From Gaiellaceae bacterium (GTDB lineage Bacteria; Actinomycetota; Thermoleophilia; Gaiellales; Gaiellaceae), in contig JBMDXR010000077.1 of the NCBI GenBank assembly GCA_048594925.1, positions 48,315 to 112,314 on the forward strand: a stretch of 64,000 nt of DNA. Reading direction: 5' to 3'. A program made the translations under genes and the position numbers. The notes under the pieces were generated by a model. That model was not told where the DNA came from, ran no database searches, and saw nothing but the letters and a program-made list of their open reading frames with translations. Below, piece by piece: positions 1 through 64,000 of this stretch. Position 1 is the stretch's first letter; every line of letters begins with the position of its first letter.

Positions 1-102
1 GAGTACGCGGGCGGCGACGATGGTTCCCGTGATGCCGCACGCGACGGCAACGTAGATCCATGCAGCCGTCGCCGACCGGCGTCGGAGAACCCGTGAGGAC
101 AT
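1..102 (-). CDS. partial CDS: N-terminus of a membrane-anchored protein continuing beyond the left window edge
   Basis: Reverse-strand ATG at 102..100 is the first start codon after an in-frame stop (154..156). Translation MSSRVLRRRSATAAWIYVAVACGITGTIVAARVL is a basic tail followed by a hydrophobic helix. Only 34 codons are visible and the function is unknown. Confidence 0.3.
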   Translation of the reverse strand, partial: MSSRVLRRRSATAAWIYVAVACGITGTIVAARVL

Positions 103-166
103 CGGCCAGCAAGTGTAGGTAGGCCGTCGCTGGGAACAGGCCGAGGCCGCGCCCTATAGTGGCGCG

Positions 167-1558
167 GTGGCGAAGCCGGCGGCCGAGAGCATCCGCGCGT
201 CGTCGCATGCTCGGGAGCTGATCGATCGCGAGGCGCCGGGAGCGCTCGTGCTCACGCTGGCGATTCCGTTCCTCTTCCTCCACGAGCGCTTCCAGCCCGA
301 GCTGCTGCTCACTGCCGGCTCGACGTCGGTCGAGATACGGCTCGCGGACTGGGCACTCCTCGCCGTGGTCGTGGTCGCGCTGATCTCCGCCCTTCGATCG
401 GGCGTCGCACCGCTCACGTCGGGGCGAGTCCTCTGGGTGCCCGGTGCTCTGCTCCTCGCCTGGCTAGCCTTCGAGGCCCTGCGCCCCGCGTCGCTCGACG
501 ACGAGCGCTTCGACACGCACCTGGTGAGCTACTTCAAGTTCGTCGAGTACGCATTGCTGGCCGTCGCGGTACCGCTGCTGGTACGGCGGACTCGCGACCT
601 GACGCTCGTGCTGTTCGGAGTCGTCGTGTGGAGCACAGTCGCGACTGCGGTCGCGGTCCTCCAGCTTCTCGGCGCCGACATCTTCGCGGCGGCGACCGCT
701 GGCTGGCGCTATCCGTCCTTCCTCGGCCGACACGACCTCGCGGCGCTCTCGGCGCTCAGCGCGAGCCTCGCCGCCGCGCGAATCGTCACCAGCCGCCGAG
801 ACGTCCCCTTCGCCGGGCTCTTCGCCCTGGTGGCCGTCGCCGGCCTGCTGGGGCTCGTCCTCGCCGGCTCGGTCGCCGCCGCAGGCGGCTTCGCGATCGG
901 CGCGCTCGGGCTCTGGCTCGCCTCCCGTGGTCGCTTCGCGCCCTCGAGACGCCAGTCGCTGGCGCTCGCGTCGATCGTCGCCGCAGTCGCGCTGGGGGTG
1001 GTCATGATCCGCAGCGAGGCGCTCGAGGACTTCCTGCGCTTCGTGGGCCTCCACGGCGACGAGTCGGCACAGGGGGTCGAGACCTACTCGCAGCGAACGG
1101 TGCTCGCCTACATCGGCCTTCGCATCTTTCAGGACAACCCGGTGGTCGGCGTCGGCTGGCTACGCTCCTCGCGCCCCGAGGTGTTCGAGCCGTACGTCGA
1201 CGATGCTCGCGCCCGGTTCCCCGACGTCGTCGACCTCGCATTTCCCGCCGAAGGTCGCGAGTGGGGCGTCCAGAACCTCTACGTGCAGATGCTCGCCGAC
1301 GCCGGCGTGATCGGCCTCGGGCTGCTGCTTCTCGTCGGGGCGGCCGGGGTGATCCTCGCTTGGCGAGCGGCCTCGCACGCGCCGAGAACCTGGGCCGCAG
1401 GCGCCGGGCTCCTCGCGATCTGCGGATTACTCACGCTCGGGGGCGAGTGGGCGTCGCTCGGCATCGTCGCGGGAATTCCCCTGCAGGCGGCGACCAGCCT
1501 GCTCCTCGGCATCGCAGCCGCCGGCGCAGCTGCCGCAGAGGAGGCCGCCGATGTCTGA
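167..1558 (+). CDS. O-antigen ligase / Wzy_C-family polytopic membrane protein
   Basis: 463-aa ORF from GTG 167 with many hydrophobic helices. The late motif WGVQNLYVQMLADAGVIGLGLLLLV is typical of the Wzy_C/O-antigen-ligase family. Polymerase versus ligase role cannot be resolved. Confidence 0.75.
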   Translation: MAKPAAESIRASSHARELIDREAPGALVLTLAIPFLFLHERFQPELLLTAGSTSVEIRLADWALLAVVVVALISALRSGVAPLTSGRVLWVPGALLLAWLAFEALRPASLDDERFDTHLVSYFKFVEYALLAVAVPLLVRRTRDLTLVLFGVVVWSTVATAVAVLQLLGADIFAAATAGWRYPSFLGRHDLAALSALSASLAAARIVTSRRDVPFAGLFALVAVAGLLGLVLAGSVAAAGGFAIGALGLWLASRGRFAPSRRQSLALASIVAAVALGVVMIRSEALEDFLRFVGLHGDESAQGVETYSQRTVLAYIGLRIFQDNPVVGVGWLRSSRPEVFEPYVDDARARFPDVVDLAFPAEGREWGVQNLYVQMLADAGVIGLGLLLLVGAAGVILAWRAASHAPRTWAAGAGLLAICGLLTLGGEWASLGIVAGIPLQAATSLLLGIAAAGAAAAEEAADV

Positions 1559-1591
1559 CCACTGCACGTCGGCTAGGGTGGCGCCGGCCTG

Positions 1592-2533
1592 ATGAGGGTC
1601 CTCGTCACCGGCGGCGCCGGGTTCATCGGCTCCAACCTCGTACGCGCGCTGCTCGCGCGCGGAGACGACGTCCGCGTGCTCGACAACTTCTCCACCGGCA
1701 GCCGCAGGAACCTCGCCGGGCTCGACCGTGACGTCGAGGTGGTCGAAGGAGAGCTCCGCAGCTACGAGCGCGTCCACAACGCCGTGCGCGGGACGGAGAT
1801 CGTGTTCCACCTCGGCGCGCTCGGATCAGTTCCGCGCTCGGTCCAGGACCCGCTGACCTCGAGCGCTGTCAACGTGGAGGGGACGCTCAACGTCCAGCTC
1901 GCCGCACGTGACGAGGGCGTCCGCCGCGTCGTCTTCGCGTCCTCGTCGTCCATCTACGGAAACCAGTTCGAGTTGCCGCTCCGCGAGTCGATGGCGCCGG
2001 ACCCCATCTCCCCGTACGGGGTTGCGAAACTCGCGGCCGAACGCTACTGCGTGAGCTTCAGTCGCGTCTACCACTCCTTCGAGACGGTCGTACTCCGCTA
2101 CTTCAACGTCTTCGGGCCGCGCCAGGATCCGACGTCGCAGTACGCGGCGGTCGTTCCGCTCTTCATCACCGCCATCGCCGCGGGTCAGCCGGTGACCATC
2201 TTCGACGACGGTGAGCAGTCTCGCGACTTCACGTACGTCGACAACGTCGTGGCCGCGAACCTGCTGGCAGCCGACGCCGAAGGAGCGAGCGGGCAGATCT
2301 TCAACATCTCCGGCGGCGCGCCGACGACGGTGAATGCCCTCGCCGAGATGATCGGGCGCCTCCTCGGAAAGCCGATCGAGCGCCGGCACCTACCTCCTCG
2401 CGCGGGTGACCTGCGGAACTCGTGGGCCGACGTCAGCGAGGCGAGGACGCTGCTCGGGTTCGACCCGCAGATCGATCTCGAGGAAGGTCTGAGACGGACC
2501 GCCGCCTTCTTGCTCGAAGAAAAGGAGAAGTGA
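1592..2533 (+). CDS. NAD-dependent epimerase/dehydratase, WbpP/Gne-like UDP-hexose(NAc) 4-epimerase family
   Basis: ATG 1592. Motifs: [16 protein letters not shown] Rossmann motif, YGVAKLAAE (YxxxK) and FNVFGPRQDP. This is the extended-SDR pattern. Confidence 0.85.
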   Translation: MRVLVTGGAGFIGSNLVRALLARGDDVRVLDNFSTGSRRNLAGLDRDVEVVEGELRSYERVHNAVRGTEIVFHLGALGSVPRSVQDPLTSSAVNVEGTLNVQLAARDEGVRRVVFASSSSIYGNQFELPLRESMAPDPISPYGVAKLAAERYCVSFSRVYHSFETVVLRYFNVFGPRQDPTSQYAAVVPLFITAIAAGQPVTIFDDGEQSRDFTYVDNVVAANLLAADAEGASGQIFNISGGAPTTVNALAEMIGRLLGKPIERRHLPPRAGDLRNSWADVSEARTLLGFDPQIDLEEGLRRTAAFLLEEKEK

Positions 2534-2937
2534 TGCCACGCTATGTGTTCGGATCGATCGACGAGCTCGGGGAGGGGTACGGCTTTCGCAAGGTGCGTAA
2601 GGCGCTCGGTGTCACCGCTTTCGGGGTCAACGCGATCGTCATGCCCCCCGGGTACGAGGGGTTCCACCACTTCCACGACACGCAGGACGAGCTCTACTTC
2701 GTCCACTCGGGCAGGGCGCGCGTCGAGGTGGAGGGGGACGAGCGGATCCTCGAGCCCGGCGGGCTTCTCCACGTCGAGTCGACCACGCCGAGGAAGGTGT
2801 CGAACGCGAGCGACACGGACGACCTGGTGCTGCTCGTGATCGGCGGCAAGGGCGGCTACGTCGAGCGCGACGGGCACATGGTCGACGAGGCCGACGTGTC
2901 CCGGCGCGCTGCATTCGGCTCGGGAACTACGGCCTGA
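2533..2937 (+). CDS. cupin-domain protein
   Basis: ATG 2533 overlaps the epimerase stop (TGATG) and is preceded by AAGGAG. HHFHDTQDELYFVHSG matches the cupin His/His/Glu metal motif. The ORF-track start at 2422 is a run-through extension. Confidence 0.7.
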   Translation: MPRYVFGSIDELGEGYGFRKVRKALGVTAFGVNAIVMPPGYEGFHHFHDTQDELYFVHSGRARVEVEGDERILEPGGLLHVESTTPRKVSNASDTDDLVLLVIGGKGGYVERDGHMVDEADVSRRAAFGSGTTA

Positions 2938-3537
2938 GGGCGCTGAAGACCAGGTCACGCGCGAGAAGCCGCGCGTGCAACCGTGCATAGCGGCCGCCGA
3001 CGTATCTCAGCTGCACACCGTCGAAGCCTCGCAGGAGCGCGCGCAGCGCGGCGGGGGAGAACATGCGCAGGTGGGTCGGGTCGTCCTCGGGGGCGCGGCC
3101 GCCCAGGAACCGGAGCCGGCTCTGGAGACGGAAGGCGTTGGGGACCGAGCCCACGAGGACACCGCCCGGACGCAGGACGCGCCGGATCTCCACCACGAGC
3201 GCGTCGGGGAACTGCAGATGCTCGAAGAGCTCGCCGGCGACGACCGCGTCGAAGCTCGCGTCCTCGAACGGGAGCGGCTCCTCGACGTTGGCCTCCACGG
3301 GCTCTATTCCGAGCGCGGCCGCCTTCTCGAGCGCTGCCGCGTCGATGTCCAGCCCCACGACGGAGTTGCCCTCGAGGAAGTGCCGCGTCAGTGCGCCCGA
3401 GCGGCAGCCGAGATCGAGCACCCGCTTCCCACGGCCGATCGCGGCCTGGAACAACGGTATGCGCTCGGGGACGAAGACGAAGTCCCCTTCTTCACGCCGC
3501 TCGCGGTGATGCTGTTCGTAGCGGTCGCCGAGCGAGC

Positions 3538-3541
<4 letters not shown>
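2927..3541 (-). CDS. class I SAM-dependent methyltransferase
   Basis: GTG 3541 lies in a GTGA overlap with the upstream gene. [12 protein letters not shown] is motif I, and [14 protein letters not shown] is also present. The 3' end overlaps the convergent cupin gene by 11 nt. Confidence 0.8.
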
Positions 3542-4482
<941 letters not shown>

Positions 4483-4762
4483 CTGTCGGATGGTAGACGC
4501 GTACGGCGAGGTCGCCGTCCAGTACGCCGCTCTCTGCGCGAACCCTCTAGACGGTTGCTGCCACGAGATCGCCATCTCCGGGGCGTGAGCTGGCCGCTCC
4601 GGGGCACGACGGGAGAGCGGTGGCGATGCCGGACGCCTGGGCGCCGCTCCCCCGTCGCGAAGCGCACGCCCGACGCCAGGCCGCTATGCGGCCTGCGTCC
4701 GGGCGGTAGCGGCCCGGACGCGCCAGATCGCGCATCCGGACGCGCGAGATCGTGGCAGCAAC
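4483..4762. promoter_or_regulatory. divergent intergenic region expected to hold promoters for both flanking genes
   Basis: 280-bp non-coding gap between the divergently oriented starts 4482 (-) and 4763 (+). This is one of only two gaps over 250 bp in the window. No specific -10/-35 elements could be assigned. Confidence 0.35.
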
Positions 4763-5359
4763 ATGGCGGAGATGGAGTGGAACCCGGATCTCTACCTCCG
4801 CGAGATCAGGGTCGTGATTCCACGCTTCGACGACTTTCAGGACGCCGTCGCTGCGGCCACGCTCGGAGTCGAGGCGCGCGTCGTTCTCGAGCTCGGGGTG
4901 GGGACCGGCGAGACGACACACCGCGTGCGCGCACTGCATCCGAGTGCGTCCTGGATCGGAATCGACGCGAGTGAGCCGATGCTCCGGCGAGCCCGAGAAG
5001 CGTTCCCCGACGCCGACCTGCGCATCGCCCGTCTCGAGGAGCCTCTCCCGGACGGGCCGTTCGACCTGGTGGTCTCGGCGCTCGCGGTCCATCACTTGCG
5101 CCCGGACCACAAGCGCGACCTCTTTCGGCGCGTCGCCGCATCGCTTCGTCCCGGCGGCTGTTTCGACCTCGGCGATGTCGTCGTTCCCGAGCGCGCCGAG
5201 GACGCGCAGATCGAGATCGACTGGATCGTCGACCTGCCCGATCGCGCCGACGACCAGGTGGCGTGGCTGCGCGCTTGCGGGTTCGAAGCTGGCGTCGTCT
5301 GGGCCGATCGCGACCTGGCCGTGATCCGGGGGACCCAGCGGCGCGTCGAGGCGATCTGA
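4763..5359 (+). CDS. class I SAM-dependent methyltransferase
   Basis: ATG 4763, 198 aa. Motifs: VLELGVGTGETT (motif I), FDLVVSALAVHHL and LRPGGCF. Confidence 0.75.
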   Translation: MAEMEWNPDLYLREIRVVIPRFDDFQDAVAAATLGVEARVVLELGVGTGETTHRVRALHPSASWIGIDASEPMLRRAREAFPDADLRIARLEEPLPDGPFDLVVSALAVHHLRPDHKRDLFRRVAASLRPGGCFDLGDVVVPERAEDAQIEIDWIVDLPDRADDQVAWLRACGFEAGVVWADRDLAVIRGTQRRVEAI

Positions 5360-5687
5360 GCACCCGGCGCGCCACTGCGCTCAGCAGGTCTGGTGCTCGA
5401 GCGTGACGGAGCTCGTCGGCGAGCGGTTACCCGCGCTGTTCACCGCCTGCGCATGAGCGCCGGTTGCCGGTGCCAGCGTTCGTACGTACGGACGGCGGAC
5501 GCCGAACGGTTTGTGCGACGACGGGGCTCGGAGCTAGCCGACGTCGGCGACGAGGCTAGAAGGGCCGAGACGCCCAGGGGAGGCTGCAAGAAGCGACACC
5601 CCCCTCAGGGTCGCCGTCAGTCGCGTCCCGGCCCCCGTGCAGTGAGCATATGCGGCCACCGCGGCCTCGACAAGGCGTCGATCTGTC

Positions 5688-5873
5688 CTAGCCCGCGGTC
5701 GAGCTCTCTTCGTCGTAGGCCCCAGCGGCCACCATCTCGCGAATCTGCTCGTCGCTCATCTCTTGGTGATACCCGTCGCGGTGCTGGCGAATCTGATCGA
5801 CCAGCACCTCGTCGTCCTCTGCGCTGAAGTGGACGTCCTCGTGGCTCTCGTGTGAGCAGTCGAATGCGCGCAT
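5688..5873 (-). CDS. small acidic Cys/His-containing hypothetical protein (faint DUF1059-like resemblance)
   Basis: Internal ATG 5873 is preceded by the SD-like sequence GAGAAAGGACGGGGGA. The 61-aa product begins MRAFDCSHESHEDVHF. The longer ORF-track version (to 6104) overlaps the next gene out of frame. Confidence 0.4.
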   Translation of the reverse strand: MRAFDCSHESHEDVHFSAEDDEVLVDQIRQHRDGYHQEMSDEQIREMVAAGAYDEESSTAG

Positions 5874-5979
5874 TCCCCCGTCCTTTCTCGTGGACGATCG
5901 CTCAGCGGATACCCGCATGCCCGCGCAGTCAACCTCGAGCGCGCGACCGTGACGTGCTCCAGAGCAGGGTCGGCGGCGC

Positions 5980-6312
5980 TCAGCGAAAGTCTTCGTCGAG
6001 GACGACCTCGTAGATCTGGACACCGGTCCGCTTCGGACCGCCTTCGGGCGGAGACATCTCGTTGAGCGCCTCGTCGGCCCGTCGCATGGCGTCCTCCGTC
6101 TCACAGAAAGCGATCCCGACGGACGCCCCGCTCTGGCGATCGACCAGCTCCATGAAGCGGACGACGGTGTCCATCAACGTGCGCACCTGGGGTGGCGCAT
6201 CAGAGGGCAAGTCGCCCGACCTCGAAGCCGTCATCTGCTCCTTCATCTCGGCGACCTGTTCGTCGATAAGGCTCGGGTCGCCGCCTTCGAAGGTCGCTAC
6301 TCGCGCGTACAT
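5980..6312 (-). CDS. hypothetical small cytoplasmic protein
   Basis: ATG 6312 is preceded by a strong GGAGGGAGG Shine-Dalgarno sequence. The 110-aa product is acidic with normal composition. No family was recognised with confidence. Confidence 0.6.
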   Translation of the reverse strand: MYARVATFEGGDPSLIDEQVAEMKEQMTASRSGDLPSDAPPQVRTLMDTVVRFMELVDRQSGASVGIAFCETEDAMRRADEALNEMSPPEGGPKRTGVQIYEVVLDEDFR

Positions 6313-6355
6313 GATCGTCCTCCCTCCGCTCGTGGCTCGGCCTCCAGCCTACGCC

Positions 6356-7297
6356 TCAGCGGAGGTCCTTGTTCGCCTCCATGTCGAACCACATCGCGAA
6401 CAGCGTCATCTGCAGGCCGGCGATGAGCAGGACGGCCACGAGCACGATCGTGGCCGGCGTGATCGCGTTGCCGGCCAGGCGCAGGACGAGCTCGATCAGC
6501 CCGAGCACGAAGCCGACCGAGAGCATGAGCAGGCCGAAGACGTAGAAGAAGACGAGCGGGTGGAAGTCGCGGATCACGTACTTCTGCCCCATGCGCCACC
6601 AGAAGCCCTTGAACAGCAGCCAGGAGATGCGCGGCACGACGGAACGCAGCTTGATTCCGGAACGCTCTCCCACGTCGTATATCGGCCGCGAGGGCACGTC
6701 GCGCACGCGCGCGTTCTCGACGTTCAGGTGAACGAGCACGTCGTTCGGGAACCCGTAGCGCGGGTAGAGCCGGCCGAGATCGAGGCGCCGGAGAGCGTCG
6801 AGCGAGAGAGCCGTGTAGCCCGCCTGCGAGTCCGCTACGTGCCAGTACCCGGACGCGATCTTCGTCAGCAGCGAGAGCACCGCGTTCCCGAGGTAGCGGG
6901 CGCGCGGAATGACCTTCCACGCCTCGCCGGAGACGAGACGGTTGGCCTTCGCGTACGCGACCTCGCCACGTGCGACCGGCTCGGCGAGCCCTTTTAGCTC
7001 CGTGGGGTCCATCTGGTTGTCTGCAGCCATCACGCACACCACGTCGACCTGCTCCGCGAGCGCCTGGCCGTATCCCGTCGCGATCGCGGCGCCGACTCCC
7101 AGGTTCCGCTCGTGCCGGATGAGCTGCACCCGCGGGTCCGCCAGGTCCGCGGTGACTGCGGCCGTTCGATCGCGCGACCCGTCGTCGACGACGTAGATCC
7201 GGTCGACGAACCCCGGGATCCCGCGGATCGTCTCGACGACGAGCTGCTCCTCGTCGAATGCGGGCACGACAACGGCGACCCGCTTGCCCTCGAGCAT
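6356..7297 (-). CDS. GT2 polyprenyl-phosphate glycosyltransferase (DPM1/GtrB/ArnC-like) with C-terminal TM helices
   Basis: ATG 7297. Motifs: VAVVVPAFDEE, YVVDDGSRDRT and VMAADNQMDP. Two C-terminal hydrophobic helices are present (FFYVFGLLMLSVGFVLGLI and IVLVAVLLIAGLQMTLF). Confidence 0.85.
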   Translation of the reverse strand: MLEGKRVAVVVPAFDEEQLVVETIRGIPGFVDRIYVVDDGSRDRTAAVTADLADPRVQLIRHERNLGVGAAIATGYGQALAEQVDVVCVMAADNQMDPTELKGLAEPVARGEVAYAKANRLVSGEAWKVIPRARYLGNAVLSLLTKIASGYWHVADSQAGYTALSLDALRRLDLGRLYPRYGFPNDVLVHLNVENARVRDVPSRPIYDVGERSGIKLRSVVPRISWLLFKGFWWRMGQKYVIRDFHPLVFFYVFGLLMLSVGFVLGLIELVLRLAGNAITPATIVLVAVLLIAGLQMTLFAMWFDMEANKDLR

Positions 7298-8202
7298 CAG
7301 CCCGAGGTCTGGTCGGCTCCGCGCCGCCGCGTGGCGATCGGATCGACGATCAGCGCGGCGATCGCCCCGATCAGGAGCCCGATCAGCGCTCCGACGAGGA
7401 GGGAGGTGCGGCTCGAGCGTGCGGTCGTCTTGCTCGCGGCCGCGGGCTCAACCACGCGGCTCTTCTCAACGTTCTCGGCGAGATTCAGCAGCTGGCGTGC
7501 GTCGACGAGGTCGTCCTGGAGCGCCGATCGCCTCGCGTCCGCCGTCGTGATCACCGCGTTCAGGTTCTGGCTGAGGAGCAGCTTCTCGACCGGCGCGAGC
7601 GTTTGGTTCTGGGCGAGCTCGTCCTGCTGCTCCTGCGCCGCGGTGATCCGGGCTTCGACCGCGGCGAGCTGAGCCTCCGCGACCTCGACCTGGTTCGCGA
7701 GGAGGTCGATCTTCTCGGTGACGTAGGCCGAGACGCGCTCGGTCACCCGTTCGGCGAGCGCGTCGGCGGCGAGCGCGACCTTGCGCGTACCCGATCCTTT
7801 CACCGTGATCTCGATCAGCGGATTGATCCCGCGCAGCTGTCCGGCCGCAAGCAGCTCACGCGTCGCGATCGAGGAGCGGAGCTGCGAAACGGGTATGCCG
7901 CTCGCGTCCGACGCCGCCTCCAGCGCGGCCTCCGAGCGGATGATGTCGCCCACCGTGCGCGGGTTGGTCGCCAGGCTCTGGATCTGGCCGCCGCCGAGCG
8001 GCGCGAACGGCTGCCCGAGGTAGACGATCGTCTGCGCGCGCCAGACCGAGCCGCCCGCGACCGCGAGCGCGATCCCCACGAGGGCGCCGACGACGAGACC
8101 GCCGACGGGCAGCCACCAGCGCAGCTTGAGGCGCTGCCAGCCGGAGGAGAGGTCGACTTCCCGCTCGTCGTCGAGCCCGGGAGCCGCGGAGGGGGCGGTC
8201 AT
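7297..8202 (-). CDS. Wzz-like polysaccharide co-polymerase (chain-length determinant), no kinase domain
   Basis: ATG 8202 lies in an ATGA overlap. There is an N-terminal TM (WWLPVGGLVVGALVGIALAV), a long Ala/Glu/Gln-rich helical region and a C-terminal TM (LLVGALIGLLIGAIAALIV). Confidence 0.75.
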   Translation of the reverse strand: MTAPSAAPGLDDEREVDLSSGWQRLKLRWWLPVGGLVVGALVGIALAVAGGSVWRAQTIVYLGQPFAPLGGGQIQSLATNPRTVGDIIRSEAALEAASDASGIPVSQLRSSIATRELLAAGQLRGINPLIEITVKGSGTRKVALAADALAERVTERVSAYVTEKIDLLANQVEVAEAQLAAVEARITAAQEQQDELAQNQTLAPVEKLLLSQNLNAVITTADARRSALQDDLVDARQLLNLAENVEKSRVVEPAAASKTTARSSRTSLLVGALIGLLIGAIAALIVDPIATRRRGADQTSG

Positions 8203-9116
8203 CGGGCCGCGACCCTATCAGCGGCCCAGCGCCACTGAGCGGCGAGGCCCTCCTCGAACGGCGTCACGGGCTCCCAGCCGAGCTCTGCGCGGATGCGGGT
8301 GGTGTCTGCGGCAGTTCGTGCAGCGTCGCCCTCTCGTCGCGGCCGGCGCACGACCTCGAGCCTGCGCCCGGCGATCCTCCCGAGCGTCTCGATCGCCTCG
8401 AGCATCGACACCTCGGTCCCACCGCCGACGTTGAACGTCGAGCCAGCTGCACCCCGCTCCATGGCCGCGATCGTCGCCTCCACGGCGTCGTCGACGTACG
8501 TGAAGCTGCGCGACTGCGTGCCGTCACCGAAGAGCTCGAACGGCCGCCCCTCCGCGAGACAGGACGTCATCTGCGTGAACGCCATGTCGGGCCGCTGGCG
8601 CGGCCCGTAGATCGTGAAGTACCTCACCGTCACGACCTCGAGCCCGAACTCCGACCCGTACGCTCGAGCGAGATGCTCGCACGCGAGCTTCGTGATCCCG
8701 TACGGCGCGAGCGGGCGGGGAGTCGTGTCCTCGGGAGTCGGATAGGCGGCTGCGTCGCCGTAGACGGAGGACGACGACGCCAGGACGGTCCGAACACCGG
8801 CAGCCGCCGCTACCTCGAACAGACGCTGGCTCGCAAGGATGTTCTGACGTACGTAGATCGGAAAGACGCCACCGAAGCTCGCCACACCGGGTTGACCGGC
8901 GAGGTGGAAGACGCCGTCGAGCCCATCCAGGTCGAGCGTCTCCTGGACGAGGTCCACCCGCGCGAGGGGGAGATCGCGGGCATTCTCCTCCTTCAGCTCC
9001 GGGTCGTAGTAGTCGGTGAACGCGTCCCAGCCCGTCGCGTCGTGCCCACGCTCGAGAAGCGCACGGAGGAGCTGAGAGCCGATGAAGCCGGCCGCACCGG
9101 TCACGAGGTAGCGCAT
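8199..9116 (-). CDS. NAD-dependent epimerase, UDP-glucuronate 4-epimerase-like
   Basis: Internal ATG 9116 gives MRYLVTGAAGFIGSQL. Further motifs are YGITKLACE and IYGPRQRPDMAF, which is close to the uronate 4-epimerase YGPWGRPDMA motif. The ORF-track N-terminus is an Arg-rich run-through. Confidence 0.8.
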   Translation of the reverse strand: MRYLVTGAAGFIGSQLLRALLERGHDATGWDAFTDYYDPELKEENARDLPLARVDLVQETLDLDGLDGVFHLAGQPGVASFGGVFPIYVRQNILASQRLFEVAAAAGVRTVLASSSSVYGDAAAYPTPEDTTPRPLAPYGITKLACEHLARAYGSEFGLEVVTVRYFTIYGPRQRPDMAFTQMTSCLAEGRPFELFGDGTQSRSFTYVDDAVEATIAAMERGAAGSTFNVGGGTEVSMLEAIETLGRIAGRRLEVVRRPRREGDAARTAADTTRIRAELGWEPVTPFEEGLAAQWRWAADRVAAR

Positions 9117-9127
9117 GGCCCGGAAAT

Positions 9128-10099
9128 CTACGGAAGCGGCAGGATCGGCCGGAACGAGCCGTTGCCGTCGGGCTCGAGGCAGACCTCGGAGAAGTACCGC
9201 GTCATTGCCACGCCTTCGACGAAGTCTCCCAGCCGAGGCTCGGGTCGCTCGCCGCGCGCGAGCGCGAGCGCGAGCTCCGGGTAGCGCCCGCCGGCCGCGA
9301 GCGGGACAGGAAAGCCGCCGCCGAACCGCGTGTTGACGTCGGTGATCGGCAGCGAGCCGTCGGGCTCGCGGAAGCACTGGACGTTCGCCGGCCCCTTGAT
9401 GCCCACGGTCTCGGCCACATGGGCGCCGTGCTCGACCAGCTCTCGATCTCGGATCGAGACCCCCTTGATGGACTCGCCGCCCTTGGAGAGCAGCATCGTG
9501 CGCGGGATCGCGTTCAGGCAGCGGGAGTCCATGTCGCAGAAGACGTCGATGGAGAACTCCTCGCCGAGGCAGACCTCCTGGACGAACGAGGGCACTTTCG
9601 CGTACGAAAGGAAGAAGGCGAGCTCCTCGGGGTCGGCCGCGCGATGGATGTTGCGCGCGCCGAATCCCTCACGTGCCTTCACGAGCACGGGATAGCGCAC
9701 ATCGTCCGGCACCTCCTCGGGCGCCCAGCTGCGTGGCGACGGAATGCCCTTCTCGACGAAGAACCTGTGCGCCTCGAGCTTGTCCGACATCCTGTTCGAC
9801 GCCTCGGCGTCCGGCAAGAGCACGAGCGCGGGCGCGAGCTGCTCGCGCTCACGTGAGAGCACCGGGAAGTCGAGGTCGTTCAGCGGGACGACGAGTCGGA
9901 CGTCGTGCTCATCCCGAAGCGCCGCAAGCGCCGGCACGTACGCGGGATCCGCGATTCGCGGAACGATCCGGCGGAGGTCGCAATGGTAGAGCGCCGGCGC
10001 GAGCGGATCCGCGTCGACGCCCAGCGTAAGCGCTCCCGCGGCGCGGAACGCCTTGACGATGTCGACACGCTGGCCAACCGACGTGAACAGCACGACCAT
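9128..10099 (-). CDS. ATP-grasp ligase (carbamoyl-phosphate-synthase-like fold)
   Basis: Internal ATG 10099. Motifs: KLEAHRFFVEKGIPSP, YPVLVKAREGFGARNI, VQEVCLGEEFSIDVF and NTRFGGG. Confidence 0.8.
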   Translation of the reverse strand: MVVLFTSVGQRVDIVKAFRAAGALTLGVDADPLAPALYHCDLRRIVPRIADPAYVPALAALRDEHDVRLVVPLNDLDFPVLSREREQLAPALVLLPDAEASNRMSDKLEAHRFFVEKGIPSPRSWAPEEVPDDVRYPVLVKAREGFGARNIHRAADPEELAFFLSYAKVPSFVQEVCLGEEFSIDVFCDMDSRCLNAIPRTMLLSKGGESIKGVSIRDRELVEHGAHVAETVGIKGPANVQCFREPDGSLPITDVNTRFGGGFPVPLAAGGRYPELALALARGERPEPRLGDFVEGVAMTRYFSEVCLEPDGNGSFRPILPLP

Positions 10100-10244
10100 C
10101 ACGCGCGCCCCCCGCTGGCGTCGGCTACCGCCGGGCCAAGCCTGGCTCCGCCGAAACCTGACGCCCATGAGAGCGCAGCTGAGCAATCATCGAACACGGG
10201 CGAAGAGAGTACTCAGAGGACTCGCAATCCACCCCGCTAAGGTC

Positions 10245-11432
10245 GTGCCCGTGCCCGAGCCGATCCGCATCCTGCGCGTCATCGCCCGGCTCAACATGGG
10301 CGGGCCGGCGATCCACGTCGCGAACCTTGCGGCGGGGCTCGAGACACGCGGATATCACACGACGCTCGTCGCGGGCAGCCTCGCGCGCGGCGAGGACTCG
10401 ATGGCGTACGTGGCCGAGCGGCTCGGGGTCTCGGTCGTCGACGTCCCGGAGATGCAGCGGGAGGTCGCGGCGCTGCAGGACGTGAAGTCGATCCGGCGAC
10501 TCACCGCGATCATGCGCGAGGAGCGCCCGCACATCCTCCACACGCACACCGCGAAAGCGGGCGCGCTGGCGCGGGCCGCGGCGCTCGTGGCGGGTAACGC
10601 GCGTCCGCCGATCATCGTCCATACGTTCCACGGGCACGTTCTCAAGGGGTACTTCGGACCGAGCCGCACCGCTTTCTTCCGCCGAGTCGAGCGCACCCTC
10701 GCGCGCCACTCCGACGTCCTCGTCGCGGTGAGCTCGGAAGTACGCGACGAGCTCGTCGAGCACGGGATCGCACCCCGCGACAAGTTCACCATCATCCGCC
10801 TCGGCATCCCGCTCGACGAGCGGCTCGGCGACGAGACCGTCGACTTCGACTACCGGCACCTGTACGGGATTCCGAAGGACGCCTTCGTCGTCGGCTGGGT
10901 CGGGCGCATGACGGGCGTGAAGGACACGGCAGCCGTTCTCGAGATCGTCCGCGCGACACGGGAGCGAGGCGTCGACGCAGTCCTCTGCATGGTCGGCGAC
11001 GGCCCCGACCGCGAAGGGCTCGAGCAGCTCGCGCACGACCTCGGCATCGCGCGAGCGACGTACTTCGTCGGCTATCAACCCGAGGTGGCCGGCTACTACC
11101 GCCTCTTCGACGCGTTCGTGCTGCCGTCGGTGAACGAGGGCACCCCGGTGAGCGCGATCGAGGCGCTCGCATCGGGCACGCCGGTCGTGGCCACGCGGGT
11201 GGGGGGCGTTCCGGACGTCGTGCGAGACGAGGTCGACGGGTTCCTCGTCGAGCCGGGCGACACCGAGGCCGCCGCGGAGCGGCTCTCCGCCCTCGCGCTC
11301 GATCCGGAGCTGCGGGCGCGTCTCGGCGAGGCAGGGAGCGCTTACGTGCGCGAGCGCTACTCGGTGGAGCGGCTCGTCGACGACGTCGACCGCCTGTACC
11401 GTGCGCTCCTGAAGGGGAAGGGTCTCGTCTGA
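10245..11432 (+). CDS. GT4 (GT-B, Glycos_transf_1) glycosyltransferase
   Basis: Motifs are IRILRVIARLNMGGPAIHV and EGTPVSAIEALASGTPVVATRVGGVPDVV. The start is uncertain: GTG 10245 or 10251 (AAGG upstream), ATG 10167, or the ORF-track start 10053. Confidence 0.8.
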   Translation: MPVPEPIRILRVIARLNMGGPAIHVANLAAGLETRGYHTTLVAGSLARGEDSMAYVAERLGVSVVDVPEMQREVAALQDVKSIRRLTAIMREERPHILHTHTAKAGALARAAALVAGNARPPIIVHTFHGHVLKGYFGPSRTAFFRRVERTLARHSDVLVAVSSEVRDELVEHGIAPRDKFTIIRLGIPLDERLGDETVDFDYRHLYGIPKDAFVVGWVGRMTGVKDTAAVLEIVRATRERGVDAVLCMVGDGPDREGLEQLAHDLGIARATYFVGYQPEVAGYYRLFDAFVLPSVNEGTPVSAIEALASGTPVVATRVGGVPDVVRDEVDGFLVEPGDTEAAAERLSALALDPELRARLGEAGSAYVRERYSVERLVDDVDRLYRALLKGKGLV

Positions 11433-11464
11433 CTGGCGATCCGGCCGCGAAGCGGCCGCGTCAG
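11429..11464. terminator. GC-rich hairpin in a 28-nt convergent gap (possible bidirectional terminator)
   Basis: The inner stem CGGCCGC (11442..11448) pairs with GCGGCCG (11452..11458) around a GAA loop. The outer arms CTGAC (11429..11433) and GTCAG (11460..11464) include both stop codons. There is no U-tract. Confidence 0.35.
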
Positions 11465-12096
11465 GGATCTTCGTGCGACCAGGATCCGCGGCTACGCGGA
11501 TCCTGGTCTTGCGCAGATTGAGTGCGCCAGCCGCCGGTCGCGCCGCGGTAAGTACCGCGAAAGAGCGCAATGGGCGTCCGCAACAGGATCTCGAGATCGA
11601 CACGCGGGGAACGGTTCTCGATGTACCAGACGTCGAGCTCGATGCGGTCTGCCCACGGAAGCTCCGCACGCCCGTGCACCTGGGCCCAACCGGTCAGTCC
11701 CGGCCGAATGTCGAGACGGTGGCGCTGGTGCTCGTCGTACTGCTCGACCTGATAACGCAGGGTCGGTCGCGGCCCGATGATGCTCATGTCGCCTCGAAGG
11801 ACGTTCCAGAGCTGTGGCAGCTCGTCGATCGAGGTCCGGCGGAGGATGCGCCCGACCCTCGTGATCCGGCGATCTCCCCTGTCCACCGCGTATCCGGTAC
11901 CCATGCCCTCGGCGCCGACGACCATGGTGCGGAGCTTCAGCACCTCGAAGTCCACACCGTCCTTGCCCACGCGCGTCTGGCGGTAGAGCACGGGACCGCG
12001 ATCCTCGAGCTTCGTCCCAACGGCGGCGAGGGCGAGGAGCGGGCTGGTGAGCGCGAGCCCGAGGCCCGCGACGGCGACGTCCACGGCTCGGTTCAC
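11461..12096 (-). CDS. polyprenyl-phosphate sugar-phosphate transferase (bacterial sugar transferase, WbaP-C/PglC type), priming enzyme
   Basis: GTG 12096 lies in a GTGA overlap. Motifs are LYRQTRVGKDGVDFEVLKLRTM and DELPQLWNVLRGDMSIIGPRP. The 620-aa ORF-track product is a run-through across the upstream gene. Confidence 0.85.
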   Translation of the reverse strand: MNRAVDVAVAGLGLALTSPLLALAAVGTKLEDRGPVLYRQTRVGKDGVDFEVLKLRTMVVGAEGMGTGYAVDRGDRRITRVGRILRRTSIDELPQLWNVLRGDMSIIGPRPTLRYQVEQYDEHQRHRLDIRPGLTGWAQVHGRAELPWADRIELDVWYIENRSPRVDLEILLRTPIALFRGTYRGATGGWRTQSAQDQDPRSRGSWSHEDP

Positions 12097-13220
12097 CGCG
12101 TGCCCCTGACCTTGTCCCACGTCTGCGGTGTTCCGGAGCGGAGGTAGCTCACGAGCGCCGCGAGCGTCGCCTTCGTGACGACGAAGTAGTAGTAGGCGAG
12201 TCGCGCGCCCGGGATCGGCAGGCGGACCTTCCCGGCCGCCGCGAGCCCGAGCCCGCCGAGCTGGAGCGCGAGGAACACGCGGTAGAACGGCGCGCGGGCG
12301 ACGAGCATGACGTTCGAGACGAGCAGGCCGAGATGGAGGATTCCGGTCGAGTAGCGCAGCACGCGGTGCGAGATCAGCTCGGCCATGTAGAGGGGACGAG
12401 TCGGCCGGAACACCCGGCCGGTGAGGATGTGGCCGAGCGCGCGCGAGATCGTCCGCACCTTGCGGCCGTACTCGTCCTCCGGCTCGGCCGCCGGCTTCTC
12501 GACGGCGACGGCCTCCGGCTCGTACACGGCTCGCCGCCCCATCTGCTCCATGAGGTACGGGAAACCGAAGTCGTGCCCGAACTTGGGGTCGTCCTCGACG
12601 TAGGCATCGCGCTTCACCGCGTAGATCGCCCCGTTGCCGGCCGTGATGGAGCTCGCGAGCGACTCCTGCTCGCGCACCCACATCTCGTAGCGCCAATACG
12701 CGCCCTCCATGTTCGCGCCGTCGGGGCTCTCCAGCCGGAGCTGCCCGCAGACGTAGCCGACCTCGTCGTCGGCGAGGTTGCGGACGAGCGTCTTCAGCGC
12801 GTCGGGATTCCACTCGCTGTTCGCGTCGGTGAACGCAAGGACGTCGCTCGAGGTCTCGCGGACGGAGCGATGCTGCGCCGCCACCTTCCCCTCGCGCGGG
12901 CACTGGAGAAGCCGCACCCGCTCGTGCTCCGCCGCAATCTCGCCGACGATCGCGTCGGTGAGATCCGTCGAGCCGTCGGACGCGACCACGACTTCGAGCT
13001 TCTCCGCGGGGTAGTCGAGCGCGAGCGCGTTCTCGATGCGTCGCCGGATCACCGCCTCCTCGTTGTGCGCGGAGACGACGAGCGCGACCGAAGGCGTCTG
13101 GTCGACCTTGCGAACCGGGCGCGGCCGGACGCGCGCGAGAACGCCCATAGCGAGCGGGTAGCCCGCATGCGTCCACGCGAGGGCGCCGAGCGACCCCCAG
13201 AACACCGCGCGTGCGATCAC
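12093..13220 (-). CDS. membrane-embedded, synthase-like GT2 glycosyltransferase
   Basis: GTG 13220 lies in a GTGA overlap. There is an N-terminal TM, a GT-A core (VALVVSAHNEE, VVVASDGSTD, FTDANSEW) and C-terminal hydrophobic helices (LHLGLLVSNVMLVA, FLALQLGGLGLAAAG). Confidence 0.85.
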   Translation of the reverse strand: MIARAVFWGSLGALAWTHAGYPLAMGVLARVRPRPVRKVDQTPSVALVVSAHNEEAVIRRRIENALALDYPAEKLEVVVASDGSTDLTDAIVGEIAAEHERVRLLQCPREGKVAAQHRSVRETSSDVLAFTDANSEWNPDALKTLVRNLADDEVGYVCGQLRLESPDGANMEGAYWRYEMWVREQESLASSITAGNGAIYAVKRDAYVEDDPKFGHDFGFPYLMEQMGRRAVYEPEAVAVEKPAAEPEDEYGRKVRTISRALGHILTGRVFRPTRPLYMAELISHRVLRYSTGILHLGLLVSNVMLVARAPFYRVFLALQLGGLGLAAAGKVRLPIPGARLAYYYFVVTKATLAALVSYLRSGTPQTWDKVRGTR

Positions 13221-14437
13221 GCGGCGAGCATCTCGCGGACCAACGCCCGGTACCGCTCCATCGCGACCACCCGGTCTGCCTCCTCCTCGACGTACACGCG
13301 ACCGCGTCGGCCCATCTCCTCAAGGTCGAGAGCTCCCTCGGCGGCGTCTCGGATCGTGCGGGCGAGGAGGTCGGGACGCGCCGGAGGGATGACGACGCCG
13401 CACCCGACGTCCTGCACGAGCCGGGCGGTCTCGCTCGAGTCGTCTGCCGCCGCGATCACCGGGCGGCCCGCCGAGAGGATCCCGTACAGGCGGCTCGGGA
13501 CGACGTAGCCGGCGAGGCCCTTGGCGAGTCCGACGACGTGGATGTCGGCGCTCGACAGCGACAGAGGCAGCCGCTCGCGCTTCTGGTACGGGAGGAAGCG
13601 AACCGTCTCGTTGACCTCCAGCCGCTCAGCGAGGGCGAGCATCTCGCCGTGGCGTGCTCCGAAGCCCGCGATCACGAAACGAAGGTCTTCGCGGTCGCGC
13701 AGGAACGTCGCGGCGCGCACGAGGCTGTCGAGATCCTGGGCGTGGCCGACGTTGCCCGAGTGCATGACGACGAAGCGTCCGACGAGGTCGTGCTGCTCGG
13801 CCCACGGGTTGTCGCGCGGCTGCGGGGTGATCGCGCGCGTGTCGACCCAGTTCGGGATGACGCGCAGGCGCTCGGGCGGAGCCCCCTTCGCCTCGAGGCG
13901 CTGCCGCATCGTCTCGCCGATCGCGACGATTCGGTCGGCGCGGCGGAGGTACGCGCCGACGAGGCCGCGGAGGACGCCGATCACGGCCGGGTTCCGGAGC
14001 CGGTCGAGCTCGGTGGCGATCTCCGGGAAGACGTCCTGGCTGATCACGAGCACCAGCGCGCCCACCCGCTTGCCGACGAGCACTCCCAGGTCACCGATGA
14101 TCGGCGGATCCGTCATGCAGACGACGAGGTCGGGCGCGGGGCCGCTCAACGCGTGCTTGAGCGCGCTCCCGAGGTACGAGAAGTAGTTCACCGCCCGCCG
14201 GCCGAGCTCCGAGCGCTCGTACGAGGTCGATGCCACCCGTGTGATGCGGACGCCGTTGTGCTCGAGCTGCCGCGGCTCGTTCTCGTGGCCGTGGAGGACG
14301 CCGGTGACGACCTCGACGTCGTAGTCCTCCGCCAGCGCCTCGCACAGCTCGGTGAGGAGGTGCGCGGTCGCCTCGACGCCCGGCCAGTAGTACTGGTTCA
14401 GGACGAGGATGCGCGAGCGTTCGGGGGTCTCGGTCAC
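13217..14437 (-). CDS. GT4 glycosyltransferase, WcaI-like
   Basis: GTG 14437. The N-terminus ILVLNQYYWPGVEATAHLL and the C-terminal-half motif PSRLYGILSAGRPVIAAAD are present. Confidence 0.85.
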   Translation of the reverse strand: MTETPERSRILVLNQYYWPGVEATAHLLTELCEALAEDYDVEVVTGVLHGHENEPRQLEHNGVRITRVASTSYERSELGRRAVNYFSYLGSALKHALSGPAPDLVVCMTDPPIIGDLGVLVGKRVGALVLVISQDVFPEIATELDRLRNPAVIGVLRGLVGAYLRRADRIVAIGETMRQRLEAKGAPPERLRVIPNWVDTRAITPQPRDNPWAEQHDLVGRFVVMHSGNVGHAQDLDSLVRAATFLRDREDLRFVIAGFGARHGEMLALAERLEVNETVRFLPYQKRERLPLSLSSADIHVVGLAKGLAGYVVPSRLYGILSAGRPVIAAADDSSETARLVQDVGCGVVIPPARPDLLARTIRDAAEGALDLEEMGRRGRVYVEEEADRVVAMERYRALVREMLAA

Positions 14438-14441
14438 GGGC

Positions 14442-16646
14442 TCAGGCTAGTTTGCCCGCGACGGCCTCTCGCACGGCCTCGAGGAAGCCTTCGACGCTCG
14501 GCCCGTAACCCCAGTCGCGGGCGAGCTCACGCGAACGGGCCCCCTGCGCACGGCGGAGCTCCGGGTCAGCGGCGAGCGTGCGGAACGCCTCCGCCGCGGC
14601 ATCGACGTCTCCTGCGGGAACGAGCATGCCGTTCTCCCCGTCGTGCAAGAGATCGTGGGCTGCACCCACGCGGTCCGAGAGCACGAGCGGCAGCCCGCAT
14701 GCTGCCGCCTCGTTGACGACGACCGCCCACGGCTCGCGCTCCGACACGAGGGCGAAGACGTCGGCAGCGACGTACAGCTCGACGATTCGCTTCCAGTCGA
14801 CGTCGCCGGTAAGCACGAGCCGCACCCCTTGCTCGGCAGCAGCGTCCTCGAGCCAGGCCCGCTCCGGCCCCTCGCCAGCGATGACGAGCAGGAGCTTCGC
14901 ATCGCCTGCAGCCGCAACCCCGGCGAGAAGCGTGCCGAGCCCCTTCTCGGGAGCGAGCCGGGCGACGGACAGCACGACGACGTCGTCCTGCTTCGCGCCC
15001 AGCTCCGCGCGCAGGTCCGGCCGCCGACCGGCCAGCTCGTCCGCGCGCCGGCCGAAGTCGTCGACGTCGACGGTGTTCGCGAACAGATGTACGCGCTCGG
15101 GCGGTGCGCCGCGCGAGATCATCGAGTCGCGCGCGAGAGTGCCGGTCACCAGAACGCCCGACGCGCGCTGGACGACCGGCGGGACGACCGTGCCCTTCAC
15201 CGTGCGCCGCCAGCCCGCGCGAGGTCCCTCGTCGTGGCTCTCGACGACGAGGACGTACGGAACGTTCGTGACTCCGCACCAGGCCATCGCCGCCTGCGCC
15301 GCGAACGTGCTCCAGCCCGAGACGACGACGACAGCCGGATTCACGTCCATGAGGGCGCCGACCACGCCCGGCGTCAGCGGGTAGTCGTGGTGCAGGATGC
15401 GCTGCGCCCCCGGCACGCGGAGCCCGCGAAGGAAGGTGGCCCGATGCTTCGGCTCGACGCGCCACGTGCGGCTAGCCACCGTTCCCGCAGCGTAGATCAC
15501 CGTGAGGTCGATCTCGGGCTGTGCGGCGACGCGATCCAGGAGCGGCGCGCGGTAAGGGGTCGGCTCGGGGAACACGGCGGCGACCCGGATCGGCGCCAGG
15601 GCGTCACGACCCGCGAGACGGCGGAGCCAGCCTTCGGCCTCGCGCCGCGCACGGCCGTTCCGACGCCTCTGCCTTCGTCGCTCGAGCACGTGTGCCGGGA
15701 GCCCCGGGTCCAGCCGCAGCGCGTGACCGGCGACGCGCGCACCACCAGACCCCGGGAGCCGCGAGGCAAGCCGCATGAGATCGCGCGCGGCACGCGGACG
15801 CGCACCTCGTCCCCAGCGAGCCTCGAATGCGCCGAGCAGCTCGAGATAGGCGTCGGCTGCCGCGCTCGCCTCGCCAGCGGCGATGGGCTCGGCCACGCCG
15901 ACGCGCCACGCCAGCTCCGATCCTTCGGGCGACAAGTCGGGAGCCTCACGACCGATCGCAGCGCGGGCGACCCTCAGCTGACACTCGCGTTGCAGCTCGC
16001 GGCGGCGCTGAGACGCCTGCTCCGAGTGGACGCGGTAGAGGACGAGCGGGTCGGGGAGATTGTCTCCCTCGGCGACGTCGAGCAGTCGAGACCACAGGTC
16101 GTAGTCCTCGCTCTCCTCGAAGCTCGGGTCGTAGCGAAGCGAATGGCGCTCCAGCACATCTCGCTCCACGACGACGGTCGGGTGGAAGAACGGGGAGCTG
16201 AAGAGAGCGGCCCAACGCACGACGGTCGCCCCGACGGGCATCGAGTGTGGCGAGCCGACGCGTCCGGCGACGTCGAGCTCCATGACCGCGGAGCCGATGA
16301 CGGCCGCCGTCGGCGTGCTGCGAAGCCGAGCGAGCTGCCGCTCGAGCCGCTGGGGCATCGCGACGTCGTCGGCATCGAGCCGCGCGACGAAGGTGCCTCG
16401 CGCCTCGTCGAGCCCACGATTCAGCGAACCTGCGAGACCCAGCTGCTCGTCGTTCCGGATGACCCGCACGCGCGAATCCGCGATTGAGGCCAGGATCGCC
16501 TCCGTGCCGTCGGACGAGGCGTCGTCGACCACGACGAGCTCGAGATCGGAGACCGTCTGGCCCAGAACACTCGCGAGCGCGGTTCGGACGAATGCCTCGC
16601 CGTCGTGAACGGCGACGAGGACGGAGACAAGCGGCGCGGTCGGCAC
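14442..16646 (-). CDS. bifunctional GT2 (N-terminal) plus GT4 (C-terminal) glycosyltransferase fusion
   Basis: N-terminal motifs are VSVLVAVHDGE, LVVVDDASSDGT and RLDADDV. The C-terminal half carries LVSEREPWAVVVNEAAACGLPLVLSDRVGAAHDLL. The start is GTG 16646. The ORF-track start at 16721 is also GTG but would overlap the divergent gene at 16669. Confidence 0.8.
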   Translation of the reverse strand: MPTAPLVSVLVAVHDGEAFVRTALASVLGQTVSDLELVVVDDASSDGTEAILASIADSRVRVIRNDEQLGLAGSLNRGLDEARGTFVARLDADDVAMPQRLERQLARLRSTPTAAVIGSAVMELDVAGRVGSPHSMPVGATVVRWAALFSSPFFHPTVVVERDVLERHSLRYDPSFEESEDYDLWSRLLDVAEGDNLPDPLVLYRVHSEQASQRRRELQRECQLRVARAAIGREAPDLSPEGSELAWRVGVAEPIAAGEASAAADAYLELLGAFEARWGRGARPRAARDLMRLASRLPGSGGARVAGHALRLDPGLPAHVLERRRQRRRNGRARREAEGWLRRLAGRDALAPIRVAAVFPEPTPYRAPLLDRVAAQPEIDLTVIYAAGTVASRTWRVEPKHRATFLRGLRVPGAQRILHHDYPLTPGVVGALMDVNPAVVVVSGWSTFAAQAAMAWCGVTNVPYVLVVESHDEGPRAGWRRTVKGTVVPPVVQRASGVLVTGTLARDSMISRGAPPERVHLFANTVDVDDFGRRADELAGRRPDLRAELGAKQDDVVVLSVARLAPEKGLGTLLAGVAAAGDAKLLLVIAGEGPERAWLEDAAAEQGVRLVLTGDVDWKRIVELYVAADVFALVSEREPWAVVVNEAAACGLPLVLSDRVGAAHDLLHDGENGMLVPAGDVDAAAEAFRTLAADPELRRAQGARSRELARDWGYGPSVEGFLEAVREAVAGKLA

Positions 16647-16668
16647 GACGTCCCGTAGCCTACGGCGG

Positions 16669-17520
16669 GTGCCACGGCAGCTTCCGTCGTTCGACCTCGT
16701 CGTCGCGACGGTGGGCCGCACGGACGAGCTCGGCCGCCTACTGGACTCGATCGCCGCCCAGGACTACGAGCGGCTGCGGGTCATCGTCGTCGACCAGAAC
16801 GTCGACGACCGCGTCGCCGACATCGTCGACGGGCGCGACCTCATCCTCCAACGAGTGCGCTCGCAGCGCGGTCTATCACGTGCGCGCAACGCTGCGCTCC
16901 CGCTGATCGAGGCCGACGTCGTCGCCTTCCCAGACGACGACTGCGTCTATCCGCCGGGGCTGCTTTCGTCCGTTGCGGCGCGGTTCGCCGATGACCCGGA
17001 GCTTGCCGGCCTGAGCGGTCGGGCAGAGGACACGAGCGGTGGATCGGCGGCGTCCTGGAAGAACGACGCCGCAACGCTGACCGACGACAACCTCTGGAAC
17101 CGAGCGATCTCCTTCGCCGTCTTCCTGCGACGAGAGGTCGTCGAGCGCGTGGGCTCCTTCGACGAGCGACTCGGCCTGGGATCGAGCGAGCCGTGGGGAT
17201 CCGGCGAGGAGATCGACTACGTCGTGCGCGCCGTGCGTCGAGGCGCCCGGATCGAGTACGACCCGGCGCTCGTCGTTCGGCACGAGGTTCGCGAGAACGA
17301 TCCGGAGATCGGTTACCGCGACGGCGCCAGCGTCGGCTACCTCCTGCGCAAGCACGCCTACCCTGCCAATGTCGTCGCCCGCATGCTCGCTCGCCCGCTC
17401 GGCGGCATGGTCATGTCAGCCGTCACGCTGGACGGAGCGCGAGCTCGCTACCGGCTTGCGACGCTCCGGGGCCGCATTCGCGGCTATCTGGGCGGGAAAC
17501 GCGCGAAGAGCTCCGTGTGA
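16669..17520 (+). CDS. GT2 glycosyltransferase
   Basis: GTG 16669. Motifs: FDLVVATVGRTDEL, VIVVDQN and AFPDDDCVY (DxD). The 3' end overlaps the convergent gene by 37 nt. Confidence 0.8.
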   Translation: MPRQLPSFDLVVATVGRTDELGRLLDSIAAQDYERLRVIVVDQNVDDRVADIVDGRDLILQRVRSQRGLSRARNAALPLIEADVVAFPDDDCVYPPGLLSSVAARFADDPELAGLSGRAEDTSGGSAASWKNDAATLTDDNLWNRAISFAVFLRREVVERVGSFDERLGLGSSEPWGSGEEIDYVVRAVRRGARIEYDPALVVRHEVRENDPEIGYRDGASVGYLLRKHAYPANVVARMLARPLGGMVMSAVTLDGARARYRLATLRGRIRGYLGGKRAKSSV

Positions 17521-18557
17521 CGGTCGAGCCATGGCTCCAGCGCGAACCGATCGACCGCGCGGCGCCTGGCTGCGGCCCCGTACGTCGGTAGGTCGGCGAG
17601 CACACGTGCGACGGCGTCCGCGAGCGCTTCCGGGCTCGGCGGCTCGTCGCGCTCGAACCCGTCCGGATGCGGGACGCCGATGCCGGCGTCGTCGCCGACC
17701 AGCTCGGGCACGCCGCCGCTCCGGGGGTACACCACTGGGAGCCCGGTTGCCATCGCCTCGATCACGAGGCTGGGACACGGGTCGTTGACCTTCGTGTGCA
17801 GGAGGACGTGGGCACGCCGGAAGAGCGCGGGTGCGTCCGCCTGGGAGTAGCGCCCGAGGACGTGCACACGCCCCCGGAGGCCCAGCCGCTCGACGAGCGG
17901 CTCCACGGGGGTGACAAGCCGACCCGTGACGAGCAGCTGTGCGTCGGGATTCGACGGGAGCAGCGCTGCGAGCGTCTCGAGCCCGAGCACGAGACGGTAG
18001 GCCTGGTACTGGTCGCCGCCGAGGAGCAGGATCGGGCCGTTCTCGGGAGCACGCTCGGCCGGCGTGAAGTGCCCGACGTCGACCGCGTTGTGGAGGATCT
18101 CCCATGAGGCGGCGGGCTCTCCGATCCACTCGTCGGCTGCCCGCTTGCAGAACTCGCTCTGGTAGAGGACGTGCTCAGCGGCGCCCACGACGAGCCGCAG
18201 CCGCCGGTTGAACGCCTCTGTGCCCCCGCCCGCCCAGCCGGGGTACCCGACACCGTTCTGGTTGAGCAGGAGGGGGACTCGACGACGCCGCGCATGCCAG
18301 AGCAGCGGACGCAGGTCACGCGGCAGCCACGTCGAGCCGAGGTAGAGCAGTGAGAAGTCGGTCGGATGGTTCGGAAAGCGCGTAGCGAGGCGCTGGAACT
18401 TCGCGGACCCGCCCGCGACGGCCTCGCCCGGGGCCGGCACCACGTCGTGCCCATAGAAGACGCGCGTTCCCGGTGCCGGCTTCCCGCTCGTGAGGAGCCG
18501 CGCCCAGCGCGCGCCGGCGCGCGTGTGTCGGCCGACCCTGGCGAGGCTCAGCTCCAC
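17484..18557 (-). CDS. GT-B (GT4-like) glycosyltransferase
   Basis: The C-terminal motif is LHTKVNDPCPSLVIEAMATGLPVVYPRSGGVPELV. The N-terminal boundary is not verified. Confidence 0.75.
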   Translation of the reverse strand: MELSLARVGRHTRAGARWARLLTSGKPAPGTRVFYGHDVVPAPGEAVAGGSAKFQRLATRFPNHPTDFSLLYLGSTWLPRDLRPLLWHARRRRVPLLLNQNGVGYPGWAGGGTEAFNRRLRLVVGAAEHVLYQSEFCKRAADEWIGEPAASWEILHNAVDVGHFTPAERAPENGPILLLGGDQYQAYRLVLGLETLAALLPSNPDAQLLVTGRLVTPVEPLVERLGLRGRVHVLGRYSQADAPALFRRAHVLLHTKVNDPCPSLVIEAMATGLPVVYPRSGGVPELVGDDAGIGVPHPDGFERDEPPSPEALADAVARVLADLPTYGAAARRRAVDRFALEPWLDRHTELFARFPPR

Positions 18558-18575
18558 CGACGAGCCTGCCCGGTC

Positions 18576-19577
18576 TCAGTTCTCGACGACGCGGTCGACG
18601 AGCTCGACGCGACTCCCGAGCCGCTCGAGGTCCGCGTCGACGAGCAGATGCACGAGCTCGTCGAAGTCGAGCGAAGGGCTCCATCCGAGCCGCTCACGGG
18701 TACGAGAAGGGTCGCCGACGAGGTCGTAGAGCTCGGCCTTCCCGCGCACGAGCGCGTCGTCCTGCCTGACGTGCTCCCGCCAATCCAGCCCCACGTAGGA
18801 GAAAGCCGTCTCGACCAGGTCCTCGACGCTGTGGCTCTCGCCGCTCGCGATGACGTATTCGCCGCCCTCGTCCTGTTGGAGCATCAGCCACATCGCCCGC
18901 ACGTAGTCGACGGCGTAGCCCCAGTCGCGACGCGCGTCGAGGCTGCCCAGGGAGACCTCGCTCTCGAGCCCGAGGCTCACCGCAGCCGCGCCATGAGCGA
19001 CCTTTCGCGTCACGTACTCGAGCGGTCGTCGCGGAGACTCGTGGTTGTAGAGGATTCCGGACGACGCGTGGAGACCGTATCGCCGGCGATAGCTCCGGGT
19101 GATGAAGTGTGCGTAGGCCTTTGCCACGCCGTACGGCGTGACCGGCGCCAGCGGTGTGTCCTCGTTCTGCGGTACTTCACGCGGCTCTCCGAAGATCTCG
19201 CTCGAGGACGCCTGGTAGAAGCGGATCGAGTCGTCGACGCGGCGTATCGCCTCGAGGAGAGCCGTGCACCCGACGGCCGCGAACTCGGCCGTGAGCACCG
19301 GCTGTCGCCACGACATGGGGACGAAAGACGGCGAGGCGAGGTTGTACACCTCGTGCGGCCGGCACGACGAGAGGACGTCGACGAGCGAGAGCTCGTCCAG
19401 CACGTCCGCCTGGAAGAGCTCGAGGCTCGGGCGGACGGCGTCGAGGTTCTCGAACCTGGTGGACACCGTCTGCCGAACGACGCCGAAGACCTCGTACCCC
19501 TCGGACAGCAGAAGCTCGGAGAGATACGAGCCATCCTGGCCGGCAATGCCGATGATGAGTGCGCGCCTCGACGCCAC
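18576..19577 (-). CDS. gmd: GDP-mannose 4,6-dehydratase
   Basis: GTG 19577. Motifs: ALIIGIAGQDGSYLSELLL, YGVAKAYAHF and ILYNHESPRR. Confidence 0.9.
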   Translation of the reverse strand: MASRRALIIGIAGQDGSYLSELLLSEGYEVFGVVRQTVSTRFENLDAVRPSLELFQADVLDELSLVDVLSSCRPHEVYNLASPSFVPMSWRQPVLTAEFAAVGCTALLEAIRRVDDSIRFYQASSSEIFGEPREVPQNEDTPLAPVTPYGVAKAYAHFITRSYRRRYGLHASSGILYNHESPRRPLEYVTRKVAHGAAAVSLGLESEVSLGSLDARRDWGYAVDYVRAMWLMLQQDEGGEYVIASGESHSVEDLVETAFSYVGLDWREHVRQDDALVRGKAELYDLVGDPSRTRERLGWSPSLDFDELVHLLVDADLERLGSRVELVDRVVEN

Positions 19578-19592
19578 GACTGAAGCCGAACC

Positions 19593-20369
19593 CTAGCGGC
19601 GGGGCTCCGCCACGGCCCAGATCTCGCCCCATGCGAGGATCAGCTCGGTCACGTCCAGGCCGGCCTCGCCGAGCTCCTTCCGAAACAGGTGCTCGTCGTA
19701 CTCGATGTCGTGGTCGCGATCCCAGTACGACGGCAGCCCCACCTCCGCCTTCAGGGCAACGGTCCAATCGCGGTGATGCACGGGAACGCGGAGCAGGAGT
19801 CGGTCCGGATCTGCTGAGGTGACGACGTCCAGCAGGAACGCCACGCGGGCAGCGAGATGCTCGAGGACGTTCGACATGACGACGACGTCGAAGCGGCCGG
19901 ACGGAAGCCCGTCCAGAACGTCACCCTCCCGGAAGTCGAGCCGCTCGTGGACGAAGTGCGAGCGCGCGAACGCGACATGGCTGGGGTCGTGATCGATCCC
20001 GACCACACTCGCGCCGCTTCGCGTCACGAGGTCGTATGCGAGCTCGCCCTTGCCGGAGCCGATGTCGAGCACGGTGTCGCCGGGCTTGACGCGGTCGACG
20101 AAGAAGTCGTGGTACCGCGTCAGGCGGTGCTTCGGATGGATGCCGTCGTCGTAGGCGATCGCGGCAAGGTCGAGCTCTCGGTAGACGTCGTCGTACGTCC
20201 CGAGGAGCTCACGCACACCGCGCCGTCGATCGGGATCGGATCGAAGCACCGAGAGCCAGAAGCGGACGAGCGGACGCCAGGCCCACCGCGGCATGAGGTA
20301 GCGGAAAGGCGAGCGCGGCGTTCGCCGCGCCGCGGCACGTAGGACACGACTGGGTGACACGCGTCTCAC
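19593..20369 (-). CDS. class I SAM-dependent methyltransferase
   Basis: GTG 20369 lies in a GTGA overlap. Motifs are VLDIGSGKGELAYDL (motif I) and FDVVVMSNVLEHL. Confidence 0.8.
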   Translation of the reverse strand: MRRVSPSRVLRAAARRTPRSPFRYLMPRWAWRPLVRFWLSVLRSDPDRRRGVRELLGTYDDVYRELDLAAIAYDDGIHPKHRLTRYHDFFVDRVKPGDTVLDIGSGKGELAYDLVTRSGASVVGIDHDPSHVAFARSHFVHERLDFREGDVLDGLPSGRFDVVVMSNVLEHLAARVAFLLDVVTSADPDRLLLRVPVHHRDWTVALKAEVGLPSYWDRDHDIEYDEHLFRKELGEAGLDVTELILAWGEIWAVAEPRR

Positions 20370-21472
20370 CGCTCGGCGGCCTCGACGTAGCCCTGCAGGA
20401 AGTCGTTCCAGAGAGGATCGAGCCGCTCGTACGCATACGCCTCGGCTGTTTCTCGACCTGCCGCCGTCACGGACTCCCCGCCATCCCGAACCCCGATCAC
20501 GGACTCCGCCAGTGACGCCACGTCCTCGACGTCCACGAGCCAGCCGTTGCGGCCGTGCTCGACGATCTCCTGCGCCTGTCCCACGCGCGTCGTGACGAGT
20601 GGAATGCCGGAAGCCATCGACTCGAGGACGGCCTTGGGGCCTCCCTCCTGCCTGGACGGTACGACATAGACGTCCAGCGCGTGATACGCGCGCCCGAGCC
20701 CCGCGCGATCGTCCATGAGCACGTGCCGGCTGGGAACTGCAAGCCGGTCGAGCTCGCTGCGAACGTAGCCGCGTGCACGACCCGTGAGGAGGACGAAGAG
20801 CTCGGGCACATCCTCCTTGATTCGCTCCAGAGCCGCGACGAGCACGTCCGGGCCCTTGAAGAGCTTCGGCTCGAGCCCATCTTCCCAGCCGACGCCGTCC
20901 TTCTGGAACGATCCGACGACGAAGGCGCTGTCCGGAATCCCGAGCTCCTCACGAGCCCGACGCCGTGAGCCCGGCTCGACGAGAGGGAAGTGCTCGAGGT
21001 CGATTCCGATGGGGATGACGTGCACGGCCGCCTGGTCGACGCCGGCTTGGAGGACGAGATCGCGCATCTCCCGGTGCGTGACCTGAATCCGGGCGAAGCG
21101 TCCGGGCGACGCGCGAAGTCCCTCGTACGCGCGGTCGAACTCGGGCGAGCCGGGGGTTCCCGGCCTGCCGTGGAGGTACGCCGTGGAAAGGCGATGAGAC
21201 GACCCGAGCCACCGCGGCTGGAGCGCCTCGAAGTGACTCGCGAGGAAGACCGCCTGGTCGTTGGCGAACCGCGCCCACCTCGACGGAGCCACCTCGTACC
21301 CGAGACGACGTGCGGTCTCTTCGAGGTGCCGCGCATCCTCGTCCACCGACCAGCCGGTCCGCTCGCCGACCGCGAACAGCCTGGTGTGAGGAGGCCACGA
21401 GCGCGTCCGGAGCCGGACGGCTCGTCCGGCGAGGAAGCGTGCAGGCGGAGCGGCGACCTCGCGAAACGTCAC
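20366..21472 (-). CDS. GT4 glycosyltransferase
   Basis: GTG 21472 lies in a GTGA overlap with the upstream stop. The motif is VVPSRQEGGPKAVLESMASGIPLVTTRVGQAQEIV. The 715-aa ORF-track product is a run-through. Confidence 0.8.
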   Translation of the reverse strand: MTFREVAAPPARFLAGRAVRLRTRSWPPHTRLFAVGERTGWSVDEDARHLEETARRLGYEVAPSRWARFANDQAVFLASHFEALQPRWLGSSHRLSTAYLHGRPGTPGSPEFDRAYEGLRASPGRFARIQVTHREMRDLVLQAGVDQAAVHVIPIGIDLEHFPLVEPGSRRRAREELGIPDSAFVVGSFQKDGVGWEDGLEPKLFKGPDVLVAALERIKEDVPELFVLLTGRARGYVRSELDRLAVPSRHVLMDDRAGLGRAYHALDVYVVPSRQEGGPKAVLESMASGIPLVTTRVGQAQEIVEHGRNGWLVDVEDVASLAESVIGVRDGGESVTAAGRETAEAYAYERLDPLWNDFLQGYVEAAER

Positions 21473-22473
21473 CCCGAGAGCACCTCCAGGTAGCGATCGG
21501 CGACGTCGGAGAGCGGAGTGACTCGAATTGCCGCTCGTCTCTCCTCGAGCTCTGCCACCAGGTGATCGAGCGCCGCCGGCACCTCGTCCGGCTCGGAGAA
21601 CGGAATCCCAGCATCCCCCACGAGCTCCGGGTGGCCGCCGCTCGCCCGGAACACCGCAGGCAAGCCGCTCGCGAGTCCTTCGAGGAGCGCGTTCGAGCAC
21701 GGGTCGTTCCGGCTCGGCGCCAGGTAGACGTCGCTGCATCGCAGCTCGGCGGCGAGCGGCTCCAGCGGGATCGGGCCCAGAGTGCGAATACGCTGAAACG
21801 ACTCCGAGGCGCGCCCCGCGAAGGTCAGCTCGTACCGGTCGTGGTCGAGGTTCTCGTCGAGCCACGTGAGCACGTCCGTGCCCTTGTTCGGGTTGTCGGA
21901 CCAGCTCGTCGCGATGACCCGGACGCGCCGGCCCGCGAGCGGCTCGCGCGCGTCGGGAGGATGGAACAGCCCTGGGTCGACGGTGTTCGCGATCAGCTGC
22001 GGATCGGCGAGGTCGATCCCCAGAGCGCGATGGGCCTCCAGGCTGTAGCGGGACTGGACGATCGTCGCGTCCGCCAGCTCGCGGTTGATCTCGGCGATTC
22101 GTGCATCGGTCCCGTCGTCGAACCCGCGATACGTGCCGATCGGCCCGTCGACGCGATGCACGAAGCGCACGTCGCCTCGCGCAAGTCGCCGAAGGCGGCG
22201 GAAGTCGAAATTGAACGAGTTGAACAGGCAGGTCCGCGTGCCGGCGGAGATGCGATTCGTCTCGACGACGGCGCCGCGCCGCTCGAGCTCGGCGACGAGC
22301 GCTCGGAGGAACTGATGGCCTCCACCGGTCGGTGGCGGCGCGAACTCGTGGAAGAGCGCGACGTCCGCCCCGTCGTTTGCTCGGAGGCGGACGCGATCGA
22401 CCTCCGTTCCGGCCGCACGCGCCGCAGCACCGAAGGCCCGGCGCGCTCGGAAGTACAGCCCGCGCAACGTCAT
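21469..22473 (-). CDS. GT4-like glycosyltransferase
   Basis: ATG 22473 lies in an ATGA overlap. The motif is YLAPSRNDPCSNALLEGLASGLPAVFRASGGHPELV. Confidence 0.8.
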   Translation of the reverse strand: MTLRGLYFRARRAFGAAARAAGTEVDRVRLRANDGADVALFHEFAPPPTGGGHQFLRALVAELERRGAVVETNRISAGTRTCLFNSFNFDFRRLRRLARGDVRFVHRVDGPIGTYRGFDDGTDARIAEINRELADATIVQSRYSLEAHRALGIDLADPQLIANTVDPGLFHPPDAREPLAGRRVRVIATSWSDNPNKGTDVLTWLDENLDHDRYELTFAGRASESFQRIRTLGPIPLEPLAAELRCSDVYLAPSRNDPCSNALLEGLASGLPAVFRASGGHPELVGDAGIPFSEPDEVPAALDHLVAELEERRAAIRVTPLSDVADRYLEVLSG

Positions 22474-23603
22474 CCGGCGTCCGCAGCGTCGATGAGGACG
22501 CGGCGAATCTCACTCGTGTACCCGGCCCACGTGAGATTTCGCTCGACGGTCTCGCGGGCTCGCAGCCCGAGTCCTGCAGCGAGCCAGTGGTCGTCGAGCA
22601 CGTTCACGACAGCGTGCTCCAGAGCGGCGAGATCGCCAGCCGGGACGAGGCGGCAGTTCACGCCGTCTTCGAGGTGGTAGCCGCGTGCGATCGCTGCGGT
22701 CCGCGTGACCACGACCGCCTTCCCGCACGCCATCGACTGCAGCAGGGTCGTGGTCGCCCCGGAGTACGTGTTCTCACGCACCGGGAGCGCCACGACACGG
22801 GCGCCGACGAGCCGTTCGCGAATGCCGGCGAACGGCACGTCCACCTCGAGCCGGACGTTCGCGGGCAGCGCCCCGAGCGAGCGCGCGTTGTCGGCCGACG
22901 CGACGACGCGGAACGAGCGGTCCGGGAGCCGCCGCGCCAGCTCGACGAGCAGCGGGAAGTCGCGTCTCGGGTCGGCGCCCACGGAGACGACGTCGTGCTG
23001 GGGCTGTGCGTCCGAGTCGGGGCGGAAGTAGTCTGTGTCGACGCCGAACGCGACGAATTCGACCCGGGGGCCGTGCTCGCCGAGCCACGCCCGCAGCTCG
23101 TCCACCTCGCCCCGGCCGTAGGCCACGATCGTGTGCAGTCGCCGGAATGCGTCGACAAAGAGACGCCTCGCAGCGGGCCCTCGAAGCCGTCCGAGCCGCT
23201 CCGGCAGACCGATCGCGGCGTAGACCACCGGGGGCCTGACGCGACCGAGCCGTCCGAGGAGGGCCAGCGGGATGCCCACGGTGTCGACGGTCGAGAGCAC
23301 GACGTCGGTGCGGTTGAGGGCAGCGAGCGACGCGAGCACGCGCGCGAAGTCTCCCGAGTAGCCACCTCCGAGCCGCACAGCGCGGTCGAGGACCCGCGCC
23401 GTCGCCCGCTCGCGAGGACCGGGCTCGAATCGAGACTCGAGGTCGTGCTGGGTCGCAAAGCCCGCTCGCGCCAGCTCGTCGAGGCCGTACAGGCTGTAGC
23501 GGGACGGATCTCCGACGGGTGACCGCAATGCCTCCCGTCGCAGCGCGGAGTCGCGAAAGAGGACGAACGCGCTCGGCTGGGTGCGCGGGCTGCCCTCGGT
23601 CAC
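22470..23603 (-). CDS. GT4 glycosyltransferase
   Basis: The motif is VVALPVRENTYSGATTTLLQSMACGKAVVVTRT. The start is GTG 23603. The alternative GTG 23642 would overlap the divergent dioxygenase gene. Confidence 0.8.
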   Translation of the reverse strand: MTEGSPRTQPSAFVLFRDSALRREALRSPVGDPSRYSLYGLDELARAGFATQHDLESRFEPGPRERATARVLDRAVRLGGGYSGDFARVLASLAALNRTDVVLSTVDTVGIPLALLGRLGRVRPPVVYAAIGLPERLGRLRGPAARRLFVDAFRRLHTIVAYGRGEVDELRAWLGEHGPRVEFVAFGVDTDYFRPDSDAQPQHDVVSVGADPRRDFPLLVELARRLPDRSFRVVASADNARSLGALPANVRLEVDVPFAGIRERLVGARVVALPVRENTYSGATTTLLQSMACGKAVVVTRTAAIARGYHLEDGVNCRLVPAGDLAALEHAVVNVLDDHWLAAGLGLRARETVERNLTWAGYTSEIRRVLIDAADAG

Positions 23604-23623
23604 GTGGGGTAGCGTAAGGCGTC

Positions 23624-24562
23624 GTGCACCGGACGAAGACACGCTTCGCGGCGCGCGTGAACCATGTCGCTTCCGCGCTCGAGCGACGGGGCATTCGGGC
23701 GACGTACACCCTCCACGACCGCGTCCTCTCGAACCGCTCGAGCCGCCGCCACTTCGCCGGCTCGGCGCCCGAGCTCGACGACGTCCAGCAGCGGATCGTG
23801 TCCGAGCTCTCGGCCGACGGGTACTGCGTCATCCCCTTCGCCGAGCTCTTTCCGGACGGAGAGGCGTGGCCTGCCATCGAGGAGCAGGCCTCGCGGTTCG
23901 TCGCCGAGACGGAGGCCGGGCTTGCGGGAGACCGCGAGGCTCTCCGGGTCCGCGCGGGGAAGGAGTTCGTGGTCCGGCTTCACAGCTACGGCGTCGAGCT
24001 CGGCCTGGACGACCCCTGGTTCGCGATGTGCGCGTCCCATCGCATGCTCGACACCGCGAACACCTACCTCGGCCTCTGGTCGAAGCTCGAGTACGTGGAC
24101 CTGTGGTACTCGGTGCCGCAAGCTCCCGATGCGGACCGGAAGGCGTCACAGCGCTGGCACCGAGACTTCAACGACAAGCATCTCCTGAAGGCGTTCCTCT
24201 ACCTCGTCGACGTCGACGAGGGCACCGGGCCGTTCGAGTACGTGCCGGGGAGCGCGCCCGGCGGACGCTACGCCGACGCCTGGCCCTGGCGGCCGCTCGG
24301 CGAGAACTATCCGCCCGACGGCGAGCTCGAGAAGCGGATTCCGGAGGACGGCATCCGCACGTTCACCGCGCCGAAGGCGACGATGGTCTTCTGCAACACG
24401 TCGGGATTCCATCGCGGCGGCTTCGCGACCGAGAAGCCGCGCGTGCTCGCGACCGTGACCTACTCCTCGCCGGCTTCGCTGGCGTCGCTGACCGAGCGGA
24501 GCTACCGGTTCACCGGATCGCTCGACGAGCTCGACGCGGTCATACGGTTCGCGCTCACCTGA
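23624..24562 (+). CDS. PhyH-like Fe(II)/2-oxoglutarate-dependent dioxygenase
   Basis: GTG 23624. WHRDF (HxD), GPFEYVPGS and FHRGG are laid out as in phytanoyl-CoA-dioxygenase-family proteins. Confidence 0.7.
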   Translation: MHRTKTRFAARVNHVASALERRGIRATYTLHDRVLSNRSSRRHFAGSAPELDDVQQRIVSELSADGYCVIPFAELFPDGEAWPAIEEQASRFVAETEAGLAGDREALRVRAGKEFVVRLHSYGVELGLDDPWFAMCASHRMLDTANTYLGLWSKLEYVDLWYSVPQAPDADRKASQRWHRDFNDKHLLKAFLYLVDVDEGTGPFEYVPGSAPGGRYADAWPWRPLGENYPPDGELEKRIPEDGIRTFTAPKATMVFCNTSGFHRGGFATEKPRVLATVTYSSPASLASLTERSYRFTGSLDELDAVIRFALT

Positions 24563-25386
24563 GCCGCGAGCTCGCGCAGACCCTCGACCGCCTCGACCCG
24601 ATCCTCCCGTTCGGTGCTCCGAAAGATCGGAACCCGGTCCTCCACGCGGTACGACCGCGGCGGGTGCCACACATGCATGACCGTCGACCCCGGCCCGGCC
24701 CATCCACAGCGCAGCCCGCGGCGTCGTAGCCGGATCGCGAGGTCCTGATCCTCGCCGTCGTCGACGCGCGAACAGCGAGTGTCGTAGCCGTTGACGCGCT
24801 CGAAGTCCGAGCGGAAGACGCCGACGAGCGAGTACGCCAGATCGGGCGGAGTGAACTCTGCACTGCCCGATCGCCATGGCCGTCGCCGGTCCCTGAGCGG
24901 GAGGAGGTAGCCGGGCCGACCGATCTCGCGCGGCGCGCGGACGAACCACTCCCAGGCCGACCACCTCCAGATCGGCAGGTCCTGCCCCAGGACTCGACGC
25001 GAGAAGCTTTCTCCGAGCATCACGCGCTTGGTGGAGACGAACCAGCCCGGGCGTGCCGCCTTGCGAATCGCGCTCAGGAAGCCGCGACGCGGGACGCAGT
25101 CGGCGTCGAGGAAGACGAGGTAGTCGCCGCGCGCGGTGAGCGCCGCCAGGTCGAGCACGCGTGCCTTTCGAAACCCGTTCTTCGGCTGCCGGACGTGGGC
25201 GAGGTCCATGTCGTCGCTCCACCGCTCGACCACCCTGCGAACGTCCGCTCCGGACCCGTCGTCGGCGACGATCACCTCGACCCGCTCTCCGCGCTGATCG
25301 GCGAGCGCGCCGAGGACCATGTTCAGCACATCCGCCCGCTCGTACGTCGCGAGAACGACCGAGATGGTCGGGTCGACAGCGCTCAC
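24502..25386 (-). CDS. GT2 glycosyltransferase (paralogue A of a tandem pair)
   Basis: GTG 25386 lies in a GTGA overlap. Motifs: ISVVLATYERADVL, VIVADDGSGAD, FLDADCVP and DDGEDQDL. Confidence 0.85.
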   Translation of the reverse strand: MSAVDPTISVVLATYERADVLNMVLGALADQRGERVEVIVADDGSGADVRRVVERWSDDMDLAHVRQPKNGFRKARVLDLAALTARGDYLVFLDADCVPRRGFLSAIRKAARPGWFVSTKRVMLGESFSRRVLGQDLPIWRWSAWEWFVRAPREIGRPGYLLPLRDRRRPWRSGSAEFTPPDLAYSLVGVFRSDFERVNGYDTRCSRVDDGEDQDLAIRLRRRGLRCGWAGPGSTVMHVWHPPRSYRVEDRVPIFRSTEREDRVEAVEGLRELAAQVSANRMTASSSSSDPVNR

Positions 25387-26273
25387 GTGCCGGCGGTTTC
25401 GACCTTCTCTAGGGCGACCTCTGCCGCGAGCTCACGCAAGCCGGCGACCGCCTGCACTCGGGTGGCCGAGGCGGTCTCCTCGACGAGGGACCTGTTCGAC
25501 GGGGTCTGCCCCTGTCGCTCCTCGTGCCACAGGTGCAACAAGGTCGCGCTCGCTCCGGGCCAGCCACAGCGAAGGCCCGCGCGCCGAAGTCGGGTCGCGA
25601 GATCGACGTCCTCGCCGCCCCAGCCGGTGAACCGCATGTCGAAGCCGTTCACTCGCTCGAGGTCGTGGCGTGCGACACCGAGGAAGAACCCGTATCCGTC
25701 GTACGGAGGAGCGAAGTCGGGCTGTTCGGGACGCCACGGGCGCCGTCGATCGCGAACCGGGAGGAGCAGCCCGGGACGTCCGGCTTCACGCGGCGCCACC
25801 AGCACCTCTCGCGGGGCGGTCAGGAACCAGCGGAGCGTCGACCAGCGCCAGACGGGCACGTGCTCCCGCAACACCCGACCGGAGAGGCGCGCGCTCAGGT
25901 TGAGACGCTTGCTCGCGAGGAACCAGCCCGGCAGGGCGGCCCTTCGGACTGCCTCGACGAACCCGTGACGCGGCACGCAGTCCCCGTCGAGAAACACGAG
26001 GTAGCTCCCGGTTGTGGCCAGAGCCGCGAGGTTCAGGCTCCGCGCCCGCCGATAGCCGTCGTCCGGCTGCCACGAGTGCCGCACTCCGCCGGCGAACGCC
26101 GATTGCCAGCGATCGACGACCTCCCTCGTGTCGGCGCCTGACCCGTCGTCGGCGACGACCACCTCGAACGTGCTGCCTCGCTGATCGGAGAGTGCCTGCA
26201 GCATCAAGTCGAGGGCCTCCGGCCACTCGTAGGTTGCGACGACGACGCTGATCTTCGATGTCGCGCTGGTCAC
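25383..26273 (-). CDS. GT2 glycosyltransferase (paralogue B of a tandem pair)
   Basis: GTG 26273 lies in a GTGA overlap. Motifs: ISVVVATYEWPEAL, VVVADDGSGAD, FLDGDCVP and WGGEDVDL. It is collinear with 24502..25386 over its full length. Confidence 0.85.
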   Translation of the reverse strand: MTSATSKISVVVATYEWPEALDLMLQALSDQRGSTFEVVVADDGSGADTREVVDRWQSAFAGGVRHSWQPDDGYRRARSLNLAALATTGSYLVFLDGDCVPRHGFVEAVRRAALPGWFLASKRLNLSARLSGRVLREHVPVWRWSTLRWFLTAPREVLVAPREAGRPGLLLPVRDRRRPWRPEQPDFAPPYDGYGFFLGVARHDLERVNGFDMRFTGWGGEDVDLATRLRRAGLRCGWPGASATLLHLWHEERQGQTPSNRSLVEETASATRVQAVAGLRELAAEVALEKVETAGT

Positions 26274-27082
26274 GGGAAGAACGGTGACGCATCGACGGTG
26301 ACGCGTTCGCCGCGGCGGTACTTCTCGGCCTTCCACTCGGAGTGCTGGCGACTCTGCCCCGTCTCCCGCCGAAGGCCACGCCGCGCGAGGCGCTCGAGCG
26401 GCCCGAGGAGCCCGCGCCGGAAGGCGCGCGTCTCGGCAAGGTTCGCCCGCCCCGTTTCGGGAACGTCTCGATCGGTGCTCGAGCGAGCGAGGAAGCACAC
26501 GTGAAGGGTGCGGAACGGGCTCTCGTCCCAGCCCACCTCCATACCCAGATGTCGCCAGCTCTCGAGGTCGTAGCCCGGGCGAAACTCGATGTCACCGCCA
26601 TGGAGCCGCTCTGCGCGAACACTTGACCACCCTTCGATTGCGCCGAAGTTCAGCAGCCCGACGAGTGGGCGACTCGGAGGTGACAGGTAGCCGGAGGCAA
26701 GCGAGCGCGACGAGTCGAGCTCGTCGCAGTGAAGACCTGCAGGACGGACCCGAAACACATCGCCGAACTCGCCGCCTTCGAGCTGCCCTCGCAGGCGACC
26801 GAGCCCGGCGGGCTCGTACAGCTCGTCCCCGTCGACCGAAAGGATCCAGGTGTCCGTCCCCGCGAACGGCTCGATCAGCGAGTGCGACTCCGCCGAGTGC
26901 GCGATGCGTCGCACCTCGAGATGATCGAGCTCGCGCGAGAGGTCGCGCAGGATCTCCGGGGTTCGGTCGGTCGACCGGTGATCCGCGACGAGGATCCGAT
27001 CGCAGAACTCCGCGACGTTCAGAAGCGCCTGACGGATGAAGCGATCCTCGTTGCGGACGAGTGTGATCCCGACGACCTGCAC
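26270..27082 (-). CDS. GT-A-like (Glyco_tranf_2_4-type) putative glycosyltransferase
   Basis: GTG 27082. Motifs: ITLVRNEDRFIRQAL, ILVADHRSTDRT and SVDGDELY. It is a distant relative of the 29262-32205 trio. Confidence 0.65.
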   Translation of the reverse strand: MQVVGITLVRNEDRFIRQALLNVAEFCDRILVADHRSTDRTPEILRDLSRELDHLEVRRIAHSAESHSLIEPFAGTDTWILSVDGDELYEPAGLGRLRGQLEGGEFGDVFRVRPAGLHCDELDSSRSLASGYLSPPSRPLVGLLNFGAIEGWSSVRAERLHGGDIEFRPGYDLESWRHLGMEVGWDESPFRTLHVCFLARSSTDRDVPETGRANLAETRAFRRGLLGPLERLARRGLRRETGQSRQHSEWKAEKYRRGERVTVDASPFFP

Positions 27083-27091
27083 GCGTCGTGC

Positions 27092-28354
27092 TCAGCGTTC
27101 CTCAGTCGTCCAGTCGAGCATCGGGCGGACGACACCCTTCCACTGGCCGGTGAAGCGACCGCGCGCCGAGTCGCCCTCGCCGGGGTCCTGGACGTGGAAC
27201 GACACGGCGTCGATGGAGCCCGCGTGGTGATGCATCGTGGTCGCGCCGAACGAGCAGATGGCGACCTGCACGCTGATCAGGCCCTCATTGAGAAGGTTTC
27301 CGGGAATCCAGGCCGTGGCGACGTAGTCGCCAGGTGGAGTCGGCTCGTGCCAGCGTTGGCTCGTGTCCATTGCGTTGAAGGCGACATCGCCTCTCTGATC
27401 GACGAGTTTGACCTTCGGGAAAATCGCGACCTCCGACCATTCGAGGACGGTGAAGCCGATCTCGATCCCGACCGGACTGCGAACGTCCGCAGCAGGCCTT
27501 TCCTCGCCGTCCTGCACGATCCTGGCGAATCGGAGCCGCACGAGCGTGTCGCCGGGTGCCGAGGCGAGATCGGGCCACTCGTGGCTCGAACCGCCACCGA
27601 GGCCGGATTGGAGGTACTCGGCGACGACTGTCGAGCTCGAGCCGTCGCGGACCGTCTGCCCCTTGTCGAGCCAGATCGCCCGGTCGCAGAGCTGCGCGAC
27701 CGCCTGCATCTGGTGCGAGACGAAGAGAACCGTGCGCCCGGACTGGCTGAGGTCCTCCATCCGTCCGAGGCAGCGCCGCTGGAACTCGGCGTCGCCGACC
27801 GCGAGCACCTCGTCCACGAGCAGGATCTCCGGCTCGAGGTGCGCAGCGACGGCGAAGGCGAGGCGAACCGACATCCCGCTCGAGTACCGCTTCACCGGCG
27901 TGTCGATGAACTGCTCGACACCGGCGAACTCCACGATCTCGGAGAACTTCCCCTCGATCTCCCGCTGCTTCATCCCGAGCACCGAGCCGTTCAGGAAGAC
28001 GTTCTCGCGACCGGTCAGCTCGGGATGGAAGCCCGTTCCGACCTCGAGCAGACTGCCGACTCGACCGCGGATCTCCGCGCGACCGCTCGTCGGCGTCGTG
28101 ATCCGCGTGAGAATCTTCAACAGCGTCGACTTCCCCGCTCCGTTGCGGCCGATCACGCCGAGCACGTCTCCCTCCTGAACCTCGAGCGACACGTCGCGTA
28201 GCGCCCAGATGTCTTCGTGGTGGTGCTCTTCGTGACTTCGGCCGAGACGGCGGATCGCCGACGACACCGACTCACGCAGCGTCCCGTATGCCCCGTGCAT
28301 CTCGCCGATCCGATATCGCTTCGAGAGCCCCTCGGTGAGGATCGCGACGCTCAT
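27092..28354 (-). CDS. wzt: polysaccharide ABC exporter ATP-binding protein with C-terminal extension (Wzt/TagH type)
   Basis: ATG 28354. Motifs: Walker A GRNGAGKST, signature YSSGMSVRL, Walker B ILLVDEVLAVGD and H-loop FVSHQ. About 170 residues follow the ATPase core. Confidence 0.9.
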   Translation of the reverse strand: MSVAILTEGLSKRYRIGEMHGAYGTLRESVSSAIRRLGRSHEEHHHEDIWALRDVSLEVQEGDVLGVIGRNGAGKSTLLKILTRITTPTSGRAEIRGRVGSLLEVGTGFHPELTGRENVFLNGSVLGMKQREIEGKFSEIVEFAGVEQFIDTPVKRYSSGMSVRLAFAVAAHLEPEILLVDEVLAVGDAEFQRRCLGRMEDLSQSGRTVLFVSHQMQAVAQLCDRAIWLDKGQTVRDGSSSTVVAEYLQSGLGGGSSHEWPDLASAPGDTLVRLRFARIVQDGEERPAADVRSPVGIEIGFTVLEWSEVAIFPKVKLVDQRGDVAFNAMDTSQRWHEPTPPGDYVATAWIPGNLLNEGLISVQVAICSFGATTMHHHAGSIDAVSFHVQDPGEGDSARGRFTGQWKGVVRPMLDWTTEER

Positions 28355-29250
28355 CAGATCGTGTCCGCGAAGCGGGGCTCCGAGCGACGGAAGTACCACA
28401 GCCCGACGACGATGAAGACCACTGTGGCCCCCATGCTGACCAGCGTCTTCCCGAGGGCGGGGGCAGCGGCGCCGAGGACCCCCCACTGGAACCCGCTGAT
28501 GACCGCCGTCATCGGATTCAGCGCAAGGAGCCACTGCCAACGCTCTGGGAGGGCGGTGATCGCGTAGACGACCCCGGAGAGATAGAGCCAGATCTGAAGC
28601 AGGAACGGAATTGCGTACGGAACGTCGCGGTAGCGGACGTTCACCGCGGAGAGGAAGAGCGCGACGCCGAGGGCCGCGACGTACGCCATCGCGAGGAACA
28701 GCGGCGCGAGCACTATCGCGAGGCTCGGCCAGACGTCGAACCACACCATCATCCCGAAGAGGACGACGGAGGCGAGCACGAAGTCGACGACCGGAACCGT
28801 CACCCCGGCGAGCGGAAGCAGGATCCTCGGGAAGTACACCTTCGTCACAAGACCGCGGTTGGAGACGAGGCTCGTGCTCGCGAGCGCCACCGCCGACGCG
28901 AAGTAGGTCCAGGGGAGCAGCGCCGAGTACGTGAAGATCGGGTATGGAACTCCGTTCGACGGGAAGTTCGCGAAACGGCCGAAGACGAACGTGAAGACCA
29001 CCATCGTCAGGAAAGGCTGGAGAATCGCCCACGCGACCCCGATGGACGTCTGCTTGTACCGGACGGCGATGTCGCGCCAGGCCAGTCGCCCGAGAAGCTC
29101 GCGGTACAGCCAGAGCTCGCGGACGTCGAGATGCGGCCACCGCGGAGCCGGCTTGATGACGGTAACTCGATCGACCCGCTGCGTCGGCTGAGACGGTCCG
29201 GCAGCGAGAGCCGGTGCGCGTTCGCGCACGTCCAGCTCGGTGTCAGCCAT
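28354..29250 (-). CDS. wzm: ABC-2 type polysaccharide exporter permease (Wzm/TagG type)
   Basis: Internal ATG 29250. The motif ELWLYRELLGRLAWRDIAVRYKQTSIGVAWAILQPF is followed by six hydrophobic helices. There is a 1-nt stop/start overlap with wzt. Confidence 0.9.
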   Translation of the reverse strand: MADTELDVRERAPALAAGPSQPTQRVDRVTVIKPAPRWPHLDVRELWLYRELLGRLAWRDIAVRYKQTSIGVAWAILQPFLTMVVFTFVFGRFANFPSNGVPYPIFTYSALLPWTYFASAVALASTSLVSNRGLVTKVYFPRILLPLAGVTVPVVDFVLASVVLFGMMVWFDVWPSLAIVLAPLFLAMAYVAALGVALFLSAVNVRYRDVPYAIPFLLQIWLYLSGVVYAITALPERWQWLLALNPMTAVISGFQWGVLGAAAPALGKTLVSMGATVVFIVVGLWYFRRSEPRFADTI

Positions 29251-29261
29251 GCGCGTCGATG

Positions 29262-30143
29262 CTAGCGGCCGCGCCGGGCAAGCCGCCTCAGCGTGCTGCG
29301 GAAGCGCGGCCAGAACGTCGCCTCGAGCTCGGTGATACGCGCCTCGAGATCCCTGATCTGGCGGTCGAGGCGGACCAGATCGACCTCGCCGATGGCAGCG
29401 CATTCGATGGCGTAGGACGCGTCGTCGACGACGTTCGGGACAGGAAACGTGATGCGACCGACTCCATCGGACGGCAACCCGTACGAGTGGCCCCCGGCGC
29501 CGGAGTCGGCACGCAACTCGCGGAGCGCTTCGCGCACGCGAGTGTCCTCGACGAGCGGTGCGCCCTCGACATCCGGCGGCGTCGCAAACCGGAGCACCTC
29601 GATCGGGTACCAGGCCCGGAGCGGAACCCGGCGGCCCCCGAGCGTCCAGTCGTCGAGGTCGATCTCGATGTTCGGCGTAGCGCGGTAAAGGGGCCGGAGC
29701 ATCCGAGCGAGTGGCTTTCGCGAGGGCTCGCTCGCCAGCAGTGACGTGCGTGAGGTCCTGTCCTCCGCGAAGAAGCCGCTCGAGCCGTGCGCGTCTCCGA
29801 ACTCGCGGACCAGCGCCTGGACGACTCCATAGCGCGGCGGTATGACCGCGAGGACGTCCTTCAGGCTCTCGCCGCGCGGCCACCAGAACTCTTCGGGAGC
29901 GCAACAGAAGACCCACTCGGCGCCGTGCTCGGCGACCGCGATCCGGCCGAGATCGGTCAGCGAGCCCGAGGCGCGCCGAACATAACCGTCGCGCTCGTAC
30001 GCGTCGAGGATCGCGGCGACGTCGTTTCCTCGCCCCGTCGTGTCGGCGAGGATCACGTCGACACCGGCGTTCAGGTGGAAGGCGAGATGTGCGTCGAGGA
30101 GCTCGGCGTCCGCGCCCGCGACCGTGATCGAGACGAGGCTCAT
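29262..30143 (-). CDS. GT-A-like protein, degenerate member of a three-gene tandem paralogue family
   Basis: ATG 30143. It is collinear with the next two genes (FHLNAGVD, EHGAEW, EEFWWP). However, the TDHESSDGT box is replaced by DTTGRGNDV and DADEF by APEEF. Confidence 0.6.
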   Translation of the reverse strand: MSLVSITVAGADAELLDAHLAFHLNAGVDVILADTTGRGNDVAAILDAYERDGYVRRASGSLTDLGRIAVAEHGAEWVFCCAPEEFWWPRGESLKDVLAVIPPRYGVVQALVREFGDAHGSSGFFAEDRTSRTSLLASEPSRKPLARMLRPLYRATPNIEIDLDDWTLGGRRVPLRAWYPIEVLRFATPPDVEGAPLVEDTRVREALRELRADSGAGGHSYGLPSDGVGRITFPVPNVVDDASYAIECAAIGEVDLVRLDRQIRDLEARITELEATFWPRFRSTLRRLARRGR

Positions 30144-30155
30144 CGGTCGGCGAGC

Positions 30156-31127
30156 CTACCGCGCGCCACGGTGCGCCCCGTCGTCGAGGGCGCTGACCCG
30201 CGCATTGAGGCCGTCTAGGAAGCGCTGCAATCGGACGACATCCGCATCGCGAGCCGCAGTGCCATCCGATACGAGGTGGGTATCAAACGTCGGGGCGCGA
30301 TGCTCTTCCCCCCCGTTTCCGAGACCGCGTAGTGCGTCACGGAGACGAGTGTCCACGGTGAGAGACCCATCGGCAAGCCCTCGTTCGAGAGCCGCGTCGT
30401 CGACGACAAGCGCACCGTAGCGATCTGCGGTCCGTCCTTGCTCACTCGCAAGGAGGGCTGTGACGTACTGCCCGAGCGGGCTGTCGCCGCGCGCTCGCCG
30501 GACCCCTTTGTGCTCCCACTGAGCCAAGGATCGAAACGGAAAGTGCAAGACCTCCGCTGGATACCAGTGGTGCAAGGCACGCCACCGTCGACTGAACGCG
30601 GTGTGTGCACCATGGCTGATTGTTATCTCGGGATCCGCTCGGTGAGCCGCCTTCAGATGAGGGCGATATGGGCTCGTCGGATCGTTGATTGCAGCCGAGG
30701 GCGACACACGCGCCGTCATTCGTTCAGCAAAGGACGTGGCGCCATCCGGCCGGGGGACGAAGTGTCTGCTCAGGGCAAAGACGATGCCGTACGACTCTGG
30801 AACGCTGTCGAAGATCTCCTTCAGCAGGCTGTTGCGCGGCATCCAGAACTCGTCAGCGTCCGTGTTGATGATCCAGTCGGCACCGTGCTCGCTGGCTGCG
30901 AGACGCGCCATGTGTGTCCTCCACGGTCCGTCCTGCATCCGACCGGTCACGGGGATCCGCTGCAAGACCCCGGCGCGGGCGTACGACTCCAGAATGTCGG
31001 TGGTTCCGTCGCTGGACTCGTGATCGGTCGCGATCACGAAGTCGACTCCGGCGTTCAGGTGGTACGCGATCTGAACGTCGACGATGTCCACCTCGTCGCG
31101 AACGACCAACGTCTGTACGAGCCTCAT
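30156..31127 (-). CDS. GT-A-like (Glyco_tranf_2_4-type) putative glycosyltransferase, tandem paralogue 2
   Basis: ATG 31127. Motifs: LVVRDEVDIVDVQIAYHLNAGVDFVIATDHESSDGT, NTDADEFWMP, and the C-terminal SLTVDTRLRDAL box followed by the VVRLQRFLDGLNARV helix. Confidence 0.6.
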   Translation of the reverse strand: MRLVQTLVVRDEVDIVDVQIAYHLNAGVDFVIATDHESSDGTTDILESYARAGVLQRIPVTGRMQDGPWRTHMARLAASEHGADWIINTDADEFWMPRNSLLKEIFDSVPESYGIVFALSRHFVPRPDGATSFAERMTARVSPSAAINDPTSPYRPHLKAAHRADPEITISHGAHTAFSRRWRALHHWYPAEVLHFPFRSLAQWEHKGVRRARGDSPLGQYVTALLASEQGRTADRYGALVVDDAALERGLADGSLTVDTRLRDALRGLGNGGEEHRAPTFDTHLVSDGTAARDADVVRLQRFLDGLNARVSALDDGAHRGAR

Positions 31128-31161
31128 GGCACGAGACGCCTGGGTCGATCCTCGAGGCTGT

Positions 31162-32205
31162 TCACGCGGAGTTGGATCTCGTCGATCCAGGCACCGCCGA
31201 CCCCTGGTGAGGTTGTCCTCGTCGAGCGCTCATCCCCGAGTCGACGGCGCACGCCCGTTGCTGAACCCGGTCCACAAGGCGCTGGAGTCGAACGAGCTCA
31301 CCCTCGTCCAGCACTGCGCGCTCGACCGCGCATCCGACTTCGGCACCAGCGTCGCGCTGAGGAAACTCGAGCGGGATCAACCGCCGACCCGCAAGCGATT
31401 GGAGTGCATCACGCAGCCGCGTATCGACCGTTAGGGATCCGCCTGCGAGCCCGACCTGGAGTCGCAGCGCGTCCGGGGCGATCTCTCGGTAGAGCTCATG
31501 TAGTCGCCCGACCTGCGCCGCCTCCCAGGCGCGGGCGTGATCGCCGCGGCGTCCCTCCTGCACCGTCTCGTAGTGCGACAGGAACTTGCGCTCGAAATGC
31601 GAAAAGCCCCGGATCGGAAAGTGGAGGACCTCGACCGGCGACCAGCCCGGGAGACGGGTCAGAGATCGCGACCTGACTGAGGCGTTCCCGGTTCCGACGA
31701 CGACGTCCGAGGCGCCGCGATGAAGGAGCCGTACGTTCGCCCGAAACGGGCTGGACGGATTGTTGATCGCAGCCGATGGCGAGAGCCGCACGATCATGCG
31801 CTCGGCGAACGGACCCTCCTCGAGCGGCGGAAGGAAGGGGCGAGCGAAGGAGTGTACGACCCCGAACTCGCGTGGCACGTGACCGAGGACCTGCTTCAGA
31901 TTGCCCCCCGATGGCCACCAGAACTCGTCGGCATCGGAGTTGATGACCCAGTCGGCGCCGAATTCCGTGGCTGCGAGTCGGGCCATTCTGGTGACCCACT
32001 TCGACTGACGCAGGACTCCCCCCGACTCCCGCAGGAGGTGGAGAACCCCCTGTTCCGCGTACCGTTCGAGAACAGCGACCGTGCCGTCGCTCGACTCGTG
32101 GTCGGTAGCGACGACGAAGTCGACTCCGGCGGCCAGATGGAAGCGGATCTGCGCGTCGATGATGTCCGCCTCGTCCCGTACGAGGAGTGTCATGACGATC
32201 CTCAT
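31162..32205 (-). CDS. GT-A-like (Glyco_tranf_2_4-type) putative glycosyltransferase, tandem paralogue 3
   Basis: Internal ATG 32205 lies in an ATGA overlap. Motifs: LLVRDEADIIDAQIRFHLAAGVDFVVATDHESSDGT, NSDADEFWWP, SLTVDTRLRDAL and LVRLQRLVDRVQQRA. Confidence 0.6.
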   Translation of the reverse strand: MRIVMTLLVRDEADIIDAQIRFHLAAGVDFVVATDHESSDGTVAVLERYAEQGVLHLLRESGGVLRQSKWVTRMARLAATEFGADWVINSDADEFWWPSGGNLKQVLGHVPREFGVVHSFARPFLPPLEEGPFAERMIVRLSPSAAINNPSSPFRANVRLLHRGASDVVVGTGNASVRSRSLTRLPGWSPVEVLHFPIRGFSHFERKFLSHYETVQEGRRGDHARAWEAAQVGRLHELYREIAPDALRLQVGLAGGSLTVDTRLRDALQSLAGRRLIPLEFPQRDAGAEVGCAVERAVLDEGELVRLQRLVDRVQQRACAVDSGMSARRGQPHQGSAVPGSTRSNSA

Positions 32206-32888
32206 GAGCGAATCCACTTGATCGCCTCGCCACCTCGCAGCCTCTCGTGTATGAGCATTCGATTGAGCTTGAGGTACCGCCGCTGCGACAGACCGAGCAG
32301 CGGTAACTGTGACGTGTAGGCAAGCGTCGCCCGCCGCTTCCGCCATACATCGCGAGGATCACGGCCCGTGCGGAGCCACTCGTCTCCCAGGGCCCGCGGC
32401 GCCGACGCATACCGGTAGGGCTGCTCGGCATACAGCCCGACGCGGCGACAAGGGAGGCTGCGCTCGCTCAGAAGGTCGCCGATCCACGCATGGTCGGGGT
32501 TCGTGAGCGGGAAGCCGGGAAGCAAGACATCTTCGGGCCGCGCATCAGTAACGGCAGCCGTCACGGCCGACCAGATCGCCTCGCCATCGAGCCCGTCCCG
32601 GTAGTCCGCTTCGGAGAACGAGAGCCAAAGCGGCTCGGCTCCGAGCCCCCTGCACGCCTCCTGATCCTCGAGCCGTCGCGCCCTCGATGCTTCGCCCTCG
32701 GTCGCGAACCCCCCGCGGCCGTCCCAACCGCCTGCGGCCAGGGCCGACTCCGTATTTCCGGCAAACACCGTCAACACCGTGACATGTCGGCCCGCGCGCG
32801 TGGTCCTCGCGATCGACGCTCCCAGCGACAGGACCGCGTCGTCGAGATGAGGTGATACGACCAGTGTGGGATCTGCAAGAAGCGGCAC
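32202..32888 (-). CDS. PIG-L/LmbE-family N-acetylglucosaminyl deacetylase
   Basis: GTG 32888. Motifs are VVSPHLDDAVLSLG and NPDHAW, which are the PIG-L metal-binding motifs. Confidence 0.8.
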   Translation of the reverse strand: MPLLADPTLVVSPHLDDAVLSLGASIARTTRAGRHVTVLTVFAGNTESALAAGGWDGRGGFATEGEASRARRLEDQEACRGLGAEPLWLSFSEADYRDGLDGEAIWSAVTAAVTDARPEDVLLPGFPLTNPDHAWIGDLLSERSLPCRRVGLYAEQPYRYASAPRALGDEWLRTGRDPRDVWRKRRATLAYTSQLPLLGLSQRRYLKLNRMLIHERLRGGEAIKWIRS

Positions 32889-32894
32889 CGCGAG

Positions 32895-33647
32895 TCAAGC
32901 GGTTTTCACGGCGCGGGCCGCGACGGTCACCTCGAACGCCGGGTCGTGGAGGGCGAGCTCCTCCGGCGTAAGGTCGTACGGCCCGAGACCGAACAGGAAC
33001 GCGGCTGCGGCAAGCACGTTGCCGAACGTCTCGATCTCGACGTTTCCGATGCCGAATGCCTCCTCCGTGATCCGCTTCAGCGACATCGACGTCAGGTTCC
33101 ACCAATGCCCGTAGAGCTCCGCTTCCACCGGCGCGATCCGGCAGATTCCGGGAGTGGTGATGAGCAGCACTCCCCCGGGAACGAGAATGCGATGGGCTGT
33201 CAGGAGGGCGGCCCGAACGTCGTAGACGAACGGCAGCAACTGGGTGACCAGCACGCAGTCAAACGCTTCGTCAGGGACACCTGGGGCATCTGCGATGTCG
33301 GCAACGAACGTCGCCCTCGGGTTGTCCTCCTTGATGTCCAGAATGTCGGCCTGTCGCACCGCGGTCCCGAACTTCCTGACGTATTCGTCGCCCGCGATCT
33401 CGAGCACACGGCCCCGGATGTCTGCTGCGTGCCGAGCCATGAAGCGCTCCACGTAGTACCGGTCGATTGGTCCGCCGCGGCTCTCCCCCCACGTGCTGAA
33501 GGGAGTCGTTCGTCGCAGATCACCGAGATCTCGAGGCTCCCGCCAGTCGGCACGACGGCGTGCCGCTCTTCGGTCGTTCACCCGCTGTCGAATCGCCTCC
33601 GGCACATGCTGACGCCAGAAGAGCCGTGCCGGCGAGACGAGGTCCAT
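32895..33647 (-). CDS. class I SAM-dependent methyltransferase
   Basis: ATG 33647. Motifs: VLEIAGDEYVRKFG, CVLVTQLLPFVYD and ILVPGGVLLITTPG. Motif I is somewhat degenerate. Confidence 0.7.
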   Translation of the reverse strand: MDLVSPARLFWRQHVPEAIRQRVNDRRAARRRADWREPRDLGDLRRTTPFSTWGESRGGPIDRYYVERFMARHAADIRGRVLEIAGDEYVRKFGTAVRQADILDIKEDNPRATFVADIADAPGVPDEAFDCVLVTQLLPFVYDVRAALLTAHRILVPGGVLLITTPGICRIAPVEAELYGHWWNLTSMSLKRITEEAFGIGNVEIETFGNVLAAAAFLFGLGPYDLTPEELALHDPAFEVTVAARAVKTA

Positions 33648-33703
33648 CGAAGTCGAGAGCCTACCGCGCGAGCCGACCGCCTCAGGAAGTTACGCTCGAG
33701 ACA

Positions 33704-34522
33704 ATGGGCCTGCGTCGCACCCTGTGGAAGCTGCGCCGGCGAGTCCTGGGGCCGCAACGGGTCATCACCGGCGAGCACGTGAAGGCGCTAACGCGATCCG
33801 GAGAGCTGGGTCCTGGAGCGCGAGCGCGCGTCCGCGTCCTTCACGTCCGAGAGCTGATGATCGGTCCGCCGCGCCAGGCAAGGCTCCCTGTTGCCCGGGG
33901 ACTCGTGGAGCTCGGTGGAGGCAACGACTTCCCGGTCGACTGGAAGGCGTTCGTCGAGATCTTCGGTGACAGGGAGTACTCGGCGGAGTATCGGGATGCG
34001 CGCGTTTTGGACGTCGGAGCGCACAAGGGGTACTTCGGGGCCTTCGCACTCGCGTGCGGCGCGACGGTCGTGCTCTCGTTCGAGCCCTCAGCGAGCAATT
34101 ACGCCGCCCTAGAACATGCCGCCATTCGAATCCCGCAGCGGTGGCTCACGCGCCGGGCTGCGGTCGGAGGGACTGCCGGGGCCGCGACGTTGCATCTCGA
34201 CGAGACCTCCTGGGCGCACTCGCTGCTCCAGGTGGAGCGACCCGCGGGCGAGGAGCGCGTCCCAGTCGTCACGTTCGAGGAGGCGCTCGAGGAGCTGCCG
34301 AGAGGTGGCACTCGTACGATCGTGAAGATCGACGCGGAGGGGAGTGAGTGCGACATTCTCGCTCGGCCCGAGAGCCTCCAGGGCGTCGACGTGCTCATGG
34401 TCGAGTGGCACGGCGGAGTTGCGCCGTGCTCACGGGCGGAGCTAGTGCGAGCGATCGCGGCGACAGGTCTCGCGGAGAGCTCCGACGAGACAGGTCTGCT
34501 TCGGTTCACGCGAGCAGGATGA
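33704..34522 (+). CDS. FkbM-family methyltransferase
   Basis: Internal ATG 33704. VLDVGAHKGYFGAFAL and FEPSASNYAAL match FkbM-type motifs. The ORF-track start at 33560 would overlap the divergent gene. Confidence 0.8.
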   Translation: MGLRRTLWKLRRRVLGPQRVITGEHVKALTRSGELGPGARARVRVLHVRELMIGPPRQARLPVARGLVELGGGNDFPVDWKAFVEIFGDREYSAEYRDARVLDVGAHKGYFGAFALACGATVVLSFEPSASNYAALEHAAIRIPQRWLTRRAAVGGTAGAATLHLDETSWAHSLLQVERPAGEERVPVVTFEEALEELPRGGTRTIVKIDAEGSECDILARPESLQGVDVLMVEWHGGVAPCSRAELVRAIAATGLAESSDETGLLRFTRAG

Positions 34523-34643
34523 CCTGTAACTCACTGCGCGCTGGCTGGCGCCCTCGGGAACCGACTTCGGTGCCGGATGGCGCAACCGCTTGCAGATTCA
34601 CGGCCTTCACACGCAGACTGCGACACAGTCCCGCGGTCCGGGC

Positions 34644-36257
34644 TCAGCGGCGAGAGGCGTTCACCCGAGGCGCAAACCACGATCCGGCGGCGAGGAGGAG
34701 GAAGGCCGGGGCGGCGGGCACGGAGTAGTACGGGATCGCGATGATCGCGAGCGCGCTGAGGACGACCACGATGACGGCGGCGATCGCCGGCGTCGTCAGC
34801 GCGAGCACGTCGTCGGGCTTCCTCACCAGCAGACCGACGATGCCGAGCGCCAGGAAGACGACCGGCGGCGGGAACCCGCGCGAGGCCAGGTTGAGGTACC
34901 GCTGCATTCTGGGAGACCCGTCTCGATCGGGCATGTCCGCGGCGAGGTCGTCCATCCGTCGGTGAAGAGCGACGTACCGAGCCTCGTCGCCCGGGTGCAC
35001 GAAGACCAGGTGATGTTCGGACGGCGAGGTCCAGACGGCGTAGATGCTTCCGTCCGGACTGGTCGGCCCAGCGAAGTGGGGTGACGGGATGCGCTCGCCC
35101 TCGGTCGGGCGCGGGAGTCGGTGGCCGTTGACGACGATCGTGTCGGGCGCGGCGGGCGCCTCTCTCGCCGAATCGGATCCGCCGCTCACAGGACGGACGA
35201 TGGGCCAACGCAGCAGACGATAGATCGTCGTGCTCACGCCCCGCGCGTACGTTCCCGGGTGTGCGCGGACGGCTTCGACCCCGACGTCGCGTAGCAGGCG
35301 CTCGTCGCTCTTCCAGCCGTCGAGCTGGTTGGCCAGTGCCCCGAGATCGTCTTTCATCCGCGGGCTCGGGTCGGAGAAGAAGTCGTCGAGGCCGATGCCG
35401 TACGACCGGTACGGCTCCTTCGGCAGAAGCTCTCGCTCTACTGCCTCGGCCAGCCTCCGCGAGGAGGGACCGTTTTCGGGGCGAACGATTCTGTCGAAAA
35501 GGAAGGCGCGTTCGAACGGCAGCCTCGAGTTGCCTCCGCGCGCAACGGTGTAGTCGCCGAAACGGACTCCGTTGTGCACCGTCCACAGCCCGAGCAGGAG
35601 CACGGCCGCGGTTGCGAAGGCGGCTGCGGACGCGAGCCGGGCACGCCACGGAATCCCGAGCGCGAGGGGGACGAGCGCGAGCACGAGCAGCGCTTGATTG
35701 CCGGGGCGAACGAGAACGAGGAGCGCCGTGGCGCCGCCCAGAAGCGCGAAGCGCCACGGTGACGGTCGGACGAGCACCCGCACTGCGAGCAGGGACCACC
35801 CCGCGAAGGCGACGCCGAAGACCGAGTCCGACGCCAGCTCGTGGAAGAGGATGGCGTAGCTCGGGTACAGGAGCAGAACCACGCCGACGGCCAGCGCGAC
35901 CCTTCCCCCGAACGTACGCGCCGCCAGGAACCACGCGGTGACGGCCATCCCGTACAGGGCCGACACCCCGAGCTCCACGAGCATGCCGCCGAAGGGATCG
36001 AGGAGCGCGCCGACGACGAGCGGGGCGACCGGCGTCCGGCCGAGCACGTAGCCGAGATCGATCGGGTCCGACTGGAAGAGCTCGACGTAAGCGCCGAGAT
36101 ACGTGCCGAAGTCGCGTCCGCCGATCAGAGGCATCGCCAGGGCCTCGAGCCACCACGCCACGACCGACACGAGGAAGACCACCATCGGTGCCCAACGCGC
36201 CTCCGGCGCATGGGCCGCGCGGTCGGCCTGCCGCGATACCTCGCCGAGCCAGCGCAC
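34644..36257 (-). CDS. GT-C-like polytopic membrane protein with extracytoplasmic domain (divergent paralogue 1)
   Basis: GTG 36257. There are about 9 N-terminal helices, a roughly 230-aa soluble domain (YRSYGIGLDDFF, VRAHPGTYARGV) and 2 C-terminal helices. It is collinear with 36295..37890. Confidence 0.65.
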   Translation of the reverse strand: MRWLGEVSRQADRAAHAPEARWAPMVVFLVSVVAWWLEALAMPLIGGRDFGTYLGAYVELFQSDPIDLGYVLGRTPVAPLVVGALLDPFGGMLVELGVSALYGMAVTAWFLAARTFGGRVALAVGVVLLLYPSYAILFHELASDSVFGVAFAGWSLLAVRVLVRPSPWRFALLGGATALLVLVRPGNQALLVLALVPLALGIPWRARLASAAAFATAAVLLLGLWTVHNGVRFGDYTVARGGNSRLPFERAFLFDRIVRPENGPSSRRLAEAVERELLPKEPYRSYGIGLDDFFSDPSPRMKDDLGALANQLDGWKSDERLLRDVGVEAVRAHPGTYARGVSTTIYRLLRWPIVRPVSGGSDSAREAPAAPDTIVVNGHRLPRPTEGERIPSPHFAGPTSPDGSIYAVWTSPSEHHLVFVHPGDEARYVALHRRMDDLAADMPDRDGSPRMQRYLNLASRGFPPPVVFLALGIVGLLVRKPDDVLALTTPAIAAVIVVVLSALAIIAIPYYSVPAAPAFLLLAAGSWFAPRVNASRR

Positions 36258-36265
36258 TGCCCGAC

Positions 36266-36279
36266 AGGCTAGCTAGCCT
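36266..36279. promoter_or_regulatory. perfect 14-bp palindrome AGGCTAGCTAGCCT in a 37-bp divergent spacer (candidate operator)
   Basis: Read directly from the sequence. The palindrome sits between GTG 36257 (-) and ATG 36295 (+) of two paralogous genes and is AT-richer than its surroundings. Confidence 0.3.
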
Positions 36280-36294
36280 CCCCGCGGACTTCCT

Positions 36295-37890
36295 ATGGCC
36301 GCCCGAAGAGCGAACCGGCTCGCGCGCGTCCTCGCCTGGCTCGAGCGGCTCGCCTCGAGGCCCCTGGGGGCGGTCGTCCTCTTCGCGCTCGCCGTCGCGG
36401 TGTTCTCCGTCCGCGCTGCCGCCTGGCCGCTGCGCGCCGGGCGGGACCTGGACGAGTACCTGTACGCCTGGATCCAGCTGTTCGACCACGACGTCCTGCT
36501 TCCGTGGTCGATGCTCTTTCGAACCCCGGCCACGCCGATCGTGGCGGGAGGCTCGCTCGAACTCCTGGGAGGCGCCCTCGCGGAGCCGGTCTGCGCAGTT
36601 CTCTTCGCGCTGTCGGTGGTCTCATGGAGCGCCGCGGCGCACGCGTTCGGCCCGAGGGTCGCGCTCCTCACGGCCGTCGCGTTGCTCGTCTATCCGGGCT
36701 ACGGCCTCATGTTCCACGAGCTCGCGAGCGAGACCACCTTCGCGGCCTCCTTCGCGTTGTGGGCGCTGCTCGTCGTGCGTGCCGCCTTCCGGCCGAGCGT
36801 CGCGCGTTTCGCACTCGTCGGACTCGGGATCGCGCTGCTCGCGCTCGTACGTCCGGGCAACGCCGTCCTCCTCGCCTTCATCGCGCTTCCGTTCGTCGTC
36901 GCGGGGGCGTGGCGGGATCGGGTCCGATGGGCCGGAGCGCTCGCTCTCGCCGCCGTTCTTCCGCTTGCCGCGTGGACTCTTCACAACGGGCTGCGCCTCG
37001 ATACGTGGGCGCTCGCACGCGGCGGCAACGCGATCGTCCCCTTCTACCGCGCCTTCATCACCGACAACATCGTGTCCCCGGCGAACGGCGAGGAATCGAG
37101 GCGGCTCGCGGCCGCGATGCAACGACGGCTGCTGACGCGCGATCCGTACCGCTCGTACGGGGTCACCCTCGACGAGCTCTTCCGGGAGGGGAGCTTCCGC
37201 GTCCACGAGGACCTGTACATCCTCTCCGACCAGGTCTTCGGCTGGAACTCGGACTACCGCGTCCTTCGCGATGCCGGCGTGGAAGGCGTGCGCGCGCACC
37301 CCGGTACGTACGCCTCGGGAGTCCTCGGCACGATCTGGGACGAGCTGGCGAAGGCGCAGTTCCGCGCGGAGGGCGCGAGCCCAGCACCGAATGAGTCGCC
37401 ACGAGGCACGACGGGCGGATTGCCTCCACCGACCGAGGGCGAGCCGATACCCGCTGGTCAGGTCGTCTGGATCTCCCGACCCGACCAGAGCATCCGCCAG
37501 GTGTGGACCTCGGCGACCGACTGGCACTTCGAGTTCGACGACCCGAGCCAGCAAGTGCGCTTCCTGGAGATCGAGCGGGAGCGCGACGTTCTTCTCGACT
37601 CCCTCCCGGACCGCGCCGCGAATACAACGCTCGCGCTGCGGCTGAACCAGCTCTCACGCTGGTTCCCGCGGCCGTGGATGTGGATCCTCGCCGGAATCAT
37701 CGGCATCGCTTGGCGGCGTCCGCGCGGCTCCGCGACGCTCGCCGCGCTCGCGCTGGCCGGCATGGCGGTCGTCGTTCTCAATGCCCTCGGGCTCTTTGCC
37801 GATCTGCACTTCGTGCTCCCGGTCGCACCGGCGTTCGTTCTGCTCGGCGCCGGCGGGCTGCTCGGCGCTCGGGCAGGCGCACCTCGCTAG
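36295..37890 (+). CDS. GT-C-like polytopic membrane protein with extracytoplasmic domain (divergent paralogue 2)
   Basis: ATG 36295. The architecture and motifs match 34644..36257 (LVRPGNAVLL, YRSYGVTLDELF, VRAHPGTYASGV, C-terminal helix pair). Confidence 0.65.
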   Translation: MAARRANRLARVLAWLERLASRPLGAVVLFALAVAVFSVRAAAWPLRAGRDLDEYLYAWIQLFDHDVLLPWSMLFRTPATPIVAGGSLELLGGALAEPVCAVLFALSVVSWSAAAHAFGPRVALLTAVALLVYPGYGLMFHELASETTFAASFALWALLVVRAAFRPSVARFALVGLGIALLALVRPGNAVLLAFIALPFVVAGAWRDRVRWAGALALAAVLPLAAWTLHNGLRLDTWALARGGNAIVPFYRAFITDNIVSPANGEESRRLAAAMQRRLLTRDPYRSYGVTLDELFREGSFRVHEDLYILSDQVFGWNSDYRVLRDAGVEGVRAHPGTYASGVLGTIWDELAKAQFRAEGASPAPNESPRGTTGGLPPPTEGEPIPAGQVVWISRPDQSIRQVWTSATDWHFEFDDPSQQVRFLEIERERDVLLDSLPDRAANTTLALRLNQLSRWFPRPWMWILAGIIGIAWRRPRGSATLAALALAGMAVVVLNALGLFADLHFVLPVAPAFVLLGAGGLLGARAGAPR

Positions 37891-39254
37891 CCGACGATCT
37901 CGACGATCGCGTCGAGGACCCGCGCCGCCGCGCGACCGTCGACTTCCCCCACGACCTCGCGAGCGACACGCTGCCGCTCGCGCGCAAGCTCCGACGGCTG
38001 GGAGAGCGAGCGCTCCATGCCCGAGACGACCTCGTCGAAGTCCATGGCGCGGAGGAACGCCTCCGATCGGAGCAGCTCGTCGTAGTGCTTGCCGGTCACG
38101 TTCAGCGCCGCGTGCCGCTCGCCGGCCGGAGCTCCCTCGTCGTAGAGAACGCAGACCGCGGGCCGGTCGTTGACGATGCTGTCGAGGAGGATCGTGCCTG
38201 CGTTCGCAACGACGCAGTCGACGTGCTGGAGCAGCGTCGCGAGCACATCCATGTCGGTGTACGAGGGCTGCTGGACGCCGATGCCGTCGCCGGCCAGCGC
38301 CGCCCCGAAGCGATCCTTCCAGTCGCGATCGCGCGGATGCGGTCGGAAGAGGAGCTGCGGGCGCTCCGCGGGATCCTCCGCCCGCCACCACCCGACGAGC
38401 CGGTCGACGAACTTGCGCTCGTACGGCGCGTTCGTGGGCGTGTTTCCCGCCACGAGCACGACCGGCCGCGAGGGATCGAGCCCGAGCTCGCTCAGGATCG
38501 AAACGAATGCCTCGCGCGACCTCGAATGCGCGAAGACGTCGGTCTGCGGCCAGCCGGTGACGACGACCCGCTCGGCCCGGATCCCGTGGTAGCGGACGAG
38601 GTCGTCCCGCATCACGTCGTTCTGCACGACGTATCGGGTGACGTGCGGCGAGACGATCCCCTTCCCGACGGTGTGATCCCAGCTCGCGACATAGCCGACG
38701 ATCGGAACGTCGAGTCGACGAGCCGCAACGAGGAAGGGGACTGCCTGCAGGCTCTGGACGTTCGCCACGACGAGGCCGGCGCACGTCTCGCGCATGCGCC
38801 CGAGAAGCCTCTTCGAGACGTATCGCCTCCTCGAGAAGAGCCAGCGCCGAAGGAGCTCGTCCAGCCGCGCCGACTCGGGCAGTCGCCCCTTGAGAGACGA
38901 GTCCAGGAAGTGGTTCGGGTGCCCCGGGCGCATGCGCTCCCGATTGAAGCCGTGGCGAAGACTGTGACGGACCGACAGCGGGTAATAGCCTGCGTTCCGG
39001 TCGATGGCGAAGTCGATCCGTCGCTCGACGCGCTCGATCGGGCCGACCCGCCGGGGGAAGAGGTCGGAGCCGAGCGTCCACGGCAGGCCGTCGAGCTTCG
39101 GCACCCAGCTCCGAGCCTCGTCCTCCGGGAGCGCGAGCACGACCTCCACACGCCCGGGCGAGCGCTCGGCGAGCCCGGAGACGATTCCGCAGTCGACGAA
39201 GACACGCGTCGGGAAGGGATCGGGCAGGACGAGCCAGACGCCCCTCTCCATCAC
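37887..39254 (-). CDS. GT-B-fold transferase of unresolved family (distant TagF/capsule-synthesis-like layout)
   Basis: The start is GTG 39254 or ATG 39251, overlapping the transketolase stop. The ordered motifs VVLVAGNTPTNAPYE, LLFRPHPRD and VDCVVANAGTILLDSIVNDRPAV recall the PTW / HP / DYSS layout of glycerophosphotransferases. Sequence similarity is weak. Confidence 0.45.
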   Translation of the reverse strand: MMERGVWLVLPDPFPTRVFVDCGIVSGLAERSPGRVEVVLALPEDEARSWVPKLDGLPWTLGSDLFPRRVGPIERVERRIDFAIDRNAGYYPLSVRHSLRHGFNRERMRPGHPNHFLDSSLKGRLPESARLDELLRRWLFSRRRYVSKRLLGRMRETCAGLVVANVQSLQAVPFLVAARRLDVPIVGYVASWDHTVGKGIVSPHVTRYVVQNDVMRDDLVRYHGIRAERVVVTGWPQTDVFAHSRSREAFVSILSELGLDPSRPVVLVAGNTPTNAPYERKFVDRLVGWWRAEDPAERPQLLFRPHPRDRDWKDRFGAALAGDGIGVQQPSYTDMDVLATLLQHVDCVVANAGTILLDSIVNDRPAVCVLYDEGAPAGERHAALNVTGKHYDELLRSEAFLRAMDFDEVVSGMERSLSQPSELARERQRVAREVVGEVDGRAAARVLDAIVEIVG

Positions 39255-41206
39255 ACTGTCGCGCCGACCGGATGGGCGATCCGCTCGGCGAGGGACAGCC
39301 CGTCCAGACCGTGGGCCCGAAGCGCCTCGGATGGCGTCCCGCAGGCCGGCCAGCCGTCGACGCCGAACACGATCACGTCACGTCCGCCGAGCTCACGCCT
39401 GATCGCGTCGCCGAGACCACCCACAGGGGAGTGATCCTCGAGCACGAAGACGTGCTCGTACTCGGCGAGCTCCAGCAGCCAGGTCCGGTCGAAGCGGTTC
39501 AGCCAGGGCATGTTCACGACCGCGAGCTCGGGCCCGCGCTCGGCCAGATGCTCCGCTGCCGTGAGCGCCTCGTGCAGCATCACGGGCCCGTACGCGACGA
39601 GGACGGCATCCCCTCCGTCGCGCAGCAAGCGCCCTCGGCCCGGCGCGATCTCACCCTGGAGGTCGATCCGCCGGGGCGACGGGCCGATCGCGAGCCGGAT
39701 CGCGCCGTTCCCGCTCGCGTCCTCGACCGCCCAGCGCACCAGTGCGCGGGTCTCCTCCGAGTTGCCGGGCTGCACGATCGTCGTGTCCGGAAGCGCACCG
39801 AGCAGCGAGATGTCGCGGACCGACTGGTGCGATTTTCCGGGCCCCGCCGGGATCAAGCCCGCGTAGTGGAGCGCGTACACGACCTTCGAGCCCTCGGTCG
39901 CCTGGTTGTAGATCTGCTCGTTCGCCCGCGACGCGAGGAACGAGGCGAACGAGTTGACGACCGGCAGCAGGCCGTGCCGTGCCACTCCCGCGGCGGTCGA
40001 GACCATGTCCTGCTCGGCGATGCCGCACTCGACGAACCGGTCGGGGAAGGCGAGGGCAAACCCGCGCACGCGACAGTCGGAGGCGAGATCGGCGTCGAGC
40101 ACGACGAGGTCGTCCCGCTCGGCGCCCAGGCGGACGAGCTCCTCACCGTACGCGTCGACGACGTACTCGTCGGTGACCTGTGCGCGGCGCGCCCCCGCGC
40201 CTGACTCGGGCTCGCCCCCCGGCGACCGGGTCGCTCGCTCCTCCGGCTCGATCGGCTCGATCGGCTCGAGCACGAGTGGGTCGAGGCCGTGCGCGGAGAG
40301 ACGCTCGCCGAGTCGTTCCGCAATCTCGGAGACCGCCTCCTCGAAGGACTCGTCGTCGGGGGCGCCCGCGTGCCACCGATACGTCCCGCCTCCGACTCGC
40401 AAGGCGACCGGATGCTCCATGAAGGAGACGCCCTTCCCCTTGATCGTGTTGGCGACGAGCACCTGCGGCCGGCCGCTCACCTCGCGGAACGCCGCGAACG
40501 TGGAGCGAAGCGCGCCGAAGTCGTGCCCGTCGCAGGATGTCACGTACCAGCCGAAGGCGCGGAATCGCTCCTCGAGCTCGCCGAGCGAGACGATCTCCTC
40601 TGTCGGCATGTCGGACTGGAGCTCGTTGCGGTCGACGACGACCGCGAGCCCCGTGAGCCCTTCATGCGCGGCAGCCTGCAGCCCCTCGTAGTTCTGCCCT
40701 TCCTGCAGCTCGCCGTCGCCGACCATCACGACGACGCGACCGCCGCGACCGAGATGCCGCTTCGCCCAGGCGATCCCGCGTCCCTTGGAGACGCCCATCC
40801 CGAGCGAGCCCGAGCTGGCCTCGATGCCCGGCACGCCGACGTCCGGGTGACCGTCGAGCCCTCCGAGCCGACGCAGACGGACGAAGCGCTCACGAGGGAT
40901 GACGCCGAGCGCGAACAACGCGGCGTAGAGCCCGGGGACGTCGTGCCCCTTGGAGGAGAAGTAGACGTCCCGATCCGGATCGTCCCATCCGAGCCTCGCA
41001 GTGTTCAGCTCCTCGAAGAGCAGGAAGGTCACGATGTCCATCGCGCTGAAGCTCGAACCGAGATGGCCGGAGCCCGCGCGCTTGACGGCGACGAGCGCGT
41101 TCAGGCGGCACATGTCTGCAAGCAACGCGAGACGTTCGTCCGGCTCCAGGGCGGCGTGGTGAACGCGATCGAGCTCTGCTCTCGGAACCAGGTGCAGATC
41201 GGGCAT
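39251..41206 (-). CDS. transketolase-family ThDP enzyme, N-terminal and C-terminal halves fused in one polypeptide
   Basis: Internal ATG 41206. The N-half carries GSGHLGSSFS and GDGELQEGQNYE. The linker is LEPIEPIEPEE. The C-half carries GIAEQDMVSTAAG and the transketolase C-terminal pattern. Confidence 0.85.
   Translation of the reverse strand: MPDLHLVPRAELDRVHHAALEPDERLALLADMCRLNALVAVKRAGSGHLGSSFSAMDIVTFLLFEELNTARLGWDDPDRDVYFSSKGHDVPGLYAALFALGVIPRERFVRLRRLGGLDGHPDVGVPGIEASSGSLGMGVSKGRGIAWAKRHLGRGGRVVVMVGDGELQEGQNYEGLQAAAHEGLTGLAVVVDRNELQSDMPTEEIVSLGELEERFRAFGWYVTSCDGHDFGALRSTFAAFREVSGRPQVLVANTIKGKGVSFMEHPVALRVGGGTYRWHAGAPDDESFEEAVSEIAERLGERLSAHGLDPLVLEPIEPIEPEERATRSPGGEPESGAGARRAQVTDEYVVDAYGEELVRLGAERDDLVVLDADLASDCRVRGFALAFPDRFVECGIAEQDMVSTAAGVARHGLLPVVNSFASFLASRANEQIYNQATEGSKVVYALHYAGLIPAGPGKSHQSVRDISLLGALPDTTIVQPGNSEETRALVRWAVEDASGNGAIRLAIGPSPRRIDLQGEIAPGRGRLLRDGGDAVLVAYGPVMLHEALTAAEHLAERGPELAVVNMPWLNRFDRTWLLELAEYEHVFVLEDHSPVGGLGDAIRRELGGRDVIVFGVDGWPACGTPSEALRAHGLDGLSLAERIAHPVGATV
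40244..40269. repeat. in-frame 9-bp tandem repeat (CGGCTCGAT, about 2.9 copies) encoding the EPI-EPI-EPE linker of the fused transketolase
   Basis: Read directly: cggctcgat cggctcgat cggctcga at 40244..40269. Confidence 0.7.
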
Positions 41207-41220
41207 GGGACCCCTCGACG

Positions 41221-42006
41221 CTACCGCGGTCTGTGCGGGGTCACGAGCTCCGAGAGATCGGCACCCTCGCGCAGCTCGTCGGTCTTCTCGCAGAGGAAGA
41301 GGGCCTCGCTCGAGCCGGGCCGGTACTCCGTGAAGCGGGTCACCTTGCGCCACCCCGTCCACGCGAGCTCGAGTCGCACGGCCTGAATCGTCGGCACGCC
41401 CTTCGCCTTGCCGTTCTCCGGCCAGCGAAGGCGCACGAGCGCGTCCGGGCGCGGGTCGATCGTCGTCTCGAACAGCATCGTCCCGCCCGGCTTCGTCACC
41501 CGGTTGAGCATCCCGAGGAGCGGCAGGTGATGGATCGAGTGGTAGAGGACGCCGAGGAAGAACACGAGGTCGAACGGATCGACGTCGAGCAGCTCCTTTG
41601 CCTCGCGCAGGTCGCCATAGACGAAGCGATGTGGTCGTTCGAGCCCGTCAACCCATTTCGCGTGCAGCTGAGTGTCCGATTCGAAGTCCGAGAAGACGAG
41701 TTCCGAGGGTTGGAGCTCGCGGTCGATCCAGCGCGCGTGGACTCCGTACTTCGGCCCGACCTCGAGCACGTGAGAGCCGCGGAAGCGCTCGCGGTCGACG
41801 ACTGCGCCGAGCGAATCAGGCAGCAGGGTCAGATCGGGGAGGTCCTCCGTGGCGGTCGTCGGTCGCTCGTCGCCGATCGGGCGCGGATCCTCGACGTACT
41901 CGGTCAGCTCGTCGAGCCGCGGGAGATTCTCGGGGTTGGGCTCGTACACCTGCAACCCGAGCCGCACTGCCGCCGACCACGCAGCCCGGCGCGCGAGGCT
42001 CTTCAC
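41221..42006 (-). CDS. putative class I methyltransferase-fold protein
   Basis: GTG 42006. Motifs: VLEVGPKYGVHA (degenerate motif I), FDLVFFLGVLYHS and TKPGGTMLFETT. Confidence 0.6.
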   Translation of the reverse strand: MKSLARRAAWSAAVRLGLQVYEPNPENLPRLDELTEYVEDPRPIGDERPTTATEDLPDLTLLPDSLGAVVDRERFRGSHVLEVGPKYGVHARWIDRELQPSELVFSDFESDTQLHAKWVDGLERPHRFVYGDLREAKELLDVDPFDLVFFLGVLYHSIHHLPLLGMLNRVTKPGGTMLFETTIDPRPDALVRLRWPENGKAKGVPTIQAVRLELAWTGWRKVTRFTEYRPGSSEALFLCEKTDELREGADLSELVTPHRPR

Positions 42007-42083
42007 TGGCGTGCTTCCGTCATGACCGCTGAACCGTAACGGCGGCAGCGGTCCGCCCAGTCCGCTAGAAGGGACCGACCAGC

Positions 42084-44573
42084 GTGGCCGCCTCGGCTCC
42101 TCCTCGTCCTCGTCGCGCGAATCCCGGAACTTTCGCCGGGCTCTTCCTCGTCACGCTCTCGACCCTCATGTACGAGGTCGTCCTGACGCGGATCTTCAGC
42201 GTGACCATGTGGTACCACTTCGCGTTCGTCGCGATCTCGGTCGCGCTCTTCGGGCTCACGGCTGGCGCGCTCATCGTCCACCTCCAGCCCGGCCGCTTTC
42301 GGGACGGTGACGTGCCCGCGAGGCTCTGGCTCTTCTCGCTGCTCTTCAGCCTCGCGATCGCGATCTGCTTCGTGACGCAGCTCGCGATCCCCTTCGACCC
42401 CGAGCTGAACGTCGCAAGCGCCTGGTCGATCGTGCTCACGTGCCTGGTCATCTCGATCCCGTTCGTGTGCAGCGGAGTCGTCGTCTGCCTTGCGCTGACC
42501 CGCTTCCCGGCACAGACGAACCGGCTCTACGCAGCCGATCTGGTCGGTGCAGCTCTCGGCTGCATCCTCGTCGTGGCTCTGTTCGTCGTGCTGGACGGGC
42601 CAAGCCTCGTCATCGCGATCGGAGCGATCGCGGCGCTGGGCGCGCTCTTCTTCGCATTCGAGGCGGCCAGCCGACGCGGATTCGCCTTGGCACTGTCACT
42701 CGCAGTCGTGCTCGGCTCGGCCGCCGCCGTGAACGGCGTCCTCCACTCGAAGGGTCACCCGCTCCTGCGAATCGTCTGGGCCAAGGGTGAGCCCGACTTC
42801 CAGCACGACTTCGAGAAGTGGAATGCGTTCTCGCGCGTGACCGTCGACCGGTGGGGGGACGGCCTCACCGGCCCCTCCGGCGTCGGGATGAGCAGGACGA
42901 TCCCATCCGACACGCGCGTCGAGCAGCTCGGGATGGTGATCGACAGCAATGCGGCCACCGTCCTGACCCGCTACACCGGCGACCCGTCCGAGACGGACTT
43001 CCTGCGCTACGACATCTCGAACCTCGCACATCACGCCCTCGAGGCTGCGGACGTCCTCGTGATCGGCGTGGGGGGAGGCCGCGACGTGCTCTCGGCGCTC
43101 GAGTTCGACCAGAAGTCCGTCACCGGGGTCGAGATCAACGGGAACATCCTCGACACGACCAACGGCGAGTACGGCGCCTTCACCGGCCACCTCGACCGGA
43201 ACCCGCGCGTCAGGTTCGTCGAGGACGAGGCGCGCAGCTACCTCGCGCGCAGCGACGACACCTACGACCTCATCCAGATCTCGCTGATCGACACGTGGGC
43301 CGCGTCGTCCGCGGGCGCGTACGCGCTGACGGAGAACTCGCTGTACACGACCAGGGCTTGGGACGTCTTCCTCGACCGGCTCGCGCCGGGCGGGATGCTG
43401 TCCGTCTCGCGCTGGTACACGATCCCCGGACGCGAGCGGCCCCTCGAGGCCTACCGAGCCGTCGCGCTCGCTGCGACGGTGCTGATGGGGCGAGGAGCGG
43501 CCGATCCACGCGCGCACCTCCTCGTCTACCGCTCGGACCCGAACGGCGCCGGGGCGAGCGCGATGACGTTGCTCGTGAGCCCGGAGCCGTTCTCGGCCAC
43601 GACCCTCGCCGCGATCTCCGGCGCGGCGGCGCGGCTCGGTTTCACGCCGGTGCTCACGCCCGACGCCGCGATCGACGAGCACTTCGCGGCTCTCGCCTCG
43701 CCCAACGGGCCGGGGGAAGCTATCGCGTCGTTCGACGCCGACATCTCCGCGCCGACCGACGATCGGCCGTTCTTCTTCCAGATGGCCGACCTCGGAACCG
43801 TCTTCGGAGGCGCAGGCTTCTCGAGGGACGACTCGACCCGTCCGGTGCTCGTCCTGACCCTCCTCGCCGTCGCGATCCTCGGGATGACGCTGGGCTTCAT
43901 CGTCCTTCCGCTCCTCTTCAAGACCGGCGCCGCGGCGCATCGCGGTATGGCGCCCTTCTACTCGTACTTCGCCGGGATCGGGCTCGGGTTCCTCCTGATC
44001 GAGATCGCCCAGCTGCAGCGGCTGAGCATCTTCCTCGGGCACCCGACGTACGCGTTGACGGTCGTACTCTTCTCGCTCCTCGTGTCGAGCGGGATCGGGA
44101 GCATGGTCAGCGACCGCATCGCCGATCCACGCCGCCCCACGCGGGCCCTCGCGCCGCTCGGCGCCCTCGTCGTGACGGTGGCCGCGTTCGGGGTACTGAC
44201 TCCGGAGATCATCGAGCGGCTGGACGGGGCGACCACACCCGTACGCATCACGACGGCCGTCGCGATCCTTGTGCCGTGCGGCCTGCTCATGGGCACGGCG
44301 TTCCCCATCGGTATGCGGGCCGCAGCGGCGAGGCCCGGCGCCCCGACGGCATTTCTGTGGGGCATCAACGGCGCGACCTCGGTCTGCGCGTCGGTCTTCG
44401 GCGTCGCCATCGCGATCTTCTTCGGGATCTCGGTCTCGTACTTCGTCGGCGTTGGCGCGTACGCGTTCGCCGCAGTGGCGCTGGTCGTCATCGTCCGGTT
44501 GCAGCTGCGAGCGGCCGCGAGCGAGAGTCCCGACGAAGAGGACGCCCCGGCGCCCGTGCCCGCGGCGGCCTAG
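42084..44573 (+). CDS. fused polytopic-membrane / spermidine-synthase-like protein
   Basis: GTG 42084, 829 aa. The N-terminal helices begin LMYEVVLTRIFSVTMWYHFAFVAISVALFGLTAGA. A central Rossmann module follows (VLVIGVGGGRDVLSAL, LIQISLIDTW, LAPGGMLSVSRW). About 6 more helices lie at the C-terminus. Confidence 0.75.
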   Translation: MAASAPPRPRRANPGTFAGLFLVTLSTLMYEVVLTRIFSVTMWYHFAFVAISVALFGLTAGALIVHLQPGRFRDGDVPARLWLFSLLFSLAIAICFVTQLAIPFDPELNVASAWSIVLTCLVISIPFVCSGVVVCLALTRFPAQTNRLYAADLVGAALGCILVVALFVVLDGPSLVIAIGAIAALGALFFAFEAASRRGFALALSLAVVLGSAAAVNGVLHSKGHPLLRIVWAKGEPDFQHDFEKWNAFSRVTVDRWGDGLTGPSGVGMSRTIPSDTRVEQLGMVIDSNAATVLTRYTGDPSETDFLRYDISNLAHHALEAADVLVIGVGGGRDVLSALEFDQKSVTGVEINGNILDTTNGEYGAFTGHLDRNPRVRFVEDEARSYLARSDDTYDLIQISLIDTWAASSAGAYALTENSLYTTRAWDVFLDRLAPGGMLSVSRWYTIPGRERPLEAYRAVALAATVLMGRGAADPRAHLLVYRSDPNGAGASAMTLLVSPEPFSATTLAAISGAAARLGFTPVLTPDAAIDEHFAALASPNGPGEAIASFDADISAPTDDRPFFFQMADLGTVFGGAGFSRDDSTRPVLVLTLLAVAILGMTLGFIVLPLLFKTGAAAHRGMAPFYSYFAGIGLGFLLIEIAQLQRLSIFLGHPTYALTVVLFSLLVSSGIGSMVSDRIADPRRPTRALAPLGALVVTVAAFGVLTPEIIERLDGATTPVRITTAVAILVPCGLLMGTAFPIGMRAAAARPGAPTAFLWGINGATSVCASVFGVAIAIFFGISVSYFVGVGAYAFAAVALVVIVRLQLRAAASESPDEEDAPAPVPAAA

Positions 44574-45739
44574 GCCGTCGGCCAGGGGTGCTCGCGCAGG
44601 ACGTCCTCGTTCAGCTCGACGCCCCAACCCGGTCCAGCGGGGACGCGCAGCTCGCCTGCGGAGATCTGCGGTAGCGCGGTGACGAGCTCGTCGCGCCAGG
44701 GCACGTCGTCGACGTCGTACTCGAGAAAGCGCGCGTTCGGGATCGCCGCGCACCACTGGGCCCCGATGAACGTGGCCAGGTGGCTGTAGTAGTTGTGCGG
44801 AGCGCAGTTCACCTCGTAGGTCTCCGCGAGGTCGGCGATCTTCTTCGCCTGGTGGAAGCCGTTCCAGATCACGTCCACCGAGGCCACGTCCATGCCGGCC
44901 GCCTCGAAGAAGGGGCGGAAGTCGCGGCTCGAGTACAGGTTCTCGCCTGAGCAGATCGGCATCGGTGCGACGTGGCGAACGTGCGCGAGCGCACCGGCGT
45001 CGAAGAGGTCGACCTCGAGCCAGAGGAGATCGAACGGCTCGAGCGCCTTCGCGACGCGCACGCACCCCTCGGGCTCGAGGTTGAAGTTGAGGTCGACGAT
45101 CGGCCGTGCGGCGCCCCGCGCGCCTTCGGCGAACGCCTCGAGGAGCCGCACGAGCGCGTCGGTGATCTCCTCCGTCCGGAGCGTGCCGCCGCCCTCGTTG
45201 AACCCGGGCATGAGTACCCTCGGCTCGTCCCCCGGCACGACGACGTTGGTCTTGAACGCGCCGTAGCCCTGCTCGACCACCTCACGCCCGAGCGCGGCGA
45301 CGTCGTCGTACGAGGCGAGCTTAGGCGTACCAGTGACCTCGAACGCGCGCGCGCGCGTCGTGCCGCAGTGCGACCAGTACATCGGGATCGCCTCACGGGT
45401 CGGCCCGCCGAACAGCTCGTACACCGGCACCCCGAGAGCCTTCGCCTTGACGTCGAGCAGCGCGTTCTCGATGCCCGCGAGGGCCTTGGCGATGACCGAG
45501 CCCGGGCTCTGCCGGGTGGCCCGGTAGAGATCCCAGAAGATCGCCTCGACCGGTCGTGGGTCACGACCGACGACAAGCGGTGCGAGATCCTCCACGATGC
45601 CCGCGAGCCCACGGGGCGACCCGTGCGAGTCCGTGATCTCGGCCCAGCCGACGAGGCCGTCGTCGGTCGCGGCCTTCACGAAGATCCACGGCCGCCAGCC
45701 GGCGTCGCAGTAGAGCGTCTCGAGGGCGGCAAGCTTCAC
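44570..45739 (-). CDS. enolase-superfamily (mandelate racemase/muconate lactonizing enzyme family) putative acid-sugar dehydratase
   Basis: GTG 45739 lies in a GTGA overlap. Motifs are WIFVKAATDDGLVGWAEI and KAKALGVPVYELFGG, and the layout is a TIM barrel. The ORF-track N-terminus is a run-through. Confidence 0.85.
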   Translation of the reverse strand: MKLAALETLYCDAGWRPWIFVKAATDDGLVGWAEITDSHGSPRGLAGIVEDLAPLVVGRDPRPVEAIFWDLYRATRQSPGSVIAKALAGIENALLDVKAKALGVPVYELFGGPTREAIPMYWSHCGTTRARAFEVTGTPKLASYDDVAALGREVVEQGYGAFKTNVVVPGDEPRVLMPGFNEGGGTLRTEEITDALVRLLEAFAEGARGAARPIVDLNFNLEPEGCVRVAKALEPFDLLWLEVDLFDAGALAHVRHVAPMPICSGENLYSSRDFRPFFEAAGMDVASVDVIWNGFHQAKKIADLAETYEVNCAPHNYYSHLATFIGAQWCAAIPNARFLEYDVDDVPWRDELVTALPQISAGELRVPAGPGWGVELNEDVLREHPWPTA

Positions 45740-46491
45740 GAGGCGGGAGCATACGGCGGTCGTCCGACCTCCGGCAGCACCCCCTCGCCGCTCGCGACGA
45801 GACGCTCCGCCCGCGCCCAGTCCTCCTCGTCGTCGACGTTGAATCCCTCGAGGCCCTGCGTGAGGAAGGGCCCGACGACGTTCCCCTCGCGCGTTCCCGT
45901 CTCCGTGACGACGCGCATCCACGCGATCTCGAGCGCGCTGTTCTGGACGTAGACCGGCGGCAGCGCCTGGTACTGGCCAGCGTGCCAGGTGACCTGCAGG
46001 TGCGACTGGTCGAGGAGCGGGCGCATCGTCAGCCCGTCTGCCGAGAGCAGCCACATCTTCCCCGGGTGTTGCTTCACCAACTCGACCGCGCGGAGCGAAT
46101 CCGCCTCGGGCGTCGCAAGCAGCTGGTCGAAGCCTCGCCTGATCACGCCAGGACCACGGAAAGGGTTGGTGGCCCGGATGAGCGCGAACAGCTCGTACCG
46201 CTCCGGCAGATGCTCGACGGTGTATGCGAGCCACTCGATGTCCGGCGAGGTCGACGTCGCAAACTCGGCCGGCCGGAGAAACGGGACGTCCGCGCCGTAC
46301 CAGCGAGCGACCTCTGCGATCTCCTCGGAGTCGGTCGAGACGACCACGCGCTCGAAGCAGCCACTCTGTCGCGCTGCCTCGATGGCGTATGCCAGCAGCG
46401 GATGGCCTGCGAGCGGGCGCACGTTCTTGTGCGGAACCCGCTCCGACCCGGAGCGCGCCGGGACGAAGCCGACCGCAGAGGGCCCGGTCAC
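45736..46491 (-). CDS. acylneuraminate cytidylyltransferase-family (CTP_transf_3) CMP-sugar synthetase
   Basis: GTG 46491 lies in a GTGA overlap. Motifs are VPARSGSERVPHKNVRPLAGHPLLAYAI and VVVSTDSEEIAEVARWYGADVPFLRP. Confidence 0.85.
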   Translation of the reverse strand: MTGPSAVGFVPARSGSERVPHKNVRPLAGHPLLAYAIEAARQSGCFERVVVSTDSEEIAEVARWYGADVPFLRPAEFATSTSPDIEWLAYTVEHLPERYELFALIRATNPFRGPGVIRRGFDQLLATPEADSLRAVELVKQHPGKMWLLSADGLTMRPLLDQSHLQVTWHAGQYQALPPVYVQNSALEIAWMRVVTETGTREGNVVGPFLTQGLEGFNVDDEEDWARAERLVASGEGVLPEVGRPPYAPAS

Positions 46492-47378
46492 TGGAGCCCG
46501 GCGGCGACCGCGAGCTCGGTCAGCGCTGGGCAGGGAACTCCGGCCCGCTCCGCGACTCGCAGGACCCCGCCGACGATCGCGTCGAGCTCCGAGCGTCGCC
46601 CGGCAACGACGTCCCTCGCCGCCGACGTGGTCGTCTCGTCGGCCATCTGGTCGATGATCGCCCACTGCGCCGCAGGGCGCAGCGGAACGCCGTCGGCTTC
46701 CGCAACGGCGCAGGCCTCGGCGATCGCGCTGTCGAGCCGGGGGCGCCAGGTCCGGTCGTTGCGCAACTCGCCGACCGTCCGCCCGGAGGCAGACGTCGCC
46801 GCGGCGAGTGGGGCGATCCGCGCGAGCTTGTGCCAGAGCACCCGGCGCTCGTTCTGGCCGATGCGAACGTCGATCCTCGCACGTCGCAGGAGGTCGGCCG
46901 CGTGCTCGACCTCGGTGCGGGAGAGCGTCTCCGATGCGATCGTGATCACTGGAGCGGTCGTCGCCTCGACGATCTGGACGCGCCCGGCACGATAGGCCTG
47001 GAAGTGGGAGATGCTTCCGGCGGCCACGCGACCGTCGAAGCGTACCCTCAGGGCGTCCATGTGCTCGAGGCCGTTCAGGAGCGGGACGACGACACCGTCG
47101 GCCACCGCCTCCGGGGTCACGCGCTCCATCGCGTCCGCCAGCGCGGGCGCCTTCACCGTCACGAGGAGGAGGTCGACCGGTCTGGCGAGCCGCTCGGCGA
47201 CCTCAACCCGAGCCGTGAGCGTCCCCTCCTTCGACTCGACGACCAGCCCCGCGAGCGCGATGAGCCCGGCCGCCTCCGGGTGCGCGACGCAGACGACGCG
47301 CACGCCTGCGTTCGAGAGCCGGACGGCGAGCGTTCCGCCGACCGCGCCGGGGCCGAGGACTGCGACGGTGTCGTTCAT
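46488..47378 (-). CDS. ketopantoate reductase (ApbA/PanE)-family oxidoreductase
   Basis: ATG 47378 lies in an ATGA overlap. The VAVLGPGAVGGTLAVRL Rossmann motif is present and the 296-aa length is typical of the family. Confidence 0.75.
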   Translation of the reverse strand: MNDTVAVLGPGAVGGTLAVRLSNAGVRVVCVAHPEAAGLIALAGLVVESKEGTLTARVEVAERLARPVDLLLVTVKAPALADAMERVTPEAVADGVVVPLLNGLEHMDALRVRFDGRVAAGSISHFQAYRAGRVQIVEATTAPVITIASETLSRTEVEHAADLLRRARIDVRIGQNERRVLWHKLARIAPLAAATSASGRTVGELRNDRTWRPRLDSAIAEACAVAEADGVPLRPAAQWAIIDQMADETTTSAARDVVAGRRSELDAIVGGVLRVAERAGVPCPALTELAVAAGLQ

Positions 47379-48802
47379 GTCTTCGTGGGATCGACGACGA
47401 GGTTGACGACCTTCTGATCGGAGTACACGTCGAGGGACTCGATCCCTGCCTCCCTCCAGCCGGTTCCCGAGTCCTTGACACCGCCGAAGCCCATGTGCGG
47501 CTCGGAGCCGTGCGTGCCGGCGTTCACGACCACGACACCAGCGTGCACTCGCTCGGCGAAGTGCATGGCCCGATGCACGCTCCCGGTGTGAATCGCGGCC
47601 GTGAGACCGTACGGCGAGTCGTTCACGAGCGCGATCGCATCGTCGAGGCCCGCGGTGCGATAGAGCACCGTCACGGGCCCGAACAGCTCGCTGCGTGAGA
47701 TCTCGTCCTCGGCTGGAGTTCCCTCGAGGACGGTCGGCGCCACGTGCCAGCCGGGACGCTCGAGCCGCTCACCTCCGGTGAGCACCGTCGCTCCACGCGC
47801 CCTTGCGTCAGCGACGGCGGCGAGGATCCGCTCCATGCTCTCGCGGCTGATGACCGGCTGCGATTCGACCTCGCCTGCCGCCTCGACGAGGCGCGCGCGG
47901 AAGTCGTCGTAGACCGCGTCCGCTGCGACGATCCTGCTTGCGGACGCGCATCGCTGCCCCGCGTTGGAGAAGGCGGACGCGAGCGCCCAGTGCACGGCAC
48001 GATCGAGGTCCGCGTCGTCACATACGACCAGCGCGTTCTTGCCGCCGAGCTCGAGGCAGGTCTTCGCGAGTCGCCGAGCCGCCACCTCGTTGATCGCGCG
48101 TCCGGTCGCGGCCGAGCCCGTGAAGCTGACGAGATCGACGTCGGCATGCCCGACGAGCGCTGCTCCCGCCTCGCCCCCCAGCCCGTGAACGACGTTGAGC
48201 ACTCCCGCGGGAACGCCCGCCGCGAGCGCGAGCTCGGCAAAGAACGACGCTGAGACGGGCACGTGCTCGGACGGCTTCACCACCGCCGCGTTCCCGCAGA
48301 AGATCGCCGGGAACGCCTTCCAGGCGATGTTGGGAAGCGGCGTGTTGAAGCTCATGATCAGGGCCGCGACGCCAAGTGGCTGACGCAGCGTGAGGACCGT
48401 CCGGTGCGCCATGCTCGCCGTCGTCGTCCGCCCGTATGAGCGCCGGCCCTCGCCAGCGATGAACAGGCCCATCTCGACGGCCGCGTCGGTCTCGCCGAGA
48501 GCGAGCTCCAGCGACTTGCCCGTCTCCTCGACCACGATCGCCGATGCCTCCTCTCGTCGCTCGCGCAGGAGCAGCGCAAGGTCACGGACGACGTCGCCCC
48601 GCGAGACCGCGGTCCGCTCGGCCCACTCGGGCTGCGCCGACCGTGCAGCTGCGACCGCCCCAGCGACATCTTCCGCTCCCGAGCGGGCGATCATGCACAG
48701 GAGCGTCTCGTCGGCTGGCCGAAGCTTCTCGAGCCACGCCCCGGAGTGCGGCGGAGCCGCCGTGCCGCCTATGAGGTTGGGAACCTCCTCGGGTGTCACC
48801 AC
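47375..48802 (-). CDS. NAD(P)-dependent aldehyde dehydrogenase
   Basis: The start is GTG 48802 or 48799. Motifs: FTGSAATGRAI, ELGGKNALVV (catalytic Glu) and NAGQRCASASR (catalytic Cys). Confidence 0.9.
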   Translation of the reverse strand: MVTPEEVPNLIGGTAAPPHSGAWLEKLRPADETLLCMIARSGAEDVAGAVAAARSAQPEWAERTAVSRGDVVRDLALLLRERREEASAIVVEETGKSLELALGETDAAVEMGLFIAGEGRRSYGRTTTASMAHRTVLTLRQPLGVAALIMSFNTPLPNIAWKAFPAIFCGNAAVVKPSEHVPVSASFFAELALAAGVPAGVLNVVHGLGGEAGAALVGHADVDLVSFTGSAATGRAINEVAARRLAKTCLELGGKNALVVCDDADLDRAVHWALASAFSNAGQRCASASRIVAADAVYDDFRARLVEAAGEVESQPVISRESMERILAAVADARARGATVLTGGERLERPGWHVAPTVLEGTPAEDEISRSELFGPVTVLYRTAGLDDAIALVNDSPYGLTAAIHTGSVHRAMHFAERVHAGVVVVNAGTHGSEPHMGFGGVKDSGTGWREAGIESLDVYSDQKVVNLVVDPTKT

Positions 48803-49581
48803 GCGGACCAGCCGCCGTCGACGACGACGTTCGAGCCCGTGACGTACGACGAGGCGTCGGAGGCGAGGAAGACGACGGCGCCGAGCGCCTCGCGCGCGTC
48901 CAGCATTCGCCCCATCGGCGCCCGCGCCGCATACGCGTCGAGAAACTCCTGCGCCTGGTCGTTCCAGACGCCCGAGAGCGTGAGCGTGTTCACGCGAACT
49001 CCGGCTTTCGCCCAGTACGTCGCCAGATAGCGCGTGAGGTTGAGGACGGCAGACTTCGAGACCGAGTACGCGACGGGCTTCACGAAGGTCTCGCCACGCT
49101 CGCGACGGAACGCGTAGAGATCCTGTACCGGGGACAGCAGGCCGTAGACGGACGAGATGTTCACGATCGAGCCACGGCCTGCCTTCGCCATCGCCCCGCC
49201 CACCGCCTGGCAGCAGAGGAACGTCCCCTTCACGTTGACGTCCATCACCTCGTCGAAGGACGCCTCGGGATACTCCTCGAACGGACCGACCTCCTCCGCG
49301 GGCGCATCAGGGGGTGAGTCGAGGCCGGCGTTGTTGATCAGCACGTGCGGAACGCCCCACTCCTGCACGACCTCCTCGAGTGCCCGCGCGACCGCGGTGC
49401 GGTCGGTGACGTCGACCTCGTAGGCACGGACGCCGTCGGGAAGGTCGCCCGACGCGACGTCGAAGCTCGCGACGCGCATGCCGCGCTCTGCGAGTCCGCC
49501 CGCGTACACCTGTCCCAGCTGGCCCATGGCGCCCGTGACGATCGCCACGCGACCGCTCAGATCGAACAGCGGATCGCTCAC
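48796..49581 (-). CDS. short-chain dehydrogenase/reductase (classical SDR)
   Basis: GTG 49581 lies in a GTGA overlap. Motifs: VAIVTGAMGQLG, NNAG and YSVSKSAV (YxxxK). Confidence 0.9.
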   Translation of the reverse strand: MSDPLFDLSGRVAIVTGAMGQLGQVYAGGLAERGMRVASFDVASGDLPDGVRAYEVDVTDRTAVARALEEVVQEWGVPHVLINNAGLDSPPDAPAEEVGPFEEYPEASFDEVMDVNVKGTFLCCQAVGGAMAKAGRGSIVNISSVYGLLSPVQDLYAFRRERGETFVKPVAYSVSKSAVLNLTRYLATYWAKAGVRVNTLTLSGVWNDQAQEFLDAYAARAPMGRMLDAREALGAVVFLASDASSYVTGSNVVVDGGWSAW

Positions 49582-50660
49582 GCTTCGCGAGCAGCGACCG
49601 CCTGTCCCGCGGGCACCAGGTCGTCGAGAGCGACGGCCTGCTCCGCGGCCAGCGGCCGTGCGAGCGTGCGCCCGAGCAAGCCGTCGAGCTCGTAGGGCGG
49701 CAGGCCGCCGTCCGCGGGTGACTTCGCGACCAGGTCCCCCGGAGCGAGGACGTGCCCGGCCCGAAGTTCTCGAGCCGCGACGAGCTGCTTGCCCATCTTC
49801 TGCAGCGGCCGCTCCTCGCTCGGCAGGCGGCGCTTGACGCCGTCACCGAGCGCTGCGGGCACGCGCTGGAGATCGCGGACGAAGCGTCGCATGCCGTCCG
49901 GCATCAGCGAGTAGGCGTGGTCCGTGCCCCTCCATGCGTGATTGAGCGTGAAGTGCTTCTCGAACACGCGCGCGCCGAGCATGAAAGCCACCGGCGCCAT
50001 CGCGATCCCGTTGTGGTGGTCGGAGAGACCGATGACGAGATCGGGATAGCGCTCTCGCAGCGTCGCGATGACCGAGAGGTTCAGATCCTCGACCTCGGCC
50101 GGGTACGAGGCGGTGCAGTGGAGGACCGCCAGCTGGGGGTTCGTCGATGCGGTCGCCTCAACGGCGCGGTCGATGTCCTCGATCGTCCCGCCGCCCGTGG
50201 AGAGGAACATGGGCTTGCCGAGCGCGGCGACGTACCGAAGAAACGGCACGTTCACGAGGTCACCGGACGCGAACTTGAACGCGTCGACGCCGAGCTCGGC
50301 GAGGAAGTCGGCGCTCGGCTCGTCGAAGGCCGCCGCGACGAAGGCGACGCCTTCCTCCCGCGCGTACTGGCTGAGCTCGAACCAGTCGGCCTTGGGCAGC
50401 TCGAGCGCCTCGCGATGCTCGCCGTACGTGGCGCCGAAGCTGTTCTCGTTGTCGTACGGCGAGTCGTAGAACGCGCGCGTGAAGAGCACGCGGTTGTCGC
50501 GCTTCTGGAACTTGACCGCGTCCACACCGCAGTCCCGCGCGGCGTGGATGAGCGCCTTCGCCTTCTCGACGTCGCCCTGATGGTTGTGCCCTATCTCCGC
50601 GATGACGTACGCCGCGCCGTCCCGCGTGATGGTCCTGCCGTCGACGACGAGCTCTGGCAC
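49578..50660 (-). CDS. NeuB-family 3-deoxy-2-ulosonic (sialic/Kdn-type) acid synthase with C-terminal SAF domain
   Basis: GTG 50660. Motifs: VIAEIGHNHQGD, AVKFQKR, SFGATYGEHREALEL, LHCTASYP and GLSDHHNG. The SAF-like tail is GKQLVAARELRAGHVLAPGDL. Confidence 0.9.
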   Translation of the reverse strand: MPELVVDGRTITRDGAAYVIAEIGHNHQGDVEKAKALIHAARDCGVDAVKFQKRDNRVLFTRAFYDSPYDNENSFGATYGEHREALELPKADWFELSQYAREEGVAFVAAAFDEPSADFLAELGVDAFKFASGDLVNVPFLRYVAALGKPMFLSTGGGTIEDIDRAVEATASTNPQLAVLHCTASYPAEVEDLNLSVIATLRERYPDLVIGLSDHHNGIAMAPVAFMLGARVFEKHFTLNHAWRGTDHAYSLMPDGMRRFVRDLQRVPAALGDGVKRRLPSEERPLQKMGKQLVAARELRAGHVLAPGDLVAKSPADGGLPPYELDGLLGRTLARPLAAEQAVALDDLVPAGQAVAAREA

Positions 50661-50672
50661 GTCGCGATGGTA

Positions 50673-52325
50673 CTAGCGAAGCCGGAACACGATCACGTCA
50701 CCGACCTGCTCGCGCTCCAGCGCGAGACCCCTGGTTGGCTTGACATCGGCACGCTCCCAGCTCGTGCCGGCCGCGAACTCCGGGTGCAAGAGAACCGTTC
50801 TGACGCCGACGTCGCGCAGCGCCCGCACGGACTGCTCGTCCGGGAATCCGGTGATGCTCCTGCGCAGGGCGTCGTAGCCCGAGGGATCGAAGCCCCCGAA
50901 GCCGTTCACGGTCGCGGGGAAGCCGTCCGTCGACCAGTAGCTGTACAGGGAGTCGTTCGTGGGAGGCAGGTGGAGCTGCGGTGCCGCCTCGAGGCGGACG
51001 GCCCCCGGTGGCTCGGGGACTCGGGGATGGGTGAGCGGGCCGAGCCCCTCTACGAGAACGACGACGACGCCGAGCACTCCCGCCGCCGCCGCGAGGCTCG
51101 CCGACCGCGCGCGAAGCGCGCGCACGACCACGCAGAGCCCTGCACCCGCGAGAAGCGCGAGACCGAGGGACGTGAGCGTGTTGATGCGACCCGGCGTTCG
51201 GACACCGTCCCAGCCGGGAGCGAAGTCGAAGAGCAGGCGGTACGGAGTCAGGTACCGCTCGAGTCCGTCGACGTCGCGAACTCCGAGGGACAAGAGCGCG
51301 CACACGACCACCCCGAGCGCGAGGCCGATCCGCAGGCGACGTGAGAACACGGATCCGAAGACGCCGACGAGAGCGAGAACGGAGATCGCGAGACCGGGGA
51401 AGAGCGACATCTCGACCGGCGCGGCGAGGGGAGCGCGGGCTCGGTGGGTGGCATCGCCCCAGATCCAACTCTCCTCCGGCGCGGCGAGGAAGCTCCGCGG
51501 CAGCCGCGGCGAGAACGACTCGACGTACGCAGGCGTCCGCTCGGCCTCCGGATGCTCGTCCAGCACCCGGAGGTACGGCCGCACCATCAACGCCGAGACC
51601 ACGACGAAGATCCCCACGCCGAGCGACGTCGCGACCAGGACGGGTCGATCCGGTCGCGCGAGCGACCGACGCCAGATGGCAAGGAGCGCGACGACGGCGA
51701 GTACGAGCAGGAGGTACGCGAGCAGCAGGCCGAGCGTGAAGCCGAGCGTCATCTGCCAGGCGGCGACGAGCCACCCGCAGACGACCGTGACCGGGCTCCG
51801 CCGTCGGTACCCGCGGACGAGCAGGAACAGCGCGAGCGGGATGCCTCCGCTGGAGAGGACGTGCAGGTGGCCGTTCTGCGTGAGCTTCCACGGCGCGTAG
51901 GCGAACGCCGCGCCGGCCGCAGCGGCGCCGATCCAGCCGACTCCGAGCTCCCGTGCCAGGAGGTAGGCGCCGACGAACGCCAGCCCGTATGCGAGCAGGA
52001 ACAGGACGTTGTAGGTGACGAGAGCGGCGTGGGGGCTCGCCTGCGCGAACAGCGCGGCCGGCGTGTACCCGACGAGCGCATCCGAGAATGCGAGCGTGTC
52101 CTCGTACGGCCAGAACGTGTTCGCCTGCCAGAGGTCGAGCGGCCCCTCGAGCAGCGCGTGCCCGATCCACGCCACCTGCCAGGCCTGCAGGAGGGGATCG
52201 CCGAGGTCCTTCCCGATGTCGCTCCCGAGATGGAGAACGAGCGGCCAGCTCATCAGCATCGCGAGCCCGAGCCCGGCGAGCGCCGTCACAGCCGCCTCCA
52301 GCCACGAGAGCTCGCGATCCACCAC
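50673..52325 (-). CDS. large polytopic membrane protein with C-terminal extracytoplasmic domain (GT-C-like, family unresolved)
   Basis: The start is GTG 52325 or 52322, with a 1-nt overlap with the upstream stop. The motif GDPLLQAWQVAWIGHAL lies in the first loop. There are about 11 helices and a roughly 130-aa C-terminal soluble domain. The 925-aa ORF-track product is a run-through. Confidence 0.6.
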   Translation of the reverse strand: MVDRELSWLEAAVTALAGLGLAMLMSWPLVLHLGSDIGKDLGDPLLQAWQVAWIGHALLEGPLDLWQANTFWPYEDTLAFSDALVGYTPAALFAQASPHAALVTYNVLFLLAYGLAFVGAYLLARELGVGWIGAAAAGAAFAYAPWKLTQNGHLHVLSSGGIPLALFLLVRGYRRRSPVTVVCGWLVAAWQMTLGFTLGLLLAYLLLVLAVVALLAIWRRSLARPDRPVLVATSLGVGIFVVVSALMVRPYLRVLDEHPEAERTPAYVESFSPRLPRSFLAAPEESWIWGDATHRARAPLAAPVEMSLFPGLAISVLALVGVFGSVFSRRLRIGLALGVVVCALLSLGVRDVDGLERYLTPYRLLFDFAPGWDGVRTPGRINTLTSLGLALLAGAGLCVVVRALRARSASLAAAAGVLGVVVVLVEGLGPLTHPRVPEPPGAVRLEAAPQLHLPPTNDSLYSYWSTDGFPATVNGFGGFDPSGYDALRRSITGFPDEQSVRALRDVGVRTVLLHPEFAAGTSWERADVKPTRGLALEREQVGDVIVFRLR

Positions 52326-53293
52326 TATGCGCGCTCGCCTGCGACGACGCGCCGCCGGAGCTGACGCGCGCCCCGCACGCCCAGCGCGACCCCGCCGACG
52401 AGGGTCGTCGGCACGTACCACGCCGCGTGCAGCAGGATCGTGAACGCCAGCGCGGGCTCGTGGCCGATGTCGAGCAGGCCGAGTGATGCCACCCCGAGCC
52501 ACTCGTAGGTCCCGACGTAGCCCGGCGACGAGGGGACCGCCGATCCGAGATTGAGGACCGCGGTCACGAACAGCGCCTCGGCGAACGAGAGCTCGATGCC
52601 GAGCGACCGGGCGACGAGAAACGCCGCCAGCGCCCACATCTCCCAGGCGCCGAGGCTCAGAACGAGCCAGACGACGAGATGCCGTCGCCCGAGCGGCTCG
52701 GCCAGGCGCTCGACCGTGTCGCGCACGAGCCGGCGGAGCAGTCCGCGCTCCCGGCGATGCCGCTCGCGCCGATCGATGTACGCCCGCGCGAACAGCAGGA
52801 CACCGACGACGCCGAGCAGCACCACCACGCCGGCCGCCGCCAGCTCCACGAGCCAGCCGGAGCTCGCGACGGCGGCGATGCCCACGATGAGCAGGGCGAC
52901 GAGCACGATGAGGTCGAAGGCGCGGTCGAGGATCACCGTCCCGAACGCCTTGCCGGCCGGCATGCGTGCCGCGAGCCCGAGCCAACGTGCGCGCAGGAAG
53001 TCGCCGATGCGGCCGGGGAGCACGTTGTTCACGGCGACCCCGCTCACCGTCATCTCGCAGAAGCGAGCCAGCTGCACGCCTGGGGTCGCCGCGATCCTGC
53101 GCCAGCGCACCGACTGGAAGACGTAGACGACGCCGAACGCGAGGATCGCGAGGGCCACCAGGCCGGGATCGGCGTCGCGAAGCGTGTCCCAGACCGCGTC
53201 GAGATCTGCGTTGCGAACTGCGAGCCAGAGGAAGACGAGCCCGATCGGGACTCCGAGCAGCGCAACGAGGGTGCGGAGACGCCCCGACGACAT
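52325..53293 (-). CDS. PF03706 (LPG-synthase-TM / UPF0104) flippase-like membrane protein
   Basis: ATG 53293. It has 8 hydrophobic helices and the motifs VLPGRIGDFLRARW and VPSSPGYVGTYEW, which are typical of this family. Confidence 0.75.
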   Translation of the reverse strand: MSSGRLRTLVALLGVPIGLVFLWLAVRNADLDAVWDTLRDADPGLVALAILAFGVVYVFQSVRWRRIAATPGVQLARFCEMTVSGVAVNNVLPGRIGDFLRARWLGLAARMPAGKAFGTVILDRAFDLIVLVALLIVGIAAVASSGWLVELAAAGVVVLLGVVGVLLFARAYIDRRERHRRERGLLRRLVRDTVERLAEPLGRRHLVVWLVLSLGAWEMWALAAFLVARSLGIELSFAEALFVTAVLNLGSAVPSSPGYVGTYEWLGVASLGLLDIGHEPALAFTILLHAAWYVPTTLVGGVALGVRGARQLRRRVVAGERA

Positions 53294-53395
53294 CGGGCGT
53301 CGAATCTACCCGTGCCCTCGGCGCAACCCTGCGCACGGATCGGTGAGAACCGCTCCCCTCGGGTCGCGACGGGCATCGCGGCCCCTCCTCCCTGA

Positions 53396-54403
53396 TCAGG
53401 CTAGGGCGTCGCGATAGGCGCGAAGCGTCGCCCGTGTCGCAGCTTCCCACGAAAAGCGCTCGCGCGCGAACTCCCTCGCGGCCCTACCGAGCCTGCGTCT
53501 GAGCGACGCGTCCGCGAGCAGTGCCTCGATCGCGGCTCGCAGCGCCGCGGGGTCGCGTGGTGGGACGCGAAGGCCGGTGACGCCGTCCTCAACCGCGTCG
53601 AGCAGCCCTCCCACCGCCGTGGCGACGACCGGACGGCCATACGCCATCGCCTCGCGCACGGCGACGCCGTACCCCTCGCGGCGCGACGGGCAAACGACCA
53701 CAGCAGCGCGCTCGTAGTAGGCGCCGAGCTCGACGTGCGGCACCAAGCCCACCCCGTCGGGCACGCGGTCGCGGAGCGGACCGTCGCCGACGATCACACG
53801 CGGGATGCCGGCGGTCGCCTCCAGGAACTCGGTGACTCCCTTCTCCTCGGAGAGCCTGCCCACGAACAGGACGTGCGGCGGATTGTCGGGCTCGCCGACC
53901 TGCGCTGGGATGGCGACGCCGCTCGGCACGACGCGCAAGTCCCGGGCTCCCAGCTGGCGCGCGGCCTGTGCAAGTGCCTCGGACGGACAGAGAACGAGGC
54001 GGGCACGTCGCACGAGCGGGCGTGACGCCCAGCGGGCCTTCACGGCGAACTCGACGTCCGTGCCCCAGAGCTGGAGGACGAACGGGTTCCCCGTCGTGAG
54101 CGCGGGAAGAGCGGACGGCAGCCAGTGCGCGTGAACGAGATCCGCAGCGCGGGAGGCGCGACGCGCCGCGCGCGAGTACGACGCGAGGAACAGCGGGAGC
54201 AGGAGCGCCTTCCACGGACGGCGCCTGAGGTTCCCCACGATGCCGTGTTCGTAGGCGAGCCCGTAATGCCGGAACGACGCGGGCGAGACGACCTCGACGT
54301 CGACGCCCGCGGCCCGTAGGTGCTCGACTGCGTCTCGCACGAAGACGCCTGCGACTTCGTCCGGCCCTCGCGGGTACGAGGTCGTGAGTACGACGACCCT
54401 CAT
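53396..54403 (-). CDS. GT4 glycosyltransferase
   Basis: ATG 54403 lies in an ATGA overlap. Motifs are MRVVVLTTSYP and VCPSRREGYGVAVREAMAYGRPVVATAVGGLLDAV. Confidence 0.85.
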   Translation of the reverse strand: MRVVVLTTSYPRGPDEVAGVFVRDAVEHLRAAGVDVEVVSPASFRHYGLAYEHGIVGNLRRRPWKALLLPLFLASYSRAARRASRAADLVHAHWLPSALPALTTGNPFVLQLWGTDVEFAVKARWASRPLVRRARLVLCPSEALAQAARQLGARDLRVVPSGVAIPAQVGEPDNPPHVLFVGRLSEEKGVTEFLEATAGIPRVIVGDGPLRDRVPDGVGLVPHVELGAYYERAAVVVCPSRREGYGVAVREAMAYGRPVVATAVGGLLDAVEDGVTGLRVPPRDPAALRAAIEALLADASLRRRLGRAAREFARERFSWEAATRATLRAYRDALA

Positions 54404-55776
54404 TCGCGCCGCGGGCGCGCGGCTACGACTGGGAGGGCGGTCGCGAGCGTCGCGAACACGTAGAAGTAGTAGAAGGTCATGGTGAGGTAGAAGACATTCG
54501 CGACGAGAGTCGCCACGAGCGCAGCTGTCATCCCCCAGGCGACGGGGCGGACTCGCGCCGCGAGCGGGTCACGAGCGGCGGAGAGCGCACGACCGACACG
54601 ACGCGCCGCGCCGAGCCTCGTGAACTGCCAGACGACGAACGCCGCGAAGAGCACGGCGCCCACGATCCCGGTCTCTACGATCGTCGCGACGTAGAACGAG
54701 TGGGGCCCGAAGTCCGGCCGCCCGGTCACGAACTCGTAGTAGACGGCGAAGTTGTTGAGCCCGAGTCCCAGGAAGGGGTTCGTCGACAAGACATCGGGGA
54801 CGAACGAGTAGACCTCGAAGTGCGGCGACGCCGCGGCTCGGCTCGTGTTCGTCCGCGCGCGAAGAACCGTGAGGAAGAAGTCGAGCCGGATCAGCACGAC
54901 TGTTGCGACGACGAGCGCCACCGCGCCGAGCGGCACGAGGAACGCGGGCCGCTTGAGATGGCGCCGGTACGGGAGCGCGAGGATCAGCGCACCGCACCCG
55001 AGGCCGAGGAGGGCGCTGCGCGAGAGGGTCGCGAGCTCGACGACGAGCAGGAACACGAGCGTCACGGCGAGGGGCGTCCTCAGGCGATGGCCGCGCTCGA
55101 GCCTCAGGTACAGCGGCGTCAGCACGAGGAGCGGGATGACGAGCTCGATGCCGAGGTGGTTCGGGTCCCCCGTCAGCGCATTCGGACGAAAGACCTCCTG
55201 CGTGCCGCCCACCGCGCCGAAGACGTTGATGCCCGTCTGCCGCGACGTGATCGGCTCGATCAGCAGTTCGTCGAGGTTGACGCCGCTCTCCGCGAGCGCG
55301 AGCTGGATCACGCCGTAGACGGCATTCAGCCCGATCCCCCCGAGGAACGCGGCGAGCGCGTACCAGTAGAAGCGGAGCCCTCGGCGCGCAAGCAGCGCGA
55401 TCCCGGCAACGAGGAACCCGAAATGGAGAACGAACTTCACCATGCCCTTCGCCCACTGCGCGAGCGACTGGCCCGTGTCGAGGCTGTAGAACCCGACGAG
55501 GTAGACGAGCGCGAAGAGGGCGAAGAAGGCGAGCCCGACGACGGCGGTGCGAGTCAGGCGTCCGTCGTTCCGCTCGAACCGGTCCCAGGCGAACAGCACG
55601 AGGAAGACCGAGGTGAGCACGTCCGAGAGCGTGAGCGCGCCCGCGAGGTCCCACTGGAGCTTGTGGAACGTGACCGTGAGGATCGTCAGCAGAAAGAGCC
55701 CGTCGAGCAGGGTCAGGATCGTCCGATCCTCGACGGCGACGCGTGACGGGAGCGCGTGAGATGCCACGGAGTTCAC
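54400..55776 (-). CDS. O-antigen ligase / Wzy_C-family polytopic membrane protein
   Basis: GTG 55776, about 12 helices. The late motif is GPHSFYVATIVETGIVGAVLFAAFV. Confidence 0.75.
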   Translation of the reverse strand: MNSVASHALPSRVAVEDRTILTLLDGLFLLTILTVTFHKLQWDLAGALTLSDVLTSVFLVLFAWDRFERNDGRLTRTAVVGLAFFALFALVYLVGFYSLDTGQSLAQWAKGMVKFVLHFGFLVAGIALLARRGLRFYWYALAAFLGGIGLNAVYGVIQLALAESGVNLDELLIEPITSRQTGINVFGAVGGTQEVFRPNALTGDPNHLGIELVIPLLVLTPLYLRLERGHRLRTPLAVTLVFLLVVELATLSRSALLGLGCGALILALPYRRHLKRPAFLVPLGAVALVVATVVLIRLDFFLTVLRARTNTSRAAASPHFEVYSFVPDVLSTNPFLGLGLNNFAVYYEFVTGRPDFGPHSFYVATIVETGIVGAVLFAAFVVWQFTRLGAARRVGRALSAARDPLAARVRPVAWGMTAALVATLVANVFYLTMTFYYFYVFATLATALPVVAARPRRE

Positions 55777-55787
55777 GTGCCGGGCCG

Positions 55788-56150
55788 CTAGTGACCCGTG
55801 TAGAGCTCGAGGGACGTCTCGAGATCGACCGTTCGAGCCTCCTCCTGCACTTCCCGGGCGATCGCGACGGTCGGGACGTTATCGAGGACGACCTTCCATC
55901 GACCGCACCCGTCCGCGAGTACCTCTGTGCCGACGAAGCCCACCGACTCCACGCGGTCGCGAAGCGCCTCCGCGTCGAGCGGCGAGTCGAGCCGGCCGAA
56001 GACGACGTCGGCGGGCATCCCCTCGGCCGCCGGCCGGATGCACTCGGTTCTGTCCGGAAAGCGCGGCGCTCCGCTCGCAACCGCGTAGAGCGGGTAGGCA
56101 AGCAACGGCACGACGACGATCACGACTGCAGTCCACGTACGAGTCGTCAC
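55788..56150 (-). CDS. small membrane-anchored protein with SPOR-like beta-alpha-beta-beta-alpha pattern
   Basis: GTG 56150 lies in a GTGA overlap. The N-terminal helix is WTAVVIVVVPLLAYPLY. The sequence VVFGRLDSPLDAEALRDRVESVGF...RWKVVLDNVPTVAIAREV follows. The SPOR assignment is by pattern only. Confidence 0.45.
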   Translation of the reverse strand: MTTRTWTAVVIVVVPLLAYPLYAVASGAPRFPDRTECIRPAAEGMPADVVFGRLDSPLDAEALRDRVESVGFVGTEVLADGCGRWKVVLDNVPTVAIAREVQEEARTVDLETSLELYTGH

Positions 56151-57523
56151 GCTGCCTCGCGTCCGTTGCGGGTGACGGCGGCCCAGGCAGAGGCGATCAA
56201 CAACGGGCTCGCGGAGACGCAGAGCAACGCGGCGGAACCCATGTAGCGCACGATGGGGTTCCCGCCCAGCTCTTGCGTGATCGGCAACTCCGGAATCGCC
56301 CACGTGATCCAGCCGCCACCGAGTGTGACCAGCGCCACGGCGGCGGCCACGAAGCTCGCCAGAACATACTCACGCGCGAGGAGCGCAACGACGATCGCAC
56401 CGATTGCCACCGGTACGATCACGCTCCAGTAGTCGCTCGAGAAGAGCACGTCCCACGCCAGCCTCACGGACGGCCACAGCCTCCCCGCATTCTCGGTCGG
56501 GTCGACGCCGCCGGAGGGCGCCTCGCCTTCGATGCCGTGCGCGATGTACCACAGGCGCCACGGGATCGCGACTGCTCCGACGACGACGGCGCGGAGCGCG
56601 AGCTTCGGCCAGATCGAGCGCCACGACCGAATGGAGGCGAGCCCGGCCGCGACCACGAGGACGGCAGCCAGCAGGAGTCCCTCGCGCTTCGTCAGCACCA
56701 TGCCGGACATCAGCACGGTAGCGACAGCGAGTCGCCAATCGGCTCGGTCGCCCATCCAGAGAACGACGAGCAGAGCCGCCAGAACGAAGAGTTCGTTCAA
56801 GAGGAGATCGGCCTCGGTGACGATGAATCGCGGGCCGATTCGCGGTGCGACGAGCACGAGGAGGACGAACGGCCACAGGATCCACGCGGGCACGCGCTCC
56901 GCGAGGACGCCGGCCAGCGCCCAGAGGAACCCCACCCCGAGAAACCAGAACTGCACGTGCAGCGTCACGACGTCTGCACTCCCCATGACGTGGAACGCCG
57001 AGGCGTCGAGGACGGGGACGAGCGGCGGGTACGAGGGGCCGGGAAGATCGGCGAACAGTTTCTCGTCGAGACCGCCGAAGAGGTAGATCGCCTTCCCTTT
57101 CGGGACCCAGAATGCCCATGCGTCCCACGCGTACAGGCCAGCGAGGCGGGCCTTGCGGAACAGCGCCTCCAGGAGCACCCCCGTGAGTGCGATCCCCACC
57201 GCCGCGACGTACAAGCCAGGACCTGGACGGGGCACGACGAGCTGGGGCAAGGTGCGACCACGCCCTACTGAACCGAGCGCCGAGAGCGCAGCCACCAGCG
57301 CAGGGACGCCGAGGACCGTGATCAGTCCAAACGGTACGCCCGCGATGAGAAGTAGCGTCCAGAGCGAGCCGACCAGGGCGACTCCGAAGACGTACGCGAC
57401 ACCGGCGAGGCGAGCGACCTCGAGCCAGGTCGTCCAGCCACGGAGCAGCCAAAGCACGGACGCTCCGCTGACGAGAAGGAGAGCATTGAGGACTGTGAGA
57501 CCGAGGAGCGACTGGAGGCTCAC
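56147..57523 (-). CDS. polytopic membrane protein (GT-C/ArnT-PMT-like, family unresolved)
   Basis: GTG 57523 lies in a GTGA overlap. It has about 13 helices and the loop motif YAWDAWAFWVPKGKAIY. Confidence 0.6.
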   Translation of the reverse strand: MSLQSLLGLTVLNALLLVSGASVLWLLRGWTTWLEVARLAGVAYVFGVALVGSLWTLLLIAGVPFGLITVLGVPALVAALSALGSVGRGRTLPQLVVPRPGPGLYVAAVGIALTGVLLEALFRKARLAGLYAWDAWAFWVPKGKAIYLFGGLDEKLFADLPGPSYPPLVPVLDASAFHVMGSADVVTLHVQFWFLGVGFLWALAGVLAERVPAWILWPFVLLVLVAPRIGPRFIVTEADLLLNELFVLAALLVVLWMGDRADWRLAVATVLMSGMVLTKREGLLLAAVLVVAAGLASIRSWRSIWPKLALRAVVVGAVAIPWRLWYIAHGIEGEAPSGGVDPTENAGRLWPSVRLAWDVLFSSDYWSVIVPVAIGAIVVALLAREYVLASFVAAAVALVTLGGGWITWAIPELPITQELGGNPIVRYMGSAALLCVSASPLLIASAWAAVTRNGREAA

Positions 57524-57984
57524 TCCAGGAGCCTCACGATGCAGATGTTCTCCGGGCTTTGCCAGACGACGGTCGCGTTAGGTCCGTACGGCTCCAGGTC
57601 GCAGCCATAGCAGATGACCCAGGGAGCGCTTTCCGCAGGTCGACGAGGCAGCAGGAAGTAGCGGTAAAAGGCGGCGACGTGGTCGACCGTCAGGGCGCCG
57701 CCGCCTGCGTATCCCGGGTCGACGGCGACGTGGTACGAGTCGTGCTCGGGGATGATCGCGCGTGCGGCGTATGCAGCCGTCTGATCCGCGACGAGCTCGT
57801 TCCCCCCTGCCACCTCCCGGTCGGAGAAGGAGAGCGAGGCGTTCGTCGATGCATCCGCCTGGAAGCCGCGGAGGACATCGACGTACCTCAGGAGAACGGC
57901 AACCGCGGTAACTGCAACGAGAAAGACCACGCCGACGCGGACGAGCACCGACGGCCATTCGAGCCACCACGACAGAGGTCGCAC
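57520..57984 (-). CDS. small membrane-anchored hypothetical protein
   Basis: The start is GTG 57984 (or TTG 57990), just downstream of the upstream stop at 57995. The N-terminal helix is VRVGVVFLVAVTAVAVLL and is followed by a roughly 115-aa soluble domain. The ORF-track N-terminus is a run-through. Confidence 0.45.
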   Translation of the reverse strand: MRPLSWWLEWPSVLVRVGVVFLVAVTAVAVLLRYVDVLRGFQADASTNASLSFSDREVAGGNELVADQTAAYAARAIIPEHDSYHVAVDPGYAGGGALTVDHVAAFYRYFLLPRRPAESAPWVICYGCDLEPYGPNATVVWQSPENICIVRLLE

Positions 57985-57994
57985 GGTCAACGGT

Positions 57995-59242
57995 CTACAC
58001 GACAGCTCGGAGGAGCGACGCCATCTCCTCGACCCGCGCCTTCCGTGACAACCGCTCCCCGTCGCGCTTCGCCAGCTCGACGGCGGGAAGGCCGCCGTTC
58101 GTGAACCGCGCGTGGAGCTCGACGAGCGCAGTCTTGATCCCCTCGACGTCGTCCGGCGCGACGACGACTCCGGAACCGGTCTCGCGAATGAGCTCCGCTG
58201 CGGCTCCGTCCGGAGGGACGACCGCGAGAATCGGGCGACCGGCCGCCAGGTACTCGAAGACCTTGCCGGAGAGAACGCCCTTGCCCCTCCCACCCGCGTC
58301 GGGGACGAGGAGCAGGAGCGCCTCCGAGTCGCGCTGGAGCCGTAGCGACTCGACGCGCGGCGCATACGGGACGAGCTCGAGCCGGTCGCCGAGTCCGAGA
58401 GTCTCGGCCCACTGGCGGTCCGTGGAGCGAAAGTCGCCGACGAAGCGCGCGACCGCGTCGAGGTCGGCGTCGCGAAACGCCTGCAGGAACGGCCTCGGAT
58501 CACGCTTGCCGAAGAAGCTCCCGGTGTGCGTGATGCGGAACCTCGAGGCGGGCCGGTACTCGAGCCCGGCGAAGTCGTCGAAGTCGCATCCGTTCGCGAT
58601 CACCCGAACGACGCCGCGCGGGCTCAGGCCCCTCATCTCGTCGGCGATCGCCTCGGAGACGCACGAGACGGCGTCGGCTCTCCGCGCGACGAGCCGTGCG
58701 ACCTGCTCGTTCGCAGCCTGCCGCGCGCGTGCAGCCGCCGTGTCGTCACGGCGGTGCTGATTTGCGACGAGCGGATCGCGCAGATCGGCGATCCAGCGTG
58801 CGTCCGTCGCGGCCTGTACCGCCGCCCCGACCAAGTGGACCGATCCTGGCGGCGACGTGGTGATCACCGCGTCGATCCCCTCGCGTCGCGCGATGCGGAT
58901 CGCGGCCGGGATCGCGGTGAGGTTCCACGTCACGCTCGCGTCGGGCACGAGCAGCCGCCTCGCCGTCACCTGAGCCTGGACGAGCGCGCGCTCGAGCCCG
59001 TCGGCAGCGCGGAGCTCCTCCGCGGGCTTCCGGGCGCGCGGACCGATGTAGCGCGCTCGATGGATCCACGCCTGCGTCGGCACGCGGAGCTCGGGGTCAC
59101 GATGAACCCACTTCGGGTCGTCCGGCGCGAGCACGTGCGTCTCGATCCCGAGCGGAGGGAGGTACTGCGCGAGCTTGAGCGACCGCTGGACGCCCCCGCC
59201 TCCCGCCGGCGGGAAGTACATCGTCACGAGCAGGACGCGCAT
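57995..59242 (-). CDS. GT4 glycosyltransferase
   Basis: ATG 59242 directly abuts the PIN gene stop (TAG 59245..59243). Motifs are MRVLLVTMYFPPAGGGGVQRSLKL and GKVFEYLAAGRPILAVVP. Confidence 0.85.
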   Translation of the reverse strand: MRVLLVTMYFPPAGGGGVQRSLKLAQYLPPLGIETHVLAPDDPKWVHRDPELRVPTQAWIHRARYIGPRARKPAEELRAADGLERALVQAQVTARRLLVPDASVTWNLTAIPAAIRIARREGIDAVITTSPPGSVHLVGAAVQAATDARWIADLRDPLVANQHRRDDTAAARARQAANEQVARLVARRADAVSCVSEAIADEMRGLSPRGVVRVIANGCDFDDFAGLEYRPASRFRITHTGSFFGKRDPRPFLQAFRDADLDAVARFVGDFRSTDRQWAETLGLGDRLELVPYAPRVESLRLQRDSEALLLLVPDAGGRGKGVLSGKVFEYLAAGRPILAVVPPDGAAAELIRETGSGVVVAPDDVEGIKTALVELHARFTNGGLPAVELAKRDGERLSRKARVEEMASLLRAVV

Positions 59243-59650
59243 CTAGGTTGGCTTCGCGTCGAGCACGTCGATCGTCGCCGTCGGCACGATCCCCTCGACG
59301 CCGCGCGCGAGCTTCTCGTCCAGGGTCACGAACGCCTCTCCCTGCAGCTGCGTGAGCGCGAGGTACTCGGCGTCGTAGGTCTCGGCCCAGCCCAGGCGAT
59401 CCGCCAGCTCCCAGGCGCGACGTCGCAGCACGGCGTCGCCGAGGAGCCTGATCCGCATCCGGTTGACGCGGGCGAGAAGCTCGCGCGCGACGTCAGCGGG
59501 GATCTCTGCCCGGTGGACGGCTTCGTGCATCGCCGACAGCGTCTGGGACCGCAGAAGCGTCGGTGCCAGGAGCTCGTGCTCCTCCGAGGCCTCTGTCCCC
59601 GTGCTCGCGAGGTGGAGCACGACGCCCGCGTCGACGACGAACCTGGTCAC
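59243..59650 (-). CDS. PIN-domain protein (VapC-like), no cognate antitoxin gene visible
   Basis: GTG 59650, 135 aa. The acidic PIN residues are in their usual contexts: FVVDAGVVL, MHEAV, YDAEYLALT and FVTLDEKL. Confidence 0.7.
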   Translation of the reverse strand: MTRFVVDAGVVLHLASTGTEASEEHELLAPTLLRSQTLSAMHEAVHRAEIPADVARELLARVNRMRIRLLGDAVLRRRAWELADRLGWAETYDAEYLALTQLQGEAFVTLDEKLARGVEGIVPTATIDVLDAKPT

Positions 59651-59674
59651 GGCAGCAAAGGGTAGACGGGTGGC

Positions 59675-60955
59675 TCAGAGAGAGGCGAACGCGGCGGCCG
59701 CAGCTTCCACCGTGGCGTCGATCTCGCGGTCTCGGTGCGCTGCCGAAAGGAACCACGCTTCGAACTGGGAAGGCGGGAGGTACACGCTGCGCTCGAGCAT
59801 GCCGCGATGGAACGCGGCGAAGCGCCCGGCGTCGGCTCTCTTCGCATCCTCCCAGCTTCCGATGGGCGTCTCCGTGAAGAAGAGGCCGAACATGGTTCCG
59901 GATTGCGTCGGTCGCACGGCGACTCCCGCGTTCGCGGCCGCATCTCCGATTCCGGCGAACAGCCGCTCGCCTGCAGCGACGATTCCGTCCCAGACGCCAG
60001 GCTCGGCGAGTGCGCGCAGCGTCTCGGTCCCAGCGGTCATCGCGAGCGGATTCCCCGAGAGCGTCCCCGCCTGGTAGACGGGGCCCGCCGGCGCGACGAG
60101 CTCCATCACGTCGCGCCGCCCGCCGTACGCGCCGACGGGGAGGCCACCGCCGATGACCTTCCCCAGGGTCGTGAGATCCGGCGTGATGCCGTACAGCGCT
60201 TGCGCGCCGCCGGGATGCACCCGGAAGCCGGTCATGACCTCGTCGAAGACGAGCAGAGAGCCGTACGTCGTCGTGAGCGCACGGAGACCCTCGAGGAAGC
60301 CCTCCGCCGGGACGACGAGCCCCATGTTCCCCGCGACGGGCTCCACGATCACCGCCGCGATGTCGTCGTGCGCGCCGAAGAGCGCGTCCACGGTCTCGAG
60401 GTCGTTGTAGGGAGCAGTGAGCGTGTCGGCGACAGCCCCTGTCGTGACTCCGGGCGAATCGGGGAGCCCGAGCGTCGCAACGCCGGATCCCGCCTGGACG
60501 AGGAGAAGGTCGGCGTGCCCGTGGTAGCAGCCGGTGAACTTGAGGATCTTCGTCCGGCCGGTGAACGCCCGCGCGACGCGCAGCGCGCTCATCGTCGCCT
60601 CGGTCCCCGAGCTCACGAAGCGCACGAGCTCGATGCTCGGCATCGCATCGCGGACGAGCCTCGCGAGCTCGAGCTCGAGCGAGCTGGGCGCACCGAAGCT
60701 CGTCCCTCGCCGAAGCGCTTCCTCCAACGCGGCGACCACACGCGGGTGCGCGTGGCCGAGGATCAACGGGCCCCAGGAGAGAACGTAGTCGACGAAGCGG
60801 TTCCCGTCGACGTCGACGAGGTAGGCGCCCTCGCCACGGTCGATGAAGAGCGGCGAGCCGCCGACGGCTTTGAAGGCCCGGACCGGCGAGCTCACGCCTC
60901 CCGGCATGAGCCCCGCGGCCTCGGCAAAGAGTCGCTGCGACGTCGCGCGCGTCAC
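59675..60955 (-). CDS. hemL: glutamate-1-semialdehyde 2,1-aminomutase
   Basis: GTG 60955 lies in a GTGA overlap. Motifs: [35 protein letters not shown], and [17 protein letters not shown] carrying the PLP lysine. Confidence 0.92.
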
Positions 60956-62343
60956 GCGCTCGCCCCGGCGACGGCGTGGACGACCGACTCCGCCGCCTGC
61001 TCGCCCGAGCGGATGCAATCCGGGATTCCGACACCTCGATACGCAGCGCCCGCCAGAGCGAGCCCCGGGTGCGCGGCCAGCAGCTCGTCGATCCGCTGGA
61101 GTCGCTCCGGATGTCCCAGGACGTACTGCGGCATCGCACGTGGCCAGCGATGGATCCGCGTGAGCAGCGGCTCGGCCGAGATCTCGAGCAACCCGACCTC
61201 CTCGCGGGCGAGGTCGAGGAGCTCTCGATCGCTCCGGTTCGTGACGTCGTCCCCGCCGAAGCGGCCGGCGTATACACGGATGAGCGCGGCTCCCTCCGGG
61301 GCTCTGCCCTGCCACTTCTGTGACGTCCACGTGCAGGCGAGCACGTCGGTGTCTTCGGTGCGGGGCACGAGGTAGCCGTAGCCGTTCAAGGAGGGGACGT
61401 CTTCCTCGCGATAGCCCAACGTCACGATGGCCGACGACGCGTACGGGATCTCGACGTGCAGCTCCGCGAGCTCGGGATCGACGCCCTCGAGGAGCGGCGC
61501 GGCCGCGTACGCGGGCACCGCGAGAACGACGGCATCCGCCTCGAACGTGGCGCCGCCGTCGAGGTCGACGACGAAGCCGTCGCGCGTTGCGGTCAGACCG
61601 GACGCACTCTCCCCGACGGCCGACTGGACGCGGTGCTCGAGCGCGTTCGAAAGGGCACCCACGAGCGTGTCCATCCCGGATTCGAGCGTGACGAACGGCG
61701 GGTACAGATCGCTGGCCGCGGGCGTCGCGGCCAGACCGCGCAAGATGCTTCCGTGCTCGAGCTCGAGCGTGCGCAGCTGCGGAAACGTCGCCTGCAGCGA
61801 CAGCTGCTGGCCGTCGCCGCCGTAGATCCCCGTCATCAGCGGCTCGACGAGGCGCTCGTATGCTTCGTGACCCAGCCGGCGCGTGACGAAGGACGCGATG
61901 GACTCGTCGCCTCGATCCGCGTCGGGCGGGAGCTCAGCCTCGGCTGCCAGGCGCGCCTTGCCTTCCCGGGAAAGCAGCGTGGTCTCGGAGAGCGCGTCGA
62001 GATTCGTCGGGATCATCCCCGTCAGACCCTCGGGAAGCGGATGCAGGTCGCGACCGACGCGGACGAACGTGCGCTCGTTCTCGGGTCGACGGCCGACGAG
62101 CTCCTCCGCCAGCCCGAGCTCCTCGCAGAGACCGACGCCGCGGTCCTTGCGGGACAGGAAGCTGTCGGCAGCGGCCTCGATGACGAAGCCGCCGACCCGT
62201 TCCGTCAGGAGCTTTCCGCCGACGCTTCCTTCGCGCTCGACGAGGAGGAGACGCTCCCAGGGCGCGTCGCTCGGCACGAGCTGCCCGAGTCGCCTGGCTG
62301 CAGCGAGCCCGGAAATCCCACCCCCGATGACGACCGCTCTCAC
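60952..62343 (-). CDS. hemY: protoporphyrinogen/coproporphyrinogen III oxidase (HemY/CgoX type, FAD)
   Basis: GTG 62343 lies in a GTGA overlap. The FAD motif [16 protein letters not shown] is present. The 463-aa length and C-terminal [13 protein letters not shown] are typical. Confidence 0.85.
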
Positions 62344-63290
62344 GCGGCGCGACTCGCGACCGGCAGCTTGCCGGCACGCTCACGGACGAGATCGGCAAGC
62401 GCGCCGATGAAGACCGGATCGTCGTTGAGGGCCGGCGGCCGCTCGAGACGCATGCCGAGGCTCTCGGCGATCGCGCGAGCACGCACGTCGATGTCGTACA
62501 GCAGCTCGACGTGGTCGGAGACGAACCCGACGGGGACGGAGACGACGTCGCGGACACCCTCCACGGCCAGCCGCTCGAGGCGCTCACCGAGATCCGGGCC
62601 CGCCCACAGCTCGGGCGTGCGCCCGGCCGACTGATAGGCCCACGACCACCGGTTGTCGTCGAGACCTGTCTGCGCGGCGACCAGCCGCGCCGTCTCGAGG
62701 CACTGCCGGCCATACGGATCGCCCGACGCGAGGACGCGCTCCGGGAGGCTGTGCGCGCTGAAGACGACGTGCACCCGGTCACGCGCCTCGTCGGGCCAGC
62801 GCGAGAGGCCCTCCTCGACGCGCTTCGCGAACGCGGCCACGAGTCCAGGAGCATCGTGGTAGCTCGGCACGTGCTCGAACCGCATTCGGCCTCGGTAGAG
62901 CTCGAGGCCGTCGGTGATCTTCTGCTGGTAGCGCGCGACGGAGAGTGCGCTGAAGTGTGGCGCGAGCACGAGGCTGACGGCGTGCGTCACGCCGTCGGCG
63001 ACCATCTCGCCCACGACGTCCTCGATCCACGGTGCCCAGTGGCGCATGCCGAGGTAGCACCGGTACTCCAGCCCGAGCTCCTGTGCGAGCGCGTCGACCT
63101 GACGACGGGAGACGTCGAGCAGCGGAGATCGGCCGCCGATCGCGCGGTAGTTTTCCGTGATCTCGTCCAGGACCGCACGCGGCGTCGGGCGCCCGTGGCG
63201 GATGTCCGCAAGATAGCCCGGGATCTCGTCGAGCGACTCGGGCCCGCCGTAGGCCATCACGAGCACGCCGATCGGGCTCGTCGAGCTCAC
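62340..63290 (-). CDS. hemH: ferrochelatase (HemH/CpfC)
   Basis: GTG 63290 lies in a GTGA overlap. Motifs: GVLVMAYGGP, FSAHSLP and GFVSDHVELLYDID. No C-terminal Cys cluster is seen. Confidence 0.88.
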   Translation of the reverse strand: MSSTSPIGVLVMAYGGPESLDEIPGYLADIRHGRPTPRAVLDEITENYRAIGGRSPLLDVSRRQVDALAQELGLEYRCYLGMRHWAPWIEDVVGEMVADGVTHAVSLVLAPHFSALSVARYQQKITDGLELYRGRMRFEHVPSYHDAPGLVAAFAKRVEEGLSRWPDEARDRVHVVFSAHSLPERVLASGDPYGRQCLETARLVAAQTGLDDNRWSWAYQSAGRTPELWAGPDLGERLERLAVEGVRDVVSVPVGFVSDHVELLYDIDVRARAIAESLGMRLERPPALNDDPVFIGALADLVRERAGKLPVASRAA

Positions 63291-64000
63291 GCCGAAGTCC
63301 GCTCCCGCACGTGCTCGACGAGCCTGCGCACGTTGTCGACCGGCGTCGCGGGGGTGAGCCCGTGGCCGACGTTGAAGACGTGCCCGGGACGGCCGGCCGC
63401 GCGCTCGAGGACGTCGTCGATCCGGAACCGGAGCTCGCGCCACGGAGCGAGCAGCGCCGCGGGGTCGAGATTGCCCTGGACCGGCCGCTCGAACCCGACC
63501 GTCTCCCAGGCCTCGTCGAGCGGCAGCATCCAGTCGAGCCCGACGACGTCGCCGCCACATGCGGCTGCATCCGAGAGGTACGCGCCCACACCCAGCGAGA
63601 AGTTGACGACGGGCACGCCGGCCACCGCGACCTTCGCGAAGAGCTCGCGGTTGTGCGGCGCGACGTACCGAAGGTAGTCCTCGCGAGCGAGCGCGCGTCC
63701 TGCCCACGAGTCGAACACCTGCAGCGCCTGGGCGCCCGCGGCCACCTGTGCGAGGAGATAATCGGCCTGCACGGTGACGAGCTTCCCGAGCAGCCGGTTC
63801 CACGCCGCCGGCTCGGTCAGCATGAAGGCCTTCGTCGTCGAGAAGTCCTTCGACGTGCCGCCCTCGACGGCGTAGCTCGCGAGCGTGAAGGGCGCGCCCG
63901 CGAAGCCGATGACGGGGATGCCGCGGGGCTCGAGCTCGGCGCAAACGATACGAATCGCGTCGAGCGTTGCCGACATAGTCTCCTCGGCCGGCGGCGCACC
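63287..64000 (-). CDS. hemE: uroporphyrinogen decarboxylase, 5'-truncated by the window edge
   Basis: The C-terminal two thirds of HemE are visible (PVIGFAGAPFTLASYAVEG, QVFDSWAG, VFNVGHG). The reading frame stays open upstream of the ORF-track Met at 63976 up to the window end. Confidence 0.9.
   Translation of the reverse strand, partial: GAPPAEETMSATLDAIRIVCAELEPRGIPVIGFAGAPFTLASYAVEGGTSKDFSTTKAFMLTEPAAWNRLLGKLVTVQADYLLAQVAAGAQALQVFDSWAGRALAREDYLRYVAPHNRELFAKVAVAGVPVVNFSLGVGAYLSDAAACGGDVVGLDWMLPLDEAWETVGFERPVQGNLDPAALLAPWRELRFRIDDVLERAAGRPGHVFNVGHGLTPATPVDNVRRLVEHVRERTSA

What the first reader, a model, noticed from the sequence alone, without database searches (positions are those of the whole stretch)
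39251..41206. Fused two-half transketolase embedded in, and translationally coupled to, glycan-assembly genes
Seen in the sequence: one 651-aa ORF carries the ThDP-binding N-terminal half (GSGHLGSSFS, GDGELQEG) and the pyrimidine-binding/C-terminal half. They are joined by a Pro/Glu-rich linker.

The stop overlaps the start of a GT-B transferase (GTGA/ATG at 39251-39254). The start lies 14 nt after a methyltransferase-fold gene.

Established knowledge: this short transketolase type is commonly encoded as two separate subunit genes. ThDP enzymes in sugar clusters are known to attach two-carbon branches or extend carbon chains; yersiniose-type and avilamycin-type branched sugars are examples with other ThDP families.

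Inference: this transketolase may build a branched-chain or chain-extended sugar, or supply an unusual ketose or aldose phosphate to the neighbouring NeuB-type operon. A role in central metabolism seems less likely.
Basis: partly seen in the sequence, partly recalled or inferred. Interest (0 to 1): 0.65.

Follow-up and report, generated by a model that had tools for sequence, protein, structure and literature searches.

The report
Non-phosphate transketolase in NeuB sugar cluster
The gene is real, but it is not an ordinary transketolase: it belongs to a large, uncharacterised, multi-phylum family that has lost every residue that binds sugar phosphates and that almost always sits next to genes for sialic-acid-like (NeuB/CMP) acidic sugars, so it most likely tailors such a sugar for a cell-surface glycan.

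Summary
The 651-aa ORF (39251-41206, minus strand) is confirmed, along with its motifs, its 14-nt gap after a methyltransferase gene and its stop/start overlap with a TagF-like GT-B gene. Being single-chain is not special. The whole family is single-chain, as is human transketolase, the closest solved structure.

Two other results matter more.

1. Across 78 relatives from more than 10 phyla, the cofactor and catalytic residues are invariant. All four canonical sugar-phosphate binders (E. coli R358, S385, H461, R520) and the stereo-selecting Asp469 are replaced, by V/I, D, Y/L, I/S and P.

2. The gene is syntenic with NeuB, an SDR, an aldehyde dehydrogenase, a CMP-transferase and often a KdsC-like phosphatase. 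In Bacteroidota a class-III aminotransferase replaces the aldehyde dehydrogenase. This points to an aldehyde intermediate.

An engineered E. coli TktA carrying R358I/H461S/R520Q cleaves 5-keto-gluconate to an aldehyde-acid. That is a direct precedent.

Best reading: a dedicated C2-ketol-cleaving enzyme that acts on a non-phosphorylated, SDR-oxidised sugar acid within a CMP-ulosonic acid pathway. The order of steps and the product are inferred. A housekeeping role is very unlikely, but a second tkt in the genome could not be checked. No literature on this pathway was found.

The parts
39251..41206 (-). Transketolase-like ThDP enzyme, 651 aa. Cofactor and catalytic residues are kept. The sugar-phosphate pocket is replaced (V350, D377, Y448, P456, I507; family-specific K458 and R464).
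37887..39254 (-). TagF-like (Glyphos_transf, GT-B) transferase, translationally coupled to the transketolase-like gene. It is the putative transferase or polymerase for the CMP-activated sugar (inferred).
   Evidence: the same adjacency is seen in L001 and L002
41221..42006 (-). SAM methyltransferase-fold gene (Methyltransf_23), 14 nt upstream of the transketolase-like gene. It is conserved at this position in Gaiellales.
42084..44573 (+). 829-aa protein of unknown function on the opposite strand, with no family match above a curated threshold. It splits the cluster into two transcription units here, as it does in L001 and L006. It is absent in L002, where the cluster is one co-directional operon.
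44570..45739 (-). Enolase-superfamily acid-sugar dehydratase (MR_MLE). A Gaiellales-specific addition to the cluster.
45736..46491 (-). CMP-ulosonate cytidylyltransferase (a NeuA/PseF/KdsB relative by PDB and NCBIfam; its orthologues in L001/L002 carry Pfam CTP_transf_3).
   Evidence: orthologues
46488..47378 (-). ApbA/PanE-type 2-ketoacid reductase. A Gaiellales-specific addition to the cluster.
47375..48802 (-). Aldehyde dehydrogenase. Its best solved relative is E. coli succinate-semialdehyde dehydrogenase.
48796..49581 (-). Classical SDR. Its best NCBIfam match is the gluconate 5-dehydrogenase subfamily, below the cut-off.
49578..50660 (-). NeuB-family ulosonic acid synthase with a SAF domain. 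It scores below both the NeuB and the PseI equivalog cut-offs.

Best explanation
The gene encodes an active ThDP enzyme of the short (mammalian or split-type) transketolase lineage. It has been re-tooled for a non-phosphorylated substrate and works as a dedicated step in making a CMP-activated, NeuB-derived acidic sugar for a surface glycan.

The most likely sequence of steps is:
1. The NeuB-like synthase condenses PEP with a common aldose (phosphate).
2. In many relatives a KdsC-like phosphatase then removes the terminal phosphate.
3. The SDR oxidises the penultimate carbon of the sugar-acid tail, creating a HOCH2-CO-CHOH- ketol.
4. The transketolase-like enzyme clips off that two-carbon ketol and leaves a new terminal aldehyde.
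5. The aldehyde dehydrogenase oxidises the aldehyde to a carboxylate, giving a shortened 3-deoxy-ulosaric (dicarboxylic) acid. In Bacteroidota a class-III aminotransferase makes the omega-amine instead.
6. The cytidylyltransferase makes the CMP-sugar.
7. The coupled TagF-like protein installs it.

In Gaiellales, the enolase-type dehydratase, the ApbA reductase and the methyltransferase would further tailor the new alpha-hydroxy-acid end.

Shown: gene content, synteny, residue changes. Inferred: substrate, order of steps, product.
For: (1) Family-wide residue pattern. In 78 sequences, H48, H88, H120, D164, N194, H279, E398 and H460 are invariant or nearly so. The equivalents of E. coli R358, S385, H461, D469 and R520 are V/I, D (77/78), Y/L, P (76/78) and I/S. 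The same result comes from HMMER alignments to human TKT and to the bona fide split TK 6yaj.

(2) Motif typing of 73 well-aligned full-length 50%-identity cluster representatives (of 77 aligned): 44 carry this signature and 15 carry the canonical R/S/H/D/R set. An NJ tree separates the two groups even with the signature columns removed, with 25/40 bootstraps.

(3) Synteny. Of 47 species-level loci with at least 8 kb on both sides, 36 have NeuB or CTP_transf_3 within 10 kb. In distant phyla (TK below 63% identity) the counts are NeuB 19/22, SDR 20/22, CTP-transferase 15/22, Aldedh 13/22 and KdsC-like HAD 13/22. Compact operons of the form NeuB-HAD-SDR-Aldedh-CTPt-TK exist, for example L071.

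(4) In four Bacteroidota loci a class-III aminotransferase directly follows the TK and replaces the Aldedh. This implies an aldehyde intermediate.

(5) Precedent: E. coli TktA R358I/H461S/R520Q gains activity cleaving 5-keto-D-gluconate to tartaric semialdehyde (PMC12016104). The dehydrogenase, then TK, then semialdehyde-dehydrogenase logic has been proposed for tartrate (PMC7970118).

(6) Partner enzymes fit the scheme. The SDR's best NCBIfam hit is gluconate 5-dehydrogenase. The Aldedh's best PDB hit is succinate-semialdehyde dehydrogenase. The HAD matches the KdsC / KDN-9-P phosphatase family.

(7) The gene scores below all NCBIfam transketolase and DXS cut-offs. The whole 64-kb window contains glycan genes and no pentose-phosphate genes.
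Against: There is no biochemical evidence, and no paper on this family was found. The order of steps is inferred from chemistry alone. The KdsC-like phosphatase is absent from this window. The C2 acceptor is unknown. Partner-enzyme matches are all below equivalog cut-offs and are generic for their superfamilies. Bootstrap support for the clade is moderate (25/40). The AlphaFold model is poor (pLDDT 65.8, active-site loops below 50), so pocket geometry was not examined. In Streptomyces sp. NBC_01237 the NeuB-SDR-TK trio sits in a secondary-metabolite-like cluster without a CMP-transferase, so the module is not restricted to glycans. The AHBA pathway (from memory) is a precedent for the rival ordering, with the transketolase acting before the PEP-condensing enzyme.
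Confidence: 0.5

Rival explanations
1. Precursor supply before NeuB. The SDR plus the aldehyde dehydrogenase or aminotransferase first convert the far end of a common ketose into a carboxylate or an amine. The transketolase-like enzyme then cleaves that ketose to a short aldehyde-acid or amino-aldehyde. NeuB condenses this product with PEP, for example a C4 aldehyde-acid plus PEP giving a 3-deoxy-heptulosaric acid.
For: The same residue changes and the same synteny apply. The engineered-TktA precedent yields exactly such a C4 aldehyde-acid. The rifamycin AHBA pathway uses oxidoreductase, aminotransferase, phosphatase and transketolase ahead of a PEP-condensing synthase (established knowledge, from memory). 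The Streptomyces locus has NeuB-SDR-TK-reductase-HAD-aminotransferase.
Against: The KdsC/KDN-9-P-type phosphatase often sits next to NeuB (for example directly after it in L071 and L002) and occurs in 20/47 loci. This argues that NeuB's product carries a terminal phosphate, so its substrate is an ordinary aldose phosphate rather than a TK-made acid or amine. This ordering also needs the SDR to oxidise a primary alcohol, which is less typical of classical SDRs of the gluconate-5-dehydrogenase type.
Confidence: 0.22
2. Chain extension or branching. The enzyme adds a two-carbon ketol (from hydroxypyruvate or a ketose) to an aldehyde on the sugar, making a longer or branched acidic sugar.
For: Transketolase reactions are reversible. 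The histidines that handle the ketol are kept.
Against: After a C2 addition there is no aldehyde left for the conserved aldehyde dehydrogenase. The Aldedh/aminotransferase swap is best explained by an aldehyde that lies downstream of the C-C step. No donor-supplying gene is conserved in the clusters.
Confidence: 0.1
3. DXS-like or alpha-keto-acid decarboxylase chemistry. The enzyme decarboxylates the 2-keto acid made by NeuB (or pyruvate or hydroxypyruvate) and releases or ligates the resulting aldehyde, which is then oxidised or transaminated.
For: There are partial DXS matches (TIGR00204, 171 bits over the C-terminal half). DXS structures rank just behind human TK in Foldseek. Decarboxylase followed by an aldehyde dehydrogenase or aminotransferase is a known pattern, for example in phosphonate pathways (from memory).
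Against: The protein is closer to transketolase than to DXS over its full length. Destroying the 2-keto-acid function would leave the conserved CMP-ulosonate cytidylyltransferase without a substrate. The DXS GAP-binding Arg and Asp equivalents are also lost.
Confidence: 0.08
4. An ordinary housekeeping transketolase of the pentose-phosphate pathway that happens to lie in a glycan island.
For: Sources annotate the relatives as 'transketolase'. Cofactor and catalytic residues are intact. Whether a second tkt exists in this genome was not testable.
Against: All phosphate-binding residues and Asp469 are replaced family-wide. It scores below NCBIfam cut-offs. The linkage to NeuB clusters is conserved in more than 10 phyla. 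No PPP neighbours are present.
Confidence: 0.03

Closest known systems
Human transketolase (PDB 4KXU/3MOS) and the short bacterial single-chain transketolases (NCBIfam NF004559/NF004556)
   Same: Same three-domain, single-chain architecture of about 620-650 aa with a short N-terminal domain. It is the best sequence match (E 4e-62, full length) and the best fold match. The ThDP/metal motif, the cofactor-activating Glu and the active-site histidines are conserved.
   Different: R318, S345, H416, D424 and R474 (human numbering) are all replaced. The score is 389.7 bits against a cut-off of 488 for NF004559. The genomic context is a glycan cluster, not the PPP.
Split-gene transketolase of Carboxydothermus hydrogenoformans (PDB 6YAK/6YAJ)
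   Same: It is the closest bacterial solved relative for each half taken separately (E 7e-51 and 5e-46; 7e-47 for the C-terminal half).
   Different: It is encoded as two genes and keeps the canonical S / H / GEDG / LGR substrate residues. This family is never split in the loci examined.
Engineered E. coli TktA R358I/H461S/R520Q acting on 5-keto-D-gluconate (PMC12016104, citing Wang et al. 2022), and the proposed TK step of tartaric acid biosynthesis (PMC7970118)
   Same: The same three phosphate-binding positions are made non-basic. The proposed chemistry is the same: a keto sugar acid is cleaved to an aldehyde-acid plus a C2 unit, followed by a semialdehyde dehydrogenase.
   Different: That enzyme is a laboratory variant of a long-type TK. 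Here the changes are natural, family-wide and accompanied by further changes (Ser to Asp, Asp to Pro, Glu to Arg), and the substrate is presumed to be a NeuB-type sugar acid.
NeuB / KdsC-type phosphatase / CMP-synthetase pathways (Kdn in Bacteroides thetaiotaomicron; Neu5Ac, Pse and Leg pathways) and Kdo8N tail modification in Shewanella (established knowledge, from memory)
   Same: A NeuB-family synthase, a KDN-9-P/KdsC-like phosphatase (in relatives) and a CTP_transf_3 cytidylyltransferase are present. Oxidising the tail and then transaminating it resembles Kdo8N formation.
   Different: No known ulosonic acid pathway contains a ThDP enzyme. NeuB and the cytidylyltransferase score below all equivalog cut-offs. 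No aminotransferases or acetyltransferases of the Pse or Leg routes are present.
Transketolase (Rif-Orf15) of the AHBA/rifamycin pathway (from memory)
   Same: It is a pathway-dedicated transketolase encoded in a biosynthetic cluster, together with an oxidoreductase, an aminotransferase, a phosphatase and a PEP-condensing synthase.
   Different: Orf15 is a canonical long-type TK that acts on phosphorylated amino sugars, and its partner is a DAHP-synthase homologue rather than NeuB.

Membership tests
Transketolase, EC 2.2.1.1 (housekeeping) | PP, Pyr and C-terminal domains in that order | tested here: met
   Pfam finds Transketolase_N, Transket_pyr and Transketolase_C. The alignment to human TKT is full length.
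Transketolase, EC 2.2.1.1 (housekeeping) | ThDP/Mg motif GDG...N, cofactor-activating Glu, active-site histidines (E. coli H26, H66, H100, H261, H473) | tested here: met
   H48, H88, H120, D164, N194, H279, E398 and H460 are invariant or nearly so (at least 77 of 78) in the 78 family members.
Transketolase, EC 2.2.1.1 (housekeeping) | Sugar-phosphate binding residues (E. coli R358, S385, H461, R520) | tested here: not met
   They are replaced by V350, D377, Y448 and I507 in the window protein, and by V/I, D, Y/L and I/S across the family.
Transketolase, EC 2.2.1.1 (housekeeping) | Asp469 (yeast Asp477), which reads the D-threo hydroxyl | tested here: not met
   It is Pro in 76/78 sequences; the motif AGPGKSHQ replaces GEDGPTHQ.
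Transketolase, EC 2.2.1.1 (housekeeping) | Passes a curated equivalog score | tested here: not met
   NF004559 scores 389.7 against 488, NF004556 279.7 against 575, and TIGR00232 137 against 682.
Transketolase, EC 2.2.1.1 (housekeeping) | It is the organism's only or main transketolase, with pentose-phosphate neighbours | not testable with these tools
   Only 64 kb of the genome is visible, and no PPP genes lie in it. The rest of the genome could not be scanned.
Split (two-gene) short transketolase | N- and C-terminal halves encoded by separate genes | tested here: not met
   It is a single ORF here and in all 82 related loci.
1-deoxy-D-xylulose-5-phosphate synthase | Passes the DXS equivalog score; GAP-binding Arg and Asp residues | tested here: not met
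   TIGR00204 scores 171 against 466. The equivalent Arg and Asp positions are replaced.
NeuB-type CMP-ulosonic acid biosynthesis cluster | NeuB-family synthase and CTP_transf_3 cytidylyltransferase in one operon | tested here: met
   The genes lie at window 49578-50660 and 45736-46491, in a run of six genes with overlaps of 4-7 nt.
NeuB-type CMP-ulosonic acid biosynthesis cluster | Membership of a characterised subfamily (Neu5Ac, Pse, Leg, Kdn) | tested here: not met
   NeuB_NnaB scores 287 against 400, PseI 210 against 340, and PseF 129 against 206.
NeuB-type CMP-ulosonic acid biosynthesis cluster | KdsC/KDN-9-P-type phosphatase | tested here: inconclusive
   It is absent from the window. It is present in 20/47 related loci and matches the KdsC/KDN-9-P models below their cut-offs.
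TagF-like glycerophosphotransferase (downstream gene) | Pfam Glyphos_transf above the gathering score | tested here: met
   It scores 34.6 bits against 22.1. The donor substrate is unknown.

The most novel reading that the evidence does not exclude
This family is a natural 'ulosonic-acid-trimming' (or aldehyde-acid-forming) transketolase. It defines a widespread and so far undescribed route to C(n-2) dicarboxylic or omega-amino 3-deoxy-ulosonic acids, for example 3-deoxy-heptulosaric acids of the Dha type. The biosynthesis of Dha and its activated form are still listed as unknown in plants (PMC12168206, PMC3355719).
Probability: 0.3. Interest if true: 0.85.

Novelty: new variant of a known kind. 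Interest (0 to 1): 0.7.

Why it matters
If this reading is right, a ThDP-dependent C-C cleavage step belongs to the repertoire of sialic-acid-like sugar biosynthesis. A family now annotated simply as 'transketolase' would need re-annotation. It accounts for 44 of the 73 closest well-aligned 50%-identity representatives, and 7,928 proteins matched at E<=1e-20 among the candidates scored. It occurs in Gaiellales, Anaerolineae, Bacteroidota, Nitrospirota, Gammaproteobacteria, candidate-phyla-radiation (CPR) bacteria, Melainabacteria, Chlorobium and Streptomyces.

It would also point to an unknown acidic sugar on the surface of very abundant soil Actinomycetota. It offers a natural scaffold for transketolases that accept non-phosphorylated sugar acids, a property that enzyme engineers have had to evolve. 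And it gives a concrete candidate chemistry for heptulosaric-acid-type sugars whose biosynthesis is still unknown.

Tried and rejected
(1) 'Fusion of two halves' as the point of interest was rejected. Single-chain is the rule for the family and for human TKT.

The result was pLDDT 65.8 and pTM 0.51, with active-site loops and the linker below 50. Foldseek finds human TK and then DXS, but with an rmsd of 12-19 Å. This is inconclusive. By homology to human TKT the active sites should lie at the dimer interface.

(3) Literature searches returned nothing relevant: transketolase with nonulosonic, NeuB, cytidylyltransferase or sialic acid synthase, and Gaiella occulta with transketolase.

(4) A search for a second, canonical tkt in the same genome was not possible.

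(5) A midpoint-rooted tree gave a meaningless root inside the family, and a first bootstrap script timed out. Both were replaced by an unrooted split test.

(6) The class-III aminotransferase in the window (59675-61330) was considered as a cluster member and rejected. It sits with the haem genes hemY and hemH and is presumably HemL.

(7) Dha itself as the product was checked on paper. Its D-lyxo configuration does not follow simply from trimming Kdn or Kdo, so no specific product is claimed.


Full report
OBSERVATION

The minus-strand ORF 39251..41206 encodes 651 aa. It starts at an ATG preceded by GAGGGG. Its codon-position GC (0.76/0.48/0.86) is typical of real genes in this roughly 70% GC window. 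Pfam finds Transketolase_N (aa 29-260, only profile positions 5-249 of 334, which is the 'short' type), Transket_pyr and Transketolase_C.

The upstream Methyltransf_23 gene stops 14 nt before the start codon. The TGA stop overlaps the GTG/ATG start of the next ORF, which passes Pfam's threshold for the TagF-like Glyphos_transf family.

WHAT KIND OF TRANSKETOLASE

The closest solved structures are human transketolase (E 4e-62, full length) and the two chains of the split transketolase of Carboxydothermus hydrogenoformans. But single-chain proteins of this type are common: human TKT, and two NCBIfam 'transketolase' models of 627 and 639 positions that align end to end. Every one of the thousands of relatives found is single-chain. 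The linker is simply a variable inter-domain segment of 43-68 aa in the family, against 50 in human TKT. The protein scores below the curated cut-offs of all transketolase and DXS models.

THE ACTIVE SITE IS REMODELLED

I aligned 78 family members from 82 loci with human TKT and E. coli TktA. I checked the result against HMMER alignments to human TKT and to the C-terminal chain of the split TK.

Residues that hold ThDP and the metal and that perform catalysis are invariant or nearly so. In window numbering these are H48, H88, H120, D164, N194, H279, E398 and H460. They correspond to human H37, H77, H110, D155, N185, H258, E366 and Q428 (yeast H481).

The residues known from TK-substrate structures to bind the sugar phosphate are replaced throughout the family. 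In E. coli numbering these are R358, S385, H461 and R520 (established knowledge).
- R358 becomes V or I.
- S385 becomes D (77/78).
- H461 becomes Y or L.
- R520 becomes I or S.
- The Asp that reads the D-threo hydroxyl (E. coli D469) becomes P (76/78).
- A Glu in the canonical 'HQxxE' motif becomes Arg ('SHQSVRDIS').

A search of 1.84 billion cluster representatives gave 1,465 hits below 1e-30. Of the 73 well-aligned full-length representatives (77 were aligned), 44 carry this signature, down to 32% identity. Another 15 carry the canonical R/S/H/D/R set. Seven form a third variant with Trp at the first His. An NJ tree built without the signature columns still separates the signature group from the others, with moderate support of 25/40 bootstraps.

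GENOMIC CONTEXT

In the window, six genes run with overlaps of 4-7 nt from 50660 down to 44570: NeuB, SDR, aldehyde dehydrogenase, ApbA-type reductase, CMP-cytidylyltransferase and enolase-superfamily dehydratase. An 829-aa gene on the other strand follows. Then come the methyltransferase, the TK-like gene and the TagF-like gene.

In a related 650-kb metagenomic contig the opposite-strand gene is missing and everything forms one co-directional operon. In another contig the arrangement matches the window.

A scan of one genome per species returned 80 loci, all from MAGs except Gaiellaceae bacterium isolate SLM_LV1_BS-B14 (L006) and Chlorobium sp. KB01. Tblastn with the window's proteins, and with their homologues from a distant locus, gave the following for the 47 loci that have at least 8 kb on both sides.
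- NeuB or the cytidylyltransferase lies within 10 kb in 36 loci.
- In the 22 loci whose TK is below 63% identical, NeuB is present in 19, the SDR in 20, the cytidylyltransferase in 15, the aldehyde dehydrogenase in 13 and a KdsC-like HAD phosphatase in 13. These loci come from Anaerolineae, Bacteroidota, Nitrospirota, Gammaproteobacteria, Saccharibacteria and other CPR, Melainabacteria, Gemmatimonadota, Myxococcota and Chlorobium.
- ApbA, the enolase-type dehydratase and the Methyltransf_23 gene are Gaiellales-specific (0/22 in distant loci). The TagF-like gene is largely so (4/22).

A compact example is L071: Capsule_synth-like transferase, TylF-type methyltransferase, NeuB, HAD, SDR, Aldedh, CTP_transf_3, TK. 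Other neighbours are methyltransferases, glycosyltransferases and unknown proteins. No sugar isomerase or other precursor-supply gene recurs.

The whole 64-kb window up to about 59.2 kb is a glycan island, with GT2, GT4, Wzy-like proteins, GDP-mannose dehydratase, epimerases and methyltransferases. It contains no pentose-phosphate genes.

A TELLING SUBSTITUTION

In four Bacteroidota loci the order is TagF-like, cytidylyltransferase, TK, class-III aminotransferase, SDR, HAD, NeuB. The aminotransferase is of the glutamate-semialdehyde-aminomutase type. The aldehyde dehydrogenase is missing.

An aldehyde dehydrogenase and an omega-aminotransferase are alternative consumers of an aldehyde. The pathway therefore passes through an aldehyde that becomes either a carboxylate or an amine.

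MECHANISM (INFERENCE)

A transketolase cleaving a ketol HOCH2-CO-CHOH-R releases the aldehyde R-CHO. A classical SDR of the sugar-acid type can create such a ketol by oxidising the penultimate carbon of a sugar-acid tail. The best NCBIfam match of the SDR here is the gluconate 5-dehydrogenase subfamily, below the cut-off. The aldehyde dehydrogenase's closest solved relative is succinate-semialdehyde dehydrogenase.

This three-step logic has been proposed for tartaric acid formation from 5-keto-D-gluconate (PMC7970118). E. coli TktA carrying R358I/H461S/R520Q is reported to have enhanced activity in cleaving 5-keto-gluconate to tartaric semialdehyde (PMC12016104). Those are the same three positions that are non-basic in this family.

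The KdsC/KDN-9-P-type phosphatase, which often sits next to NeuB in relatives (directly after it in L071 and L002), suggests that NeuB makes an omega-phosphorylated ulosonic acid from an ordinary aldose phosphate. I therefore favour the following order: NeuB, then phosphatase, SDR, TK-like C2 clipping, oxidation or amination, CMP activation, and transfer by the coupled GT-B protein. TagF-type enzymes, like sialyltransferases, use donors with a CMP leaving group (established knowledge).

In Gaiellales the enolase-type dehydratase and the ApbA reductase act on alpha-hydroxy and alpha-keto acids respectively. This fits a newly created carboxylate end.

The main rival places the TK before NeuB, where it would make a short aldehyde-acid or amino-aldehyde that NeuB condenses with PEP. 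The AHBA pathway is a precedent for that ordering (from memory). Chain extension, DXS-like decarboxylation and a housekeeping role are less consistent with the data. The Rival explanations section gives the detail.

COMPARISON AND NOVELTY

The protein works like a transketolase and belongs to the transketolase superfamily. It fails the tests that define the housekeeping enzyme: phosphate pocket, Asp469, curated scores and context. It is not a DXS and it is not split.

The NeuB, cytidylyltransferase and phosphatase genes resemble the known Kdn, Neu5Ac and Pse systems but fall below every equivalog cut-off. No paper linking a transketolase to NeuB-type pathways was found.

I class it as a new variant of a known kind: a known fold and known chemistry recruited into an undescribed, widely distributed sugar-acid pathway.

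LIMITS

- There is no biochemistry.
- The product is unknown.
- The phosphatase is absent from this window.
- The structural model is poor.
- A second tkt in the genome was not testable.
- The loci are one per species but are not phylogenetically independent.

Noticed in passing
L084 (Streptomyces sp. NBC_01237, NZ_CP108509.1) 2711-20990: A culturable Streptomyces carries NeuB-SDR-TK-like (44.5% identity) followed by an RmlD-like reductase, a HAD and a class-III aminotransferase. This lies next to hydroxyphenylglycine-type genes (HmaS-like dioxygenase, FMN dehydrogenase, aminotransferase), an AMP-binding enzyme, an O-methyltransferase, a P450 and a LuxR regulator. No CMP-transferase was found. 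The trio therefore also occurs in what looks like a secondary-metabolite cluster.
   Followed up: partly
proteins P0196, P0200, P0205, P0220, P0232, P0236, P0238: A third group of short transketolase-like proteins has Trp in place of the first active-site His and Tyr in place of the His461 equivalent, but mostly keeps Asp469 and Arg520. This may be another uncharacterised specialisation.
   Followed up: no
window 34644-36257 (-), 36295-37890 (+), 50698-52305 (-): Three paralogous proteins of about 530 aa. One has a weak PMT_2 (GT-C-like) match and the others have no family match. Homologues recur beside the cluster in most Gaiellales loci.
   Followed up: partly
window 42084-44573 (+): An 829-aa gene of unknown function lies on the opposite strand, with no family match above a curated threshold. 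It is convergent with the dehydratase gene (4-nt overlap) and divergent from the methyltransferase gene (78-bp gap), and it splits the cluster. The same gene is found at the same place in L001 and L006, and it is absent in L002.
   Followed up: partly
window, whole; L001, L002, L033, L071 and other loci: The KdsC-like HAD phosphatase lies next to or near NeuB in 20 of 47 related loci. It has no homologue anywhere in this 64-kb window, where NeuB and the SDR overlap directly.
   Followed up: yes
L039, L040, L045, L050, about 8100-15600: In the Bacteroidota version of the cluster a class-III aminotransferase immediately after the TK-like gene replaces the aldehyde dehydrogenase, and NeuB lacks the SAF domain (296 aa).
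   Followed up: yes
window 59243-63976 (-): The glycan island ends at about 59.2 kb. Beyond it lie a PIN-domain gene, a class-III aminotransferase (presumably hemL), an amine-oxidase-fold protein (protoporphyrinogen-oxidase-like) and ferrochelatase, which together form a haem biosynthesis block.
   Followed up: partly
window 26000-34000: GC content dips to 0.656-0.674, against about 0.70 elsewhere. The region holds GT2_4/GT92-like transferases, a PIG-L deacetylase and two methyltransferases. It may be a more recently acquired or variable part of the glycan island.
   Followed up: no
window 9128-10186 (-): A PylC-like / ATP-grasp ligase gene lies among the glycosyltransferases. This could mean amidation or amino-acid decoration of an acidic sugar.
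   Followed up: no

Follow-up and report, generated by a model that had tools for sequence, protein, structure and literature searches.

The window, i.e., the whole 64,000-nucleotide stretch of DNA analysed here, contains a glycosyltransferase- and Wzy-rich envelope-polysaccharide locus of about 60 kb from a Gaiellaceae-like actinobacterium. Six intact open reading frames, all on the minus strand, follow each other here and encode a NeuB-family synthase (neuB, 49578..50660, 360 aa), a classical short-chain dehydrogenase/reductase (SDR, 48796..49581, 261 aa), an NAD(P)-dependent aldehyde dehydrogenase (ALDH, 47375..48802, 475 aa), a 2-oxo-acid reductase of the ketopantoate reductase (KPR) family (46488..47378, 296 aa), a cytidylyltransferase of the CMP-ulosonate synthetase type (cyt, 45736..46491, 251 aa) and an enolase-superfamily protein resembling acid sugar dehydratases (enol, 44570..45739, 389 aa). 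A sequence-only reading of the region had described these genes as one translationally coupled operon, and its coordinates and overlaps (GTGA, 4 nt; 7 nt; ATGA, 4 nt; GTGA, 4 nt; GTGA, 4 nt) are exactly as claimed. Each of its six family assignments was likewise confirmed by Pfam (in chain order, NeuB with 250.8 bits plus SAF; adh_short; Aldedh with 457 bits; ApbA plus ApbA_C; CTP_transf_3; MR_MLE_N plus MR_MLE_C), and none of the six proteins has lost its catalytic or cofactor motifs.

The bounds originally given for the operon, 44570-50660, do not enclose the full unit. Upstream, a tight co-directional chain on the minus strand leads from a Wzy_C (O-antigen ligase/polymerase-like) membrane protein (54400..55776, PF04932) via a 4-nt overlap to a GT4 glycosyltransferase (53396..54403, Glycos_transf_1/Glyco_transf_4), an LPG_synthase_TM-family membrane protein (52325..53293, PF03706, 171 bits) and a polytopic membrane protein of 550 aa without any Pfam match (50673..52325), whose start was set at 52325 by the GC3 profile, overlaps the upstream stop codon and whose gene ends 12 nt before neuB. 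On the other side, the sequence-only reading missed a gene for a specialised transketolase (tkt, 39251..41206, minus strand, 651 aa, Transketolase_N/pyr/C). It is preceded at a distance of 14 nt by a gene for a SAM-dependent methyltransferase (mt, 41221..42006, minus strand, Methyltransf_23/11/12), possibly serving O-methylation of a sugar or polymer, and is coupled via TGATG to a gene for a GT-B-fold ‘TagF-like’ protein (37887..39251, minus strand, 454 aa) with a weak match to Glyphos_transf. The AF2 model of the latter (pLDDT 85) retrieved UDP-GlcNAc 2-epimerases and TagF/TarL about equally well in Foldseek (TM 0.5-0.57), and the protein is probably a transferase or polymerase for the pathway product. 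The enol gene is split from mt-tkt by a convergent gene on the plus strand (42084..44573), which encodes a membrane protein of 829 aa that includes a spermidine-synthase-like domain (weak NCBIfam match to polyamine aminopropyltransferase). This insertion is specific to the window: a homologue occurs in none of 80 related loci, where mt-tkt directly follows enol.

Conservation of the gene order was assessed in 160 related loci, comprising a NeuB-anchored set and a transketolase-anchored set from metagenomes. The six-gene order does recur in about 40 Gaiellales loci, most of which also have wzy-gt4 upstream of neuB, some the gene for the 550-aa membrane protein in this position, and in which the order enol-mt-tkt and the TagF-like gene after tkt are kept. 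However, what is conserved as a unit is not this set of six. Among the 59 neuB-anchored loci with at least 6.5 kb of downstream sequence, co-directional neighbours encode SDR in 59, the cytidylyltransferase in 56 and ALDH in 53 cases; the same neighbours were recovered in 19-20 of 27 transketolase-anchored loci with sufficient flank, so that the transketolase is linked to neuB, sdr, aldh and cyt in both scans, and cyt lies immediately upstream of tkt in 34 of 66 transketolase-anchored loci. The order neuB-(had)-sdr-aldh-cyt-tkt, in many cases with overlaps of 4 nt, is found in Gemmatimonadota, Chloroflexota, Desulfobacterota, Alphaproteobacteria, Acidiferrobacteraceae and other Actinomycetota, the core being present in at least six other phyla. 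This core consists of NeuB, a KdsC-type phosphatase, SDR, ALDH, the cytidylyltransferase and transketolase, and the recurrence of the six-gene order in Gaiellales and of the core elsewhere is stronger evidence than the overlaps alone. The genes for the KPR-like and enolase-superfamily proteins, previously taken for central enzymes, form a recurrent accessory pair that is missing from most clusters outside the Gaiellales and reappears jointly in two distant variants (L128 and L131).

The partners known from the canonical Neu5Ac, legionaminic and pseudaminic acid pathways had been reported absent. Indeed, an aminotransferase, a hydrolysing 2-epimerase, an N-acetyltransferase and a KdsC-type HAD protein were not found among the window proteins scanned, but three genes for NAD-dependent epimerases/dehydratases are present at a distance of 25-45 kb, one of them encoding a GDP-mannose 4,6-dehydratase (18576-19592). 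The synthase scores below the NCBIfam equivalog cut-offs for NeuB (287 vs. 399.65) and PseI (210 vs. 340), and its best PDB match is SpsE (1vli), followed by NmNeuB. It contains the string KFQKR...SFGATYGEHREALEL and is 39% identical, without gaps, to what we take to be the human NANS sequence, a likeness to be read as a lead only. The animal-type or 9-phosphate-synthase flavour attributed to it earlier finds more solid support in the gene for a protein of the KdsC/KDN-9-P phosphatase family that sits directly after neuB, between neuB and sdr, in 42 of 80 neuB-anchored relatives. The Kdn route via Kdn-9-P synthase, phosphatase and CMP-Kdn synthetase is established (PMC6200933). The phosphatase gene is absent from the window, as had been stated, but its presence in relatives suggests that the pathway is a decorated Kdn-type route and not something unrelated. 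The cytidylyltransferase, with its PARSGS...KN motif, remains below the PseF cut-off (128.8 vs. 205.7) and matches NeuA (9ftb) and CMP-Neu5Ac synthetase (1eyr) well above KdsB in the PDB, which makes it NeuA/PseF-like and unlike KdsB.

The most informative partner gene is that for transketolase, the most constant companion of neuB, sdr and cyt in other phyla. The window protein matches human TKT best in the PDB (E 4e-62) and stays below every NCBIfam transketolase equivalog cut-off (389.7 vs. 488). No cofactor or catalytic residue has been lost from the linked transketolases: in human numbering, the window protein has H37, H77, H110, D155, N185, H258 and E366, all 68 full-length cluster-type transketolases have H37, H110, K244, H258 and E366 together with His at the position of Gln428, and H77, D155 and N185 are likewise present in the 19 full-length homologues that were inspected. 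The residues listed as binding the substrate phosphate (PMC8016368) are changed in the window protein (R318 to V, S345 to D, H416 to Y, D424 to P, R474 to I) and in all 68 proteins (R318 to V/I/A/S/T/L/M, S345 to D, H416 to Y/L/F, R474 to I/S/N/P), D424 being replaced by P in 67 and by T in one. The lost positions correspond to R358, H461 and R520 of Escherichia coli transketolase, in which the triple mutation R358I/H461S/R520Q raises activity with 5-keto-D-gluconate (PMC12016104). The same source proposes a route to L-tartrate in which gluconate 5-dehydrogenase forms 5-keto-gluconate, transketolase cleaves it to tartaric semialdehyde and a semialdehyde dehydrogenase yields tartrate; the cassette described here would follow the same logic of SDR, transketolase and ALDH acting on a sugar acid.

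Among NCBIfam models, the SDR scores best with gluconate 5-dehydrogenase, mannonate oxidoreductase and KduD and the ALDH with 2,5-dioxovalerate/alpha-ketoglutarate-semialdehyde dehydrogenase, in every case under the cut-off. In the PDB, KduD (4z9y) and Ga5DH (1vl8) score about equal to FabG for the SDR, and E. coli succinate-semialdehyde dehydrogenase (3jz4) is the best match of the ALDH, which has ELGGK and GQRC motifs and also resembles the lactaldehyde/glycolaldehyde dehydrogenase AldA. The KPR-like protein belongs to subfamily TIGR00745 (176.6 vs. 141.35) and falls under the cut-off of every equivalog model. The enolase-superfamily protein, under the cut-offs for galactonate and mannonate dehydratases, has the Mg-ligand motifs DLN/EVD/GEN and matches the uncharacterised Burkholderia xenovorans protein 2oo6 over its full length (E 1e-100).

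Taken together, the cluster very probably encodes a single pathway to a modified CMP-ulosonate. From gene content, linkage, family membership and active-site signatures we infer the following route, to which we assign a probability of roughly 40%: a nonulosonate of the Kdn-9-P type would be trimmed at its tail to a 3-deoxy-heptulosaric (dicarboxylic, Dha-class) acid and CMP-activated. The synthase would start, as in the Kdn route, from PEP and a hexose 6-phosphate (mannose-6-P being the simplest choice) and condense them to a nonulosonate 9-phosphate, and the phosphatase would free the C9 hydroxyl. Oxidation of the penultimate C8 hydroxyl by the SDR would create a HOCH2-CO-CHOH- terminus, i.e., a ketose-like transketolase donor; by our own stereochemical reasoning 8-keto-Kdn should be D-threo, the configuration that transketolases require. 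Transketolase could then take off C8-C9 as a ThDP-bound glycolaldehyde unit, and the C7 aldehyde left behind would be oxidised by the ALDH to the carboxylate of 3-deoxy-hept-2-ulosaric acid. In clusters that have them, the dehydratase of the enolase superfamily and the 2-oxo-acid reductase may remodel the new alpha-hydroxy-acid end (5-deoxygenation or epimerisation); for an alpha-hydroxy-acid dehydratase acting ahead of a 2-oxo-acid reductase, a carboxylate other than C1 is the only sensible target. The cytidylyltransferase would form the CMP donor, and the adjacent GT-B, GT4 and Wzy-type proteins might install the sugar. This order of steps is tentative. An ulosaric product had already been suggested from sequence alone and is still the best guess, a heptulosaric-class acid being what we infer with slightly less than even odds.

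Several observations count against this trimming route. The KdsC-type phosphatase is missing from the window, tkt is separated from the six genes, and a few transketolases with this signature are encoded outside any such cluster (L093, L094, L104). The remodelled transketolase pocket offers Asp, Pro and hydrophobic residues and no new cationic ones, so binding of a carboxylated sugar is not obvious. For the SDR and ALDH, the matches to the expected subfamilies hardly exceed those to unrelated members. A product derived from Kdn is predicted to be L-arabino, in contrast to D-lyxo in plant Dha. ALDH is truly absent from some clusters (L014, L055, L056, L058, L116, L123), the first three of which keep enolase and KPR, which fits poorly with an obligatory aldehyde oxidation and with an enolase acting on an ALDH-made carboxylate.

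The ALDH-less clusters would be accounted for if trimming preceded condensation, a version of the option, raised in the sequence-only reading, that the synthase is fed an unusual aldose. SDR and transketolase would here convert a hexonate by way of the 5-keto compound to a C4 aldehyde-acid (a tetruronate, e.g., tartaric semialdehyde), which the synthase would join with PEP directly to 3-deoxy-heptulosaric acid before CMP activation. The product class would be unchanged, the loss of the transketolase phosphate site fits, and cleavage of 5-keto-gluconate to tartaric semialdehyde is a documented precedent (PMC12016104). Nevertheless, we consider this sequence unlikely: it has no role for the ALDH (53/59), which would destroy the aldehyde needed by the synthase, or for the phosphatase after neuB (42/80), the synthase resembles 9-phosphate-type enzymes, and the enolase/KPR pair acting on hexonate would divert the precursor.

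SDR oxidation/reduction pairs epimerise side chains in other nonulosonate pathways. An ordinary C9 Kdn-like nonulosonate could thus be tailored or epimerised in its side chain by SDR (and KPR), with transketolase and ALDH handling a C2 unit, for example as a glycolyl/glycolate substituent or with ALDH merely detoxifying glycolaldehyde. The likeness to AldA, the dispensability of ALDH in some clusters and the cluster methyltransferases, which show that substituents are added, agree with this alternative. It is similarly improbable, given that known C2-donating transketolase systems use phosphorylated ketoses and the phosphate site is lost in 68/68 proteins, that the conserved core showed neither an acyl carrier nor a ligase or acyltransferase, and that the tight cyt-tkt pairing over phyla argues for a transketolase working on the sugar itself.

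Transketolase reactions are reversible and some pathways to natural-product sugars extend the chain by ketol transfer, but it is very unlikely that transketolase adds a C2 ketol to a ulosonate aldehyde, giving a higher-carbon (e.g., C11) keto-ulosonic acid: a primary-alcohol oxidase would be required and classical SDRs mostly take secondary alcohols, the gluconate 5-dehydrogenase/KduD-like SDR better suits ketone formation, ALDH would compete for the same aldehyde and a donor-supplying gene is absent. Hardly credible, finally, is a CMP-nonulosonate pair (neuB, cyt) beside an oxidative sugar-acid catabolic operon, an alternative that the earlier reading had named as a possible refutation: SDR, enolase and ALDH do agree in their NCBIfam matches with Weimberg/Dahms-type catabolism, which employs an SDR, an enolase-superfamily dehydratase and an alpha-ketoglutarate-semialdehyde-type ALDH, but genes of both sets are intermixed in one translationally coupled chain (neuB-sdr-aldh-kpr-cyt-enol), sdr and aldh keep their place between neuB and cyt in no fewer than six further phyla that lack enolase and KPR, the transporter, regulator and aldolase typical of catabolic operons are absent and the surrounding genes encode glycosyltransferases.

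A description of such a cassette was not found in the literature searched. It represents an uncharacterised gene set that is spread over many phyla, mostly in uncultured bacteria, and is followed after tkt by KpsC/KpsS-like Capsule_synth genes in two loci (L061, L128). The six genes appear to make up most of a conserved biosynthetic pathway that provides a tailored, CMP-activated acid of the 3-deoxy-2-ulosonic type for a cell-envelope glycopolymer.

The six intact open reading frames on the minus strand at 44570-50660 encode, in order, a NeuB-type synthase (neuB), a member of the SDR family (sdr), an aldehyde dehydrogenase (aldh), a ketopantoate-reductase-like protein (kpr, KPR), a cytidylyltransferase (cyt) and an enolase-superfamily protein (enol) of 360, 261, 475, 296, 251 and 389 aa, respectively. 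When we re-derived the junctions on the reverse strand, the stop/start overlaps claimed by the sequence-only reading were recovered at identical sites, with lengths of 4, 7, 4, 4 and 4 nt (GTGA, GTGGTGA, ATGA, GTGA and GTGA). HMM searches likewise bore out its six family assignments (Pfam NeuB and SAF; adh_short; Aldedh; ApbA and ApbA_C; CTP_transf_3; MR_MLE_N and MR_MLE_C), and none of the six proteins has lost its cofactor or catalytic motifs. The only NCBIfam model passed by any of them is the broad ApbA/PanE subfamily model. With all function-specific (equivalog) models, the six proteins stay under the curated cut-offs, and none of them is the orthologue of a named enzyme. The tight co-directional chain starts upstream of neuB and not at neuB itself. 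At its upstream end, a Wzy_C gene overlaps a GT4 glycosyltransferase gene by 4 nt, followed by genes for an LPG_synthase_TM protein and for a 550-aa membrane protein without family, the latter starting at 52325 in overlap with the preceding stop codon and ending 12 nt before neuB. A search for promoter-like sites yielded none and terminator-like sites occurred at chance-level frequency, both scans being blunted by the G+C content of about 70%.

At the other end, enol, the last gene of the operon, meets a convergent gene stop-to-stop with overlapping stop codons. The latter (42084-44573, plus strand) encodes a polytopic membrane protein of 829 aa, the central domain of which is spermidine-synthase-like and has a methyltransferase fold. 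Beyond it, a methyltransferase gene (mt, 41221-42006, minus strand) opens a second tight minus-strand unit. It lies 14 nt from a transketolase-family gene (tkt, 39251-41206, minus strand), which runs via a TGATG overlap into the last gene of the unit, encoding a GT-B-fold protein (37887-39251, minus strand). The remaining window is an envelope-polysaccharide locus of approximately 60 kb with at least a dozen GT2/GT4 genes and several methyltransferase genes. It also comprises a second Wzy_C gene (119-1558), gmd for GDP-mannose 4,6-dehydratase (18576-19592), two other NAD-dependent epimerase/dehydratase genes (1577-2533 and 3538-4683) and genes for a fused GT2-GT4 protein (14442-16763), a PylC-like ATP-grasp protein (9128-10186), a PIG-L deacetylase (32202-32888), an FkbM methyltransferase (33560-34522) and an ABC ATPase (27092-29242). 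Positions 1-37000 taken by themselves already constitute a very large envelope-glycan locus. The edge of the whole 60-kb locus at high coordinates (59243-63998, minus strand) is marked by a PIN-domain gene and unrelated haem-synthesis genes, namely an amine-oxidase/protoporphyrinogen-oxidase-like gene (60952-62379, minus strand) and a ferrochelatase gene with a long N-terminal extension (62340-63998, minus strand). No DegT-type aminotransferase, hydrolysing 2-epimerase, acetyltransferase or KdsC-type HAD phosphatase was detected among the window proteins scanned. The earlier statement that the canonical partners are lacking thus holds in substance and needs one amendment: 4,6-dehydratase-family genes do exist, 25-45 kb away from the operon.

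When the NeuB-like protein was used to scan one genome per species, 80 related loci were obtained. The nearest of these (81-86% identity) stem from soil Gaiellaceae/Gaiellales MAGs, which makes this lineage the most likely source of the window. As judged by tblastn with the proteins from the window, the order neuB-sdr-aldh-kpr-cyt-enol recurs in about 40 Gaiellales loci. In these, wzy-gt4 usually precedes neuB, and mt-tkt-GT-B directly follows enol wherever downstream genes were detected. The gene for the 829-aa protein occurs in none of the 80 loci and is therefore an insertion specific to the genome studied here. Further loci belong to Gemmatimonadota, Chloroflexota, Desulfobacterota/Thermodesulfobacteriota, Alphaproteobacteria (Kaistiaceae, Bauldia), Acidiferrobacteraceae and other Actinomycetota. 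The six-gene order proposed as a unit was thus found to be conserved within the Gaiellales, whereas the cluster elsewhere reads neuB-sdr-aldh-cyt-tkt, often with 4-nt overlaps, and contains neither the KPR-like nor the enolase gene. In 59 neuB-anchored loci, the sequence continues for 6.5 kb or more past neuB; of these, all 59 contain sdr, 56 cyt and 53 aldh. For the reciprocal test, an alignment of eleven cluster transketolases was used to scan metagenome contigs. Where at least 6 kb were available upstream of tkt, neuB, sdr, aldh and cyt were found in the same order in 19-20 of 27 loci, and the end of cyt lies less than 400 nt from tkt in 34 of 66 transketolase-anchored loci. We consider it highly probable that the genes of these clusters jointly encode a single pathway, with a modified CMP-ulosonate as its product.

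In two distant variants, L131 and L128 (L-numbers denote loci from either scan), the enolase and KPR genes again lie side by side, which argues that they form a recurrent accessory pair and are no Gaiellales accident. The order in L131 is neuB-had-sdr-aldh-enol-kpr-cyt-tkt (had, KdsC-type HAD phosphatase), and its neuB product is only 43% identical. In L128:232-15367, located on metagenome contig Ga0265297_10000310 with 39.5% G+C, every family is present in one co-directional cluster: sdr, a TylF-type methyltransferase gene, a GT-B gene, the enolase gene, the KPR gene, cyt, aldh, a KdsC-like HAD gene and tkt are followed by a gene of unknown function, a KpsC/S-like Capsule_synth gene, a methyltransferase gene, a second CTP_transf_3 gene and neuB. 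This cluster thus carries two cytidylyltransferases. When homologues were sought for NeuB, for the transketolase and for the GT-B protein, the matches listed comprised only close relatives (at least 69% identity) with generic names.

The synthase has the NeuB TIM barrel (PF03102, 250.8 bits over the full profile), the C-terminal SAF domain (PF08666, 31.9 bits) and the metal-binding His motifs of its family (SDH and EKH). It remains below the equivalogs for NeuB (TIGR03569, 287.4 versus 399.65) and PseI (TIGR03586, 209.6 versus 340.25). It aligns without gaps and with 39% identity to human Neu5Ac-9-phosphate synthase (NANS), a comparison that serves as a lead only; the best solved bacterial NeuB/SpsE structures score lower. 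In many relatives, approximately 480 nt separate neuB and sdr, and this interval encodes a protein of about 165 aa with the FDFDGVFTDN...GNDxND motifs of KdsC/YrbI HAD phosphatases. Such a gene directly follows neuB in 42 of the 80 loci, and many transketolase-anchored loci show it as well. The best NCBIfam models for the phosphatase are KdsC and the KDN-9-phosphate phosphatase of the Bacteroides thetaiotaomicron type, with scores below the cut-offs for what was a partial query. In the window, tblastn gave no match to it (E>1). The phosphatase linkage in relatives together with the NANS-like alignment suggests that the product of the synthase may be an ulosonate with a terminal phosphate. The earlier comparison of the synthase with the animal type gains support from this, mostly through the independent evidence of the phosphatase. 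The cytidylyltransferase matches PF02348 with 79.1 bits and contains the PARxGS...K signature of the CTP_transf_3 family as PARSGS/KN. Its best PDB matches are NeuA and CMP-Neu5Ac synthetase; it stays below the PseF equivalog (TIGR03584, 128.8 versus 205.7) and reaches at most 47 bits with KdsB models, which is below their cut-off.

These features bring the cluster close to the established Kdn route, which consists of Kdn-9-phosphate synthase, Kdn-9-phosphate phosphatase and CMP-Kdn synthetase and is known from Bacteroides thetaiotaomicron (synthase BT1714, phosphatase BT1713) and Prymnesium parvum (PMC6200933). Both share a NeuB synthase (here a putative one of the phosphorylated-substrate type), a KdsC-family HAD phosphatase adjoining the synthase (here in relatives) and a CTP_transf_3 cytidylyltransferase, and neither needs an epimerase, an aminotransferase or an acetyltransferase. 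The cluster differs in that three to five extra enzymes are fixed in it (SDR, ALDH and transketolase, with or without the KPR-like and enolase-superfamily proteins), in that the copy in the window lacks the phosphatase and in that its proteins fall under the NeuB, PseI and PseF equivalog cut-offs. With the Neu5Ac (NeuBCA), legionaminic and pseudaminic acid cassettes it has in common PEP condensation by a NeuB-family enzyme and subsequent CMP activation for surface glycans, but it lacks the hydrolysing 2-epimerase, the PseB/LegB-type dehydratase, the PLP aminotransferase and the N-acetyltransferase. The modelled GT-B protein from the window is epimerase-like in fold, with a match no better than that to TagF. 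Membership in the NeuB, CTP_transf_3, SDR, ALDH, ApbA, enolase and transketolase superfamilies is clear. At the level of function, the cluster proteins fall outside NeuB, PseI, PseF, KdsB, GalD/ManD and transketolase as judged by curated cut-offs and, for the last, also by a defining feature of the active site.

By sequence, the tkt product comes closest in structure databases to human transketolase (E 4e-62) and to the Carboxydothermus split transketolase; matches to DXP synthases are far weaker, and the protein is below every NCBIfam transketolase equivalog cut-off. We aligned it with human TKT, the active-site residues of which have been listed (PMC8016368), and compared it with 68 full-length relatives (human numbering throughout unless stated otherwise). 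The residues H37, H110, K244, H258 and E366 are kept in the protein from the window and in all 68 relatives, all of these proteins carry His at the position of Gln428 as do the bacterial and yeast enzymes, and 20 aligned sequences retain H77 together with D155 and N185, the Mg ligands. Canonical transketolases (human TKT 4kxu, E. coli TktA and the split Carboxydothermus enzyme) thus share with the protein the three-domain fold, the ThDP/Mg motif GDG...N, the cofactor-activating Glu and the catalytic His set, including the histidines that hold the C1-OH of the donor. In contrast, the phosphate-binding residues R318, S345, H416 and R474 and also D424, the Asp reading the C2-OH of the acceptor, are replaced in the protein from the window (R318V, S345D, H416Y, R474I and D424P) and in 68 of 68 relatives. 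Across the cluster subfamily, R318 is replaced by V/I/A/S/T/L/M, S345 by D, H416 by Y/L/F, R474 by I/S/N/P and D424 by P, with T in one sequence, such that the former phosphate pocket is acidic and hydrophobic and not cationic. Human Arg318, Ser345, His416 and Arg474 correspond to E. coli Arg358, Ser385, His461 and Arg520, and Asp424 to E. coli position 469; the equivalence of R318/H416/R474 with R358/H461/R520 was established by local motifs, as the whole-length MAFFT alignment is off by one to two columns at some sites. Three of these positions have been engineered in E. coli transketolase (R358I/H461S/R520Q) for better cleavage of 5-keto-D-gluconate to tartaric semialdehyde (PMC12016104). 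Because the cofactor and catalytic residues are kept and the phosphate-binding residues are replaced, the tkt product is predicted to be a true ketol-transferring ThDP enzyme with substrates other than sugar phosphates. It also differs from canonical transketolases in being encoded in polysaccharide loci and not with pentose-phosphate genes. A housekeeping role was rejected because the linkage is reciprocal and the phosphate site has been lost; decarboxylase/DXS-type action on C1-C2 of the ulosonate was rejected because the enzyme retains the histidines for the donor C1-OH and matches DXS much less well. Some transketolases that carry this signature have no neuB, cyt or sdr nearby (L093:2920-4956, L094:7992-9971 and L104:1621-3657). 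They may have a second role, or their partner genes may lie elsewhere in those genomes. The neighbours in L094 encode VWA proteins, a peptide release factor and AtuA.

The best models for the SDR are gluconate 5-dehydrogenase, KduD and mannonate oxidoreductase, all of which stand for enzymes that oxidize sugar acids at the penultimate carbon (158 versus 279 for gluconate 5-dehydrogenase, a subfamily-type model). Those for the ALDH are 2-oxoglutarate-semialdehyde and succinate-semialdehyde dehydrogenases (2,5-dioxovalerate dehydrogenase equivalog, 346 versus 750). The family matches of SDR, ALDH and transketolase are compatible with, not diagnostic of, the same three activities that make up a proposed L-tartrate route. 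There, gluconate 5-dehydrogenase oxidizes gluconate at C5, transketolase cleaves the C4-C5 bond of 5-keto-gluconate and a semialdehyde dehydrogenase converts the aldehyde to a second carboxylate (PMC12016104). The sites of the R358I/H461S/R520Q variant are the very positions that are naturally replaced in the cluster transketolase. The known route is catabolic or biotechnological, starts from a C6 aldonic acid and employs a housekeeping or engineered transketolase, whereas here the three genes have become part of a CMP-ulosonate cluster and the transketolase belongs to a natural subfamily of its own, dedicated to this context. The cluster may be pictured as a Kdn pathway to which a trimming module resembling the tartrate route has been added.

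Since the synthase is constantly accompanied by enzymes of these three kinds, we propose the following pathway. In the simplest case, the synthase would condense PEP with mannose-6-phosphate to the nonulosonate 9-phosphate, Kdn-9-phosphate, which would then be dephosphorylated. The SDR would oxidize C8, the transketolase would remove C8-C9, the ALDH would convert C7 to a carboxylate, and the resulting 3-deoxy-hept-2-ulosaric acid would be activated by the NeuA/PseF-like cytidylyltransferase. According to our own stereochemical reasoning, the tail of 8-oxo-Kdn would meet the requirement of transketolases for a D-fructose-like (3S,4R) configuration. The predicted sugar would belong to the same class as Dha (3-deoxy-D-lyxo-hept-2-ulosaric acid) from plant rhamnogalacturonan-II and prasinophyte algae, i.e., seven-carbon 3-deoxy-2-ulosaric dicarboxylic acids related to Kdo and sialic acids. 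While Dha has the D-lyxo configuration, that predicted here from Kdn by the same reasoning is L-arabino, which would make the product a diastereomer of plant Dha. For Dha, the genes for synthesis and the activated form are unknown according to reviews (PMC12168206).

The enolase-superfamily protein (PF13378, 143.5 bits; PF02746, 64.2 bits) contains the metal-ligand motifs DLN/EVD/GEN and falls under the galactonate and mannonate dehydratase equivalogs (NF010624, 154.5 versus 311; NF043051, 122.5 versus 550). Over its full length (E 1e-100), it matches a Burkholderia xenovorans structural-genomics protein that was deposited as 'putative L-Ala-DL-Glu epimerase' without assigned function (PDB 2oo6, the closest structure, with 3go2, 3sn0, 3sn1 and 3sn4). 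Some of these entries presumably hold bound dicarboxylates and, if so, these would fit a dicarboxylic substrate. Enol and the ALDH share their families with the acid-sugar dehydratases and alpha-ketoglutarate-semialdehyde dehydrogenases of oxidative pentose/hexarate catabolism, in which the dehydratases abstract an alpha-proton and eliminate the beta-OH beside a carboxylate. Here, the context is biosynthetic, and enol is paired with a ketopantoate-reductase-family enzyme and not with an aldolase or decarboxylating dehydratase. The KPR passes subfamily TIGR00745 (176.6 versus 141.35) and fails all equivalogs (e.g., 131 versus 382), and its context argues against a role in pantothenate synthesis. 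A dehydratase needs an alpha-hydroxy carboxylate and C1 of the ulosonate is already a 2-keto-3-deoxy end, so that enol would act on the new C7 end. The KPR could then serve as a 2-oxo-acid reductase for the resulting 6-oxo group, with net 5-deoxygenation or epimerisation.

The ALDH gene is truly absent from six loci (L014, L055, L056, L058, L116 and L123), in which sdr is directly followed by kpr or cyt, and three of these (L014, L055 and L056) retain the enolase and KPR pair. Such clusters are hard to reconcile with an oxidation that is obligatory and with the role suggested for the enolase. They are accounted for by an attractive rival with reversed order, in which SDR and transketolase would first make a tetruronate resembling tartaric semialdehyde that the synthase would then condense with PEP. 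It would yield the same product class, although phosphatase and ALDH would be left without roles. That the redox and dehydratase genes form an independent catabolic operon, named by the sequence-only reading as the outcome that would overturn it, is very unlikely, since the genes are interleaved and conserved across phyla. The order of condensation, dephosphorylation, C8 oxidation, C2 removal, C7 oxidation and activation is offered tentatively; that the product is of the heptulosaric class by either order has close to but not quite an even chance. Taken as a whole, we assign a probability of roughly 0.4 to the reading that a transketolase without a phosphate site either trims a nonulosonate or builds a C4 aldehyde-acid and, together with SDR and ALDH, leads to a CMP-3-deoxy-hept-2-ulosaric sugar for the envelope in at least seven phyla.

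The protein encoded at 37887-39251 matches PF04464 (Glyphos_transf) weakly (34 bits) and its relatives are annotated as CDP-glycerol glycerophosphotransferase. Foldseek with its AF2 model (pLDDT 85) retrieved UDP-GlcNAc 2-epimerases with E about 1e-9 (6e-10) and TagF/TarL with about 2e-8, with TM scores of 0.5-0.57 in either case. The matches are thus about equal, with a slight lead for the epimerases, and the protein may be either a transferase or a nucleotide-sugar epimerase-like enzyme. Some close homologues show a faint Epimerase_2 Pfam match. In L061 and L128, KpsC/KpsS-like Capsule_synth genes follow tkt, and the GT-B, GT4 and Wzy genes of the window hold equivalent places, which points to installation of the predicted product in a surface polymer. 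In L061:16068-20473, from a Kaistiaceae MAG, a 570-aa weak Capsule_synth protein without sequence match in the PDB is encoded directly after tkt and is followed by rmlC, rmlB and rmlD, which suggests a capsule in which rhamnose occurs together with the sugar derived from the ulosonate. Upstream in this locus (7824-8606), a HAD hydrolase of 260 aa is encoded.

Ulosonic acids such as Kdo, sialic, legionaminic and pseudaminic acids and Kdn are key surface sugars, the pathways for which are thought to be well catalogued. The literature searched contained no paper on a NeuB/cytidylyltransferase cluster with a transketolase and no bacterial ulosaric-acid pathway, all matches for 'ulosaric' relating to plant RG-II or algae, and the literature on teichulosonic acid clusters contained nothing describing this cassette. 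We classify it as a CMP-ulosonate biosynthetic cluster with an unprecedented tailoring module, in which transketolase, SDR and ALDH are added to a Kdn-type core. If true, the proposal would provide the first genetically defined ulosaric-acid route and the first case of ketol cleavage used as a glycan-tailoring step. Chain-shortening would furthermore imply that bacteria make activated acidic sugars of a new class, and would offer the first enzymatic rationale for heptulosaric acid synthesis and a natural transketolase subfamily pre-adapted to non-phosphorylated sugar acids, the latter being of interest for biocatalysis because the same three positions have been engineered for tartaric semialdehyde production (PMC12016104). 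The cassette ranges from Actinomycetota to Proteobacteria and is found mostly in uncultured soil and sediment bacteria. The Gaiellales are an abundant, major and barely cultured soil lineage, and for their envelope chemistry the cassette offers a testable marker.
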